Shown here: positions 1-64,000 of the stretch, piece after piece | Position numbering within the stretch: position 1 is the first letter of the stretch | Layout of the letters: the number at the start of each line of letters is the position of its first letter | From: Squalus acanthias | Taxonomy: Eukaryota | Assembly (NCBI GenBank): GCA_030390025.1 | Contig: CM059431.1 | Span: 159,342,001 to 159,406,000 of the forward strand | DNA: 64,000 bases | Direction: 5' to 3' | Translations under genes and position numbers: made by a program | Notes under the pieces: model-generated | Database searches by the model: none | Told to the model about the DNA's origin: nothing | The model's input: the letters and a program-made list of their open reading frames with translations, nothing else

Positions 1-100
1 GGAATCCCACTCGAGCCCACAGCACAACGGCAGGCGTGCTATGTTAGTGAAGGTCGGGGGCTTGCTCCCTCCGGAAGCCTCCGACCCGAATTTCTGGACC

Positions 101-750
101 AATAAATGGTAGGATACCGAGAAGTGTAGAGGAACAGAGGGACCTTGGAGTGCATGTCAACAGATCCCTGAAAGTAGCAGGGCAGGTAGATAAGGTGGTT
201 AGGAAGGCATGCGGGACACTTGCCTTATTAGTCGAGGCATAGGATATAAGAGCAGGGATGATATGCTTGAACTGTATAAAACACTAGTTAGCCCACAGCT
301 AGAATACTGCGTGTAGTTCTGGGTCACCACATTACAGGAAGAATGGGATTGCACTGGAGAGGGTGCAGAGGAGATTTACGAGGATGTTGCCTGGGCTGGG
401 GAGTTTTAGCTATGAGGAAAGATTGGATAGACTGGGTTGTTTACTTTGGAACAGAGGAGGCCGTGGGGCGACTGAATTGAGGTGTATAAAATCATGAATA
501 GCCTATATGAAGTGGATAGGAAGGACTTATTTCCCTTAGCAGAAGGTTCAATAACCAGGGGGCATAGATTTAAAGTAATTGGTAGGCTGTTTAGTGACGA
601 TTTGAGGAGAACTGATTTCAACCAGAGGGTGGTGGGTGTCTGGAACTCACTGCCTGAAAGGGTGGTAGACGCAGAAACCCTCATCACATTTATAAAGTAA
701 TTGGATATGCACTTGAAGTGCCGTAACCTAGAAAGCTATGGACCAAGAGA
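101..750 (+). mobile_element. CR1 LINE 3' fragment
   Basis: RT C-terminal motifs (YKIM...TRGHRFKV...FNQRVVGVWNSLP). Confidence 0.85.
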
Positions 751-2180
751 GAATTAAAGGATTCGAACAGGGATTCTAGGGAGAGAGGCACAAGAGCTTA
801 TTTAATAACACTTTTGAGGGCGTTAGATCACTTACACCAATATTAAATAGTGTTCATAACGCCGGAGATCCAATCCTCCTGGATCCTATGTGATAGAATA
901 GTGAATGCTGTGGAGAGGTGAGAGACGGCAAGGGTACAGCACCATGGACACAGTGACGGAGGATGTTATTCCCGACTCTGATCTGGGCAACTTGAAATAC
1001 ATTGGATCTACAGCACTGAAACTGGCCATTCGGTCCAAGTGGTATATGTTCGTATTTTTACTCCACTCGAGACTCCTCTCAATCTAATTACCTAATTCCA
1101 CTCTGCCCCGCACCCCTCCATTCCTTTCTTCCTCATAGATGCATCAAGCCTCTCTATAAATTTGACAAAGGTGAGTGCTTTCATCAGGGTCGAAGAGAGA
1201 ATTCGCTATTCTATCACATAGAATCCTGTTCCATTACCAGGCCTCCAATTTCCACTCCCATAATGCTGCTCATCCTGTGGTGTCTGTCCTCCCTACTCGA
1301 ACGCAGATCGAAGATTTATTTCAATGGATGAACTTTCTACCTTCTCTGACTCTGCTCCTTATCCTTTCTCATTCCTCCTCATCACCATGATGCTGCACCT
1401 CAGAAAACTCATCTGCAGGCAAAAATTAATGTTTTATATGTGTGCCGGTGCCCCACAAGCTCAGTCTCTCCAACAGTTATTCAACGCATTCATTGCAGTG
1501 AATCAACTTGTCTAACCTTACGTTGTACAAGAGGTACAGTTTCCACTTGGGCTGGTTCAAGGCCACATGGGCCAATATTGAACCAACCAGAGCTGCTTCT
1601 TCTGCAGGCAAACCGAGTACTGTTGCATCAGCAGCAGATCTGAGAGGTCCAATGTCCACTTTTACAAATTTGCAGTGTCTCAAACCTCCAGTGTTGTGCT
1701 GCGATCGCCACCTCATGCACCTACTGTGACTATGCGAGGCTGCATCGCTTAAAGTGAAAGACAATTCTTGCAATATTTCCTGATTGCCTCAAAAATACAG
1801 ATGTCATTGAGGTAGTTGGCTGTTGAAGGCAGACAAACCCTGAAAGCAGGTTGAGCATTTTGAAATTCTCTCACTTTTTCCAAGCTTTTTGTACCAGTAG
1901 AATTAAACTCTGACATCTTTCTGGGGACCAAAACATACTGTTGCTTAGAAAAAGATGTGGGGCCCGAATGCGTCATGAATCCGAATGATGGCTCAATAAA
2001 AGTTAGGGAACCTCTGATCTATAGCATGGATGTAGTTTAGGATGAGCAGTGGTCACTACACGGATCCTTCCGGTCTCCACCAGTAACCGTTATCCACGTA
2101 CAGCCGCTCCCGTTAATAACAAGCCTTTTTCTGCGAAAATATAACCAAGTACCTATCAAATCCAGAATCTACCCTCTTCT

Positions 2181-2394
2181 CCCACAGAGGGCAGTGTACG
2201 CCAGCTCATTAAATATATTTAAGAGGGAATTAGATGTATTTCTACAGGCAAAAGGGGTTAAGGGTTACGGAGAGAAGGCGGGGACGGGATACTGAATTGG
2301 AGGATCAGCCATGATCTCATTAAATGGCGGAGCAGGCTCGAAGGGCCGGATGGCCTACTCCTGCTCCTATCTTCTATGTATCTATGTATCTATG
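2181..2394 (+). mobile_element. CR1 3'-end fragment, near identical to the inverted copy at ~20641-20855
   Basis: Direct comparison shows only a few mismatches over ~210 bp. (TATCTATG)n tail. Confidence 0.85.
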
Positions 2395-3324
2395 AAGCCA
2401 TGTTATGAAGTGAGGCCTTGTGAGGCACCTTGTTAAACGTTTCCTCAAGTTCCAAATATTTAATGTCAACAACAAACCGGTTTACTTCCTCAGAACAATG
2501 ACCCAAGTTGGTGAGATATGACATTCTATTTTAGAAGCCATGTTGTGTATCTCTGATAACTCCTATTATTTCCACGTGGTCGTACAGGGTATCGGCAATG
2601 ATCGCTTCTCACAACTTTCCACTAAGCGGAAGTTAAGCTAATTGGTTTATAATTTCCTGGATCTGAATGTTACCTTTTAAAATTTGAAACAGTATTAACT
2701 TCCCTACAATTCATGTGGTAATATACCATTTGTAGTGAAATATTAAGGATATAGACCAGGTGCAAACTTAACACATCCCTTGGGATGAATGACAGACGTA
2801 CATGGACCCTGTCAGACTTGAAATTCCGGGGTAGCAATTAGTCTTTTATGGCACCACAAAGTTCCACTGACTTCAATAGAACTGAATATGGGGCGGCGAA
2901 TATAACAGGCGGCGAATTCGTCCGGCCCTTTCTGGACTGCCGCCCAAGATGAATTCCTATCCCCTACTCCCATTATTTTATTCTGGATTATACGTGTAGC
3001 TACTTTGGCATTATCAACACCAGTACTAACTATTCATTGCATTAATGGTAACAGCGCATCATCTACTGGAGTGAAGACTGATGCTACCTAGCCGTTCAAA
3101 AACTCTGAAATGTCTTAGTCTTATGCTAGAGTTTGTCCTGTTGTGTCTTTAACGACGCTATGGTTCTGTTTTTGCCCTGTGTCATGACAAAACTAAGTAA
3201 GGACTTTGTTATTGCTGCTGCAGTTACCGAAAACATTATTTCAACTAACATTTTGCCCGTTTAAATGGCAGCTTTTGTAGCCTGATGCTGAGCCTGGTCT
3301 TTTCCGGGGATTCATTTAAACAGA

Positions 3325-4840
3325 GAATGATACAGTACAGAAGGAGGCCTTTCGGCCCATGTGCCAGCGCTTTGGTAGATTTATCCAATTAATTCCACTC
3401 TACTGCTCTTCCCCATAGCCATGTAATTTATTTCGCTCCCCAAGTATTTATCCATTTCTGTTTTGAATATTACCATTGAATCTTTTTCCACCACCCTTTC
3501 AGGCAGTGCAGTCCAAATCACAGCAATTCGCTGTGTAAAGAATGTTTCCTCCTGTCGCCTCTGGTTCTTTTCCCAATCACCTTAAATCTGTGTCTTCTGG
3601 TTAACGACCCTTCCACCACTGAAATCTGTTTCTCCTTATTCATTCTATCAAACCAGTTCATGATCTTGAGCACTTATATCACAAATCCTCTTCACCTTCT
3701 CTGCTCTAAGGAGAACAGCCCCAGCTTCTCCACTCTCTCCACATAACTGAAGTGCTTCATCCATGATAGCATTCCAGTAAATCTCTTCTACCCCCTCTCT
3801 AAACACTTGAAAGCCTTGCTAAAAAGTTTTCCTTCCACTTTCAAAGATTTGTGTACAGACACCCCTAGATTTCTCTGTCCCTGTACCTCCTTTAAAACAG
3901 TACTTTTTACGTTTTATTGCGTCTCCTCATGCTTCCATCCATAATGAATCAATTCATAGTTTTCTCCGTTAAATTTCAGCTGCCATGTTTCTGCCCATTT
4001 CATCCATCTGTCTATGCCATCCTAAAGATTGTTCCTATACTTCTCATTGTTTACTATATATTGGAGTTTCGTATCATCCCCAAGTCCCGGTCATTAATAT
4101 ATATCGAAAAGAGCAGTGGTCCTGTGTCCGAGCCCTGGGGAATACCACGTTATAATTTCCTACAGTCTGAACAAGCAACCAGTCACCACCACTCTCGCCT
4201 ATCTGTACCAAAGCCATTTCGCATTAACGATGCCGCTGTCCTTTTAATTCCAAGACCTTTAATTTAGCTAACAAGTCAATCATGTGGTATTTTGTCAAAA
4301 GTCTTTTGAAAGTCTACATACTCAAAGTCAACCGCATTACCCTCATCAACCCTCTCCGTTACTTCATCAAAGAACTAAATCAAGTTAGCCAAACACGGTT
4401 TACCTTAACAAGTCGGTGCTGACTTTCAGTTATTAGCCCATACATTTCCAAAAGCCAAAAAATTTAGTCCCGAATTATTGTCTCCAAAAGTTTCCCACTA
4501 CCGACTTTAGCTTGAATGTAGTTGCTCGACTTATCCCTCTCCCCTTTCTAATCAGTGGTTTAGTATTTGCAATCCTCTAGTTCTCTGCCACCACCTCCAT
4601 ATTTAAGGAGCTTTTGCAAAATGTAGTCAGAGCTTTTGCAGTTTCCACCTATATTTCTCTCAGTAAACTAGGATACCTCCCATCCAGACCGGGTGACTTT
4701 ATTACTTTGAGGACTGCAAACATTTTAAGTGCGTCCTCTTTATCTATTTTTATCCTATCCAATATCGCTACTACCTCCTCCTTTACTGCTACATTGGTAG
4801 CACCCTCTTCTCTATTGAAGACAGATGCAAAGTATTCATG
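3325..4840 (-). mobile_element. Degenerate CR1 LINE ORF2 and 3' end
   Basis: Minus-strand RT remnants (e.g. EYFASVF...KSPGLDG at 4649-4858). Confidence 0.8.
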
Positions 4841-5127
4841 CATACGGGAGTAGGCCATTCCGCTCCTCTGGCATGTTACACAGGAATGGGAACAGGCCGC
4901 TCAACCCTTCGAACATGTTACATAGGACGAGCAGTCATCGATTCGGTCCCACGGGCCTGTTACATAGGTACAGGAGTAGGTCATCCAGCTGCTTGAACCT
5001 GTTATATTGGAACATGAGTAGACCATTCAGCCGCTCGAGCAATATATATACGAAAAAGCGACGGCCAATTTGGCCCTCGAGTCCGTTACTCGAATAGTAG
5101 AATGCAATCCAGCCCCTCGAGCCTGCT
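4841..5127. repeat. ~42-bp tandem repeat (~7 diverged units) resembling the CR1 3' terminus
   Basis: Units begin gttaca/gttata and contain aggagtaggccattcagcccctcgagcct-like sequence. Confidence 0.75.
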
Positions 5128-5606
5128 AAAAGGGAGCAGTGGTAGATATCCAATGGACATCTTTTCAAGCCGATAGAACCACAATACTGATAAGAGATCA
5201 ATTATGTTCAAACAGCTTTGTTTAAAGTATGTGGGGGGAAAAGCTCATATTTATCACCAGATTATCCATATGTATCACCAAATGCTCCATATTTATTACT
5301 ATATGTTGGAAAACAATAGTGAACCTTCTGTTTATTTTTAAAGGGAAGGAGGAGGCAGGAATCGAATACTGAATTCTAGGTCATCGCCTTAACCTTTCCG
5401 CAAGGGCGATACCTCGCTTTAGCCGCTTTATTTGACACAATGAGGAAAGGTTGTTGATTCTGTTCGATCGCTGGGCGGGGACTTACGCGAAAGAAATTGC
5501 CGGTGCCGGACACGACAAGTGTCTCAGAGCAAAGGGAGACTTCACTTTAATTCTCGGAGCTGCAGGTGACAGGTCTGCTTGGGGATTTACTGGTGGGAAA
5601 AACATT

Positions 5607-6162
5607 GGCCCGTATTTTCCACTGCCTACGGGTGCGACCGCGTACACACCCGTAGGCACTGGAAGAGAAAAAGTGAAAACCCGGAACTTACAATCTGCCA
5701 TGAATAATTCCCGGGAAAAGTGCATTCACGGGTAGAGAGTTGGGTTATTCACTCAACTACTGCCCAGCGAATGCCCGTGAAAATCGTCTGGCTGGTAAAA
5801 ACTGGCGTAAGGCATTCTGTTGACAGCATAAGTGTTGAAATAAATATTTTTTATAATTCAATTATTTAAACTTTAAAACACCAGTAAAATAAATTTAGGT
5901 TATTTTTAGCACATTTAAAACGTTTAAAATTATTTTTCAAAATAGTAAACATTTGTTTAAAATGTTTAATTAAATTGTATTTTAATTAAATTTAAATACG
6001 TAACTTTTTTTAATTATTTGGTATGTCAGTATGTTTTTTATGTCATCCACATTCATGCTTATGGGGATTCCGGTCGTGCAGAATCCCCATACGCATATAT
6101 TGGGATTCCCTTCTTTCAAAGGTTCGGCCGGCCCACGCGATACGTGGAATTCTGTGCATGTC
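5607..6162. mobile_element. Related MITE-like copy, interrupted by the CR1/ERV nest (appears to resume at ~23047)
   Basis: ggcccgtattttcc start, ccggaactt motif, AT-rich core and internal hairpin, as in 63089-63848. Confidence 0.55.
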
Positions 6163-6377
6163 ATAGAAATATAGAAGATAGGAGCAGGAGCAGGCCATTC
6201 AGTCCCTTGAGCCTGCTCCACCATTCAATGAGATCATGGCTGATCATTCAAATTCAGTACCCTGTCCCTGCCTTCTTCCCATATCGCTTGATCACTTTAG
6301 CTTTAAGAAATATATCCAACTCCTTCTTAAATATATTTAATGAATTGGCCTCTACTGCCTTCTGTGGTAGAGAATTC
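6163..6377 (-). mobile_element. 3' end of the CR1 that hosts the provirus (continues at 20497-20640 and ~21634-23046)
   Basis: catagaaatatagaagataggagcagg tail. The sequence is continuous across the TSD with 20497 onward. Confidence 0.88.
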
Positions 6378-8001
6378 TGTAAAGCTTCGCAATGATCGCG
6401 ATTCAAAATAACAAGAGAGAAGCAGATTCGTTTGATCAGTTTTATTAAACGAAATGCTGTCCTGATAATAAAGGACACAGAAGCCTGTAAAATGGCCGCC
6501 GCGCATCTTGGCAAAATCTTCCAGAAATACAGTGGGCAGACAAGATGGCGTCGAATAAACATTCAGTATAAGATTGGATCATACTCGGTAAACATGATAA
6601 AGACAGGATGCAACCCGTTTGCATTTGGAACAATAGCAAAGATATAAGTGCTGGAATTGTTTTCCTATGCACAGTAAGGACCATTCTACTGGGCAATTGA
6701 AGGCCCATCCAGACACATCAATGCACAAATACCCCCACGGCTCTACAATGAGAGAGACATTGACGGGTGATTAAGTCAGTATTCGGGAAGGCCCCAAAAC
6801 CAGTCAGGGAGACTCCTGGCTGGGTCAACAATGGGTAAAACATTAACGGATAGTTGGCTAGTTTCAGCAGCTACCGAAAGCCGTTAAAGAGAAGAATTGC
6901 CCCATGTTGGGCGTTTTGTGCGCCAATATTACACAAAGGACAAACATTAAGATTTGAGCGGGAGATAAGGGGACACAGCACTATAACTATAGAGAACAAA
7001 TGTCAATCGCTCTCTTTTGTTTCTCTTATCTCTCGGCGGACCCTTGCTGAAGCTCTTCCTTGGAGCTGGACTTTTGTGTTTCTCTGGACTTTGTTGACTC
7101 TTGCCTCTTAGCCGTACCGGTCGGTTATTCGAATGTTGGGTGGAGCTCAATCGGAACGAGCCGCCCCGACAAGGGCAAGTATCAGGGTACACCATCCCGA
7201 GTGTCGGTAAACGGTGTCTGGACCCGAAGGCCCGAAGAGACGAGACGAGAAGAAGACGAGAAGAATCCACGTGCCGCCACAGTCAGTAAACCCCGACGGC
7301 GGCCGAAAATATAAATAAAAAACTCTTCTTTGAGTTCGAACGACTAGAACCTGTATCGAGCACAGGAAGACTCTTCTTTGAATTTTACAAACGTTCCGAG
7401 TTCTGCCGAGTTCTTCATGACAACAGAGAGTCTGGCCTGCTTTTCGCAGCAGCGAAAGTAAACAAGTGGGGTGCAGAAGCCCTTCCAAACACATGACAGT
7501 CAGGCGCTGCAGCGAAACGAGCTGAGTGCCTCACTTTAAAAATCTCCGAAGTAACACGATTGGTGAGCATGTTTTCCGATCCTACAAATCTAGAGGAAGT
7601 GTAGGTATTGTTAAGGGAGTGTGGTTTTTAATAAGGTTAAGGTATAATGTGTTTCCCTTTTTACGATGTGCCGTGTGTTCTTCACTTCCATAGACCAAGC
7701 TTTATGAATGTATGTATACTTGTACTCTCGTTGATTTGCGCCTATGACATGTACTTCATGATTTTGGACGCTATGCAATAAAGATTTCCATTTCCTACTA
7801 TTCAACCGGCTCTATTTGAGTTTTCTCTGCATTACTGCTCCCTGCACCTAAGTCCAGTGTTAGAAACCGTAAGGGCGAGTGGGTCGAACCACTCACAGGT
7901 ACTTATTGCAAAAAGGCTGGCCGGAGACTAGAGCAAGCAGTAGTATTAGGCAACGAAGACCTAACCTCGCACCAGCACCGTCTGAGACACGCCCCCTTAC
8001 A
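6378..8001 (+). repeat. 5' LTR (1624 bp)
   Basis: TGTAA...TTACA terminal inverted repeat. Aligns end to end with 18874-20496. TATA-like TATAAATA at 7310 and AATAAA at 7777-7782. Confidence 0.96.
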
Positions 8002-8005
8002 GAAA

Positions 8006-9800
8006 ATGGCGACCGCGGCAGGACTCTAGCAGCAGGAGAGTAATGTTTTAGAACCTGGCTTGAATAGGCAAAATGTGATGGATGAGAGGGGAGCCGACTA
8101 TGTGTTTGGTAAGGTTAACTTAACCAAAAAGTGGATAAGTGACCTACTGATGGATAAGCGTCCGCTAGACGCCGCCATCAAATGGATAGGCAGTAAAGAG
8201 CATAAGAAGTCGGTAGAGAAAGCGGTCTGGCTGATGTACTACAAGAAGCAAGTCCAATTTTCGGGTCAGGTCATTGCAGCACAGGCAGCTCAGATCAGGG
8301 ATTTGGAAGTTGAGATGGAGGAAAAGGTCATGGGAGGACAGAAACTCATTGCATCATTGAATGCGTTACATCAGGAACGCCAAATAGTAGCCAACCACCA
8401 TGAGGCTAAAATTGATTACCTGGAATGTCAGGTCACGGAAGCGAAATTAAACGAGGGTAGGATTAGAGAACCGTGTATCCGCTTGGTTAGCCAAATAAAA
8501 GCCCAGGAAGAGAGCTTGAAGGGAGTTAGGGCGGCATATAAGATGGCCCTCGAGGATAGGCACGAGGGAGCCGACCACAGTGTTCGCCAGAAGGAGATAG
8601 GGAACCAAAGAGAGGCCCTCAATAAGGCAAACCGCTTGGTGTGTCTCATCAGCCCGTCAGCGAGCCAGCCACAGGTGGGTAGGGAATTCCCAAAATCCCT
8701 ACCAGAAAAAGCAGAAGAGGTATCTGCCACTATGCCCTCCGCGCCACCCAGCTATTCGGCAACCTGGGTAAGGGAGGAAGTGGTGGAAATAGAGAAAAAG
8801 GTTCCCGAGGTAGGACAATCCCCGGAGGTAGAGTCGAGACCGGGACCAATGTGTCCGCTCCGAGGTCACAAGAGAGGCCCGAATGCAGACAATGGGGAAG
8901 AGGGGGATAACCTGAACCAACTTGTATTGCCCCACAGCTCACAACAGCTGAGAGCAATGATTAGCCATGTACGGAAGCTGTCCGAGTCAGATGACCCTTC
9001 CGTACATTATAGAGAAGTAGAACAGACCGCAGCAATTAATGGCTGCGACGATGAGGAAAAGACCAAAATGTTGCTGTTCTCTTTAGATAGCTCGATCCTT
9101 CAGTGTCTCTCCGACGAGAGCAAGAAGGGAAATAAAACCTATGGGGAGTTACGGGACGAGGTCCTAGAAGTGTTAGGGGCGGATGACGAAGGTCCGTTCG
9201 TCAGATTGTGTCAGACCGTATAGATGGAGGGACAGACAGTGGCCAGTATACCAGCGTAGCTGCCCAGGTGCGCCAGGGCGCAACTACCTGGACGGTGCCG
9301 GGAAAGCTCATTGGCTCAGGTGCATGGTAGCCAACAGTTTGCCAGCCGTCAGGGAGCAGGCCAGAGCGTGGTTTGATCCCACTAACCCCGCCACAACGGA
9401 GGAGGCTGTCCTAAATCGACTCACCATATGGTATCGGAACACTAGGAGCACGGGAGCGCGTCCCCTTAAGGGAAAGGTTGATTTGGCAAGGACCGCAGCT
9501 CCGGCTCAGAAAGAGTGGCATCAGGAGGGAAATTGCGCCCCACAAACCAGTGGTGTTTGTTACGGGTGCGGGAAGACAGGTCACTGGCGTAAAAACTGCA
9601 GGAATCCTTGGAAAAACTCCAGGGACAAAGTTCCGCAGTCCGAACCCAAGCACCTGTCTCTGAGAAAGGAGCTGGTGTGTCTATCCATCCCGATGCGATA
9701 AAATCAATTTTGGGAGCCATGCGGTCCCTTATGATTTCGCAAGGAAGGGTGGCAGTCGCTACCGGCCCCACAGATGCCACAACCCCGTCCACCAGTACCC
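8006..9800 (+). pseudogene. gag: gag (coiled-coil N-terminus, PSAPPSY late domain, capsid-like region, single CCHC zinc knuckle); disrupted
   Basis: ORF 8060-9223 plus frameshifted 9183-9701. CYGCGKTGHWRKNC at 9558-9599 and PSAPPSY at 8735-8755. An in-frame ATG at 8006 is separated from the ORF by one TAG (8027-8029). The 3' boundary with pro is approximate. Confidence 0.85.
8007..8024 (+). promoter_or_regulatory. Primer-binding site complementary to the 3' end of tRNA-Arg(TCG)
   Basis: TGGCGACCGCGGCAGGAC(TC) lies 5 nt after the LTR. Its reverse complement, GAGTCCTGCCGCGGTCG-CCA, matches the 3' end of a vertebrate tRNA-Arg(TCG) as I recall it (not searched). Confidence 0.85.
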
Positions 9801-10080
9801 AATCACTAAATCCCGCACAGCCCGTTTACCTGTGTCTGCTCAGCTATGATGCGTGGAAAAGACCCCTGGTAGAGATGGAGGTAGAGAAGCAGAAGCGTAG
9901 TTATTTGTTGGACACGGGAGCTTCATGCACCGTGATCCATAAGGATAGCCCCTTTGACTCACCACTGTCTACCAAGGTCCATTCACATTAGCAGGGTTCA
10001 CGGGAAAAGAGCAGGCTGGCGCGTTCTCCATTCCGCTCTCCATTCATTTAGGAGCACTCCACACCACATAGAAGTGCATA

Positions 10081-11764
10081 GAAACATAGAAACATAGAAA
10101 ATAGGTACAGGAGTAGACCATTCGGTCCTTCGAGCCTGCACCGCCATTCAATGCGTTCATGGCTGAACATGCTACCTCAGTACCCCATTCCTGCTTTCTC
10201 GCCATACCCCTTGATCCCCTTAGTTGTGAGTGTTATATCTAACTCCCTTTTGAATATATTTAGCGAACTGGCCTCAACAACCTTCTGTGGAAGAGAATTC
10301 CATAGATTCACCACTCTCTGGGTGAAGAAGTTCCTCCTCAGCTCAGTCCTAAATGGCTTCCCCTTAATCCTTAGACTGTGACCCCTGGTTCTAGTTTTCC
10401 CTACCATTGGGAACATTCTGCCCGCATCTAATTTGTCTAAACCAGTCAGGATTTTAAATGTCTCTATAAGATCCCCCCTCATTCTTCTGAACTCCAGAGG
10501 ATACAAGTTCAGTTGACCCAATCTTTCTTGATATGTCAGTCCGGCCATCCCAGGAATCAATCTAGTGAACCTTCGCTGCACTCCCTCAATAGCAAGAATG
10601 TCCTTCCTTAAGTTAGGAGACCAAAACTGCGCACAATACTCCAGGTGTGGCCTCACCAAGGCCCTGTACAACTGTAGCATCACCTCCCTCCTCCTGTACT
10701 CAAATCCCCTTGCTATGAAGGCCATCATTCCGTTTGCTTTCTTGACTGCCTGCTGCACTTGCATTCCCACCTTCAGTGACTGATGTACCATGACGCCCAG
10801 GTCTCGTTGCAAGTCCCCTTTCCCTAATCTGCCACCATTCAGGTAATAGTCCGCCTCTCTATTTTTACCACCAAAGTGGATAACCTCACATTTAGCCACA
10901 TTGTACTTCATCTGCCATACATTTGCCCATTCACCCAACCTGTCCAAGTCACTCTGTAGCCTCCTAGCATCCTCCTCATTGTTCACACTGCCTCCCAATT
11001 TAGTGTCATCCGCAAATTTGGAGATATTACATTTAATCCCTTCGTCCAAATCATTAATATATAATGTAAACAGCTGGGGTCCCAGCACCGAACCCTGCGG
11101 TACCCCGCTGGTCACTGCCTGCCATTCTGAAAAGTACCCATTTACTCCTACTCTTTGTTTCCTGTGTGCCAACCAGTTCTCAATCCACGTCAACACATTA
11201 CCCCCAATCCCATGTGCTTTAACTTTGCTCACCAATCTCTTGTGTGGGACCTTGTCGAAGGCCTTCTGAAAGTCCAAATACACCACATCTACTGGTTCCC
11301 CCCTGTCCACCCTATTGGAAACATCCTCAAAAAATTCCAGAAGATTAGTCAAGCATGATTTCCCTTTCACAAATCCATGCTGACTTGGACCTATCATGTC
11401 GCCACTTTCCAAATGGTCTGTTATGACATCTTTAATAATTGCTTCCATCATTTTACCCACGACCGATGTCAGGCTGACCGGTCTATAATTCCCTGCTTTC
11501 TCCCTCCCTCCTTTTTTAAAAAGAGGGGTTACATTGGCCACCCTCCACTCCATCGGAACTGATCCAGAGTCTAAGGAATGTTGGAAAATGATCGTCAATG
11601 CATCCACTATTTCCAAGGCCACCTCCTTAAGTACTCTGGGATGCAGACCATCAGGCCCCGGGGATTTTTCAGCCTTCAGTCCCATCAATTTCCCCAATAC
11701 CTTTTCCCGACTAATAAGGATTTCCCTCAGCTCCTCCCTCTTACCAGATCCTCTGACCCCTTTT
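10081..11764 (-). mobile_element. Young 5'-truncated CR1 LINE inserted in the ERV protease; uninterrupted ORF2 RT C-terminal 506 aa
   Basis: ORF 10177-11697 (-) has YLDFQKAFDKV, GVPQGSVLGP, FADD and no stops. (ATAGAAAC)n tail at the left end. ATA is shared at both junctions and removal restores KCILMKW. Confidence 0.93.
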
Positions 11765-14603
11765 ATACTGATGAAATGGCAAGAGGGGGGTGGCAGAGGT
11801 ATCCTCGGATCGGATCTCCTAGCGGAACACGGGATCCTCGTGGACCTTAGGAATCACTGTCTCTGGGGAGCCAAGGGTGGAAAAGGCAAGGTAGTTGTAA
11901 TCCCAGGGAAGGAAGGAAAAGGGGCCCTGTGTACCATGAAGCCATCCGGAGGTTACGACTTTGGGCTTATGATCGCGGATGTCCCAACGGACATGCAAAC
12001 GTACGTGTCAGATAATATGCATGCGTTTGCAACCCACAAGTACGATTGTGGGAGGGTTATCGGGTTTGAGGTCAGCATAGCCGGGGATCCCATGACCCGG
12101 CCCCAAAGCAGTATAACTTCCCCAAAGAAGCAGAACCCGACATTGAGACAGCAATGTCCTCATTAGGGCAGCAGGGCATGTTGAGGCCGATAGCCACACA
12201 CGTGAACTCCCCATTATGGCCGGTAAGGAAGCCGGATAATTCGTGGAGGGCCACGGCGGACTACAGAGTCCTTAACAGTAACATCCCCGCCTGCGCTACC
12301 ACAGTAGCAGCAGTTGCTGACCTAATAGGGAGTATCCCAGCGTCCGCGATCACGTTCACGGTGCTGGATATTTCGAACGGTTTTTGGTCCATCTCGCTGC
12401 GGCGAGAGGACAAGTACAAGTTTGCCTTTACTTTCAAAGGACAACAGTAAACGTGGAACTGTTTGCCACAGGGATTCCACAACAGCCCCAGTATTTTCCA
12501 TCAGTGTATGGAAAGAAGTTTAAAGGTGTTTAGTCAGCCCAATCAGATAGTGCAGTACGTGGATGATTTGCTCCTGTTCACGGACTCAAGGGAGGAGCAT
12601 GGACCAATGCTCGCCGAGTTATAGGAGCTGCTAGGGAGAAAGGGTTTTAAAGTTAACCCTAAGAAAGCACGTATCGGTCAGCAGAAAGTAAAATTCCTGG
12701 TCTGATCATTCGCGCTGGGGAAAGAGCCATAGATAAGGTTAGGAGGGAGTCGGTGCAGGAGTTACCGATTCCCAACACCATAACGGGTGTGAGGTCCTTT
12801 CTGGGACTGACCGGTTACTGTAGAGACTTCATCGAGGACTATGCAGCCACAGCAACTCCGCTGCTCCGAAACCTCCATAAGGGAGTGGAGTGGTCTTGGG
12901 ACGAGGGTTCTCAGGCAGCGTTCGAGAAGTTAAAAAGGGATCTGCAGACCGCGCCAGCTTTAGGGGTGATAGATGGGGGGGAGGAGTTTTTCCTGGAGGT
13001 AGCTGCCAGCGGAGACAGCTTGAGCGCCGTGCTGCTCCAAGAGCGACCCGGCAAGCTGAGGCCGGTTGTCTATTCGTCCAGGGTGTTAACGGATGTGGAA
13101 AGGAGTTTTTGCAACTGCGAAAGGCATCTTTTAGCCACGCATTGGGCTGTGAAAAGATCAGCGATCTTCACAGGGCTCTCTCCCATCACTCTCCTCATCC
13201 ATCACACGCCAACCAAGATGCTTCTGGATGGGAGGAATCAGGATGGGACCGTAAGCAGCGCTCGTATTGCGCGCTTGACCCTTCTCCTTTCCCAGATGGA
13301 TCTTAGAGTGAGAGGTCTTTGCGAGCCCAGGCTCGCGGCCAACTTGGTATACCCCGGAACAGCCCACCAGTGTTCGGTGGAAGGGGTGTGGGAGGTCAAC
13401 ATAGGTTTGCGGGCCGGGATACATCCCACAGGTCGCGAGATTTATGTTGATGGTTCAAACACAGTGTCTGCTGGCGAACGATTTACAGGGTGTGGAGTTT
13501 ATGACCCTGCGGCAAACCTTGCCTTGGCAATTAAACTCCCCAGCACGATGAGCGAGCAGCAGGCTTAGCTGTCTGCGGTGGCGTACGTCGTTACCCACAC
13601 AGAAATCTTCCCTACCCCATACACGATTTGTTCGGACAGTATGTTTACGTGCATTTCGTGTATGGAATACCTGGCCATTTGGTCCCGCCGTGGCTACACC
13701 TCCGCAGACGGGCGGCCTTTAACGGTGAAGCCCTTGCTGGAAAAGATCCCAGCAGCAGTCGGGGAGGAAGGGGAGATTTTCATCCACAAGGTGAAGGCTC
13801 ACTCCTCCACAGAACCCCGCGGGGAGGGCAACCAGCAGGCGGATGCGCTAGCCAGGGAAGGTGCCCGTAACTGCATTTTCTGGGACACCTATGGACCCGG
13901 ACCCTTGGCAACGATCCAAGGCAGGGAAGGGAATCCCGGGAACACCAGGGTAGCACTGCCCCTAGACCTTAAGACCGTCCAGAACCAGGAACCCGCCCTA
14001 AAAGCAATTCTCAGAACGATTACTGAGGGCAAGTCGGTAGAGGGCCCGTACAGTACGGCAACCCTGTCCGTTAAAGAAGGCATGCTTTTCCGCGAGGAAT
14101 AGTGGATTGTGCTGCAGCAGCACAGGAGGGAATTCCTCCAGTTGGCTCATGAGGGGCCGGGGCAGGACACCCCGGGCCTGAGGTTACCTGGCAACGGGTA
14201 GAGCAGGCGGGATGGTGGCCGGGACTCAGGGAGCAGGTCCGCGAGTTCTGTGCAAGCTGTCTTGTGTGCGCTGCAAACAACCCAGACCCCCAGAAAAGGA
14301 AAGTGCTATTGGGGCACATCAGGAGGGTGGAGGGACCATGGCAGTCGATACAGTTCGATTACATAGGGCCCCTGCCCTACACCCAGGGAGGCTACAAATA
14401 CTGCCTCGTCCTGGTGGATGTGCTTTCCAATTGGGTAGAAGCCCTTCCCTGTAGAACAGCTACGGCGCTGGGTACTGCCAAGATCTTGGTCCGGGAAGTG
14501 TTCTCGCGGTGGGGACTCCCCCGTTTCGTGGAGTCAGACCAAGGGAGTCATTTCACCGGACAGGTGATGCAGAGCACCCTCACTCTTTTGGGCATTGAAG
14601 GGA

Positions 14604-14684
14604 AGCCATGATCTTATTGAATGGCGGAGCAGGCTCGAGGGGCCGATTGGCCTACTCCTGCTCCTATTTCTTATGTTCTTATGT
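14604..14684 (+). mobile_element. ~80-bp CR1 3'-end fragment inserted in the integrase core
   Basis: agccatgatcttattgaatggcggagcaggctcg...cctactcctgctcctatttcttatgttcttatgt matches the CR1 3' tails elsewhere (e.g. ~28826-28908). Confidence 0.88.
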
Positions 14685-16142
14685 AGCGCACAATCCCCAG
14701 TCATCAGAGATTGTTCAACGCATGAACCGGACCCTCAAGGAAAAACTGAGGAAAGAGACTATGAACTCGCCCCAAAAATGGGCGGAGGTTCTGCCTCTAG
14801 TCCTCATGGGGATTCGGGCCAGCCAGTCGAAGAGTACGGGGTATTGCCCGTACGAGGTGATGACTGGGAGGATCATGCGAACCCCCACCCATTTACTAGA
14901 CCCGGTGCTCACTGAGGATCAGCTCCAAGAGGTGAAACGGGACAAGTTTGTCCAGACCCTCTTGGAGCACCTGAAGCAGGATTACGAGCAGGCGGCTGGG
15001 AACATGGGAAGACAGCAACAGGGCAATCGCCTGTTGCTGGAACCCCGTAAGAAGCAGGAGTGGGAAGTCGGAAATCAGGTCATGTTTAGGAACTATGCCA
15101 GAGTAGGGAGTTTGGAACCGCTGTATATGGGACCCTACAGTATTGTAGATAAGGCGAGTCCCATGGTGTACGCAATAAAGGTATCCCGGCGCACGAAATG
15201 GTTCCACATTAACCAGTGCAAGTTGTATAAACCGGGTGCACAGGGGCCAACCACAGGGGCCAAACCTGCGAGTGGGGACTCTCAGCCCCGTGTAGAACCG
15301 CAGGGCACACAGGCCGGTAAAGCAGCCTGCTTGAGGGGAGAGGACATTCTGGAAAAGTGTCGGATCTTTTCTTGATGTTGGGATTCAGATGAGGAAGAGC
15401 TCGGAGAGCTCGACCAAGGTAGTGACCCAGTCGGAGAGGTGGTGGGTTCGGAGGACGGAGGTTCCGCCCTCGACCCAAGCATAGGGGAGATACGGATTGC
15501 GAGTGGAGTTCCACTTACTGGAGAGACAAGTAGGGTGGATTCGGAAACTGCAGATCCCGAGCCCAGGGGGGCGGAGCCAGGGTAGACAGATGCGGCGGCT
15601 GTGGTAGGACCACAGGCCGTGACGGTGGAAGTCTCGGTTCCCGGTCCGTCGGTCCTGGAAATCTTGCCCAAGGTAGCCCTCCGCAGGTCGAGTCGGACAC
15701 CCCAGCCCAGGAAGCTGTGGTCAAATCCCTCGTACACCTGCAGGCGTAAGTTCAAGGCAGCCCAGGGAGATCCCAGTCCCAGCGCAGCGGCGACAGGCTG
15801 CGGCAGATCAAAGGAAGGGGTCAGTGACGCCCAGCCACTGGGAAAAGCTCGTGGCAGCCTTCGCAGAATTTAGGTAGGCCGCCCTGGGAACGGGCGGCGC
15901 TGTACAGTTAAGTTTAGGTTAAGTCGAAGTTTATAGTGTTTTAAGTTTGTTAAGATTGTAGTTTAATTTTATAAGTAAATGTTGAAATGATGGGAGTTAG
16001 TGATAGGATTAGTTAAGGTCTATCCAGTATACATGTCTTTGTACGTGAGACGAGGTCAAGTGACCCGCTCACCCTTCACAAAAGCCAGAGACTCTTGGGA
16101 GGCTGGCAACATCATTTTATCTGATCACAGGAACCAGGAGAT

Positions 16143-18480
16143 ATGGAAAGGATTCTGATAGTGCTTGCAACGATCGGATATGGATTTACCTATCGTGGCC
16201 TCACCAAGGATGTCGTTGTGTTCGGTTGCACCGGGGACACGGCCCCCATCGCGACGGATGGGACCGGGGAGCGAAAGGCTGAGGAAACCGCCACTTATTT
16301 CCACAAGGGAAGGTGGCCGGGATGGCTGGGAACGAATTCGACGGAATACTCCAGCGCATCAGGGTTTGCGTACAAAAAGACTTCTTTACTGTGTCCCAGG
16401 GTGAGGATCGTTGCACCCAGAATCAGTGTCACCGTCGGCAAAAGGATTTGTTTGACGTGCAATGGGAAGGTCCCATTGAGCCGATGGTGGTGGTTACGGA
16501 AGTTAAGCAAGACTATGAGAAATTCCTCGGTCGAGTGGGAGCGATTGGGTAACAATACCCATCGGACAATTACAGGGACTAACGGACAATTGAAAGTCTG
16601 TTGGGACAAATGGTGGGAACCAGATGAGGGAATATATGTTTGTATGTGGGGATCGAAGTACGTTTGCCCCAAGGGTATATCCATATTTTTGCTACAACAG
16701 TGGCAGGATGACGGGAAAGGGATGAGGTGGGATGTCAGCACCAATGGGTTTGGAGCTCCATTCTCCCTGATCCCGGTAAACGCCATTGAACTCATCACGC
16801 GCCCATGCAAGTCTCCGCCCACGATTCCGGTGGCATTGGCTCAGGAGGATGGGTGCCCTAAAACCACTAAGGGGCCCGGGAATGGTCTGGTACTGGTGCC
16901 AACAGATCAGATACTATATCAAGGGGTACATTACGCGGTGGCTTCGGTGATTCTAAATCTCACCGAGGTGCATTTACCAGAGTGGTGTCCCAAAGAAATG
17001 GAACAATTGTACCAGGTCCTGTTAACAAACATGTTCAGGTAATTTTATGAGTTTGATTTTGCAGAGGTTGACAAAACAAGCTTATACACCACACCACACG
17101 AAGTTTTGGGTCAGGTGGGGAGACAAAGAAGGGGTTTTGTGAACGATGTGTTCACTGCTTTTAATACGGGAACATCTGTGGTCAACGCTCTAGACAATGT
17201 GGAGCTGCAGACCCAGATCAACGGTTTAAAATCATCCTCACAAACGAGAACAAGGTAGTAGGGTCTGAGTTACATGAGGACCAGCCCATGACACTAAACT
17301 TAAAAGAGATTATAGCAGAGCTGGAGAAGCATGCGAGAACGGTAAATGCCCTGATCAGGGAAGATCGAAATGCATCCGATCAAGCTGCGCAGAACGAGCT
17401 TTGCGTACTATACGGGGCGTGGTTACTGGGCGAGGGCCGCAGTAATTTGGAGGATTTAAAACAAGGTTTGGTCCCGTCCTGGATAAGTAACAAACACCTG
17501 CAAGCGCTCCACCCTTTTCAGAACGCATTAAGCCCGTGCCATCTCAGGCTAGCCTCAGAGGCATACCCAGTCCCAGTGGACTGCGGACGGTCAAATCACA
17601 CTATCATGGGGATAGTAGTACGGATGCCGGTGTTGGGAGACACAGCAAAGCCCGCCCCGGTGTACCGGGTGGAGAACATTGGTATCATTCAGGGGGGAGT
17701 CCACATTCGCTAAGCAGCGGTCCCACCTTACCTCATCCGCTGGGAGCAAACGATGACAGGTACCGACCTTTCGGGTTGTCGTGGCCGGGGAGCACACATC
17801 ATACTGTGTCCACAGCACTTGAATGCCTTTTTAACACCACAATGAGGGTTCAGAACGGCTGGCGCGAAGCCCATCAATTACACCATTGAAGGAATGACAC
17901 AAGATCATGTGCCGCCACAGGTGGCATACATAGGGGGTGGAACGTATTGCGTTACCACTGCAGCGCAACACTACCAGCATAGACAGCACAGCCGGTGTCC
18001 GGTGAGTGTCAGCAGTTTCTGTTTTAAACCCAGGGCTGAAGTTCAAGTGGCACAACAGCGAATTATCCCGATCCCTGAACCATCCACTTTTCACCTCACT
18101 GTAAAATAGAATTACACAGACTTGCAGCGAATCGTCGCGCATTTCGGATACATCATTCCCCCTCTCCCTGAACACCTCACCAAGATTTTAAAAGCCGTCA
18201 TGGTATCACAGAAACATTTTTACACCCTGGAACAAAAGACTGTAGAGATTGGGCAGAGATATTAGATTTAGTAATCCCACCGTGGTGGGATCTGTTCACT
18301 AATATTGAAGTCCCATCATGGATCAGGATAGCCTCCCACATTTTGGTAGTGTGTCAAGTCGTAATTGTAGTGTACCTAATGGTCGTACACTGCAAAAGAG
18401 GCAAACGCCTCACGAGTCAGGAGAACACAGAGGAGTGGAGAGAACATTATGTGCACGTGAACGAGGAAAGCACCGCGTAA
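16143..18480 (+). pseudogene. env: env: signal peptide, Ig-like domain, furin site RQRR, fusion peptide/heptad, Cys-rich F1-like ectodomain, TM and short tail; disrupted
   Basis: MERILIVLATIGYG signal follows a splice-acceptor-like ...ctgatcacag (16130). RQRR|GFVNDVFTAFNTGTSVVNALDNVELQTQINGLK starts at 17121. TM IASHILVVCQVVIVVYLMVVHC at ~18328-18393. Tail YVHV, stop TAA at 18478-18480. Confidence 0.88.
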
Positions 18481-18618
18481 ACGGCCAGGATGACGCCGCT
18501 CCATTTTACCATGTGTGTTTTTGTAATTGTTGTTAGTTATGAATATGTGTAACTAAGTTCGGAACTTTTGTATTTTTAAAATAGTTGGTGTGATAATTTT
18601 TTCCTTTTATAATAAAAC

Positions 18619-19011
18619 ATGCATATACAGGTGGTGCGAGAGGCATCGGACTTTTGCACCTGGAAGGCGTATACGCAGTGTAAGTTTAAAGGCAATACTG
18701 CCTACGATTTGTCCAAGATAGAACTTGTGTTTTCTCTGGGAAATGAGGACTGCATGGAAGCCATAGATAGTTTAAGAACCGGGAGTGTTTGGATGTGGAG
18801 AATCGGGATAATTGTGCTCACCACCTTTTTAATTGTTATGATAAGCGGAGTTATTCGCATCAACAGGAGGGACTGTAAAGTTTCGCAATTATCACGATTC
18901 AAAATAACAAGAGAGAAGCAGATTCGTTTGATCAGCTTTATTAAACGAAATGCTGTCCTGATAATAAAGAACACAGAAGCCTGTAAAATGGCCGCCGCGC
19001 ATCGTGGCTGA
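18619..19011 (+). CDS. Putative accessory ORF with one TM helix, crossing the PPT into U3 of the 3' LTR
   Basis: 130-aa ORF. Hydrophobic IGIIVLTTFLIVMISGVI is followed by basic RINRRDCK. A pyrimidine tract and CAG|G acceptor lie at 18630. The same frame is open further in the 5' LTR copy (6432-6647). Confidence 0.5.
   Translation: MHIQVVREASDFCTWKAYTQCKFKGNTAYDLSKIELVFSLGNEDCMEAIDSLRTGSVWMWRIGIIVLTTFLIVMISGVIRINRRDCKVSQLSRFKITREKQIRLISFIKRNAVLIIKNTEACKMAAAHRG
18862..18873 (+). promoter_or_regulatory. Polypurine tract (short, imperfect)
   Basis: AACAGGAGGGAC immediately precedes the TG of the 3' LTR. Confidence 0.7.
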
Positions 19012-20496
19012 AGCTTCCAGAAATACAGTGCGCAGACAAGATGGCGTTGAATAAACATTCAGTATAAGATTGGATCATGCTCGGTAAACACTGATAAAGA
19101 CAGAATGCAACCCGTTTGCATTTGGAACAATAGCAAAGATATAAGTGCTGGAATCGTTTTCCTATGCACAGTAAGGACCATTGTACTGGGCAATTGAATG
19201 CCCATCCAGACACATCAATACACAAATACTCCCACGGCTCTACAATGAGAGTAAAATTGACGGGTGATTAAGTCAGTATTCGGGGAGGCCCCAAAACCAG
19301 TCAGGGAGACTCCTGGCTGGGTCAACAATGGGGAAAACATTAACGGATAGTTGGCCAGTTTCAGGTTCTACCGAAACCCGTTAAAGAGAAGAATCGCCCC
19401 ATGCTGGGAGTTTTGTGCACCAATATTACACAAAGGACAAACATTAAGATTTGAGCGGGAGATAAGGGGACACAGCACTATAACTATAGATAACAATTGT
19501 CCATCGCTCTCTTTTTTTCTCTTATCTCTCGGCGGACCCTTGCTGAAGCTCTTCCTTGGAACTGGACTTTTGTGTTTCTCTGGACTTTGTTGACTCTTGA
19601 CTCTTAGCCGTACTGGTCGGTTATTCGAATTTTGGGTGGAGCTCAATCGGAACGAGACGCCCCAACAAGGGCAAGTAACGGGGTACACCATCCCGAGTGT
19701 CGGTAAACGGTGTCTGTACCCGGAGGCCCGAAGAGACGAGACGAGAAGAAGACGAGAAGAATCCACGTGCCGCCACGGTCAGTAAACCCCGACCGCGCCC
19801 GAAAATATAAATAAAAAACTCTTCTTTGAGTTCTACCGACTACAACCTGTATCGAGCACAGGAAGACTCATCTTTGAATTTTACAAACGTTCCGAGTTCT
19901 GCCGAGTTCCTCATGACAACAGAGAGTCTGGCCTGCTTTTCGCAGCAGCGAAAGTAAACAAGTGGGGTGCAGAAGCCCTTCCAAACACGTGACAGTCAGG
20001 CGCTGCAGCGAAACGAGCTGAGTGCCTCACTTTAAAAATCTCCGAAGTAACACGAGTGGTGAGCATGTTTTCCGATCCTACAAATCTAGACGTAGTGTAG
20101 GTATTGTTAAGGGAGGTAGGTTTTTAATAAGGTTAAGGTATAATGTCTTCGCGTTTTTAGGATGTGCCATGTGTTCATCATTTCCATAGACCAAGCTTTA
20201 TGAATGTATGTATACTTTTACTCTCGTTGATTTGCGCCTATGACATGTACTTCATGAATTTGGATGCTATGCAATAAAGATTTCCATTTCGTACTATTCA
20301 TCCGGGTTTATTTGAGTTTTCTCTCCATTACTGCTCCCTGCACCTAAGTCCAGTGTTAGAACAGTAAGGGCGAGTGGGTCGAACCACTCGCAACTGCTTA
20401 TTGCAAAAAGGCTGGCCGGAGACCAGAGAAAACAATAGTATTAGGCAACGAAGGCCTAACCTCGCACCAGCACCGTCTGAGACACGCCCCCTTACA
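18874..20496 (+). repeat. 3' LTR (1623 bp)
   Basis: Copy of the 5' LTR, preceded by the purine-rich AACAGGAGGGAC and followed by the ATTC TSD. Confidence 0.96.
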
Positions 20497-23046
20497 ATTC
20501 CACAGGTTCACCACTCTCTGGGTGAAGAAATTCCTCCTCATCTCAGTCCAAAATGGCTTTTCCCTTATCCTTAGACTGTGACCTCTAGTTTTGGACTCCC
20601 CGGCCATCGGGAACATCCTTCCTGCATCTAGTCTGTCTAGTACATAGATACTTAGATACATAGAAGATAGGAGCAGGAGTAGGCCATCCGGCCCTTCGAG
20701 CCTGCTCCGCCATTTAATGAGATCATGGCTGATCCTCCAATTCAGTATCCCGTCCCCGCCTTCTCTCCGTAACCCTTAACCCCTTTTGCCTGTAGAAATA
20801 TATCTAATTCCCTCTTAAATATATTTAATGAGCTGGCGTACACTGCCCTCTGTGGCAATGAGTTCCATAGGTTCACCACCCTCTGAGTGAAGAAATTCCC
20901 CCTCATTTCTGTCCTAAATGGTTTAGCCCTTATCCTTAAATTATGTCCTCTAGTTCTGTTCTCACCCGCCAAGGGAAACATTCCTTCTGCATCTAGTCTG
21001 TCTAGACCTGTCAGAATTTTATACACTTCTATGAGGTCCCCTCTCAATCTTCTAAACTCCAGTGTGTACATCCCTAAACTACATAGTCTCTCCTCATAGG
21101 TCAATCCCGCCATTCCTGGTATCAGCCTGGTGAATCGCCGCTGCACCCCCTCCATGGCAAGAACATCTTTCCTCAGATGAGGCGACCAAAACTGTACACA
21201 GTACTCGAGGTGTGGTCTCGCCAGTGCCCTGTACAGCGGCAGCAAGGTATCCCTGTTCCTGTATTCCAACCCTTTTGCTATGAAGGCCAGCATACCGTTT
21301 GCCTTCTTGACCGCCTGTTGCACCTGCATGCTCGCCTTCAGTGACTGGTGTACAAGAACACCCAGGTCTCTCTGTACTTCCCCCTCTCCCAATTTATTGC
21401 CATTTAAATAATAATTTGCCCTCCCGTTCCTGCACCCAAGGTGGATAACTTCGCACTTGTCCACATTATAGTGCATCTGCCATTTATCCGCCCAATCACC
21501 CAGTCTGTCCAAATCGCACTGGAGCTTCCTGGTCTCCTCCTCTGAGCCCACCCCCCTCCTAGTTTAGTGTCGTCTGCAAATTTGGAAATGCTGCATCCGA
21601 CTCCCTGACCCAGGTCATCAATGTAAATTGTGAATTTTATAAGTTTCAATGAGATCCCCTCTCATTCATCTAAACTCCAGCGAGTATAAGCCCAATCGAC
21701 CCAATCTCTCCTCATACATCATTCCTGCCATCCAAGGTATCAGCCTGGTGTATCTTCGCTGCAGTCCCTCCATGGCAAGAACATCCTTCCTCAGATAAGG
21801 CGATCTAAACTGTGCACAATACTCAAGATGTTGTCTCACCAAGGCCCTGTACCACAGCAGCAAGACATCCTTGTTCCTGTACTAGTACCCTTTCGCTACG
21901 AAGGCCAACATACCATTTGCCTTCTTCAACGCCTGCTGCACCTGCATGCTTACCTTCAGCGACTGGTGCACAAGGAAACCCAGGTCTCGTTGCACTTCTC
22001 CTTCTCCCAAACTATTGCCATTCAGATGATAATCTGCCTTCCTGTTTTTTTTTATACCAAAGTGATTAACCTCGCATTTATCCACATTATATTGCATCTG
22101 CCATGCTTCTGCCCAATCACCCAACCTGTCCAAATCATACTGGAGTTTCTCGGCATCCTCCTCACGGCACACACTCCCACCCAGCTTTGTGTCACCTGCA
22201 AACTTGGAGATATTACATCCAATTCCCTCGTCTAGATCATTAATATATATTGTGAATAGCTGGAGTCCCAGCACCGAACCCTGCGGTACCCCTCTAGTCA
22301 CGGCCTGCCACTTGGAAAAAGACCCATTTATTCCAACTCTTTGCTTTCGGTCTGCCAAGCAGTTCTCTATCCAAAATCAATACCTTCCCCCCAATCCCAT
22401 GTGCCTTAACTTTACACGCCAATCTCTTATGCGGGACCTTATCTAAAGGCTTCTGAAAGTCCAAATATACCACATCCACTGGTTCTCCCTTATCTTTTTT
22501 ACCAGTTACATCCTCAAAAAAATTCAATAGATTAGTCAAGCACGATTTACCTTTTGTAAATCCATGTTGACTTTGTCCGATCCTGTCACTGTTTTCCAAG
22601 TGCTCTGCTATTACATCTTTTATAATGGACTCTAGCATTTTCCCCACTACCGATGTCAGGCTTACCGGATATAATTCCCCGTTTTCTCTCTACCACCTTT
22701 TTTAAATAGTGGGGTAACATTAGCTATCCTCCAATATATGGGTACTGTTCCAGAGTCTATAGAATTTTGGAAGATGACCAGCAATGCATCTACTGTTTCG
22801 AGGGCCACTTCCTTAAGTACCCTAGGATGTAGAGTATCAGACCCTGGGGATTTATCGGCCTTTAAACCCGTCAATTTCCCTAACACTATTTCCCTACAAA
22901 TACTGATTTATTTCAGTTCCTCCATCTCATTAGACCCTATATTCCCCGACATCTCTGGGAGGTTATTTGTGTCCTCCTTTTTGAAGGCAGAACCAAAGTA
23001 TGTACTTAATTGAGCTGCCATTTCTTTGTTCCCCATTATAAATTCC
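20497..23046 (-). mobile_element. Remainder of the host CR1 ORF2 (RT), with a younger CR1 nested at ~20641-21633
   Basis: Minus-strand RT ORFs 21666-22886, and an open 269-aa RT C-terminus at 20742-21551 with its own tail at 20641. Confidence 0.88.
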
Positions 23047-23759
23047 TATGTGCAGAGGCCCAGGAGCGCGAGTCTCCGTGAATCCCGAGGAAGAAGGTAG
23101 GCGTGGATTTTAATAGCGGATCGGAGGCATTTCCCCGCTGGAGCCCTGCCCATTCATTTTTTTTAACAATTTTTACATTAACAATCAAGTGAAGATTCCA
23201 TATTTTTACCTGACTGTTTTTCAGCTTCAAACCCACAGTCCCTTATTGACACGTATTGCTGATGTTCAGGAGGCTTTCCAATAAATAAAGACATCAACAA
23301 AAAATAATTAATCAGCTATGTCCTGTCTCGGTTCCCAATGTGGAAATAAGTAAAAATCAGCCCAGTCCGTCGCTTTCAGATATTCACCCCTGTTAGACAG
23401 TGAGGCCGGCAGTACAGACATTAACTGCAGATGGGGCCTTGAACCCAATGCCCGAGGTACTCGGGAATTCTGGGACTCGCACTGGAAGATCCAACCGCTC
23501 AGCAAGTGACCGGCTCATACAAACGAACAAAGGCTGCACTAAACCCAGTGTACATGGTCTCGAGGTCTGTCACTTTAAGTGACACATCAATCGATTGGTA
23601 AATATTAATGTTTGACACCGGTGAAAGCATTTGGAATCGTCAATAGCTCGTAATCCAACCTCGTGAAGATTCAAAAGTTAATTTTATCAACAAAAGTTAA
23701 TTGAAAACAAAAATAATATTCAAATGCGCATAGGCTGGTAATTTTGCAAAACAAATAAT

Positions 23760-24710
23760 GGGCCGGATATTCCGATACCTACGGTTGGGTACGCGCTGTG
23801 TACGCACCCGTAGTGACATCGGAAATGCCGGTTTCAGGCATGCACTGTGCATGCGCTGGAAACCGGCATTTCCGATCTGTCAAGAAAGCTCTTGACAGAT
23901 CCTCCTGCTGCCCGGGAGAAGGGCCTCTGCGGATGAGAGTTCCGCATTTTGGAGACCCTCACACCCGCAGAAAAGCCTTACAATTCTTGCGAATGGTAAA
24001 AAGTTGGAAAAAGTTTTTTTTTAAATTTCCACTGATTTATCGTTTAACAATACTTTAAAAAAGGTAAGTTTATTTTAAGCCCCGTAAAAAAATTTAATTA
24101 TTTTTTTGAAAAATGTAAATTTTGTTTAAAATAGTTAATTTATTTTACTTTCAAGTCATTTGAAAAATGAGATTTTTTAAAAAATGTATTTAAAGTTTTA
24201 CTATATTACCCTCTATGTTGCGTATGGTGCCGGTCTTTGAGCTGGTGCCTCTGACAGTTGTAACCATTGACACAGTGCATTCTTCCACGCTATCCTCCTC
24301 CGTGCTGTTCTCCTCCTCTGGAGGAGGAGGAGGTTGCTTCTCTTCTCCAACCTGCTCCACGGGGCGAGGTGGATCTGGCTCGTGGGCGCCTGCACTGATA
24401 AAGTTGGAAGGGTTAGGGTGGAGCACGTGTGGATGCTATTGGAGGATGCGTGTGATGAGATCATATGAAGCTTGGGAGTGAGGATCGCTTAGGAAGATTC
24501 GCGATCAGGAATAGATGTTCATCTGCAAGGAAATTGCAGTGGTCACATACCTCGAGGCGAGATGTCCTCGGCTCTGCATTTGGACACTGTGTCTGCCACT
24601 TCCCTCCCGATCACCGCCAGCACGGCCTCCTCGAGGGGAGTGTCTTCATTAAATCGTGCTTCCGCTCCCCTGTAAAGTCCGGCTGTCGCCTGTTTCGTAC
24701 GATTTATACG
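23760..24710. mobile_element. Related TIR element fragment plus a minus-strand remnant resembling the Harbinger Myb/SANT-like accessory gene
   Basis: gggccggatattcc start and tgcatgcgc motif. The minus strand at ~24570-24700 reads NRRQPDFTG/..EDTPLEEAVLAVIGREVA across a frameshift. Confidence 0.45.
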
Positions 24711-24714
24711 TAAT

Positions 24715-25400
24715 AGTCAGAGTCATACTGGTACAGAAGGAGGCCATTCGGCCCATGGAGTCCGTTCCGGCTCTCTGTAGTGCTCTCCATTCCGGCCCAT
24801 TCCCTCACTCTATCCCCGTATCCCTGCAAGTTTATTTCCCGAAGTGCCTATCCAGCCTCCCCTTGAAAACATTGAGTTTCTCCACTTCCACCACTTCCAT
24901 CGGCAGCGAGTTCCAGGTCCTCACCACTCACTGTGTAAGACTGTTTTTCCTCACATTCCCCTGTATCTCTTGCCCAAAACCTTAAATCTGTGCCCCCTAG
25001 TCCTTGTACAAACAGCAAGTGGGAACAGACTTTCCCGTCTAGCCTATCCAAACCCGCCATAAGTTTGTACACCTCAATAAAATCACCCCGCAACCTCCTT
25101 TGCTCTAATGAAAACAAATCCAGCTTCTCCAACCTGTCCTTGTAACAAAGATACCCCATCCCCGGAACTATTCTGTAAATCTCCACTGCACCCTCTCAAG
25201 TGCCTTCACATCCTTCCTAAAGTGCGGTGACCAGAACTGGACGCAATACTCCAGTTGTGGCCTAACCAGCGCTTTATAAAGGTTCAGCATAACTTCTCTA
25301 CTTTTGTACTCAATACCTCTATTTATGAAGCCCGAGATCCCATATGCTTTGTTAACAATTCTCTCAATATGTCCTGCCACCTTCAGGGACCTACGCACTT
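24715..25400 (-). mobile_element. CR1 3' fragment
   Basis: RPQLEYCVQFWSPH and EQRRLRGD motifs on the minus strand. Confidence 0.85.
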
Positions 25401-28400
25401 TTGGAGGGGGAGGGCGAACAGCCAGCTGTCGTGGAGCACATAGGTACCAACGATATAGGTACAAAAGGGGATGAGTTCCTAAAAGCAGAATATAGGGAGT
25501 TAGGAGGAAAATCAAATGTAGGACCTCAAAGGCAGCAATCTCAGGATTGCTACCAGTGCCACGTGCTGGTCAGAGCAGAAATAGGAGGATATTTCAAATG
25601 AATACGTGGCTAGAGGAATGTTGCAAGGGGGAGGGATTCAAATTCCTGGGACATTGGAACCGAGCCTGGGGGAGGTGGGCCCAGTACAAACCGAACGGTC
25701 TGCACCTGGGCAGGGCCGGGACCGCTATCCCAGGGGGAGTGTTTGCTAGTGCTGATGGGGAGGGTTTAAACTAAAGTGGCAGGGGGTTGACACCTGAGCA
25801 GGGAGACAGAGGAAAGCGTGTCAGGAAGGGACAGAACGTATGGAGTAAAAGGTAAAGTGTTAAAAAAGGAAAAAGCAGGAACTAAGTGTCACAAAAGGTA
25901 TTTGAAAGTTCTTCATCTGAATGCACGTCGCATTCGTAACAAAATGGATGAGTTAACGGCAAAAATAACTACGTATGGGTATGATCTTGTGGCCATTACA
26001 GAAACATGGCTGCAGGGTGACAACGACTGGAATTAAATATGCCAGGGTATTTAACAATCAGGTAGGACAGGCAGGAAGAAAGGGGAGGTGGGGTGGCTTT
26101 GTTAATAAAGGAAGGAATCACTGTAATTCAGAGAAATTATATTGGGTCAAAGGATCAGGATAATGAAAAAGTTTGGGTGGAGTTAAGGAATAATAAGGGG
26201 AAAAAAACAATAGTGGGAGTAGTATATAGGCCTCCTAATAGTTGCAACTCTGCTGGAAGAATTATTAATCAGGAAATAGTTGGGGCATGTAATAAGGGAA
26301 CAGCTATAATTATGGGGGATTTTAGCTATCATATTAACTGGACAAATCAAATTGGGCAGGGCGGCCTTGAGGAAGAGTTTATTGAGAGTATTAGGGATGG
26401 ATTTCTTGAGCAGTATGTAACTGATCCTACAAGTGGGCAAGCAACCTTGGACCTGGTCCTGTGTAATGAGTCAGGATTAATTAATAATGTCCTAGTTAAG
26501 GATCCCCTTTGAATGAGTGACCATAACATGGTTGAATTCCATATCCAATTAGAGGGTGAGATGGTTGGTTCTCAAACAAGCGTACTGAGCTTGAATAAAG
26601 GAGACTATGATGTTATGAGAGCGGAATTGATGAAAGTGGACTGGGAAAATAGATTAAAGGTTAAGATGGTACATGAGCAGTGGTGTTCATTTAAGGAGTT
26701 ATTTTACAACATTCAAAAAAATTATATTCCGATGAGGAAAAATGGGTGTAAAAGAAATGACAGCCAACCGTGGCGAAGTAATTAAATTAAGGATAGTATC
26801 CGACTAAAAACAAGGACGTATAAGGTAGCCAAACTTAGTGGGAGGATAGAAGATTGGGAAGTCTTCAAAAGAAAGCAAAAAGTAACTAAAGGATTGATTA
26901 AGAAAGGGAAGATAGATTATGAAAATAAATTAGCAAAAAATATAAAAACAGATAGCAAGCCTTTCTAAAGTTATATAAAAAGGAAAAGGGTGGTCAAGGC
27001 AAACCTAGGTCCCTTAGAGGATGAGGCGGGGAAATTAATGGTGGAAAACATGGAGATGGCAAAAATGCTGAACAAATATTGTGTTTCAATCTTTATGTTA
27101 GAGGACACTAAGAATATCCCAACACAGGACAAACAGGGGGCTCTACGGGGAGGGGAGGAGCTAAATACGATTAAAATCACTAAGGAATTGGTACTCATAA
27201 AATAATGGGACTCAAGGCGGATAAATCCCCTGGACCTGATGGCTGACATCCTAGGGTCTTGAGGGAAGTGTCAGTAGGGATTGTGGATGCTTTGGTAATA
27301 ATTTTCCAAAATTCCCTGGACTCAGCAAAGGTCCCGGCAGGTTGGAAAACTGCTAATGTAACACGCTTATTTAAAAAGGGTAGTAGGCAGAAGGCTGGAA
27401 ATTATAGACCAGTTAGCCTAACATCTGTGGTGGGTAAAATTTTGGAGTCTATTATTAAGGAGACATTAACGGAACATTTAGTTAAACATAATTTAATAGG
27501 ACAAAGTCAGCATGGCTTTATGAAGGGGAAGTCATGTCTGACAAATTTGCTTGAGTTCTTTCAGGACAGAACGTACAGGGTTGATAAAGGGGAACCAGTG
27601 GACGTAGTGTATGTAGACTTCCAGAATGCATTCGACAAGGTGCCACATAAAAGATTATTGCTGAAGATAAAAAATCACTGGATTGGGGGTATTATTCTGG
27701 CATGGGTGGAGGATTGGTTATCTAACAGGAAGCTGAGAGTTGGGATAAATGGTTCATTCTCGGACTGGCAACCATTAGCCAGTGGTGTTCCGCAGGGGTC
27801 GGTGCTGGTCCCCAACTCTTTACAATCTATATTGTCGATTTGGAGGAGGGGACCGAGTGTAACATATCAAAGTTTGCAGATGATACAAAGATGGGAGGGA
27901 AAGTAGAAAGTGAGGAGGACATAAAAAACATACAGGGGATAAAGACAGGCTGGGTGAGTGGGCGGAGATTTCGCAGATGCAATAAAATATTGGAAAATGT
28001 GAGGTTATGCATTTTGGCAGGAAAAATCAGAGAGCAAGTTATTATCTTAATGGCGAGCAACTGGAAAGTACTGCAGTACAAAGGTATCTGGGGGTCCTAG
28101 TGCAAGAAAATCAAAAAGTTTGTATGCAGGTGCAGCAGGTGATCAAGAAGGCCAACTGAATGTTGGCTTTTATTGCTAGGGGGATAGATTATAAAAACAG
28201 GGAGGTATTGCTGCACTTTATAAGGTATTGGTGAGTCCGCTCCTGGAATACTGCATACAGTTTTGGTGTCCATACTTAAGAAAATACATACTTGCTCTCG
28301 AGGCAGTAGAAATAAGATTCACTCGGTTAATCCCGGGGATGAGGGGGTGGATATATGAGGAGAGGTTGAGTAGATTGGGACTCTACTCATTGGAGTTCAG

Positions 28401-28908
28401 AAGAATGAGAGGCGATCTTATTGAAACATATTAGATTGTGAAGGGGCTTGATCGGGTGGATGCGGTAAGGATTCTCCCAAGGATGGGTGAAACTAGAAAT
28501 AGGGGTGCATAATCTTAGAATAAGGGGCTGCTCTTTCAATACTGAGATGAGGAGAAACTTCTTCACTCAGAGGGTAGTAGGCCTGTGTAAATTGCTGCCC
28601 CAGGAAGCTGTGGAAGCTACATCATTAAATAAATTTAAAACAGAAATAGACAGTTTCCTAGAAGTAAAGGGAATTAGGGGTTACGGGGAGCGGGCAGGAC
28701 ATTGGACATGAGGCTGAGTTCGGATTGGTCAAGGCCCTGTGGCTGGCAGAGCGGGCCCAGGTGCTGAGTGGCCGGGTCCTGATCCTACTTCTTGTGTTCT
28801 TTAGGTTTGTGGTTAGGATCAGATCAGCCATTATCTTATTGAATGGCGGAGCAGGCTCGATGGGCTGATTGGCCTACTCCTGCTCCTATTTCTTATGTTC
28901 TTATGTTC
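25401..28908 (+). mobile_element. Long CR1 copy (ORF1 esterase end, APE endonuclease, RT, 3' tail), decayed
   Basis: HIGTNDI; LNARRIRNK...AITETWL; VYRPPN; MGDF; NYRPVSLTS; FADD; 3' (TTCTTATG)n tail. Confidence 0.92.
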
Positions 28909-28929
28909 TGAAAAGTTAACGGTTCGCTG

Positions 28930-31900
28930 AGCCTCTGAAGACCTAATATCCCAGGGTAATCTGAAACATCACAGGCTCAATAGCTCAGTGCACTCTGACC
29001 ATCTACAGTCTCAATATCCCAGAGTATTTGACACTAAATGCCCAGTTGCCCACGGTTCTCTGATCCTCCGATTTCCCCAGGGTACTCTGCCCCTCTATAG
29101 GCCCTGCAGCCCCGGGTGCTCTGATCATCTAAAGGCCCAATAGCCCAGGGTACTTTGACACTAAAAACCCAGTAGCCCAGGGTTCCCTGATGCTCTGATT
29201 TTCCCATGGGACTCTGCCCCTCTATAGAGCCAACCGCCTGGGTACTTTGATCCTGTAAAGGCCCAATAGCCCAGACATAATTGGGCCGCTACTGACAGAA
29301 TAGCCCAGGGAAATTTGTCCTTCAATATGGTCAATAACAAAGCGTACTTGGATCATCTAAATTCTCAATAGCCCAGGTACTCTGACCCTATTATTGCCAC
29401 AGGACGCTGACTCGTTATAGTTAAAATATCCCAGGAAACACTGACCATCTAAATGCCAATAGCCTAGGGCACACTGACCCTCCACAGACCAAATATCCCA
29501 GGGTACTCTGCCACTCTATAGGCCCAACAGCCCGGGGTACTTTGATCCTCTGAAGGCCAAATAACCCAGGGTAGTTTGGACCTCAAATAACACAATAGCC
29601 CATGGAATTTTGACCCACTAAAGGTCCAATAATCAAGCGTAATTTGATCCTCTAAATACCCAATTTCCCAGGTACTCTGGCTGTATTATTGCCAGAGGAC
29701 GCGGACTCTTTATATATAAAATAGCACAGGAAAATCTTACCATCAAAAGGCCAATAGCCCAGGGCACACAAACCATTCGCAGACCAAATCTCCCAGGGTA
29801 CTCTGCTCCTCTAAATGCTGAATACTGCATAATGCTGGGACCCACCGTTGATTCAATAGTCCAGGTTACTTTGACCCTTTCCGTAGCCGAGTGTAATCTG
29901 ACTCTTTACGAGGCCAACAGCTCAGGTACGCTGATTTTCTGCAGGCTCACTAGCTGACGGATATCTCATCCACAGTTTCGTCCAGGCTATTCTGAAACTC
30001 TACAGACTCTATAGCCCAGCGTACGCTGAATACCTGCAGGACCAATAGCTCAGAGTACACTGACACTCTACAGTCTCAATAGCCAAGCTGATATAACCCT
30101 TTACTTGGCATATTGCCCAGTTACTATGACCCTCTGTCTAGGCCAAGGTACATTGACCCGATACAGACCCAATAGCCCAGCGTGCTCTGTAGCTTTTCAG
30201 TCCCAATAGCCAGGCTACTCTCAGAGTTTAAAACGTCAATAGTCCAGGGTACTTTGACCCTCTACAGAATCAAAAGCGCAGGAAGTCTGACCCTCTATAG
30301 ATTTCAGCATCGCTGTTGTTTTGAGCCTCTCCAGACTCAGTGGTGCAGGTACTCTAGCCATCTGCACGTTAACTAGCCAAGTTTTTTCTGACCTGTTTTA
30401 TAGGTCAGTGTACTCTGGTCTTTTAGAGATTACACTGATTGAATCTCTGAATTCATCTCAGGTTCTCTGATATTCCACAGGCTCAAAGCCTATTTTTCCA
30501 GATACTCTGAACTAAACGCCCGATATCCCATCGTAATCTTATCTTCAGTATAGCCCAGGTTACTCTAATCCTCTGCGTAGCCGAGGGTACCCTGACATAC
30601 TACTGGATCAATATCCCAATGTACACTGACACTCTGCAGGCCCATTCTTCCAGGGTACTTTGAGCCTCCATAGACCCAAGAGTCCACAATATCTGTCGCT
30701 CGACAGACCCAATAGCGCAAAGCATTCTGAAGTTTTGTAGGCCCTAACATCCTTGTACTTTGACCGGCTACAAATGGAAATGCGCAGGATGCTCTGACCA
30801 TCTAAAGACTCAATGGCCCACTTATTCCGACCATAAACAGATTCCATCGTCTTGGGTAGTCCGACAATCTACGCTATCAACTTACCCTAGCTCTCTACAG
30901 ACTCAATAGCCCAAGAACTCTGACCCACTAAATGCCCGATAGCCCATTGTACACAAACCCTCCAAAGATTCAATAGCACAGGGGCACTCTAACCCTCTAC
31001 CTAGCCCAGGTTGCACTGACACTCTGCTGGCCAATAACCTAGGGTGCTCTTAACTTCTGCATAGCTCAGCGTACTCTGACATTCTACAGGCCCTATATGT
31101 CAAAGATATCTGACCCTTTGCAAGCCAAATAGTTCAATACTCTGACTCTGAGGCTGGTCATTGTATATATTTTAGCTGGAGATAGACAGATTTTGAACGT
31201 TAACGGAGTCAACGGTTATGGGGTGCGGGCAGGGAAGTGGAGTTGAGGCCAAGATCAGATTAGCCATGATCTTATTGAATGGCGGAGCAGGCTCGAATGG
31301 TCAGCTGGCCTACTCCTACTCCTATTTCTTATGTTCTAATGTTCTTTTTACATGTTCAATTGCTGTGGGAACTCATCTCCTCCAAATGCCCATATGTCCA
31401 AGGGTCACAGACGATCTAAGCTACCAATATCTCAGTGTTATCTTAATTTTTGTAAAGCCCTGGGTACTCTGACACGCTGTATAGTCAAGGGTACTCTGAA
31501 CCTCTGATGGCCCATTGTTCCCAGGGAGGTCTGAACGTTTAAATGCCCAGTATCCCAGGGCACTCTGACCCTCTTAAGTGCGGTATTCCCAGGGTGCCCT
31601 GAGCCACTGTAGACCCAATATCCAGAGTATTCTGACCCTCTCCAGGCCCAATAGAGCAAAGTACTCTGAACAATTGTAGGCCCAAAAGCCGCCGGTACTT
31701 TGAACGTCTGCAAGGCAAATATCCCAGGACATTCTGAACTAACATATTCTAATCATTTAGAGACTCAATAGCCCAATGTTCTCCGACACTCTACACGGCC
31801 CAGTTTACCCTAGCCCTCTACAGATTCAGTTGCCCAGGAAATCTGACCGTCTACAGATGCAATGGCCCAGGGTACTATTACCCGCTACAGATTGCTTAGG

Positions 31901-32100
31901 GAAGGTAGTCTGGCCTTCTACAGGCCCAATAGAGAGGTTACTCAGAACAACTGTAGGCCTATTTGCACAAGGGTACTCTCACCCTCTGCAGTCCCACTAG
32001 CCCAGTGTACTCTGGCCCTCTGTATAGCCCACGTTACTCCGACTCTCTGCAATCCGAATATCCCAGTGTACTCTGACCCACTACAAACAGAATAGCCCAG
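28930..32100. repeat. Degenerate ~34-bp minisatellite (consensus approx. caggcccaatagcccagggtactctgaccctcta), interrupted by a CR1 tail at ~31170-31345
   Basis: Recurrent aatagcccagggtactctga motif at ~25-35-bp spacing over ~3 kb. Confidence 0.88.
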
Positions 32101-32556
32101 TGCCGTGTCGGTGGCAAATAACTTTCTTGTTTTGAAAAGGCAACTGGTCGAGTACATGAGAGAACATGTAATAAAAATATGCTGAAAGGGTGCGTTAAGG
32201 TAGATGGAATGGGAAGAGACTCGTATGGAGTAGAAACACACGCACAGACTAGTTGTAATAGAGAAAATCAATTTCCTCTGGTGAGAGAGTCCTGAACAAC
32301 GGGCAGAAACTTAAAATTTAAGCTACGTCGTTCAGGTGTGATGTCAGAAACCACTTCTTCACACAAAAGCCAATGGAAATATGAAACTCTTTACGGAAAA
32401 CATTGTGTTGAGGCTAAGTCAATTGGACATTTCTAAACTGAGTTGTTGATATTTTAGCTAGGCAATGGTATTAATGGTAACAGAACCAAGGCGGTGGATG
32501 GAGTTGTCAGATCTTAATGATTTCTGAGTTCTTGGACAAGACACCAATAGGCAGTA

Positions 32557-32932
32557 GCCAGAGACGGGAGCGGAGAGAGCAGCAGCAGAGTGAGTAGTTA
32601 AACTCACTTTCGCGGGCTTTTTTACACGTGCCAGTGTCGGGAGCGGAGAGAGCAGCAGCAGAGTGAGTATTTAAACTCACTTTCGCGGGCTTTTTTACAC
32701 AGGCCAGTGACGGGTGCGGAGAAGCAGCAGCACAGTGAGTATTTAAACTCACTTTCGCGGGCTTTTTTACAGAGGCCAGTGACTGGAGCGGAGAGAGCAG
32801 CAGCACAGTGTGTAGTTAAACTGACTTCCGCGGGCATTTTTGCAGAGGCCATTGTCGGGAGCGGAGAGAGCAGCAGCACAGTGCGTAGTTAAACTCACTT
32901 TCGTGGGCTTTTTACAGACGCCAGTGTCGGGA
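32557..32932 (+). repeat. Five 72-73-bp tandem monomers directly upstream of a CR1 ORF1 start
   Basis: Units start at 32557, 32630, 32703, 32775 and 32848, with a partial unit at 32920. The ORF1 ATG is at 33021 (MAGDLHPVMCSSC). Confidence 0.9.
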
Positions 32933-33020
32933 AAGGGCCCTTGAGTATATCATTTAATTGAAGTGAAATTGGTGGGATTCATTTTAATTTAATTTTAATT
33001 AATAAATTAAAGGGTAAGTC

Positions 33021-34510
33021 ATGGCAGGAGATCTCCACCCCGTGATGTGCTCCTCCTGCTATATGTGGGAAATGAGGGACGCTTCCTGTGTCCCTGAAGA
33101 CCATGTGCGTGGGAAGTGTATCCAGCTGCAGCTACTGATAGACCGCATTGCGGCGCTGGAGCTGTGGATGGATGCATATTGGAGCATTCGCGATGCTGAG
33201 AACGTCGTGGATAGCACGTTTAGCGAGTTGGTCACACCGCAGGTAAAGGGTGTACAGGCAGGAAGTGCAAGGGTCCCCTGTGGCAATCCCCCTCTCAAAC
33301 AGATATACCACTTATACTCAAACCCTTTCGCTATGAAGGCCAACATATCATTTGCCTTCTTCACCGCCTGCTGCTCCTGCATGCTTACTTTCAGCGACTG
33401 GTGCGCAAGGACACCCAGGTCTCGTTGCACTTCCCCTTCTCCCAATCTATTGCCATTCAGATAATAGTCTGCCTTTCTGTTTTTGACACCAAAGTGGATA
33501 ACCTCGCATTTATCCACGTTATATTGCATCGGCCACGCTTCTGCCCACTCACCCAACCAGTCCAAATCATCCTGGAGTTTCTCGGTATCCTCCTCGCAGC
33601 ACACACTGCCACACAGCTTTGTGTCATCTGCAAACTTGGAGATCTTACATTTAGTTCCCTTATCTAGATCATTAATGTATATTGTGAATAGCTGGGGTCC
33701 CTGCGGTACCCCACTAGTCACTGCTTGCCACTCGGAAAAAGACCCATTAATTCCTACTCTCTGCTTTCTGTCCGCCAACCAGTTCTCTATTAAAGTCAAT
33801 ACCTTGTCCCCAATCCCATGTGCCTTAATTTTACACGCTAATCTCTTATGCGGGACCTTATCGAAAGCCTTTTGAAAGTCCAAATACACCACATCTACTG
33901 GTTCTCCCTTATCTATTTTCCCACTTACATCCTCAAAAAATTCCAGTATATTAGTCAAGCACGAATTACCTTTTGTAAATCCATGTTGACTTTGTCCGAT
34001 CCTTTCACTGTTTTTCAAGTGCTCAGCTATTACATCCTTTATAATGGAGTCTAGCATTTTCCCCACTACCGATGTCAGGCTTACAGATCTGTAATTCCCC
34101 GCTTTCTCTCTACCACCCTTTTTGAATAGTGGGGTAACATTAGCTACCCTCCAATCCATGGGTACAGTTCCAGATTCCTACAAATGTTGGAAGATGATCA
34201 GCAATGCATCTACTAGTTCTAGGGCCAGTTCCTTAAGTACCCTAGGATGTTGATTATCAGGCCCTGGGGATTTATCGGCCTTCAATCCCGTCAATTTCTA
34301 TAACACCATTTCCCTGCAAATACTGATTTCTTTCAGTTCCTCCCTTTCATTAGACCGTATGTTCTCCAACATCTCTGGGAGGTTATTTGTGTCCTCCTTT
34401 GTGAAGACAGAACCAAAATATGCATTTAATTGGACTGTCATTTCTTTGTTCCCCATTATAACTTCCCCTGCTTCTGACTGCAAGGGACCTACACTTGATT
34501 TCACTATTTT
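33021..34510. mobile_element. CR1 ORF1 5' part (+, 33021-~33310) fused to an inverted CR1 ORF2 fragment (-, ~33311-34510)
   Basis: Cys-rich ORF1 start, then the minus-strand RT ORF 33059-34159. Confidence 0.85.
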
Positions 34511-34519
34511 TTTCTCTTT

Positions 34520-36454
34520 CTCCGATACCATATTTGTTAGGAGCAGACAAAGAATTACAACGAAAAGTTCAAAAATGGGTTTAGCATGCATGTGCGTAAA
34601 CGCAAAAACTGTGGTTAATAAATTTGGTGAGCAACAAGCACAAATAGCCATGTGCCAATATGATGTTGTGGCAATAACGGAAACGTGGATTAAAAACGGT
34701 GAGGACTGGGCAATTAATATTCAAAGGTAGAAAGTGTTCAGAAAAGATAGGGAAGGAAAAGAGGGAGGTGGGGTGGCAGTACTGATTAAGGAAGACATTG
34801 CAGTTTTGGAAAGGGAGGATGTTCTTGAGGGGAGAAGGACATAATCCATTTTGCTACAGTTGAAGAGCAAAAATAGTATGATCAGCTATTTCGGGTATTG
34901 TATAGGCCTCCAAATAGTGAAATGGAGGTAGAGGAGCAAATCTGCAGGGAAATGGCAGAGATATGTAAGAGCTATAGGGTGGTGACATTGGGGGACTTTA
35001 ATTACACATAAAGCGTTTGGGATAATTCTAGGTTAAAGGGAAAGGAGGGGGTGGAATTTCTGAAATGTGTTCAGGAGGATTTACTTGACCCATATGTTCT
35101 TGGCCCAACTAGGAATGAGACATTGCTGGATCTGATGCTGGGGAATGAGGTGGGCCAGGTTGACCAATTTTTTGTGGGGGAAAACTTGGGTACGAGTGAT
35201 CATTGTATCATAAGATTTAGATTAGAAATGGAAAGGAGCAAGGGATAATCTAGTGTAGTACTTCTAAATTTGAATAGGGCTAACTTCAATGGGAAGCAAA
35301 CGGATCTAGCCAGGGTAAAATGGAATCAAAGACTGACAAAAAACTGTAACGGAATAATGTGTGATCTTTAAGTAGGAGATGTTCCAAGTACAGGCGTGGT
35401 ACATTCCAACAAGAGGGAAGGGTAAGGGAACCAAACCAAGGGCTCATTGGATGACGATGGAGATAGAGAAGATGATGAAACAAAAAAGAGGGTGTATGAT
35501 GCATGTCAGGGGAATTCTTCAACGGAGTACCAGACCAAATGCAATATGTTGAGAGGGTATGTGAAGATGAAAATACGATTGGCAAAGAGAGAATATGAGA
35601 GTAGAATGGCGATTAAACGTAAAAGGGAAACCAAAAATCTTCTACTGGCATGTAAACAGTAAGTGGATAGTAAATGGCAGGGTGAGGCCTATTACAGACA
35701 AAGAAGGTGATATATGCTTAGAGGCGCTGGGCAAGGCAAGAATACTCAATGAGCACTTTCTATCGGTGTTTACTAAGGATTTGGATGCTGACAACATATC
35801 GGTAGAAGAGGAATAGTTACAACCAATATAAGGGTGAAAATTGATAGCGAGGATGTACTAGAAACGCTTGATATGCTTCTAGTGGATCAGTCGCCTGGTC
35901 CAGTTGGCTTGCATCCCAGGTTACTAGGAGAATTGGGGAGGAGACAGCGAATGTGCTTGCCAAAATTTTCCAATCTGCCCTTGATGCGGGGATGTGTCTG
36001 AAGATTGGAAAGTGGCAAATGTGACAGTATTGTTCAATGAAGGGTTTAAGGACAACCGTGTAACTACAGACCGGTCAGTTTAACATCAGTCGTGTGCAAA
36101 AGTATTAGAAACAATAATCAAGGAAAACATTAACGGGTACTTGGAGAGGTTTGATCTAATTAAGGAGAGGCAACACGGATTTGTAAATGATTTTTTTGAT
36201 GAAGTAGCACAGAGGATTGATGAAGGGAATGCAATGGGTGTTGTCTACATTGATTTTCGGAATACTTTTGACAAAGTACCGCATAGAAGGTTGGTTAACA
36301 AATTTGAGGCTCATGGGATAGGTTGGGCACTGGCAGCTTGGATAAGCAATTGGCTTAAAGACAGAAAACAGCGAGTTGTGGTAAATGGCTGTCTTTTTCA
36401 GATTGGAGGATGGTAGACAGTGGTGTTCTCCAAGGGTCAGTGCTAGGGCCACTG

Positions 36455-36529
<75 letters not shown>

Positions 36530-38520
36530 GGAAATAAACTGGATATTGGAAAACAATGTAGAATTTCTAAACTTGCAGATTACACCAAACTTGGGAGTGT
36601 GGCAAACAGTGATGATGATACCAGTCGACTGCAACAGGACATTCACAGGCTAGCAGAAAAGGCAGACAAGTGGCAGATGGGATTTAAATACAGGGAAGTG
36701 TGAGGTGATGCATTTGGCAGAAGGAACAGGAAGAGGCAATATACACTTAATGCCACAGTTTTAAAGAGTGTGCATGGACAGAGGGACCTGGGAGTTAACG
36801 TACATAGGTCCCTGAAGGTGGCAGGATATATTGAGAGAGTGGTTAACAAAGGACATGTGATCTTGGGCTTCATAAATAGAGGTATTGAGTAAAGTAGTAG
36901 AGAATTTATTCTGAAACTTTATAAAGTGTTGATTAGGACACTACTGGAGTATTGCGTTCATTTCTGGTCACCACACTTTTGGAAGGATGTGTACGGCACT
37001 TAAGATGGGGTGCAGAGGAGATGTACCAGAATGGTTCCAGAGAAGGGAGATCTTAGCTGCAAGGCCAGGTTGGAGAAGCAGGATTTGTTTTCATTAGAGC
37101 AAAGGAGGTTGAGGGGTGACTTGTAGAGGTGTACAAGATTATGACGCGTTTGTATCGGCTAGAGGGTGGAAGGCTGCTTCAACTAATTGATGGTACAAGG
37201 ACTTAGGGGCGCAGATTTAAGATTTTGGGCAAGAGATACAGTGAGGTTTTGAGGAAAATCTTGTTTACACAACGCGTGGTGATGACTTCGGATTTGCTGT
37301 CGACGGAAGTGGTGGAAGCAGAGCCACTCAATGTTTTCAACGGGAGCCTGGATAGGCACTTGAGGGAAATAAACTTGCAGGGCTACCATGATAGAGCGGG
37401 GGAATGGAACTGACTGGATTGCTCTACAGAGAGCCGGCGCGGACTCGTTGAGCAAAATTACCTCTTTCTGTGCCGTTATGTCTCTATGGCTCCATGATCT
37501 TCCGATATTCCCTAGCTTCTGGAACGCTCCCAGCGGATTGGAAGTTAGCAAATGCAACCTTGCTCTTCATGAAAGGAGGGAGAGATAAAATACGGAACAG
37601 AGGCCAGTAAGCCTGAGATCAGTAGCCGGGAAAATTTTGGAATCCATTATTAATGCAGTGGTAATTGGGCAATTAAAAAAGCATCATATGATCATGCAGA
37701 GTCAACATCACTTTATGAAAGGGAAATTGTGTTTGACAATTTTATTAGAGTAATTTGAGGATGTAACTAGCAGGGTAGATAAAGGGGTACCAGTGAATGT
37801 AGTATATTTTGATTTCCAAAAGGCTTTTGTTAAAGTGTCGCATAAAGGGGCGCTGTGCAACATAAGGGCTCATGTGGTTGGGGTAATATATTAGCATGGA
37901 TAGAGCATTTGTTAACGGACAGAAAATAGAGTAAGGAAATGGGTCAAATTTCTGGTTTACAGGGTGCCGCAAGGATCGTTGCTTGGGCCTCAGCTATTTA
38001 CAATCTATATTAATGACTGAGATGAACGGACTAAGTGCAACGAATCCAAATTTTCTGACGATACAAAGCTAGATGGGAAAGCAAGCTGTGAGCTGCACGC
38101 AAAGAGCCTGCAAAGGAATAGAGCCAAGTTATGCGAATGGGCAATAAGGTGGCAGTTAAAGTATAATGTGGGGACGTGGGAGGTTATTCACTTTTGTTAG
38201 AAGAATAGAAAAACAGAATATTTTTTAAATGGTGAGAAACTATTAAATGTTTGTATTCAGTGCGAATTAGGTGTCATCATACAGGATGCGCAAAAAGTTA
38301 TCATGCAGGCAAGTTCAGAATTAGGAAGGCAAATGGTATGTTTGCCTTTATTGCAAGGGAGTTGGAGTATAACAATAAGGAAGTCTTACTACCATTGTAC
38401 AGGGCTTTGGTGAGACCACACCTGGAGTGCTGTGCACAGTTTTGGTCTCTTTATCTGAAGAAGGATACACTTGCCATGAAGGCGGTGCAACGAAGGTTCA
38501 TTGGTTGATCCCTGGGATTG
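34520..38520 (+). mobile_element. Two decayed CR1 ORF2 copies in tandem (~34520-37485 and ~37500-38520)
   Basis: AITETW, QHGF, FDKVPH and QGSVLGP motifs with many stops. Confidence 0.85.
36456..36523. repeat. (TA)n microsatellite inside a CR1 RT region
   Basis: Pure TA run of ~34 units right after QGSVLGPLL. Confidence 0.97.
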
Positions 38521-38739
38521 ACAGGGCTGTCCTATTTACTGTTACTGTTTACTGTTTAAAATCTAAATTTCCAAGCTTTAAGCAAGGTTATAAAGGGATA
38601 TACAAGGTCTACATTTCAGAGCAGCTGAAGGCAGTTAATTATGGAAACTAGATTAAAGTGGTTCTCCTGTAGCTGGGCTCAGCAAGTCTCCTTTGTTTCA
38701 GGACCTATAAAAACATGCTTTGAAGTTTGAGTTTGCACT

Positions 38740-41700
38740 AAGTGCGGTTTAAACAGAGTGCTGTGAGTTGGGTGAGTCAGCGAGTTAGGTGAGGAGTGAA
38801 AGGAGGTGCTCCCTTGCTTAGCCTTAGTTTTGCCTAACTTTTCACCCTTTAGTAAGTGGTTCTTACTTTACAACAAGGAAAGTGTCCAGGAGCAGGAGTC
38901 GTCATACAACAACTACGAAACCGCAAAAGTGACGTCACTACCAGGGAAGGAGCTGATTGGTAAGTAGGACCTGGTGAGTATTTCTACAGTCCAGTCGTGA
39001 AAGTGAAAGTAAGGTCTCTAATTTAGAGTAAGTAGTGTTTAAAGGATAGTAAGGTCCCTAGTATATTTAATATTCTTTAATTTAAAGGAGGTAAAGTGAG
39101 TAAATTAAGGGTAGCACATGGCAGGGCAGCTCAGCACTGTGGAGTCCTCCTCCTGTACTATGTGGGAAGGCAGGGACACTTTAGGTGTTCAGGGCGAACA
39201 TTTCTGCAGGAAGTGTCTCCAGCTGCTGCTACTCGAAATCCGCGTTTCGAAGCTGGAGCTGCGGCTGGAGTCACCATGGAGCATCCGCGAAGCTGAGATC
39301 TTCGTAGATAGCACGTTTAACGAGGTGGTCACATCGCAGGTAAAGAGTGCACAGACAGACAGTAAATCGGTGAACGCCAGACAGAGTAAAAGACCTAGGA
39401 AGGTAGTGCAGGAGTCCCCTGGGTCCAACTCCCTTTCCGACAGATTTTCAATTTTGGATACTGCTGGGGGAGATGGTTTCTCTGGGGAAAGCAGCAGGAG
39501 ACAATTCCGTGGCACTACGAGTGGCTCAGCTGCACAGGAGGGGAGGAAAAAGAGTGGGAAAGCAATAGTGATAGGGGATTCTATCGTAAGGGGAACAGAT
39601 AGACGTTTCTGTGGCCACAGACTCGACTCCAGGATGGTATGTTGCCTCCCTGGTGCCAGGGTCGAGGATGTCACTGAATGGCTGCACGGCATTCTGAAGG
39701 GGGAGGACGAACAGTGATAGGTCGTTGTTCACATTGGTACCAACGACATTGGTAGAAAGAGGGATGAGGTCCTGCAACAAGAATTTAGGGAGCTAGATAG
39801 CAGATTAAAAAGCAGGACCTCAAAGTTTGTAATCTCTTGTTCACTCCCAGTGCCACGTTCCAGTGAGTATAGGAATAGGAGGATAGAACAGAGAAATGAA
39901 TGGCTAAAGAGTTGGTGAAGGAGGGAGGGCTTTAGTTTCCTGAATCACTGGGTCTGCTTCTGGCGAAGGTGGGACCTGTACAAGTCGGACGCGTTGCTTT
40001 GAACCGGAACTGGACCAACATCCTTGCGAGATCGTTTGCTACTAATTTGTGGGGTGGTTAAACTGACTTGGCTGGAGGATGGGATAAGGAGTGGAGCTAT
40101 AGTAGGGGGTGATGCACAACCAAATATAGAGGAAAAACAAGTCAACATGGAAGGCAGAGCAAATATGTAACGGCACAAGGGAGTATGGCAAGGCTGGTTG
40201 GCATCTATTTTAATGCATGGAGTCTTGTGAGTATGGGAGATGAATTGAAGGTGTTGATGAACACATGGGAGTATGATATTGTTGCTATCACAGAGACATG
40301 TTTGAGGGAGGGGCAGGACTGGCAGCTCAATATTTCGGTGTACAGAATCTTCAAGCGAGACAGAGGGGTGTGTAAAAGAGGAGGGGGTATCGCAATATTA
40401 ATCAAGGAGTCAATTACTGCTGTAAGGAGGGATGATATCTTAACAGGTTCCTCTAATGAGGCCATATGGGTAGAACTTAAAAACAAAATGGGGACAAGCA
40501 CTTTCCTGCGAGTATATTATAGACCCCCAAACAGTCAGGGTCAGATAGAGGAACATATATGTAGGAAAATCTCAGAGAAGTGTAGAAATAATAGGGTAAT
40601 ATTAGTAGGGGATTTCAACTTCCCCAATATTAACTGGGATAGTCAGAGTGTCAACTGCTTAGAAGGTGCGGAATTCTTAAAGTGCATCCAGGAGAGCTTT
40701 TTGAGCCAGCATGTAGAAAGTCCTACAAGAGAGGGGGACCTAATTCTAGTGAATGTAACCGGGCAAGTGTTATAAGTGTCAGTAGGAGAGCATTTTGGTG
40801 ACAGTGACCATAATTCGTTGAGATATAAGGTAGTCATGGAAAAGGACAAAGATGGACCGGAAATAAAGTTTCTAAATTGGGGGAAGGCCGATTTTAATAT
40901 GATAAGGCAGGATCTGTCCAAAAACGTGCGGGTTAGGTTGATTTGGCTATGATAAATTGACCCTTAGCGTTAGGGGGGGATTAAATATGTGGGGTTGTGG
41001 GGATAGGATGGGATATGTTAGGGGGAATTAAATACGTGGGGTTATGGGGGAAGGGTGGGATATGTGTACTGTGGGGATTAAAGCATGGACAGTGTACTGG
41101 ATTTGGATGATCAGCCATGATCGTATTGAATGGTGGAGCAGGCTCGACGGGCCGAATGGCCTACTCCTGCTCCTAGATTCTATGTTTCTATGTTTCAAAG
41201 TGGACTGGTATCAGCTACTAGTAGGCAAAGCCTCATTGAGCAGTGTGAGTCTTTCAGAAAGAAAAAAAGAGAGAGTACAACTCCAACATGTTCCCGTAAA
41301 GGTCAAGGGAGGGACCAACAAACCCAGGGAATCCTGGATGTCAAGGCATATACAAGAATGGATCAAGAAAAGAAGGTAGGCTTTTGGCAGATACAAAGGA
41401 CTAAAAACAGTGGAAGCCCTAGAGGAGTATAGAAAGTGCAGGGGGGTACTTAAAAAAGAAATTAAGAGAACGAAGAGGGGGCATGAAAAAACACTGGTGG
41501 GCAAAATAAAGTACAATCCCAAGGTGTTTTATTAATATATTAAGGGCAAGAGGATAACCAGGGAAAGGGAATGGCCCTTTAGGGACCAAAGTGGCAATAT
41601 GTGTGTAGAGCCGGAAGATGTGTGTGAGGTTTTAAATGCATATTCTGCATCTGTGTGCACTACGGAGAAGGACGGTGTAGGCATATAAATCAGGCAGGGG

Positions 41701-41750
41701 GATTGTGATATAATTGAACAAATCAGTATTGAGAGGGAGGAGGTACTAGC
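38740..41750 (+). mobile_element. 5' half of a CR1 (5' UTR, ORF1 with Cys motif/coiled coil/SGNH esterase, APE endonuclease)
   Basis: ORF 39118-39717 has IVIGDSIVRG, CCLPGARV, then HIGTND. ORF 40185-40775 has AITET, YRPPNS, GDFNFP. Confidence 0.9.
40922..41195 (+). mobile_element. 5'-truncated HE1-like (elasmobranch) SINE with a CR1-derived tail, nested in CR1
   Basis: cgtgcgggttaggttgatttggctatgataaattgacccttag core, then a CR1 3' tail. The host rejoins as gatctgtccaaa-gtggactgg. Family name is from recall. Confidence 0.6.
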
Positions 41751-42429
41751 GGTGGAACAGGACATACACAGGGATCGTGCTGGATGAATCTGGGGCGTTG
41801 CCTGAAAGGTATGATTCTGTGATTATGATTATGACAGGGTTCTTGCTTGACTAGTCTGTGGGACAGCTCTCCCAATTTTGGCACAAGTCCCCAAATGTCA
41901 GTGGGCGTGGAAGTGGGGGGGGGGGGGGTGGGGGGTTCAGGATAAACCTTTCCGTGCCTCTGTACTTTTTTAAAACCTATTATATTTCTAACGTTTTCCA
42001 TCTCGGACGAAACGTTACCTCTTGTTCTCTTTCTCGAATCACATATTGGCCAGACGGCAGATTTACTTCCATAATGGATATTAGTGAGCCAGGAGGGTTG
42101 TTACGACAATACGGTAGTTTCTTGGTCATCATTACTGATACTAGCTTTTTAATTCCAGATTTGTTAAATTAACTGCATTTAAATTCCACTGCTCCCCTGT
42201 TGGGATATGAACTACCTATACTCTGGATCATCAATAGTCCAGGCCTCTGAATTGTTAGTTCAGTAACGTAACCACCATGCTATCGTCCGCCATCATTTAG
42301 GATGGGCAAGTTGCCGAAGCCTCCTTCTCCCGTAAGTTGTTTACATATCCACCACCATTCACAATTGAATGCTGCAGGGCTGCAGAGATTTGATGTGATC
42401 CATTGGTTTAGCATCACTTAGATCTGTCT

Positions 42430-45400
42430 ATAGTATGCTGCTTGCCCTGTTTATCTGCAGCATGTGCGATTTTGTGGAGGGCAGCGTGAACTTGGACCAC
42501 CACATCTGCAGGAAGATTCTGTCACTCGAGAAACGTCGGTTTAGAGTTGTTGAGCTGGAGTCTGAGGTGCAGACAATGTGATGTGCCAGGCAGGGGGAGA
42601 TGGCACTTAGACCCAATAGAAAGCCACAGCCCTTAGTTTAGGTAGTGGTTCACATTTGGTTAGTAGACCTTACAGGAGGATGTGCTTGCGAGTCAGGCAG
42701 GTAAGGGGACCTCAGATGCAGTGGTGAAGGAGCCTGAGCTTTTGTCCTGGATGAGATTAAATATTGCACGTCAAGATGGGAAAATTGACCAAGGTATCGT
42801 GGTACAGGAGGCCTTACAGTGCAGGGGGAGGGAGCGAAAATCAATGTGGTAGTTGTAGGGGCTAGTAGAATTCACGGGAGGAATCCTGCTCTCTGCAGCC
42901 ATGACCAGCAGTCCAGAAGGCTCTGTTGTTTGCACGGTGCCAGGATTAAGGACATCTCCGCGCGATTGGAGAATAATTTGGAGCAGGATGGGGAGGTTCC
43001 AATTGTAATGTTTTAAATCGCAACCAACGAAACAGGTAGAATTAGGGATGAAGTTCTGCTGAGAAAGTTGGAGGAGCTAGGTTACAAATTAAAAAACAAA
43101 TTTTTACCTGAGCCACGCGTGAATTGGCACGGAGACAAACCTCTTAGAAACATTGGATCAGGACTAGGCCATTGAACACCTCGACCTGCTCCGAATTCAT
43201 ATACTCGCCTTCTGCCCTATTCACTTAATATATTTGCATAATTAAACGCTATCAATCTCAAACGTTAAATTAACAATTGATGTAGCATCACTTGCCGTTT
43301 GCGGAAGAGAGTTCCAAACTTCTACCAGCCTTTGTGTGTAGAAGTGTTTCCTAAATTCACTCCAGAAACATCTGGCTCTATTTTTACAATATGCCCCCCT
43401 AGTCCAAGAATCCCCAACCAGCGGAAATAGTTTCTCTCTATCTATTGTGTTTGTTCCCCTTAATATCTTGAAAACTTCGATCAGATCACCCCTTAAACTT
43501 CTAAATTCTAGGGAATACCACCTTAATTTGTGTTTTCTCTCCTCGCAACTTAACCCTTGGAGACCGGGTATAATTCTGGTAAACCTGCGCTGCACTCCCT
43601 CCAAGGCCAATATATCCTTCCTGAGGTGTGCTGCCTAGAACTTCTCACAGCACTCCAGGTGTTGTCTAACCAGCGTTTTTTACAGCTGCAGCATAACTTC
43701 TAAACCCCTTCTATTATAGTCCTCTAAATTCGGCTTTTTGATTATTTTCTTTACCTGTTCATGACATTTTAATAATCGATGTACCTGCACCCCTAAGACT
43801 CTGTGGACATCCACTGTTTTTAGATTTTCACCATTTAGAAAGTGACCTGTTCTGTCCTGTTTAGGTCCAAAGTGGATGAGCTCATATTTGCTAGCATTGA
43901 AATTGATTTGCCACAGCTTTAATCAGACATTTAATCTGTCGATATCACTTTGTAATTTAATGCTTTCATCTGCAGTGCCTACGAAGTGTCATCGGCAAAT
44001 TTGGATAAATGACATTCTATGCAATCATCTAACTGTTAATAAATACTGCGAATAGTTCAGGCTGCGCGGTACAACTAGTCACCTCCTGCCAATGTGTGTG
44101 CCTACCTATTATTCCTACTGCGTGTCTCCTGCCGGTCAGCTAATTTCCTGACCAGGTCAATAATTTGTCCTCAATTACGTGGGCTTCTACTTTAGTTAAC
44201 AGTCTCTTATGTGGGAATTTATCAAATGCCTTCTGGAAGTATAACGAGGTGGTCGCACCGGAGGTAAAGAGGGCATAGGCAGACAGAGAATGGGTGACTG
44301 CCAGACAGAGTAAAATAACTGGGAAGGTAGTGCAGGAGTCACCTGGGTCCATCTCCCTCTCCAACATTTTTCCTTTTTGGATATTGCTGGGGGAGACGGT
44401 TTCTCAGGGGAATGCAGCAAGAGCCAAGTCCGTGGCACAACGAGTGGCTCAGCTGCACAGGAGGGGAGGAAAAACAGTGGGAGAGCAATAGTGATCGGGG
44501 ATACTCTCGTAAGGGGAACAGATAGACGTTTCTGTGGCCGCAGACGTGACTCCAGGATGGTCAAGCGACAGGTCAAGGATGTCACTGCGGACACTCTGAA
44601 GGAGGAAGATGAACAGCCAGAGGTCGTGGTCCATATCGGTACCAACGACATAGGTAGAAAGAGGGACGAGGTCCTGCAAGCAGAATATAGGGAGCGAGAA
44701 AATAAATTAAAAAGCAGGACCTTAAAGTTAGTAATCTCAGGATTATGACCAGTGACACGTGCTAGCGAGAGCATAAATAGCAGAATAGATTAGATGAATG
44801 CGTGGCTGGCGAGATGGTGTAGGAGGGAGGGATTTAAATTCCTGAGGCTTTGGGACCGATTCTGGGGAAGGTGGGACGTGTACAAGCTGGAAGGGTTAAA
44901 CATCGGCAGAAGCGGGACCAACATCCTCTCAGGGCGGGTTTTCTAGTGCTGTTGGGAAGGATTTAAGCTCATTTTTCAGGGTGCTGGGAACCTAAGTCTG
45001 GGCCCAGAACGGAGAGAAACAAAGCTGGAAGTGAAAGTTAGAAAAGTAGTCAGCAAAACAATAGGGAGCAGAAACAAAGGACAACAGTAAAGAGGTTCAA
45101 AGTGCAGAAAAATATTTAACAGGCAAAGTTGAAGGCACTGTATCTAAATGCTCGTAGCATTCACAAAAAGGTGGATGAATTAATGGCACTAATAGAAGTA
45201 AATGGGTATGATGTAATTGCCATTACAGAGACTTGCTTGCAGGGTAACCAAAGCTGGGTACTGAATGTTCCAAGGTACTCAACATTTAGGAAGGACAGAC
45301 AAAAAGGAAAAGGAGGTGGCGTTGCGCTGTGATTAAGGGACGATATTGGTACGGTAGAGATAAAAGATCTTAGCTTGGCAGATCGTGATGTAGAACTGGA

Positions 45401-47255
45401 ATCAATTTGGGTGGAGCTAGGAAATAGCAAAGGGCGGAAAAAAATGGTGGGTGTTGTGTATTGGCCACCAAACAGTAATGGCAATGTGGGGCACAGTATC
45501 AATCAAGATATTAGACGTGCATGTAACATGGGCAAAACGGTAATCATGGGGGACTTTAATCTACATTTTGACTGGGCAAATCAAATTACCACTAATGGTG
45601 TGGAGGACGAATTCTTGGAATGCATGCGAGATGTTTTCCTCGATCTGTATGTGGAGGAACCAACCAGGGAACAGGCTATTCTGCATCTGGTACAGTGTAG
45701 TGAGAAAGAGCTAATCAATAATCTTGTGGTAAAGGGGCCTTTAGGGACAAGTGAACATAATATGATTGAATTTTACTGTAAACTTGAGAGTGATGTAGTC
45801 CAATCTGAAACTAAGGTCTTCAATCTAAACAGAGGAAACTGGAAGGGTATAAGGGAAAAGTTGGCCATGGTAAAATGCTGGAATCAATTATACAGGAAGC
45901 AATAACTGGGCACTTCGAAACTAATAGTAAGATTGGGCAGAGTCAACATGCATTTATGTAAGGTAAATCCTGTTTGACATATCAATTTGAGATCTTTGAG
46001 GATGTAATTACTGGAGTAGACTAAGGGGAAACAGTAGTTGTGGTGTATCTGGATTTTCAGAAGACCTTCGATAGATTCCAACACAAGAGGTTGGTGAACA
46101 AAATTAGGGCACATGGAATTAGGGGGAATACACCAGCATGGATTGAGAATTCGTTAACAAACAGAAAACAAAGAGTAGGGATAAACGGGACTTTTTCAGA
46201 ATGGAAGGCTGTGACTAGTGGGGTACAGCAAGGTTCGGTGCTTGGTCCCCAGTTATTCACAATCTATATCAATGATTTGGATGAGGGGACTAAATGTAAT
46301 GTTTCAAAATTTACTGATGATACAAAGCTAGGTGGCAGTGTCAGTTGCGAAGAGGATGTGAAAATGATTCAAGGGGATTTCGACTGGCTCAGTGAGTGGG
46401 CGAGAACATGGCAGATGAAAGATATTGTGGATAAATGTGAAGTCATCCACTTTGGTAGAAAAAACAGAGAGGCAGCGTATTTCCTAAATTGTGAAAGATT
46501 GGGGAATGAAGATGGTCAAAGGGACCTGGGTGTCCTTGTGCATGAGTCACTGAAAGTGAATGTGCATGTGCGGCAATCCATTAGGAAAACAAATGTTATG
46601 CTGGCCTTCATTACAAGAGGATTTGAGTACTGGAGTAACGAATTCTTACTCCAATTATATAGGGCCTTTGTGGGATCACACCTGGAGTTCTGTGTACACT
46701 TTTGGTCTCCTTACCTAAGGAAGGAGATACTTGCCATAGCGGGAGTGCAACGAAGGTTCACGAGATTGATTCCTGGGATGGCGAGACAGTCGTATGAGAA
46801 GCGATTGAGTAAACTATGCCATAATTCTTTTGAATTCAGAAGAATGAGAGGGGATCTGATTGAAGCATACAAAATTATTACAGGGCTTGATAGGATGGAA
46901 TTTGGGAGAATGTTTCCATCAGCTGGGGAGTTTAGAATCAGGGGCCACAGACTCAAGAGAAAGCTTAGGCCATCCAGGACTGAGATGAGAAGAAATTTCT
47001 TCACACAGAGGGTGGTGAATCCTTGGAATTCACTACCCCAGAGGCCTGTGGAGGCTCAGTCATTGGGTATATTCAAAACAGAAGTCGATAGATTCTGACT
47101 AGTAAGGGCATCAAAGGATATGGCGATAGGGCCGGTGAATGGAGTTGAGGCAGATAATCAGCCATGATCTCTTTGAATGGCGGAGCAGGCTCGAAGGGTC
47201 GAATAGCCTACTCCTGCTCCTATTTCTTATGTTCTTACGTTCTTATGTTCTTATG
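42430..47255. mobile_element. CR1 cluster: ORF1 remnant (+, ~42430-43140), inverted 3' fragment (-, ~43145-44240), long copy (+, 44241-47255)
   Basis: Esterase, endonuclease and RT motifs. ORF 46040-47098 encodes RT. Tail at ~47220-47255. Confidence 0.88.
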
Positions 47256-47839
47256 TCCATATAAATGACATCCATTCACGGACCCCTGTCCACTAATTTA
47301 GTCACCTCCTCAAAAAATGTAAATCACATTTGTCAGGCATGATATAGCTTTCACAAATCCATGCTATAAAATGCGTCTCTTCTGCAAATTAACGTTAGAC
47401 TAGTGACTGACTGCAAAGACAGGATCGAGGAGCTGTTGGACAGCGTGATCTTGTGGGACACCGGCACTCATATATGTATGTTTTCTATATATATATCCTA
47501 AAAGGATATATTGGTGTATTATTACTTATCGGATACACTCATCTTGAAGTTACTTGAAAATTGCATTGAAGTTACCGTCAACGTCCAAGTTTTGTTCTGC
47601 AAACAAGTTCTTGAAAGTAGTGGTGCTGCCTTGCAGGATTCAGTTCTGCGGCGACTATTGTAATCTATTATTAACTTGATTATATATCATGATTGGAATT
47701 TGCAGATGTTGCGAAAATGTGGAGTACAGTTACTTATTAAGACCAGAGGAAACTGCAAAGGGAAATTTAAAAGATGTGGGATTTGTTAAAAAAAAGGGCA
47801 GGCAGAATCAATGTCAGTAAGGGTGGTATATATTGGTAA

Positions 47840-48602
47840 GGGAGACTTTGAGGGTGTCCTTGAACAGTTTCCTCTGCCCACCTTGGTCTGTCTTGCCGTG
47901 TCGGAGCTCTGAGTAGAGCGCTTGTTTTGGGAGTCTACTATCGGGCATGCGGACGATATGACACTCCATCGGAGCTGATCGAGTGTGGTCAAAGCTTCGA
48001 TGCTGGGGTGTTGGCCTGAGCGAGAACAATGATGTTGGTGCGCCTATCCTGCCAATTGAATTGCAGGATCTTGCGGAGGCAGCGTTGATGCTACCTCTCC
48101 AGTTCTTTGAGGTGCCTGTTGTACATGGATCATGTCTCTGAGGCATACAGAAGGGCAGGTATCAATGCTGCTCTGCAGACCATGAGCTTGGTGCCGGGAT
48201 TCAGTTCCTAGTCTTCAAACACTCTCTTCCTCTAGCGACCAAGGCTTCACTGGCACAGTGAAGGCGGTGTTGGACTTCGTCATCGACGTCTGCCATTGTT
48301 GACAGGACGTTCCCTGTAATCCCTGGCCCAAAATCGTACAAAGTGGAGGAGAAGCATCCAGGAAGTCGTCGAACACCTCGAAACTCTTCGCCAGGATCAA
48401 GCGGAAGTCCAGCGCCCAACAGCGTAAGGAGTGCTCGTGAACCCACGGACCCCACTCACCCGCCCCTTCAACCACCGTCTGCCCCACCTGTGACAGAGAC
48501 TGTAGGTCCCGCATTGGACTCATCAGTCACCTGCGAACTAATTTATACTGTGGAAGCAAGTCATCCTCGGTTCCAAGGGACTGCCTAACAAGAAGAAGAA
48601 GA
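47840..48602. mobile_element. RTE-clade LINE 3' region with an internal inversion
   Basis: Minus strand reads HIVRMPDSRLPKQALYSELRHGK..GGQRKLFKDTLK. Plus strand reads CPTCDRDCRSRIGLISHLR and ends in an (AAG)n tail at 48602. Confidence 0.75.
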
Positions 48603-48665
48603 TATTGGTAAAAGATCAGATGTAATTGTACACTGAATGGAATTAGATTCGGTACTGTGGTAAAG

Positions 48666-49928
48666 TGTAGGGTGTGGTACTGGGGTCAGCCTTCACCTCT
48701 GACTCAGTAAGCGGTTCGAATCGCTCCCACGCCCCTGGTTCCTAGACTTTGGACTTATTTAGGGGTTGTGAACAAAAATGCAGTAGACAACAGGTTCTGA
48801 TGAAAGAATTTTGACTTTATTAAAAGAAAAAGGTAACAAACTTAAAACACACGTAATACTTAAACACAGGTTGGGGATCACAAGGTACAGGCGAGGGAGA
48901 ATAGACAATATACCAAACAAAAAAACCTTATCCCTCTCAAAAATCCCACTATCTAGCTAGGTTTTGGTTTCAGGAGATCAGGGTTAATGATCACCAATCG
49001 AATCCTTGACAGGGTTTTTAGGGTCTTTTGAGTAAAAGGTTTCATAAGGCCCTTGTTGCTGCGAGGTGTCCGATGGTCACTGAGGCAGTCGCCCTGGTTT
49101 CACTGTGTGACGGTCTGTTTGTGAAGTTGTTGCCCTTCCTTCCTCCTCCTCCTCGTGCCTCGTGGTTACTTTGCTGGAGCAGAGCTGAGAGAGAGAGAGA
49201 GCTGTGCCAGCGTTGTCACCGAGTCCAGAGAGAGAGAGTCCTGGGACATTAGGCCCCAATTATACTGTCCTTTTCGCGCCCAAAACCCCTTACTAAAACG
49301 GTTTCCTTTAGATTTCAAATGAGCCCTGTTTAGTCCATTCTCTTAGTTTTGGCGGGCTCTTCAGTTCCGATGGCTTTAACTCGGTGTTAAACATGCCCTG
49401 ATAGCTTCCGATTTAGGCAAGGCCTTTATCTACGCGCCAAATCTTGTCCCTATTGTCCTAGGTTTTTTGGCGGGCTTTAAATCTGTCCTCGGATACCTGG
49501 TTGATTGGTTTTTGATGAAGTAAATCGGGTTACTAAATGTTTTATTGATTGCAGGCCCCTGGCATCCTGTGTGGGCCTGGGAATTTCAAAAGAGGACCTG
49601 GATTATTATATTTCGATGTCTGTGTGAGGCTTTTGGGTTTCGACTCTTCCACCTTGGTAGAATGGCAGTGTAAACACATTCCCAGACAGCTTCATTGGGC
49701 CCCAATACACAAAGCTATCCACTGCCTGGCCACACCCCATCCGCAGCCTGTTGGTGTCTGTGAAAGGTGTCTTTCCAAACAGTAAGATTCAAAAAGTCAT
49801 TTTCCTCAGTGTTTTCTTCCCTGATCATTAAAAATGTCCAAACCTGAGGGTTTTAACTCAAATCACTACACTTAGGTTTCTGTTCGAGTTTCTGGCGGAT
49901 TTTGCGAAGCTTACATTCCCCCCTTTGA
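48666..49928 (-). mobile_element. Isolated 3' LTR with PPT from a second, related LTR element
   Basis: Minus strand reads TCAAAGGGGGGAA|TGTAAGCTTCGCAA ... AATAAA (~48817-48822) ... CCACACCCTACA. Confidence 0.65.
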
Positions 49929-49946
49929 TACTAAACCTGAATTAAT

Positions 49947-50250
49947 GGCCAAAAATTCGGCCCTTCCGGTTGAGTACACAGTGAGTACTCACCTGTAATG
50001 CGTGCCGAAGTGCCGGTTTCCTGCATGCACTGCGCATGCGCGGGAAACCGGAACTTCCGGTCTGGTGAAGGGGGCGGTTCCTAGGTGAACCGCGTGCGCG
50101 GTAGAGGCTGCACGCACGCAGCGAACTTAGATTTTTTTTTCAGGTTTCTACGGGAGGGTAAGTAGTGAAGAACCTACGCATATAAAAAGGTGTGCAGGAG
50201 CCGTTTTCAACAAGGTAAGTGGTTAATTAAGTATAATTAAAAAAATTGTT
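49947..50250. mobile_element. Left part of the same MITE family
   Basis: ggccaaaaattcggcc start. The body aligns with 63089-63400. Confidence 0.7.
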
Positions 50251-50254
50251 CAAC

Positions 50255-51770
50255 AGATGGTTTCGAGCTTCTTAAGTGTTGTTGGAGCTGCACTCATCCA
50301 GGCAAGTGGAGAGTATTCCATCATACTCCTTACTTGTGCCTTGTAGATGGTAGAAACGCTTCGGGAAATCAGGAGGTGAGACAGTTGCCGCATAATAGCC
50401 AGCCCTGACCTGCTCTTGTTGCCTCAGTATTTATGTGGCTGGTCCAGTTAAGTTTCTTGTCAAAGGTGACCCCCATGATGTTGAAGGTTGAGGACTGTAA
50501 TGCCGTTGAATGCCAAGGGGTGGTGGTTAAACTCTCGCTTGTTGGAGATAGTCATTGCATGGCACTTCTGTGGCGTGAATGTTACCTGCCACTTATCAGC
50601 CCAAGCCTGAACGTCGTCCAGGTCCTGCTGCATGCGGGCATGGACGGCTTCAATATCTGAGTAATTTTGAATGGCACTGAAGACTGTGTAGTCACCAGCA
50701 AATATCCCCATTTCTGACTTTATGTTGGAGGGAAGTTCATTGATGAAGCAGATTCGGCACAGGAGACTGCGTTAATATAGAACATCTGCCTTGATGTCCT
50801 GGGGCTGTGATGATTGAGCTTCAATCACCACAACCATCTTCCTTTTTGTTAGGTATGACTCCAGCCAGTGGAGAGTCCCGGCCCCCTCCCTATTGACTTC
50901 AGTTTTATTACTCGGTCAATTGCTGCCCAGGGCAGTCACTCTCAACTCACCTCTATAATTCAGCACCTTTGTCCATGTTTGGACCAAGGCTGTAACGAGG
51001 TCGGGAGCTGAGTGGGTCTAGGCAGAACCGAAACTGGGCATCAGTGAGCAGGTTATTGGCGGGTAAGTGCTGCTTGATAGTACTGCCGATGACACCTTCC
51101 ATCATTTTGCTGATGATTGAGAGTAGACTGATGGGGCGGTAATTGTCCTATTTTTTTTGGACAGTACATACCTGGACTAATTGCCACATCATCGGATAGA
51201 TGCCAGTTATTGTAGCTGTATTGGAACAGCTTGGCTAGAGCACATGCTTTCAGCTTGATAGCCGGGATGTTGTCGGGGCCCATGACCTTTGCTGTATCCA
51301 GAGCGCTCAGCGTGTAGTGAATCGATGGTGGGGATCTCAGGAGTCGATCGATATGGATCATCCAATCAGCACTTCTGGCTGAAGATGGTTGCAAATGCTT
51401 CAGCCTTCGCTTTCCCTCTTACGTGATGGGCTCCACCATCTAGGTTGGGGCTATTCAGTCCTCTTCCTGTAAATTGATTGATGACTTGATGTGGCAGGGC
51501 TGCAGAGTTTCGATCTAGTCCGTTGAATGCGGGGTCTCTTAGCCCTGTCTAGAGCATGCTGCTTCCGCTTTTAAGCATGCATTCATGTAGTCCTCTGTTG
51601 CAGCGTCCCCAGGTTACAATTCGGCTGCTGCCTCACGGGTGCCTAGTTTTTAACTGCTAGATCCATTCTGAATTTAGCACGGTGGGTGTTCTCAGTGTGA
51701 AGACGGGATCTTCGTCACTGCTACGGACAGATGCATCTGCGACAGGTAGGATGGCGAGGACGAGGTCAAT
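50255..51770 (-). mobile_element. Decayed LINE RT fragment (CR1/L2-group, different family)
   Basis: QQDLDDVQAWADKWQVTF and GPDNIPA..LK.CA motifs on the minus strand. Confidence 0.75.
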
Positions 51771-51945
51771 CCGATAGTTTCATGGTTACCATTACTGTAA
51801 CTAGCTTTTTAATCCAGATGTATTTAATTAACTGAAATTAAATTCCCCAGTTGCTCTAGTGTGATTTGAACTCACGTCTCTAGATCTTTAGTCCATGCCC
51901 TCCGGATTACTCACCCAGTGACATTACCACTATGATACCTTTCCC
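51770..51945 (-). mobile_element. SINE-like fragment (second copy at ~42040-42290)
   Basis: Both copies share tagtttcatggtcaccattactga..ctagctttttaattccagat..ttaattaactga.tttaaattcc. Confidence 0.55.
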
Positions 51946-51948
51946 GTC

Positions 51949-52146
51949 TCATGTGCTGGTCAGTAAAACTTTTCTGACCGTAAAAGCACTGAGCAGCAGA
52001 ATCAGAACAAACGGAACCCCCAGGATTAGAAAGCAATGAATGAACTCGATTGCTTGCCAGACCCGTGACTTCCCAACATCGTTTATTACATGACGAAACC
52101 AGGGATCGTTCATAACCCTTATTGAACTGTGAACATAAAATGACAA
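51949..52146 (-). pseudogene. Fragment of a class-A GPCR (ECL2-TM5), GPR139/GPR142-like
   Basis: PWF...VWQAIEFIHCFLILGVPFVLILLLSAFTVRKVLLTS resembles TM5 (PF.LILLLN..TVR.IL) of this family. No full ORF is present. Confidence 0.5.
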
Positions 52147-52484
52147 TTATTTACCAATATTGACGTTTGCTATTTTTCTGGTAATTTAGAAATCTTCATT
52201 ACCAGAAGCTGAAAATCCAAAAGCAAACGGCCCACAATCCTCAAGCTTGCTTTGTAATGCATTGTCCTTATACTTCAGAAATGTATGATGTGTACGGATA
52301 TTCTCTTTTTTGCTCAGAGTGTCTGGGCACTAAACTTTAAAATAATTAATGGCTGACTCATTGGTCAGAATCTTTCTAGTTTTTTTGTTTCATGATGATT
52401 AGTTTTTCCTTCATATCACTGATCTGTCAAATATTTATCTCTTGAATTACAAGGACTAAAATAATGACGTTGTTCATATTCAAG

Positions 52485-55400
52485 AGATAGAACTGCAGCA
52501 CAAAGACACTCTCCACAAAGAAAATGTGTAGATGACATTCAAAACCACTGTAGGAAAAAAAAGATTTCGAAGATTTTTTTGGGATGAAAAATACACTAAA
52601 GTAACACTTGTTGCTTCCCTGCGTGAGCGGAGATTCGTAGAAAATGAACTGAAGGCCCGAGGTAGAGAGCGTGAAGAATTACAGAGCAAACCCGTCCAGA
52701 ATGAACAAGAAGACATTCACCTGAATCAATTGCTGAGTTTCACGAAAACAGGCAGTTCTGGGACAACCGTGGTAATTGGGGCCTCGGGAATTGGGAAAAG
52801 CACCATGATACAGAAAATAATCCATGATTGGGCTGCAGGGAAAATATACAAACAGATTAAATTTGTCTTTCCTTTTAAGGTTCGAAAAATGAATTTAATA
52901 AAAGTAAAAACATGTCTAACTAGCCTGATCCTGGATTCCTACTCCGACTTCCAAACTGAGTTGGAACTTCTGTGGAAAGGACCCGGAAAGATCGTCTTTA
53001 TTTTTGAATATTTAGACAAATTTAACTATCGATTTCACCGAAATTCAGTGAAACAACGACCCCCAATATCAATGCTTCGATCCCGACTGCTGCAGTGAAG
53101 TGTCAGACATCGTGCGCTGCTTCATACAGGGACATCTTACTGAAAGGCTGTTCAGTACTGATCACAAGCCGGCCATGGAAACTGAAGTGACTGGGAAAGG
53201 CAAACTTATTTCTAACGGTGGAAATTCTGGGTTTCACCTCTGAGAAAATAAAACAATACGTCGGCCGTTATTTTGTAGATGAACAGTTTGCGAAAGATGT
53301 AATCGAGTACATTGAGCAGAATGAGACAATGTACACCATGGGCTATAATCCTCTGTACTGCTCGCTCCTCGCTTCATTATTATAGTCACACCGGGTACAA
53401 GGAGTGGGGGAGAGACCATTGTCCGTCACAACCAGCACACAGGTACGTCACAAGCCTTTTCGAGAGATGCGGCTGTGGCGCAGAAACCGCTCAAGACATG
53501 TTGCTGAAACTGGGCGAGTTAGCCTACAAGGGAGTTGCAACAAAACCGTTGTGTTTTATGAAAAGCAAATCAATCGCCACAGACTCGAACATTCCAATGT
53601 TATCTCTGCGTTTATGATGGAGATTCGAGATGAACATCTGTGCAGTGTTGTCTAGACACTCACTCATTCCGTCGTGCATGACTTTGTCGCTGCACTTATG
53701 AAAAGTCTAAGCACACCAGGAAATGGAGTGACACGATTGCTCAATGAAGGCTACACGTGTATTGACGAGAGATTCAATATATTTTCTCGTTTGCTTGTCG
53801 GTGTCTCCTAACGGAATTCAACTGATCAGCTTGATCGAAAATTGTGGGAAATTCCTTCTCAAGCATTCCCGTGTGTGTCGCATTGGCTCACGGAAAATGT
53901 CAACAGACGTGTTCAGAACCTGGAAGATGGGCAAAGTCAAAGGACATTCTGACTGATATCGCATTATTTTCTTCAATTTGGAGACATAAAACGGATGAAG
54001 GCCGCATTAACACCGATAAAGACAATGGAATTCACATTGTGTCCTCTTATACCTTCTGACCGTGCGGTTCTGACAAACGCACTAATGGCCCTTGAAGTGA
54101 TTGAAGAGTTGAATCTCAGTACCTGTGGGATACAAGATGAAGGCATCCATCAGTTGGATCTCGTGCTACACAAATGTAAAATACGCAGGTAATTCACCGA
54201 AACCGTTAGAAAGCATTATCAACAAATACTGTTTTACTGGGATGTGGGATAATATTAGTTAAAAGCAACAACATTAACTCAATTCGATCAATTAATGAAC
54301 ACATTCCCTAATTCCACTATCTGCTGTGGTAAATTGAACCGTAAGACACGGCACCGGAGTGTCTGTTCGGGTAATGCCTGAAATTGCTGCGCTGCTCATT
54401 TAATTATATCAGATTGGATGTTGGCAACATTACATTGGAATCCAGCGCACTCTTTGCACCACCGGAGAATGCGGATTAATCAGTAAGATATATTCCCCTA
54501 CCCTTTAATCATTATATATTAGTTCGCTGTTGGTAGAAGGACAATATTTCACAGAATCACAGAATCGTACAGCCCATCGTGATTGTGCCGGTTTTTGAAA
54601 GAGCTATCCAATTAGTCCCACCACCCTGCTCTTTCCCCGTAGCCCTGCATATTTATCCCTTACAAGTATTTATAGAATTCCCTTTGGAAAGCTACTACTG
54701 TATCTGATTCCACCAGCCTTTCAGGCAGGGCATTCCAGCTCCTAACAACTAGCTCCATAAATGTTTTCCCTCATGTCACCTCCGGCTTTTTAGCCAATTA
54801 CGTTAAATCGGTGTCCTCTGCTTACTGAACCTTGTGCCAATTCCACATTGTCAGTGACAAAATATCTGTTTTATTTTAAACTGTAACCAAATAACTTTGT
54901 TATGTTTTGCAGTTTGAATAATTTATAAGCGAGTTTTAACTGTACTTTTCAAAAATTCCCAATTCCTCGATCAGATCAGATTTGCCGAATCAATAATGTT
55001 GTTTTTGAGGTCAGTGTTGCCAAATGAGACAGTTAGCTGTGGATTCGCGTCTGCGATTGCTCAAATTCTGATTACTCTCTCCAGCCGCACTGCTGTGCCA
55101 CGGCATCATCAGAGGAAGGAAAGTGAGAGGGAATATCACTCCACCCGCTCTGATGCACATTCGAGCGATCTGTTACAATCCCCATCAGTGGATTCTCCAA
55201 TAGACTTGGGGATGATTTAAGGGCATTTGTGAACCTCAATGCATCAAATAGATAACTTTCCTAAAATAGAGACAAGATCAAAGGGACGGTCTCTAATTTT
55301 ACCATAAATTCTCATATTAATGAAGAGAATCGTCCTGTGAGAGACATATTTCGTGGATTCCTCTTCATTGCAGCCCAAGAGTTTACAGCATTTAATCTGC

Positions 55401-56563
55401 CAACCACTCAGTGCCTACTTTAAATGTAATAATTCTGTAATGTATATTTAAATCATGACCACGGGCATTAGAGTAACTTCCCGGTAAAACAAGTACACTT
55501 TGTGATTGTCACTGATTTGACCGCATGCGCTATATCTAAATTGAATTTGAATTACGGGTCTTATATTCGCGTCTTGGATATCCAAAGTGTCCACGTTAAA
55601 TACATTATTTAATTACGAATATTTCCGAGCTGTTGCATTGCTACCTATTAATTATTGATTTTGTTTATTTGAGTTTAGACTCAATGAGAATTAACTGGGA
55701 GATTCGGGAGTAAAACGGCTCTCTGCCGTTCTGAAGAAAAATGACTGTAAAATACAGCGACTGGAGAGAGTAATCATGTTTAATATATAGAACAGCACAA
55801 CTGGAAAGTTATTTATCTATAATAATTCTAATGAGTGTGTTAATGATGATCAGGCAGCTCACTTTTCAATTAACATTAAGATGAAAATAATTTAGAAACA
55901 GGAAAAAAAGGCACATATCAAAAGCTTTCTCCCGTGTTTCTGAAATTTCACAGTAATTATTAGCAAGTGGTGATCTTTTTAATGTGTGAGCGTCTTATAT
56001 AATTTCTGTTTATTTTTCGGTCACTGCAGGTTAAAATCTAACGATCTCACAGATCATTGTGTGGAAAATCTGCTCTCTGCCCTCCGTGAAAATGGTTCAC
56101 TCATCGAGCTTGATCTGAGTAACGATAATCAGGATGGCGAACGGGCCATAGACTGACTGATAATTCTGTTCCGGCATTGCGCCGTCTCATCCAGAGTAGA
56201 GCTAATCTCAAGGAAATCAGGTGAGTTTCCGAGTTACCTATTTATTACTTAAATGTTCTTTCACGTGTAAAATGCATTTCCGTTATTTTATTTTGAATAG
56301 ACCAGATATGGGGAAAATGAAATCATTATCTTGTGGAAAATTAATCTCCTTCGCATGTGTAAACACATTTATTTTGAATGAATTTAATAATATTGCTACT
56401 CACAGTGAACGGAAGAGTACACTCCGTACCGATAATTTTTTTTCGTTATTTTAATATTTTCAGTTTGACTCACAATGAATTCTCTGCAGAAGGACTGACA
56501 AATCTGAAGTCGGTCAGTGTATCGGATCATTTGACTGTAATTACAGAATTAATTATTACTTAA
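52485..56563 (+). pseudogene. Spliced NACHT-LRR (NLR; NLRP3/NLRC3-like) pseudogene
   Basis: Large exon ~52485-54188 with a FISNA-like start, Walker A GASGIGKS, DWA.GKIY, F.F..R.MN, altered Walker B IFEYLD, and a CAG|GTAATT donor. LRR exons at 55679-55765 (LGDSGVKRLS..LK..DCKIQRL), 56030-56220 and 56464-56563. Multiple stops and frameshifts. Confidence 0.88.
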
Positions 56564-56679
56564 CATGAAGATTGTTTGATTCAATTGTGTTAAGTATATT
56601 TTGCAGGTGATACTCTATTTAATCAGGCCAATTTTTGAACATTTTCGGGATGTGCTAAGAGAGAAAATAAACCACAAGC

Positions 56680-57070
56680 GAGCGCAGGAGATGCAACACC
56701 TGCCCTTTCCTTTCCTCCCTTACCACTGTCCAGGGACCTAAGTACTCCATCCAGGTTAGACAGCGATACACTAGTAATTCTTTCAATTTATTATACTGTA
56801 TTCGCTGTTCACGACGTGTTCTCCAGTACAGTGGGGAGACCAGTGCAGAATCAATCATCGCTTTGCTGAACACCTCTGTTCACTCCGCAAGCGTGACCCT
56901 GAGCTTCGTTTTGGCTTGCCATTATAATTCTCCATCCCACTGTGACCTCGTTGTGCTCGGCCAATGATGCTCATCGGAAGCTCGCGGAATGGTACATCAT
57001 CTTTTCATTAGGCACTTCACAACCTTCCGGATCGAACACTATGTTCAACGACATTAGATCATAAACACTG
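56680..57070 (+). mobile_element. Penelope-like element fragment (GIY-YIG endonuclease region)
   Basis: Reads RRRCNTCPF ... NLLYCIRCSRRVLQYSGETS ... RFAEHL, the pattern of Penelope GIY-YIG domains. Confidence 0.7.
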
Positions 57071-57574
57071 CTCCCATTGTTTTATGACAGCAAATCCCGG
57101 TAATGCTTCTACTGTTGCCGCTGGATGTTATCAGAGAATTCATAGCCGGAGCTCAGGTCTCAGCTCGCTGAGATTAGAGTTGGAACTGTGCACGGTGTGA
57201 CTCAGAGACAAGAATGTTTCCACGAATTTGATGTCCTCAAGTGAAGAGGAGTTATTCCAGAGATGGCCAGATATAATTCCGTCCCAATTTGAAAGGCATG
57301 CATATTGCCATTATTTTTACATGAATAATTTAATTTGCAATAATCTTTTGATACATATTGATAAATCTATTGAAAATTTAGTTTGTAGAGCGGTAGAGTT
57401 CACTGATGCCATGGAATTAGTCTGCAAGGAACTGAACAATGATATCGTGAAGAAAATCAGAGAATGCTGCAAATACTCAGCAGGTCAGGCAGCATATGTG
57501 GAGAGAGTGACAAAGTTAACGTTTCAGCTCGAAGATCTTTCATCAGAACTGGTAAAAGTTAGAGATGTAACATC

Positions 57575-58990
57575 CCAGACAAGCCAATAGCCCAGGATAC
57601 TCTAACCCTTGCATATCCAGTGCCTCAGGGTACTCTGACCATCCACATGCCCATTGGCCAGGGAATCTTATCCTCTACATAGCCCGGGGTACTCTAACCC
57701 TAAGCATTCCCAGTAGCCATGGATATGCTGAGTCGATGCCTAGCCCAAGGTACTCTGATCGACCCAAGACCCAATAGCCCAGGGAATGCTGACATTCTAT
57801 TGGCCCAATATCCAGGGTGCTCTGAGCCACTACAGTCCCAATTGCACAGGAATCTCTGACACTCTACGGGCCCAATAGCAGATGTTAATCGGAACCTCTG
57901 CAGGCCCAACAGCACAGAGCATTCTGACCCTTTACAGGCCCAATAGCAGAAGATACTCTGACCTTCTGTATTGCCCAGGGCAGGCTGTCCCTCTGCAGGA
58001 GCAATAGCCCAGGACGACTGAACCACTGATTAGCTCAGGCTGGTCTGACTCTCTATACAGCCCAGTAGCCAAAGGGTGTCCTCTATATACCCCAGAATGC
58101 TTTTGCACTCTTCATAGCCTAGTGTACCCTGAAATATTGCAGGACCAATACAGAGGAGGCAATTTCGCCCATCGTGCCTGTGCCAGCTCTTCTGTCGAAC
58201 TATCCAATTAGTAGTACACCCCTTTTCTTTCATCATAGCCCTGAAATTGCTTTCCTTCATGTATTGTTTCCAATTTTCTTTTGAATGTTACTGTTCAGTC
58301 TTCATCCTCCACCCTTTCAAGCAATGAATTCCAGTTCACTCTCTGTCCAGTAGCTGAGGGTACTCTGAACCTTAGCATTGCCCATTGCACGTTGGCGCTC
58401 TGATCCTCCTTTACACACTCAATATCCCAGAGTACTCTGAGTCTCTACTGCCCCAACAGTTCGTGATATTCTGAAGAACTACAGCCTCAATTTCCCAGGG
58501 AACTCCGACACAGTTCATGCGCAAAAGCCAAGGGAATTCTGACCCACTACATAGCCAAAGGTAGTCTGAGAATATACAGTCCTAATAGCAAAAGTAATCT
58601 GAACCTCTATATAACCCAGGGCACTCTCATCCTCCACAGATCCAATTGCCCCGGGGAAATCTGACACTCTGCAGATTCAATAGCTCAGGGTATGCTATCC
58701 CTCTTTATAGCCCAGGGAACTCTGAACCTTTACAGGCCCAATAGACCAGTGAACTCTTAGCCTCTTCAGGCCAATATACCAGTGTATTTTTTTCCCTTTT
58801 TATACCCAAGGTACTATTAACCTCTACATATCATCACAAGGTAATCTGACACTCTACATAGCACATGGTACTCTCGCCCTCCGCAAAACACAGAGCAAGC
58901 TTTGCATCTGCCTCGCCCAATAGCCGAGAGTACTCTGAGTCTCGGCAGGTACAATTTCGCAGGGAATGGTGACACAATTCAGCCTCATTT
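57575..58990. repeat. Second block of the ~34-bp minisatellite, interrupted by a CR1 tail at ~58146-58340
   Basis: Same aatagcccagggtactctga motif and orientation as 28930-32100. Confidence 0.85.
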
Positions 58991-58999
58991 TCCCTTCTA

Positions 59000-60780
59000 C
59001 TAGACTGATTCCTGCGATAAGAGGGATGTCCTTTGAGTAGTCATGGTGTAGAATAGGCCTATATTTTTTGTAGCTTGGAAGAAGAGGGGTGATCTCACTG
59101 AAACGTATGAAATTCTTCGAGAGCTTAGCAGGTTAGATGCTGAGCGGATATTGCCCCTGGCTGGAGGATCTAAAACTAGGAATCATAGTTTCAGGATGAA
59201 GGGGGCGTCCATTTACGACTGAGATGAGAAGAAATGTATTCACTCAGACGGTTGTGAATATTTGCAATTCTCTAGCCCAGAGGGCTGTGGATGCTCAGTC
59301 GTTGAGCATTTTCAAGGCTGAGATCGATAGATTTGTGCTCTCTAAGGGAATCTAGGGGGAGATAGTGGGTAATATGGAATTGATGTAAAAGATCAGTCAT
59401 GATCTTATTGAATGGTGGAGCAGGCTTGAGGGTCCGCTCGGTCTACTCCTGCTTCTAATTATTATGTTCTTATGTTCTTAGCCGCTGAGAAAGTGACCGA
59501 GAGAAGCCACAGGCACAGGGGCATTCCAAAACCCAATTGAAATAGGCTCGAGATCACTCACTTCTAAATGAAACAGCAATGGATGGGAAACATTACAAGA
59601 TTTGACCCTTTTTGATGAACCAATAAGTGTTACAGTGGGTTTCACCAGGATCAAGCAAAACAACCATCACAAATGCCCCTTGTAGGCATATGGGATGGTG
59701 CCATCAAAATAAAAAAGATGCAAAATAAGCATCAGGTGCCACCAAAACAAAAGGATACCTTCCCAACTAAATGAGGATATGCTTATTGATGGCTAAAAAA
59801 ACAATAGGCTGGAAATTCGTCTCGGGCGGTGGAGAAAAACTGGCGGTATCGGATCGGCCGCCCGTTATACGCAGCCCTTGATTTAAATTCTATTGCAGTC
59901 AAGAAGAAAGCTGCAGACTGCAGGAAGATATCAATGAACTCGTTAGGTGGGCAGAACAGTGGCAAATTGAATTCACTCTGGAGAAGTGTGAGGTAATGCA
60001 TTTGGGGATGGCTAACAAGGCAAAGGAATACACATTAAATGGCAGGACACTGAGAAGTGCAGAAGATCAGTGGGACGTTGGAGTGCATGTCCTCAGATCG
60101 CTGAAGGTAGCAGGACAGGTAGATAAAGTGGTTAAGAAGTCATACGCGATACTTGCCTTTATTAGCCGAGGCATAGAATATAAGAGCAGGGAAATTATGC
60201 TTGAACTGTATAAAACACTAGTTAGGCCGCAGCTAGAATACTGCGTTCAGATCTGGTCACCACATTGAAGGAAGGATTTGATTGAACTAGAGAGGGTCCA
60301 GAGGAGATTTACGTCGATGTTGCCTGGTCTCGGGAATTTTAGCTATGAGGAAAGATTGGAGAGGCTGGGGTTGTTTTCTTTGGAACAGAGGAGGCTCAGG
60401 GGAGACGGAATTGAGGTGTATAAATTTATGAGGGGCCGAGATAGTATCGATAGGAAGGATCTATTTCCCTTAGCACAAGGGTCAATAACCAGGGGTCACA
60501 GATTTAAAGTAATTGGTCGCAGGTTTCGAGTGGATGGGAGGAGAAATGTTTCCACACAGAGGTTGGAGGGGGTTGGTCTCACTGCCTGAAAGCGTGGTAG
60601 AACCAGAGACCCTCATCACATTTAAAAAGCACTAGTAAATGCACTTGAAGTGCAAAAACCTACAAGGCTACGGACCAAGCCCTGTCACGTGGGATTAGGG
60701 TAGATATCTCTTTGTCGGTCACCACGGACAAGATGGGCCGAATGGCCGCCTTCTGTGCTTTAAATTTCTATGATTCTATG
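59000..60780 (+). mobile_element. Two CR1 3' fragments (~59000-59478 and ~59900-60780)
   Basis: RT C-terminal ORFs 59996-60589 and 3' tails. Confidence 0.82.
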
Positions 60781-61604
60781 ATAATATCTTGCGATGCCCC
60801 CGGTTTGGAGTGGACTCAAACATACAGCACGGGCAGCCAGAGCGACCCCACTGTGATCCCCGCCAGGCCTGGACATACAAATTGCTGTCTTATTCAAAAG
60901 ATTGGGATTAGCGAAAGGATGGGGAATCTTTAATAGATCGAGAACTCTCAATCGATAGCAAACCGCCAATAATTTGTGAAATTATCAATAGATTGGTAAT
61001 CGATGAATCAGGAAACATTAATTGTACTGAGATCATGAAGAAGCGGCAAAGATATGCGAAAAAATAATGATTTTCGTAACATCGAACGTCTGGAACACAA
61101 TGTTCTCTCTGTGTCTATCTCCCGTCAATCGAAAATAACATTTAAAGTGTAGTGAATACTGACCTCAAAAAAAGCTTCTCCATGGTAAACTACTCCAGCA
61201 GAATTGTTAAATGTTCATTGTTTACATGGGGTGTTTGACATTCCAGCGAAGACGATGGGAGACAAGGGAATGGGGCTATTAAGAGCCTTCGCGAAAAAAG
61301 TAGTTTGTTAAAAATTGGAGCCTCAAAGCTTACACGTACAATGATCGAAACTTCACTCTTCGGTTTATGAGACCGACGCCTTTCTACTTGGACATTGCAA
61401 CTCACGGGAGTACAGCATATGATGATGAGCGGGCTAAAAATTTTAAATTATGAAGACAGATTACAAAGACTAGGCTTGTTTTCCCTTGAGTATAAACGAT
61501 TAATGGATTCTCTAATTGAGGTGTTAACATGATTACCTGATTTGGCATGTTTTCTAATTAAACATATAATTAAATTGAATTAAATAAAACAAGGTCATAT
61601 AGGG

Positions 61605-64000
61605 ATGGCAGTGCAGGTGGTGTGCCGCAACTGCAGCATGCGGGAGTTTGTGGAGAGCATTGTGATCCGGGACAACCACGTTTGCAGTAAGTGCCTGCAA
61701 CTTGAGGAACTTCAGCTCAGAGTTTTTGAACTGGAGTCTGAGGTGTAGACATTGCGGGGTTTCAAGGATGGGGAGAGTTACCGGGACACTTTGATCCTGG
61801 AAGCAGTCGCACCCCTTAGGTTAGGAAATGATACATGTCTGTTTAGCGGTCAGGGACAGGAGGGTGTGAGTGCAACTCAGACAGCGAAGGGGACCCCAGC
61901 TGAAGTGCTGGAGGCGACTAAGCCTTTGCCATTGGCCAACCGGTATGAGGTTCTTGCTGCATGTGTGGATGAAGGAAAAGCCTGCAGGATGGATGAGCAA
62001 GCTAACCATGGCACTATGGTGCAGGAGCACATCCAAGTGGGGGAGTGACAGGGAATGTAGTTGTGCTAAGGGACAGTATATTCAGTGGTTTATAGATACT
62101 GTTCTCCGCAGCCGCGACCGAGAGTTTCAAATGTTGTGTTGCCTGCCCGGTGCCAGGGTGAAAGACATCTCCTCGCGGCTGGAGAGGAACTTGGAATGGG
62201 AGGGGGAGGATCCAGGTGTCGTTGTCTACGTAGAAATCATCAAAATAGGTAGAACTAGGAATGAGGTTCTGCTGAGGGAGTTTGAGGAGCTAGGCTCGAA
62301 ATTAAAAAGCCGAATATCAAGTCAAAATATCTCTAGATCGTTACCTGAGCCACGTGCAAATTGACATAGGGACAAACAAATTAGAGGTTTAAATGCGTGG
62401 CACAAAGAGTGGTGTGGAAGGAAGGGATTTCACTTCATGCGGCACTGGCACCAGTACTGGGGAAAGATGGAGGTGTTCCGTTGGGACTAGCTCCACTTAA
62501 ACCAGACTGGGACCAAAGTTCTGGCGAACCGAATAGCAAGTGCAGTAGACAGGGCGTTAAACTAATGAAGGGGTGGGGGTGGGAGTTTGGAGGAAAGAAC
62601 CAGTTTAAAAGCAGCGAGAGAAATGTCAAGGCTCTAGAGCAGAGTAGAGTTTTGGGTAAAAATCAGCAGAGTGGGTCAAGAAGGGACAGAGAGAGTAACC
62701 AAGAAAATAAGGCATCAGTGACAAAGTGACATCGGGGAAAAATAGAAATCTGTCAATGCTGAAGGAGTGTGTTGGATAGTACTGGAGGGGAAGGTAGTGC
62801 TGGAGGCGTAAGTATTACCATATTAGATAGGAGCAGACTAAGAAAGAGTAGGAAAGATTCAAAAATGGGTTTAAAATGCATGTACATAAATGCACAAAGT
62901 GTGGTGAATAAAATTGGTGAGCTACAAGCACAATTAGCCGTTTGGTAACACAATGTTGTGGCAATAACGGAAACGTGGCTTAAAAATGGTGAGGACTGGG
63001 CATTAATATTCACGGGTTAAAGGTGTTCAGAAAAGATAGGGAAGAAAAAAAGGGAGGTGGGGTGGCAGTGCTGATTAAGAAAGACATTGGGCCATAAATT
63101 CGGCACTTGTCAGGTGAGTACGCGTTGTGTACTCACCGGTAAGGCCACCTGAAGTGCCGGGTTCCTGCATGCACAGCGCATGCGCGAGAAACCGGAACTT
63201 CCGTTCCCCTGGAGGGAGTGGTTCAGAAGTCGAACACGTGCGCGGGAGAGGCTGCGTGCACGCAGCGAAGTTTGATTTTTTTTCAGGCTTCTCCAGGAAG
63301 GTAAGTATGGAGAAGTTGCACTTTTAAAAAGGAGGCGCAAGGCCGGTTTTTAACAAGGTAAGTGTTTAATTAATTACAATTTAATCAGTTTTTCAACAGG
63401 TTTATCTTTTTTAGATACTTTAAAGAAAGGTATGTTTATTTTTAGTACCGTTAAAAAGTATAATTAATTTTCTCAAAAATTGAAATTTTTGTTTAAAGTA
63501 GTTAATTTGTGCAACCTATAGATATTTTAAAAATGTGATGTTTTTTTTTTATTTATTTGAAGTTTAAGTGTGGTTTTGGGGCCGATCTCTATTCATAGAT
63601 TTGACAGGTCCTGTCAAATCTATGAATGAAAATATCCTGCAAGGATTGGCTCTCCATGGCCCACGTGATCCCAGGGGACGCTTCGAACTAACTGCGCCCC
63701 TGGGATACGCAAGCACTGCGCGCAGGCAGCTGGAGGAGGCCCAGGACCCGAAGACCTCGTGGGCCCAAAGTACAACTGCAGGCATGGTAGTTAAGTACGT
63801 GCGTGATGCTTGCACCCGCAGGAGGCCGGAAAGCCGAATTTCTGGCCCTTTGTAGTGTTGGAAATCGAAGATGTTCTTCAGAGGATGAGACCAGAATCCA
63901 TTTGGTTAGAGTTGATGAGCAAAAAGGGTATTATCACGCTATTGGGGTATTCTACAGGCTTCCAAATAGTGAGAGGAAGGCAGAGGAGCAAATTTGCAGG
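61605..64000 (+). mobile_element. 5' part of a CR1 (ORF1 CxxC/esterase and start of endonuclease), running off the window
   Basis: MAVQVVCRNCSM...CSKCLQLEEL; CCLPGARVKDI; YINAQSVVNK..AITETWL. Confidence 0.85.
63089..63848. mobile_element. Non-autonomous TIR element (PIF/Harbinger-like MITE) inserted in a CR1 endonuclease region
   Basis: GGGCCATAAATTCGGC ... GCCGAATTTCTGGCCC (16-bp TIR, 1 mismatch). The flanks rejoin as CR1 aagacatt-gtagtg. Internal perfect palindrome at 63591-63627. Confidence 0.75.

Follow-up and report, generated by a model that had tools for sequence, protein, structure and literature searches.

The provirus at positions 6378-20496 of the window (the whole 64,000-nucleotide stretch of Squalus acanthias DNA analysed here) is an old, dead member of an endogenous retrovirus (ERV) family that is very abundant. 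The best overall explanation, to which we give a probability of about 0.72, is a dead copy of an abundant shark ERV family that combines dual RNase H and an F-fold Env with a reverse transcriptase (RT) that is not of the lokiretrovirus (Loki) type. Scored copies number at least 131-150, and first-look candidates run into the thousands: 131 Pol matches were scored from 15,454 such candidates and 150 Env matches from 9,891.

The element is a single integrated provirus whose structure is complete and whose every gene is broken. On the forward strand, which carries all features below unless stated, a direct repeat forms a 5' LTR of 1624 bp (6378-8001) and a 3' LTR of 1623 bp (18874-20496), both of the form TG...CA. 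The sequence-only reading had recognised the latter repeat but set its start one base early. The target site duplication (TSD) ATTC precedes the 5' LTR (6374-6377) and recurs after the 3' LTR (20497-20500), and two further family copies also have 4-bp TSDs, CACG and CTTC. The primer binding site (PBS), TGGCGACCGCGGCAGGAC (8007-8024), is complementary at 18 of 18 positions to the 3' end plus CCA of the host tRNA-Arg(TCG), the genes for which end in GTCCTGCCGCGGTCG, with CCA added afterwards. The candidate polypurine tract (PPT), AACAGGAGGGAC (18862-18873), is weak, a short and interrupted purine-rich run. With LTRs, TSD, PBS and this weak PPT in place, the initial description of a real integrated retrovirus with all its cis elements holds; the provirus is complete in structure but not in coding capacity, since gag, pol and env all carry frame changes or stops. 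The LTR pair differs at 83 of 1621 aligned bases (K2P 0.053), compared with K2P 0.0138 and 0.0093 in two other family copies. Because transversions (46) outnumber transitions (37), the LTR clock may be disturbed.

Pfam domains and ORFs agree with the gene order first proposed, gag-PR-RT-tether-RNase H-IN-env plus a small ORF. gag (8078-9802) encodes an N-terminal part rich in coiled coil and a single CCHC zinc knuckle (Pfam zf-CCHC), and shows two frame changes relative to the open-frame paralogue. In this paralogue, L023, gag and pol share one frame with one stop between them; the provirus has a sense codon (9803-9805) at the place of the gag stop. pro-pol (9806-15908; Pfam, and tblastn with the L023 pol) carries at least six frame changes and about ten in-frame stops relative to L023. 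The protease (~9854-9946, RVP) picks up again beyond a LINE insert and is followed by RT (~12106-12700, RVT_1), with the motif LPQGFHNSP, and by the integrase domains (~14162-15228) further downstream, namely the zinc-binding domain (Integrase_H2C2), the core (rve) and an SH3-like part whose Pfam match scored under its cut-off, then an acidic tail. Between RT and integrase, the dual RNase H of the earlier description is real, consisting of a tether (~12897-13295; RT_RNaseH_2, E 4.5e-20) that has lost two of its three catalytic acidic residues and a second RNase H (~13440-13870; RNase_H, E 4.3e-11) with intact D-E-D-D motifs.

Among solved structures, Ty3 Gag-Pol is the strongest match for the whole Pol (236.7 bits over two stretches). 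This match, the tether that still scores as RT_RNaseH_2, the very high copy number and weak Baculo_F leads among Env relatives would suit an env-carrying Ty3/gypsy retrotransposon of the errantivirus-like kind rather than a retrovirus. However, both trees put the family among the retroviruses and separate it from the gypsy rows (100/100 and 100/99). In addition, the second, retrovirus-type RNase H (PF00075) is absent from the gypsy rows, and the family has the LPQGF motif of retroviruses. Given its placement in both trees, we disfavour a Ty3/gypsy identity and consider it extremely improbable.

Comparison with a paralogue confirms the CR1 inserts of the first description as two LINE inserts. 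A 5'-truncated, non-viral, CR1-like LINE lies on the reverse strand within the protease region (10080-11764; RVT_1 E 2.1e-34, and junctions). It is absent from a segmental-duplicate paralogue (L099) whose junctions are identical to those of the provirus. The second insert, 77 bp from the 3' end of a LINE of that family, on the forward strand, replaces 6 bp in the integrase core (14606-14682). By repeat collinearity, the host flank (6150-6377, resuming at 20497-20639) is itself the 3' region of a reverse-strand LINE copy, with the flank repeat families D8, D6 and D5 collinear with 10073-10439 of the LINE insert. The history of this copy would comprise integration into a LINE tail, a segmental duplication that copied the provirus, two LINE insertions later than the duplication, and decay.

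env (16143-18480, with Env frames at 16125-18477), defined by ORFs and by alignment to the open-frame paralogue, has two frame changes and four stops relative to that paralogue, whose Env is a 789-aa frame. Its layout runs from a signal peptide, an N-terminal head and F2-like strands to a cleavage site (the furin-type motif RQRR, 17121-17132) and a fusion segment with a long helix. It continues with beta-rich domains, a stalk helix, a membrane anchor (~18322-18387) and a short tail. The Env alignment and profile were built from 20 relatives; such relatives occur in five sharks and skates, plus frogs, and none of the 20 matched a Pfam envelope family at E <= 5. According to AF2 modeling of the open-frame paralogue (residues ~242-660, pLDDT 70-90), the predicted Env core is a paramyxo/pneumovirus F fold: F chains head the Foldseek results (1ztm_B, E 2.4e-12), with 242 matches at E <= 0.001, and the F-like Env proposed at the outset is borne out. 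The best structural matches, among them hPIV3 F (1ZTM) and RSV F (3RKI), share 9-15% sequence identity with the core, and the Env searches gave no sequence-level match to paramyxo/pneumovirus F. These proteins of RNA viruses also differ from the shark Env in having no N-terminal head.

With low confidence, modeling suggests that this head is Ig-like. A predicted Ig V-like segment (residues ~93-175, 16401-16649) shows weak Ig_3 and antibody light-chain matches by sequence, and the AF2 head model has a mean pLDDT of 49.7, with 64-84 across this segment. The recognised named Foldseek rows for the head are immunoglobulin V-type (E 0.011-0.028), and no row reaches E <= 0.001. Outside lokiretroviruses and foamy viruses, we found no publication that describes an F-fold Env carrying an Ig-like head. 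Downstream of env, a small ORF of uncertain coding status (18619-19011) extends into the 3' LTR; its length among copies is 53, 71-73, 98 or 131 aa, and many copies have stops in it.

By its RT sequence, the shark family is a deep-branching ordinary retrovirus and not a lokiretrovirus. In a tree of RT plus tether (52 rows by 433 columns), two Loki Pols, both teleost and recognised by motif identity to published rows rather than by label, separate from the remaining 43 retroviral rows (100/99). 'NYNRIN-like' Pols of frog, Xenopus and coelacanth join the shark family in a 10-row clade (87/92), whose sister is a group of 29 rows (92/95) made up of SnRV, foamy viruses and orthoretroviruses. The topology suggests that the 10-row clade diverged later than the lokiretroviruses and close to the root of all other retroviruses. 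The AU test rejects a grouping of the shark clade with Loki (p 0.002), and the shark RT reads LPQGF where all Loki rows examined in the published RT alignment have PFGY. In that alignment, LPQGFHNSP does not occur, and LDISNGFW occurs three times, with the two displayed locations being SnRV rows. The RT motifs had been called spuma/loki-like; LDISNGFW does occur in SnRV rows, but LPQGFHNSP is not Loki-like. A Loki Pol search of the shark genome gave nothing above 35% identity, and each of its three best loci carries LPQGFH.

An alternative reading makes the family a genuine, if divergent, lokiretrovirus, from an undescribed branch, in cartilaginous fish, of the Wang and Han (2020) lineage. This would agree with the thumb motif FIEDYA, near the Loki F(I/V)(E/D)DYA, and with the RT core alone, for which, with the Loki rows removed, the test does not reject a placement external to all other retroviruses (p 0.307). 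A quick integrase tree joins Loki integrases with frog/coelacanth and ostrich-type rows (SH-aLRT 90) and leaves the shark family unresolved at the base, so integrase does not separate the family from Loki. CGIN1 corresponds to NYNRIN, and NCBI names the shark family's relatives 'NYNRIN-like'. Loki integrase is close to CGIN1 in the consulted part of the published work. The shark family also shares with lokiretroviruses (PMC7947760) the LTR-gag-pol-env order, lower-vertebrate hosts and an integrase of the 'NYNRIN-like' kind, as well as an Env with a signal peptide, RxxR site, coiled coil, anchor and paramyxo/pneumovirus F kinship. Dual RNase H and an F-like Env, the two traits stressed in that paper and taken by the sequence-only reading to define lokiretroviruses, no longer discriminate, because foamy-virus Env is also an F fold (in the consulted part of PMC11468914) and the SnRV Env core aligns with the shark core. 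In contrast to lokiretroviruses, the shark family shows no smc gene, and its Env has an extra head of ~230 residues and no Pfam Fusion_gly match (Loki-Str, E 2.2e-7; PMC7947760). In the printed Loki-Xtr Env, the F2 part is short and a hydrophobic fusion peptide follows RPKR directly; this Env differs from the X. tropicalis protein akin to the shark Env. The published Loki hosts do not include cartilaginous fish, although the authors screened shark genomes; the cartilaginous-fish row, in the part of the source consulted, gives three genomes screened and none with Loki. Given the RT split and the AU test, we disfavour lokiretrovirus membership, proposed at first, as quite improbable.

A foamy-like ERV of class III, related to Spumaretrovirinae as are ERV-Spuma and the cartilaginous-fish EFV elements, is unlikely. 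The LTRs are long, and a catshark element is named ERV-Spuma.0-Sca in the consulted part of PMC10699275. Compared with solved sequences, the Env profile matches foamy Env gp130 best, significantly and over the fusion subunit (PDB 8RM1 and 8RM0; 8rm1_D E 2.1e-5, 8rm0_A E 1.1e-4). Both Envs join an F-type core to an added receptor-binding module, a predicted one in the shark, but foamy Env carries this module as an insertion between its two subunits (consulted part of PMC11468914) whereas the shark one is N-terminal. PFV integrase is the best solved integrase match (110.5 bits), and joining the shark clade to foamy viruses costs 9.1 lnL and is not rejected (AU p 0.075). However, foamy viruses sit in the 29-row group that leaves out the shark clade, the integrase tree groups them with SnRV (95) without the shark family, and XMRV/MLV RT is a better match to Pol (234.8-230.7 bits) than foamy PR-RT is (215.6-202.9 bits). 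A scan that was positive in 9 of 9 foamy gag and 4 of 4 foamy env frames found no Gag_spuma or Foamy_virus_ENV match in the shark family. Neither shark Pol nor Gag is foamy-like. The shark Gag contains a CCHC knuckle, and the gag-pol arrangement would suit in-frame readthrough. Foamy viruses are not known to have Gag knuckles, and they express pol from its own mRNA.

The deep-branching shark retrovirus shares with SnRV a tRNA-Arg primer (ACG in SnRV, TCG in the shark, a different isoacceptor), gag-stop-pol in one frame (paralogue L023 and SnRV entry L027), a one-knuckle Gag, with additional weak coiled-coil-type matches in SnRV, and an Env core of distant homology. Both RTs carry the identical motif LDISNGFWSI, an ORF follows env in both, and the Pols are 32% identical over 810 residues. 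BLASTP does not align the two Envs (E 0.18), but profile comparison with SnRV Env as a single-sequence template aligns the cores (hhalign probability 89.6%, E 1.9e-6, 288 columns); SnRV has ~500 residues ahead of the fusion core, compared with ~230 in the shark. SnRV is not sister to the shark family in the RT tree, and imposing that grouping costs 7.4 lnL, which the AU test does not reject (p 0.098). In the integrase tree, too, SnRV falls with the foamy viruses and the shark family does not. In the consulted parts of PMC6001957, PMC12193657 and PMC4422223, SnRV-related ERVs span all major vertebrate groups, including a cartilaginous fish, and the last already reports cartilaginous-fish retroviruses related to SnRV. 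Of the chondrichthyan Loki lineage suggested earlier, the shark-type host is supported by the hosts of the Env relatives, and the Loki identity is not supported. Most probably the shark family belongs to the group known in the literature as the 'SnRV clade' or clade Huo, which includes CmiERV lineage I of the elephant shark.

From the observed domains and motifs, we infer the steps of the family's life cycle by standard retrovirology. Reverse transcription would be primed by host tRNA-Arg(TCG), and Gag-Pro-Pol would be made by readthrough of the single in-frame stop. Pol carries the degenerate Ty3-type RNase H as a tether and a catalytically complete second RNase H, and integrase would yield the 4-bp target duplications. 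Env would act as a class I fusion protein, with furin-type cleavage at RQRR, an F-type core, a membrane anchor and an N-terminal, putatively Ig-like head that probably binds the receptor.

The provirus at 6378-20496 is a retrovirus rather than a Ty3/gypsy element: its reverse transcriptase (RT) falls in the retroviral clade, and it has LTRs, a primer binding site (PBS), a target duplication and an env gene. The 5' LTR (6378-8001, plus strand) and the 3' LTR (18874-20496, plus strand) form a direct repeat of ~1.62 kb with TG...CA ends and 83 mismatches over 1621 aligned bases (K2P 0.053). ATTC lies at 6374-6377 and is repeated at 20497-20500 as a 4-bp target duplication, and 4-bp duplications also border two further family copies (CACG and CTTC). 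Both flanking stretches (6150-6377 and 20497-20639) match a single LINE 3' region collinearly, so that the pre-integration site is legible. The PBS, TGGCGACCGCGGCAGGAC (8007-8024), lies five bases 3' of the 5' LTR and matches the 3' end of host tRNA-Arg(TCG) plus CCA at 18 of 18 positions. The repeat ends, the ATTC pair and the tRNA match bear out the LTRs, 4-bp duplication and PBS recognised in the sequence-only reading. Its polypurine tract stands in part: the candidate is a short purine run, but an interrupted one. Among the LTR mismatches of the window copy, transversions (46) outnumber transitions (37), and two younger copies give 12/10 and 13/2; the excess may come from gene conversion of one LTR or from alignment slips. 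A pattern made from the PBS complement found 617 matches genome-wide, and ARAGORN calls those inspected tRNA-Arg(TCG). These tRNA genes form long tandem arrays that repeat every 1.62 kb, adjoining tRNA-Ser(GCT) (G000:C26, ~38.99-42.31 Mb; loci L090-L094). Elsewhere in the window, GC skew is strongly positive (0.21-0.36 in 2-kb windows) at 26001-28000 and 34001-42000.

The Pfam order of the coding region is CCHC knuckle, retroviral protease, RVT_1, RT_RNaseH_2, RNase_H, Integrase_H2C2 and rve, and an SH3-like match after the integrase core falls under its Pfam cut-off. In an open-frame paralogue (L023), pol is one frame of 1458 residues with the identical domain order, after a single in-frame stop behind gag. 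RT_RNaseH_2, the tether, is matched at E 4.5e-20 in the window and 6.5e-21 in L023, and the second RNase H (RNase_H) at 4.3e-11 and 3.8e-20. Where the catalytic residues of an active Ty3-type RNase H are D, E and D, the tether reads AAS...E...HH and is therefore degenerate, and the second RNase H retains DGS, AEL, SDS and the H...D motif. The domain matches and the motifs thus confirm the dual RNase H seen from the sequence. An additional small ORF does exist 3' of env, as was noted, but its frame length is inconsistent among copies, and we make no claim that it is a gene.

The window copy is an ordinary dead provirus. Measured against the frames of L023, its gag has two frame changes, its pol at least six frame changes and ~10 stops, and its env two frame changes and four stops. 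In addition, a 5'-truncated CR1-like LINE of 1.69 kb sits in the protease region (10080-11764, minus strand), and the integrase core is interrupted by 77 bp from the tail of another member of that LINE family (14606-14682). A paralogous provirus on this contig, 334 kb upstream, has identical junctions on both sides and 98.7-99.0% identity, and is free of the large LINE insert. The matching junctions and the LINE-free paralogue place integration first, segmental duplication next and LINE insertion last. The duplicated segment comprises the provirus with its flanks (window 6178-20709 and G000:C7:159013595-159028780; loci L097, L098, L099 and L014). The upstream paralogue carries a different insert in env, and a third LTR pair lies ~4 Mb distant.

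The family is large. A 301-residue Pol query gave at least 131 scored matches, out of 15,454 first-look candidates in the same genome, all ~90-93% identical to the query piece; by hand count, ~40 of the 131 lie in open frames of at least 1,400 residues. With a 182-residue Env query there were at least 150 scored matches, out of 9,891 candidates, 33 of the 150 in open frames of at least 789 residues (also a hand count). The LTRs of two further copies diverge by 0.0138 and 0.0093. Outside this genome, sequence searches with Env found relatives in one skate (77% identity), four sharks and three frogs. Several public gene models (proteins P0002, P0003, P0010 and P0033) join pieces of the shark-family Env to host genes, the partners being a Niban-like and a zinc-finger protein (sawshark), a cadherin-domain protein, and fbxo15 (horn shark). 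These fusions look like annotation chimeras over endogenous retrovirus (ERV) insertions.

The sequence-only reading took the provirus for lokiretrovirus-like (Loki-like), citing dual RNase H together with a Mononegavirales-F-like Env as defining that group and calling the RT motifs spuma/loki-like. The tether and second RNase H are present here as in lokiretroviruses, and other retroviruses have both too. In a quick integrase tree, from a set with no NYNRIN sequence, the family does not separate from Loki and its placement is not resolved; its Pol relatives carry the NCBI name 'NYNRIN-like'. The RT speaks against the assignment. In the Loki rows read from the supplementary RT alignment of PMC7947760, (C/L/M)PFGY stands where retroviruses have LPQGF; PFGY as a Loki marker is our reading of that alignment and not a definition by its authors. 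The shark family reads CLPQGFHNSP. The motif LDISNGFW, taken earlier as spuma/loki-like, occurs three times in that alignment, and the two places shown are rows of snakehead retrovirus (SnRV). As Loki anchors we used two teleost Pols from a profile search, recognised by an RT that matches the printed Loki rows. In the RT+tether tree these two teleost anchors stand apart from the other 43 retroviral rows (100/99), with the shark family outside the Loki clade. An AU test rejects the 10-row clade of the shark family together with Loki (p 0.002), a hypothesis carried over from the sequence-only reading. On this evidence, the RT phylogeny together with LPQGF in place of PFGY, a shark lokiretrovirus is not upheld. 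In PMC7947760 the main text does not mention cartilaginous fish; shark genomes are among those screened in the supplement, and the single cartilaginous-fish row seen there gives three screened and none found. A strict first-look search of our genome with a Loki Pol found nothing above 35% identity, and LPQGFH is the motif at its three best loci. The top match to a teleost Loki Pol (34-35% identity) belongs to a second, related retroviral family of this genome (loci L103 and L104, on G000:C24 and C4; RT motif DISNGFWSIPVKSEDQYKFAFTFEDQSYTWTCLPQGFHNAPTIFH).

The careful RT+tether tree comprised 52 rows and 433 columns, with gypsy rows as outgroup. The reference retroviruses were IMG/VR contigs found by short back-translated motifs and labelled by Pfam on their gag and env frames; a pattern scan of viral contigs made from the Pol alignment gave only two loci. 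The SnRV reference is a 10,688-base contig whose RT is identical to the printed SnRV row, and PMC12193657 gives 10,688 bases as the length of the SnRV GenBank record. Loki branches first, next a 4-row clade, and then a 39-row group (87/85). This group divides in two: a 10-row clade (87/92), in which the shark family is joined by Xenopus, three other frogs, a coelacanth and two unnamed rows, and a 29-row group of SnRV, foamy viruses and orthoretroviruses (92/95). The 4-row clade (P0100, P0102, P0103 and P0104), which includes an ostrich 'NYNRIN-like' protein, lies between Loki and the remaining retroviruses (100/99) and may be another little-known basal retroviral lineage. The groups for the other AU tests were chosen with the first tree already in view. 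Joining the 10-row clade to SnRV costs 7.4 lnL and is not rejected (p 0.098); neither is joining it to foamy viruses (p 0.075), a grouping absent from the RT+tether tree. In an RT-core tree built without Loki rows, a position outside all retroviruses has an AU p of 0.307, and that tree does not settle placement relative to foamy viruses. By its RT, the shark family is a deep-branching retrovirus, not a lokiretrovirus.

Four traits are common to the shark family and SnRV. A tRNA-Arg PBS is reportedly a hallmark of SnRV; the primer is tRNA-Arg(ACG) in SnRV and tRNA-Arg(TCG) in the shark family, each 18/18 against host tRNA genes. Both have gag-stop-pol within one frame and a one-knuckle Gag, and their Env cores align by hhalign (probability 89.6%, E 1.9e-6). 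Unlike foamy viruses, the shark family has no Gag_spuma or Foamy_virus_ENV match in Pfam, and its Gag bears a CCHC knuckle; among the scanned foamy reference frames, 9 of 9 gag and 4 of 4 env have a foamy Pfam match. According to PMC6001957, the SnRV-related clade 'Huo' spans all major vertebrate lineages, and PMC4422223 clusters an elephant shark lineage (CmiERV lineage I) with SnRV. For ERV-Spuma.0-Sca, PMC10699275 gives a consensus of 9,220 bp. Our trees were made without the published Huo, CmiERV, and fish and shark foamy-like ERVs and the endogenous foamy viruses of cartilaginous fish. The shark family probably belongs to the broad SnRV/Huo clade; since the Huo and CmiERV sequences are missing from the tree, we file it as a probable, not a proven, member.

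The envelope is recognised by fold. Pfam finds no envelope family in the env fragments of the window, in the open-frame Env or in any of the 20 Env relatives scanned, and PF00523 is absent by Pfam from the shark-family Env. A profile of the 20 relatives against solved structures finds foamy-virus Env gp130 (8rm1_D, E 2.1e-5; 8rm0_A, E 1.1e-4). An AlphaFold2 model on their alignment has a pLDDT of 70-90 over residues ~242-660 and below 50 over 1-241. In Foldseek this model has 242 matches at E <= 0.001, paramyxovirus and pneumovirus F first (top 1ztm_B, hPIV3 F, E 2.4e-12). The F-like Env of the sequence-only reading is thus borne out by fold and not by PF00523. Foamy Env, F and coronavirus spike have a common core, as described in PMC11468914. 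An F-like Env is therefore no discriminator for lokiretroviruses, and with both traits occurring in other retroviruses, the definition used for the Loki assignment no longer discriminates. A BLASTP search of the shark Env against SnRV Env gave no significant match; the similarity of their cores appears in the profile alignment. A protein atlas offered only a weak lead (0.75), to a cluster with 19% Baculo_F-bearing members.

Env residues 1-230 are restricted to shark and skate relatives. Within them, residues ~93-175 resemble an Ig V domain, with weak Ig_3 and light-chain matches, and one Env relative is labelled 'Ig-like domain-containing' in UniRef. A single Env searched by phmmer against solved structures likewise gave only weak antibody light-chain matches. 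A second model, of this Env head, has a mean pLDDT of 49.7, rising to 64-84 within residues ~93-175. The recognised Foldseek rows for it are V-type (among them antibody light chains, CD8 alpha and the V domain of a shark IgNAR) at E 0.011-0.028, none reaching E <= 0.001. The model and these matches suggest that the head is probably an Ig V-like domain.

Retroviruses in sharks and SnRV-like ERVs in cartilaginous fish are already known. The proposal of an undescribed chondrichthyan lineage therefore holds only in part: the family is not Loki and SnRV-like ERVs have been published, but an F-fold Env bearing an Ig-like head at its N-terminus was not found in print outside Loki and foamy viruses, nor was a link of SnRV Env to such an F-fold Env, in a literature search that stopped short of bioRxiv supplements and a 2023 J Virol paper on foamy viruses of cartilaginous fish. 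With a probability of roughly one in three, we propose that all retroviruses descend from an ancestor whose envelope had the paramyxovirus-F-type (class Ib) fusion core, and that this core is not a one-off capture by Loki from negative-strand RNA viruses. The core would then be common to four deep lineages: Loki, the shark, frog and coelacanth clade, SnRV, and foamy viruses. Each lineage would have added its own receptor-binding module, that of the shark family being the Ig V-like head, possibly host-derived, and gamma-type and lentiviral envelopes would be subsequent replacements of the F-type core.

A deep clade other than Loki, in sharks, frogs and coelacanth, has an F-fold Env with a sequence-level link to foamy viruses and a profile-level link to SnRV, and the F-type core is thereby more widespread across basal retroviruses. 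Whether there were several envelope captures or one inheritance is testable by comparing the four envelope families. It is unusual that env stays open in many copies at very high copy number, and the predicted head may offer natural material for an Ig-like receptor-binding domain on a class I fusion protein. If the proposal is true, the shark family, which numbers hundreds to thousands of copies and keeps an open env in many of them, would be a living-fossil system for the ancestral retroviral envelope.

Follow-up and report, generated by a model that had tools for sequence, protein, structure and literature searches.

A broken env gene of an abundant Squalus acanthias endogenous retrovirus with a predicted F-type envelope fold and a likely Ig-type head

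Results

The provirus

The window, a stretch of 64,000 nucleotides from Squalus acanthias (contig CM059431.1), contains a 14.1-kb provirus with LTRs, a target duplication, a primer-binding site (PBS), gag, pol and the env gene studied here.

6378..8001, plus strand: 5' LTR, 1624 nt, TG...CA, inserted into a LINE
8007..8024, plus strand: PBS for tRNA-Arg(TCG); its complement matches the 3' end of host tRNA genes
8030..9701, plus strand: gag, broken, with a CCHC knuckle (PF00098, E 5e-4)
9593..15870, plus strand: pro-pol, broken, with protease, RT, tether RNase H, second RNase H and integrase (Pfam)
10080..11764, minus strand: LINE with its own RT, antisense within pol, not viral (Pfam and copy comparison)
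16143..16205, plus strand: env start and likely signal peptide; the ATG is common to natural 783-aa open copies
16392..16670, plus strand: head domain, likely of Ig fold (Cys...Trp...DxGxYxC), a candidate attachment module
16854..17120, plus strand: F2-like core part, a long strand pair and then an HRC-like helix; stop at 17040
17121..17132, plus strand: furin-type site RQRR (by sequence)
17133..17460, plus strand: fusion-peptide-like stretch plus long HRA-like helix, with the frame changing near 17250
17460..18105, plus strand: beta domains I/II of the F1-like subunit, rich in Cys and interrupted by stops at 17711 and 17843
18107..18327, plus strand: linker, HRB-like helix and PPWW, with a stop at 18107 and a change of frame near 18260
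18328..18480, plus strand: TM anchor and cytoplasmic tail with the Yxx-hydrophobic motif YVHV; stop at 18478
18874..20496, plus strand: 3' LTR, 1623 nt

The LTR pair aligned with 1536 matches and 86 mismatches (K2P 0.055), which gives an age of about 12 My at a rate of 2.2e-9 or about 125 My at 2.2e-10, the rate assumed in PMC4422223. The target duplication is 4 nt long (ATTC), and ARAGORN called the PBS-matching host genes tRNA-Arg(tcg) at 3 of the 3 loci scanned. Pro-pol matched PF00077, PF00078, PF17919, PF00075, PF17921 and PF00665. The order LTR-gag-pro-pol-env-LTR, the tRNA PBS, the target duplication and the tether plus second RNase H are those of Retroviridae. The LINE within pol was missing from both pol-bearing copies compared (n=2).

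Several further observations concern the surroundings. The LTRs are long (1.6 kb), and transversions between them (49) outnumber transitions (37). A 77-nt repeat fragment, not found in two sibling copies, is inserted in the integrase gene at 14606-14682, and diverged repeat arrays with a 34-nt unit lie at 28900-31750 and 57800-58520. On contig C26 (38.99-42.2 Mb), long tandem arrays have a unit of about 1623 nt with tRNA-Arg(TCG) and tRNA-Ser(GCT) genes; this unit has 422 exact matches across the genome and showed no similarity to the equally long LTR in BLAST. An ORF at 18619-19011 was rejected as a conserved gene: its opening of 130 codons occurs in the window copy only, 13 other copies with an aligned start have 33-71 codons (5 further copies were not covered and 1 had its start unaligned), and the shared changes are 12 N and 4 S.

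Layout and state of env

All 12 motifs that an earlier note on this DNA had named are present where it had placed them, distributed over three frames: RQRR (17121), GFVNDVFTAFNTGTSVVNAL (17133) and LQTQINGLK (17205) in the first; VRMPVL (17618), VYRVENIG (17660), DLSGC (17765), ILCP (17801) and, downstream, GTYCV (17939), RCPV (17993) and FCF (18017) in the second; PPWW (18277) and YVHV (18448) in the third. Its furin site about 450 codons ahead of the stop proved accurate, with 448 codons from the end of RQRR to the stop at 18478, as did its TM with YVHV tail (hydrophobic at 18328-18393, Kyte-Doolittle 2.5) and its lack of CX6CC, of which none occurs in the three forward frames of 16101-18520. 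In contrast, its env start at 16860 has to be replaced by the ATG at 16143, 330 codons ahead of RQRR; the later start leaves out the N-terminal head. The proposed fusion-peptide-like stretch does follow RQRR but is only weakly hydrophobic, ranking below the four most hydrophobic 19-residue windows in that frame. RQRR is kept in 18 of 20 copies, and the Phe of 'GFVND' is found in 1 of the 20 compared, namely the window copy. From its hydrophobicity, the N-terminus at 16143..16205 likely acts as a signal peptide. Broken by four stops (17040, 17711, 17843, 18107) and by two shifts of frame, one near 17250 and one near 18260, the window copy is unable to make an Env protein.

Copies, relatives and selection

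In the 3.7-Gb genome, the env query returned 6922 candidates, with all 150 of the 150 scored at 94-100% identity, and an RT query gave 98-100% for 144 of 144 scored. More than 20 of the env matches listed lie within frames open across the full gene. Among the 20 best-matching copies, variants seen in at least 2 copies comprised 217 synonymous and 83 nonsynonymous changes (pN/pS 0.11); pN/pS was 0.40 for singletons and 0.16 for the head domain alone, and four sister-family copies gave an omega of 0.06-0.09. The low pN/pS shows that Env was constrained while the family spread, and this constraint would fit Env-dependent reinfection. Four of six env-open copies are devoid of almost all of pol (window 9750-15255) and retain gag and env, which would fit complementation in trans. 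Where frames were listed, a frame of 250-360 codons with no Pfam match bridges the pol deletion; the pol-less copies form a non-autonomous gag+env subfamily.

The nearest named proteins are from skate (79%) and sawshark (61-75%), with more distant homologues in Mustelus, Chiloscyllium, frogs and coelacanth. Further F-type Env families, less closely related, are present in this genome as well, where a Chiloscyllium protein has 83 matches at 33-81% identity; one natural 784-aa frame among them reaches PF00523 at E 0.036. Database gene models join Env pieces to Niban, zinc-finger, cadherin and F-box proteins, and these are likely annotation artefacts.

Placement of the RT

The RT was taken from a natural copy in which the pol frame is open. 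It carries the motifs LDISNGFWSI and LPQGFHNSPSIFHQ, as in SnRV. It shares 33-37% identity with foamy RTs, 44% with SnRV, the closest named exogenous RT, and 51-53% with the closest frog and coelacanth rows. A gypsy-rooted ML tree (LG+G4, UFBoot, 30 of the 49 rows of a quick tree) placed it within the non-loki retrovirus clade (98.5/98) and inside a shark-frog-coelacanth group (95.4/64), with SnRV on a neighbouring branch (85.6/72) and the deep nodes to SnRV, foamy viruses and ERV-L poorly separated; two quick trees agree. Lokiretroviruses were represented in the trees by two eel proteins labelled by motif, the published rows being compared by eye, and the named rows did not include fish and shark foamy-like ERVs. 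The RT thus groups with canonical retroviruses, as expected of Retroviridae, and 'SnRV-like or class III in the loose sense' seems the best label for the element. SnRV itself was an IMG/VR record identified by its RT, which matches the SnRV row of dataset S2 of PMC7947760; SnRV-like ERVs are described from elephant shark and coelacanth (PMC4422223, PMC4977317).

Predicted fold of Env

Structure searches used an AF2 model (monomer) of a natural unbroken env copy. The best Foldseek matches in the PDB were the F proteins of hPIV3, RSV, NDV and henipavirus. In BFVD, lispivirus, baculovirus and paramyxovirus F-type proteins were found, with A0A384ZVF2 ranked first, and also fish-filovirus glycoproteins. 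The top nine VIA rows include F proteins and foamy Env, the latter with the lowest rmsd. Alignments to F begin at model residue 238-245, so that an F fold is predicted for Env residues ~238-650; the class Ib core with domains I-III common to paramyxovirus and pneumovirus F is seen in the predicted model at residues 245-651. By sequence, a basic site (RQRR, predicted cleavage) precedes a membrane-anchored subunit of 448 codons with a TM, within the ~400-450 aa of F-type proteins, and the post-cleavage subunit of homologues measures 434-465 aa. Over most of the linker and HRB-like region (18107..18327), pLDDT is under 50. ESM Atlas gave, as leads only, a chordate cluster (best score 0.84) and a second one (0.75) with Baculo_F on 19% of members.

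At the sequence level, the family profile matched foamy Env best among PDB entries (8RM1, E 5e-4; another foamy match, E 2.4e-3) and no paramyxovirus or pneumovirus F at E of 10 or below. Pairwise hhalign gave 96.3% for WDSV Env over the F1-like part, 92.9% for foamy Env and 92.7% for SnRV Env, the last over 332 columns and colinear across the F2-like strand, the furin site and the Cys-rich domains; plain BLASTP against SnRV Env was not significant. The WDSV record is presumably that virus, going by RT motifs and genome length. Pfam PF00523 and PF12259 did not reach the cut-off; their best E values, 0.036 and 0.001, came from relatives. With stops written as X, the three pieces of Env in the window yielded only Ig_3 at E 0.13 in Pfam, and phmmer with the middle piece found no match in the PDB. 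As for gamma-type Env, PF00429 had no Pfam match in Env and, as a control in hhalign, reached a probability of 0.4% with no alignment; the hallmark ISD followed by CX6CC in a short TM subunit is absent.

The F-protein-type layout claimed in the earlier note is hence supported by three structure searches (Foldseek/PDB, Foldseek/BFVD, VIA), together with the failing gamma control, and the predicted model supports an F-type Env in the window. The note had also held that a better hit to foamy Env would speak against this reading. F proteins were indeed found, and the best PDB profile match was foamy Env, not gamma-type; as foamy Env carries an F core (PMC11468914), this match agrees with the F reading, and the condition was badly posed.

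The N-terminal head

The head has the B-strand Cys, the C-strand Trp and DxGxYxC. Every match listed in its fold search was Ig, with weak scores and from a low-confidence model; the likely Ig fold is a prediction. Its profile gave a single, chance-level match among PDB sequences and no match to the N-terminal half of SnRV Env (probability 1%). That half (6131-7660 of the IMG/VR record) contains two Y-x-C-M-W motifs resembling DEGIYVCMW of the head; the profile match is not significant. Homologous F cores bear different heads, either Ig-like (one by UniRef label, another V-set at E 0.045) or short and Cys-rich, which suggests that heads were swapped among them.

Discussion

We consider it very probable that the window holds the broken env gene of an abundant ERV, whose Env combines a predicted paramyxovirus/pneumovirus-F (foamy-Env-like) fold with a likely N-terminal Ig-type head. 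Provirus anatomy, motifs, the absent CX6CC, abundance, purifying selection and RT placement were read directly, and the fold is that of a model.

Alternatively, a fish paramyxovirus, lispivirus or comparable negative-strand virus might have donated env in fairly recent times, as opposed to its inheritance within retroviruses. Foldseek ranked paramyxovirus F and lispivirus and fish-filovirus glycoproteins over foamy Env. However, identity to the F-type proteins of such viruses is just 8-16%, sequence profiles detect only the retroviral Envs of foamy virus, WDSV and SnRV, and the homologues in sharks, skates, frogs and coelacanth match the distribution of the pol relatives; such a capture is hence unlikely. 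A shark endogenous foamy virus with simply a foamy Env is a very unlikely identity for the element, even though foamy Env excelled in the PDB profile search, hhalign and VIA rmsd and the RT has a YVDD motif: PF03408 had no match in Env, while a foamy control scored 1688 bits, and the RT lies outside the foamy group in the tree, with lower identity to foamy RTs than to SnRV or frog and coelacanth rows. The element's Gag carries a CCHC knuckle, which foamy Gag is not known to have. Moreover, the extra domain precedes the core, whereas the foamy receptor-binding domain (RBD) is inserted within it (PMC11468914).

A resemblance generic to any class I fusogen, i.e., a long helix plus beta sheet with no homology to F, seems highly improbable, since the structural match extends over 250-290 residues (rmsd 5.6-6.5) and includes the Cys-rich beta domains, where decoys aligned over just 80-140 helical residues, and Cys and Gly positions align with those of foamy, WDSV and SnRV Env. 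Dual RNase H is a general retroviral trait and not exclusive to lokiretroviruses. A lokiretrovirus identity, which would make the element the first of its kind in cartilaginous fish and its Env the known F-like Env of loki, is largely refuted and hardly credible: dual RNase H and an F-like Env with RxxR site are as described for loki, and 0 of 6 chondrichthyan genomes had loki, a gap it could fill (PMC7947760), but the RT motifs are SnRV-type where loki rows of dataset S2 read [CL]PFGY.N, three trees separate the query from loki-motif RTs, and Loki-Xtr Env, the one loki Env examined, is headless with a short pre-furin part and a strongly hydrophobic fusion peptide.

For the F-type Env, class I fusogen biology would suggest the following course. 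The precursor would enter the ER by its signal peptide and trimerise, and furin would cut after RQRR into a ~310-aa head plus F2-like subunit and a ~450-aa F1-like subunit. The head may bind a cell-surface partner, in place of the separate attachment protein of paramyxoviruses. A trigger, either receptor or endosomal pH, would extend HRA, the fusion peptide would insert, and HRB would zip back to form a six-helix bundle. The family likely spread through reinfection that depended on Env, and copies with gag and env but no pol were likely mobilised in trans.

An F-type Env as such is real but less new than the earlier note implied, for the literature already describes F-like Envs in lokiretroviruses (PMC7947760), in foamy viruses (PMC11468914) and in errantiviruses (10.1101/2023.10.26.564294). 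Our literature search, of incomplete coverage, found no paper calling SnRV, WDSV/WEHV or shark class III-like Env F-like, which may be in print, and no description of an Ig-headed F-type Env. New here are the RT placement and direct, negatively controlled links between this Env and those of SnRV, WDSV and foamy viruses. Related envelopes in two fish retroviruses suggest that this kind of Env is old and widespread among retroviruses. Wang and Han did not decide among four scenarios for how retroviral env arose, and reported no overall similarity of loki Env to other retroviral Envs (PMC7947760); a 2023 review regards walleye Env as a recent oddity (PMC9967133). We may tentatively speculate, with rather more doubt than confidence, that an F-type fusogen was the ancestral retroviral envelope, kept in foamy, loki, SnRV, walleye epsilonretroviruses and the shark-frog-coelacanth lineage, with a receptor-binding module of its own added in each (here a host-derived N-terminal Ig domain), and that the SU/TM Envs of gamma and beta type arose later, by replacement or reduction. 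If one F-type family does link the foamy, SnRV, walleye and shark/frog/coelacanth Envs, a single early acquisition becomes testable. The present family supplies a large number of recent copies on which purifying selection has acted, along with an F architecture that bears an Ig head. Surveys that start from syncytin-like queries (10.64898/2026.05.06.723177) would likely overlook such Envs.

Comparison with known envelopes

Paramyxovirus and pneumovirus F (hPIV3 1ZTM, RSV 3RKI, NDV 3MAW) share the layout predicted for the query, F2-furin-FP-HRA-Cys-rich beta-HRB-TM, as do baculovirus F and errantivirus F-type ENV (10.1101/2023.10.26.564294). From this group the query differs by its low identity (8-16%), the lack of a Pfam match, a 330-residue pre-furin part with head and a weakly hydrophobic fusion peptide. 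WDSV/WEHV-1 Env, described as distinct and without gamma-type hallmarks (PMC9967133), matches the query structurally at E ~2e-9 and in profile (96.3%) over the F1-like part; it is larger (~1230-1320 aa), sits on a class I pol, and only its post-cleavage part aligns. SnRV and SnRV-like ERVs (CmiERV lineage I of elephant shark, PMC4422223) share RT motifs, a TGGCGA-type PBS and a colinear Env core, whereas the SnRV Env frame (1134 aa) has a much longer N-terminal part, not alignable with the query head, and the two form no supported common RT clade. Lokiretroviruses (PMC7947760) are likewise vertebrate LTR elements with F-like Env, dual RNase H and RxxR site, and differ in RT clade, in the headless Env examined and in its hydrophobic fusion peptide. 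Foamy Env (8RM0/8RM1; PMC11468914) shares the paramyxovirus/pneumovirus-F core and the large post-cleavage subunit and, like the query, has a built-in extra domain and no separate attachment protein. It is larger (~990 versus 783 aa), goes with a different type of RT, and has a long leader where the query probably has an ordinary signal peptide; its extra domain is a large RBD of novel fold inside the core, whereas that of the query is small, likely of Ig fold, and placed ahead of the core.
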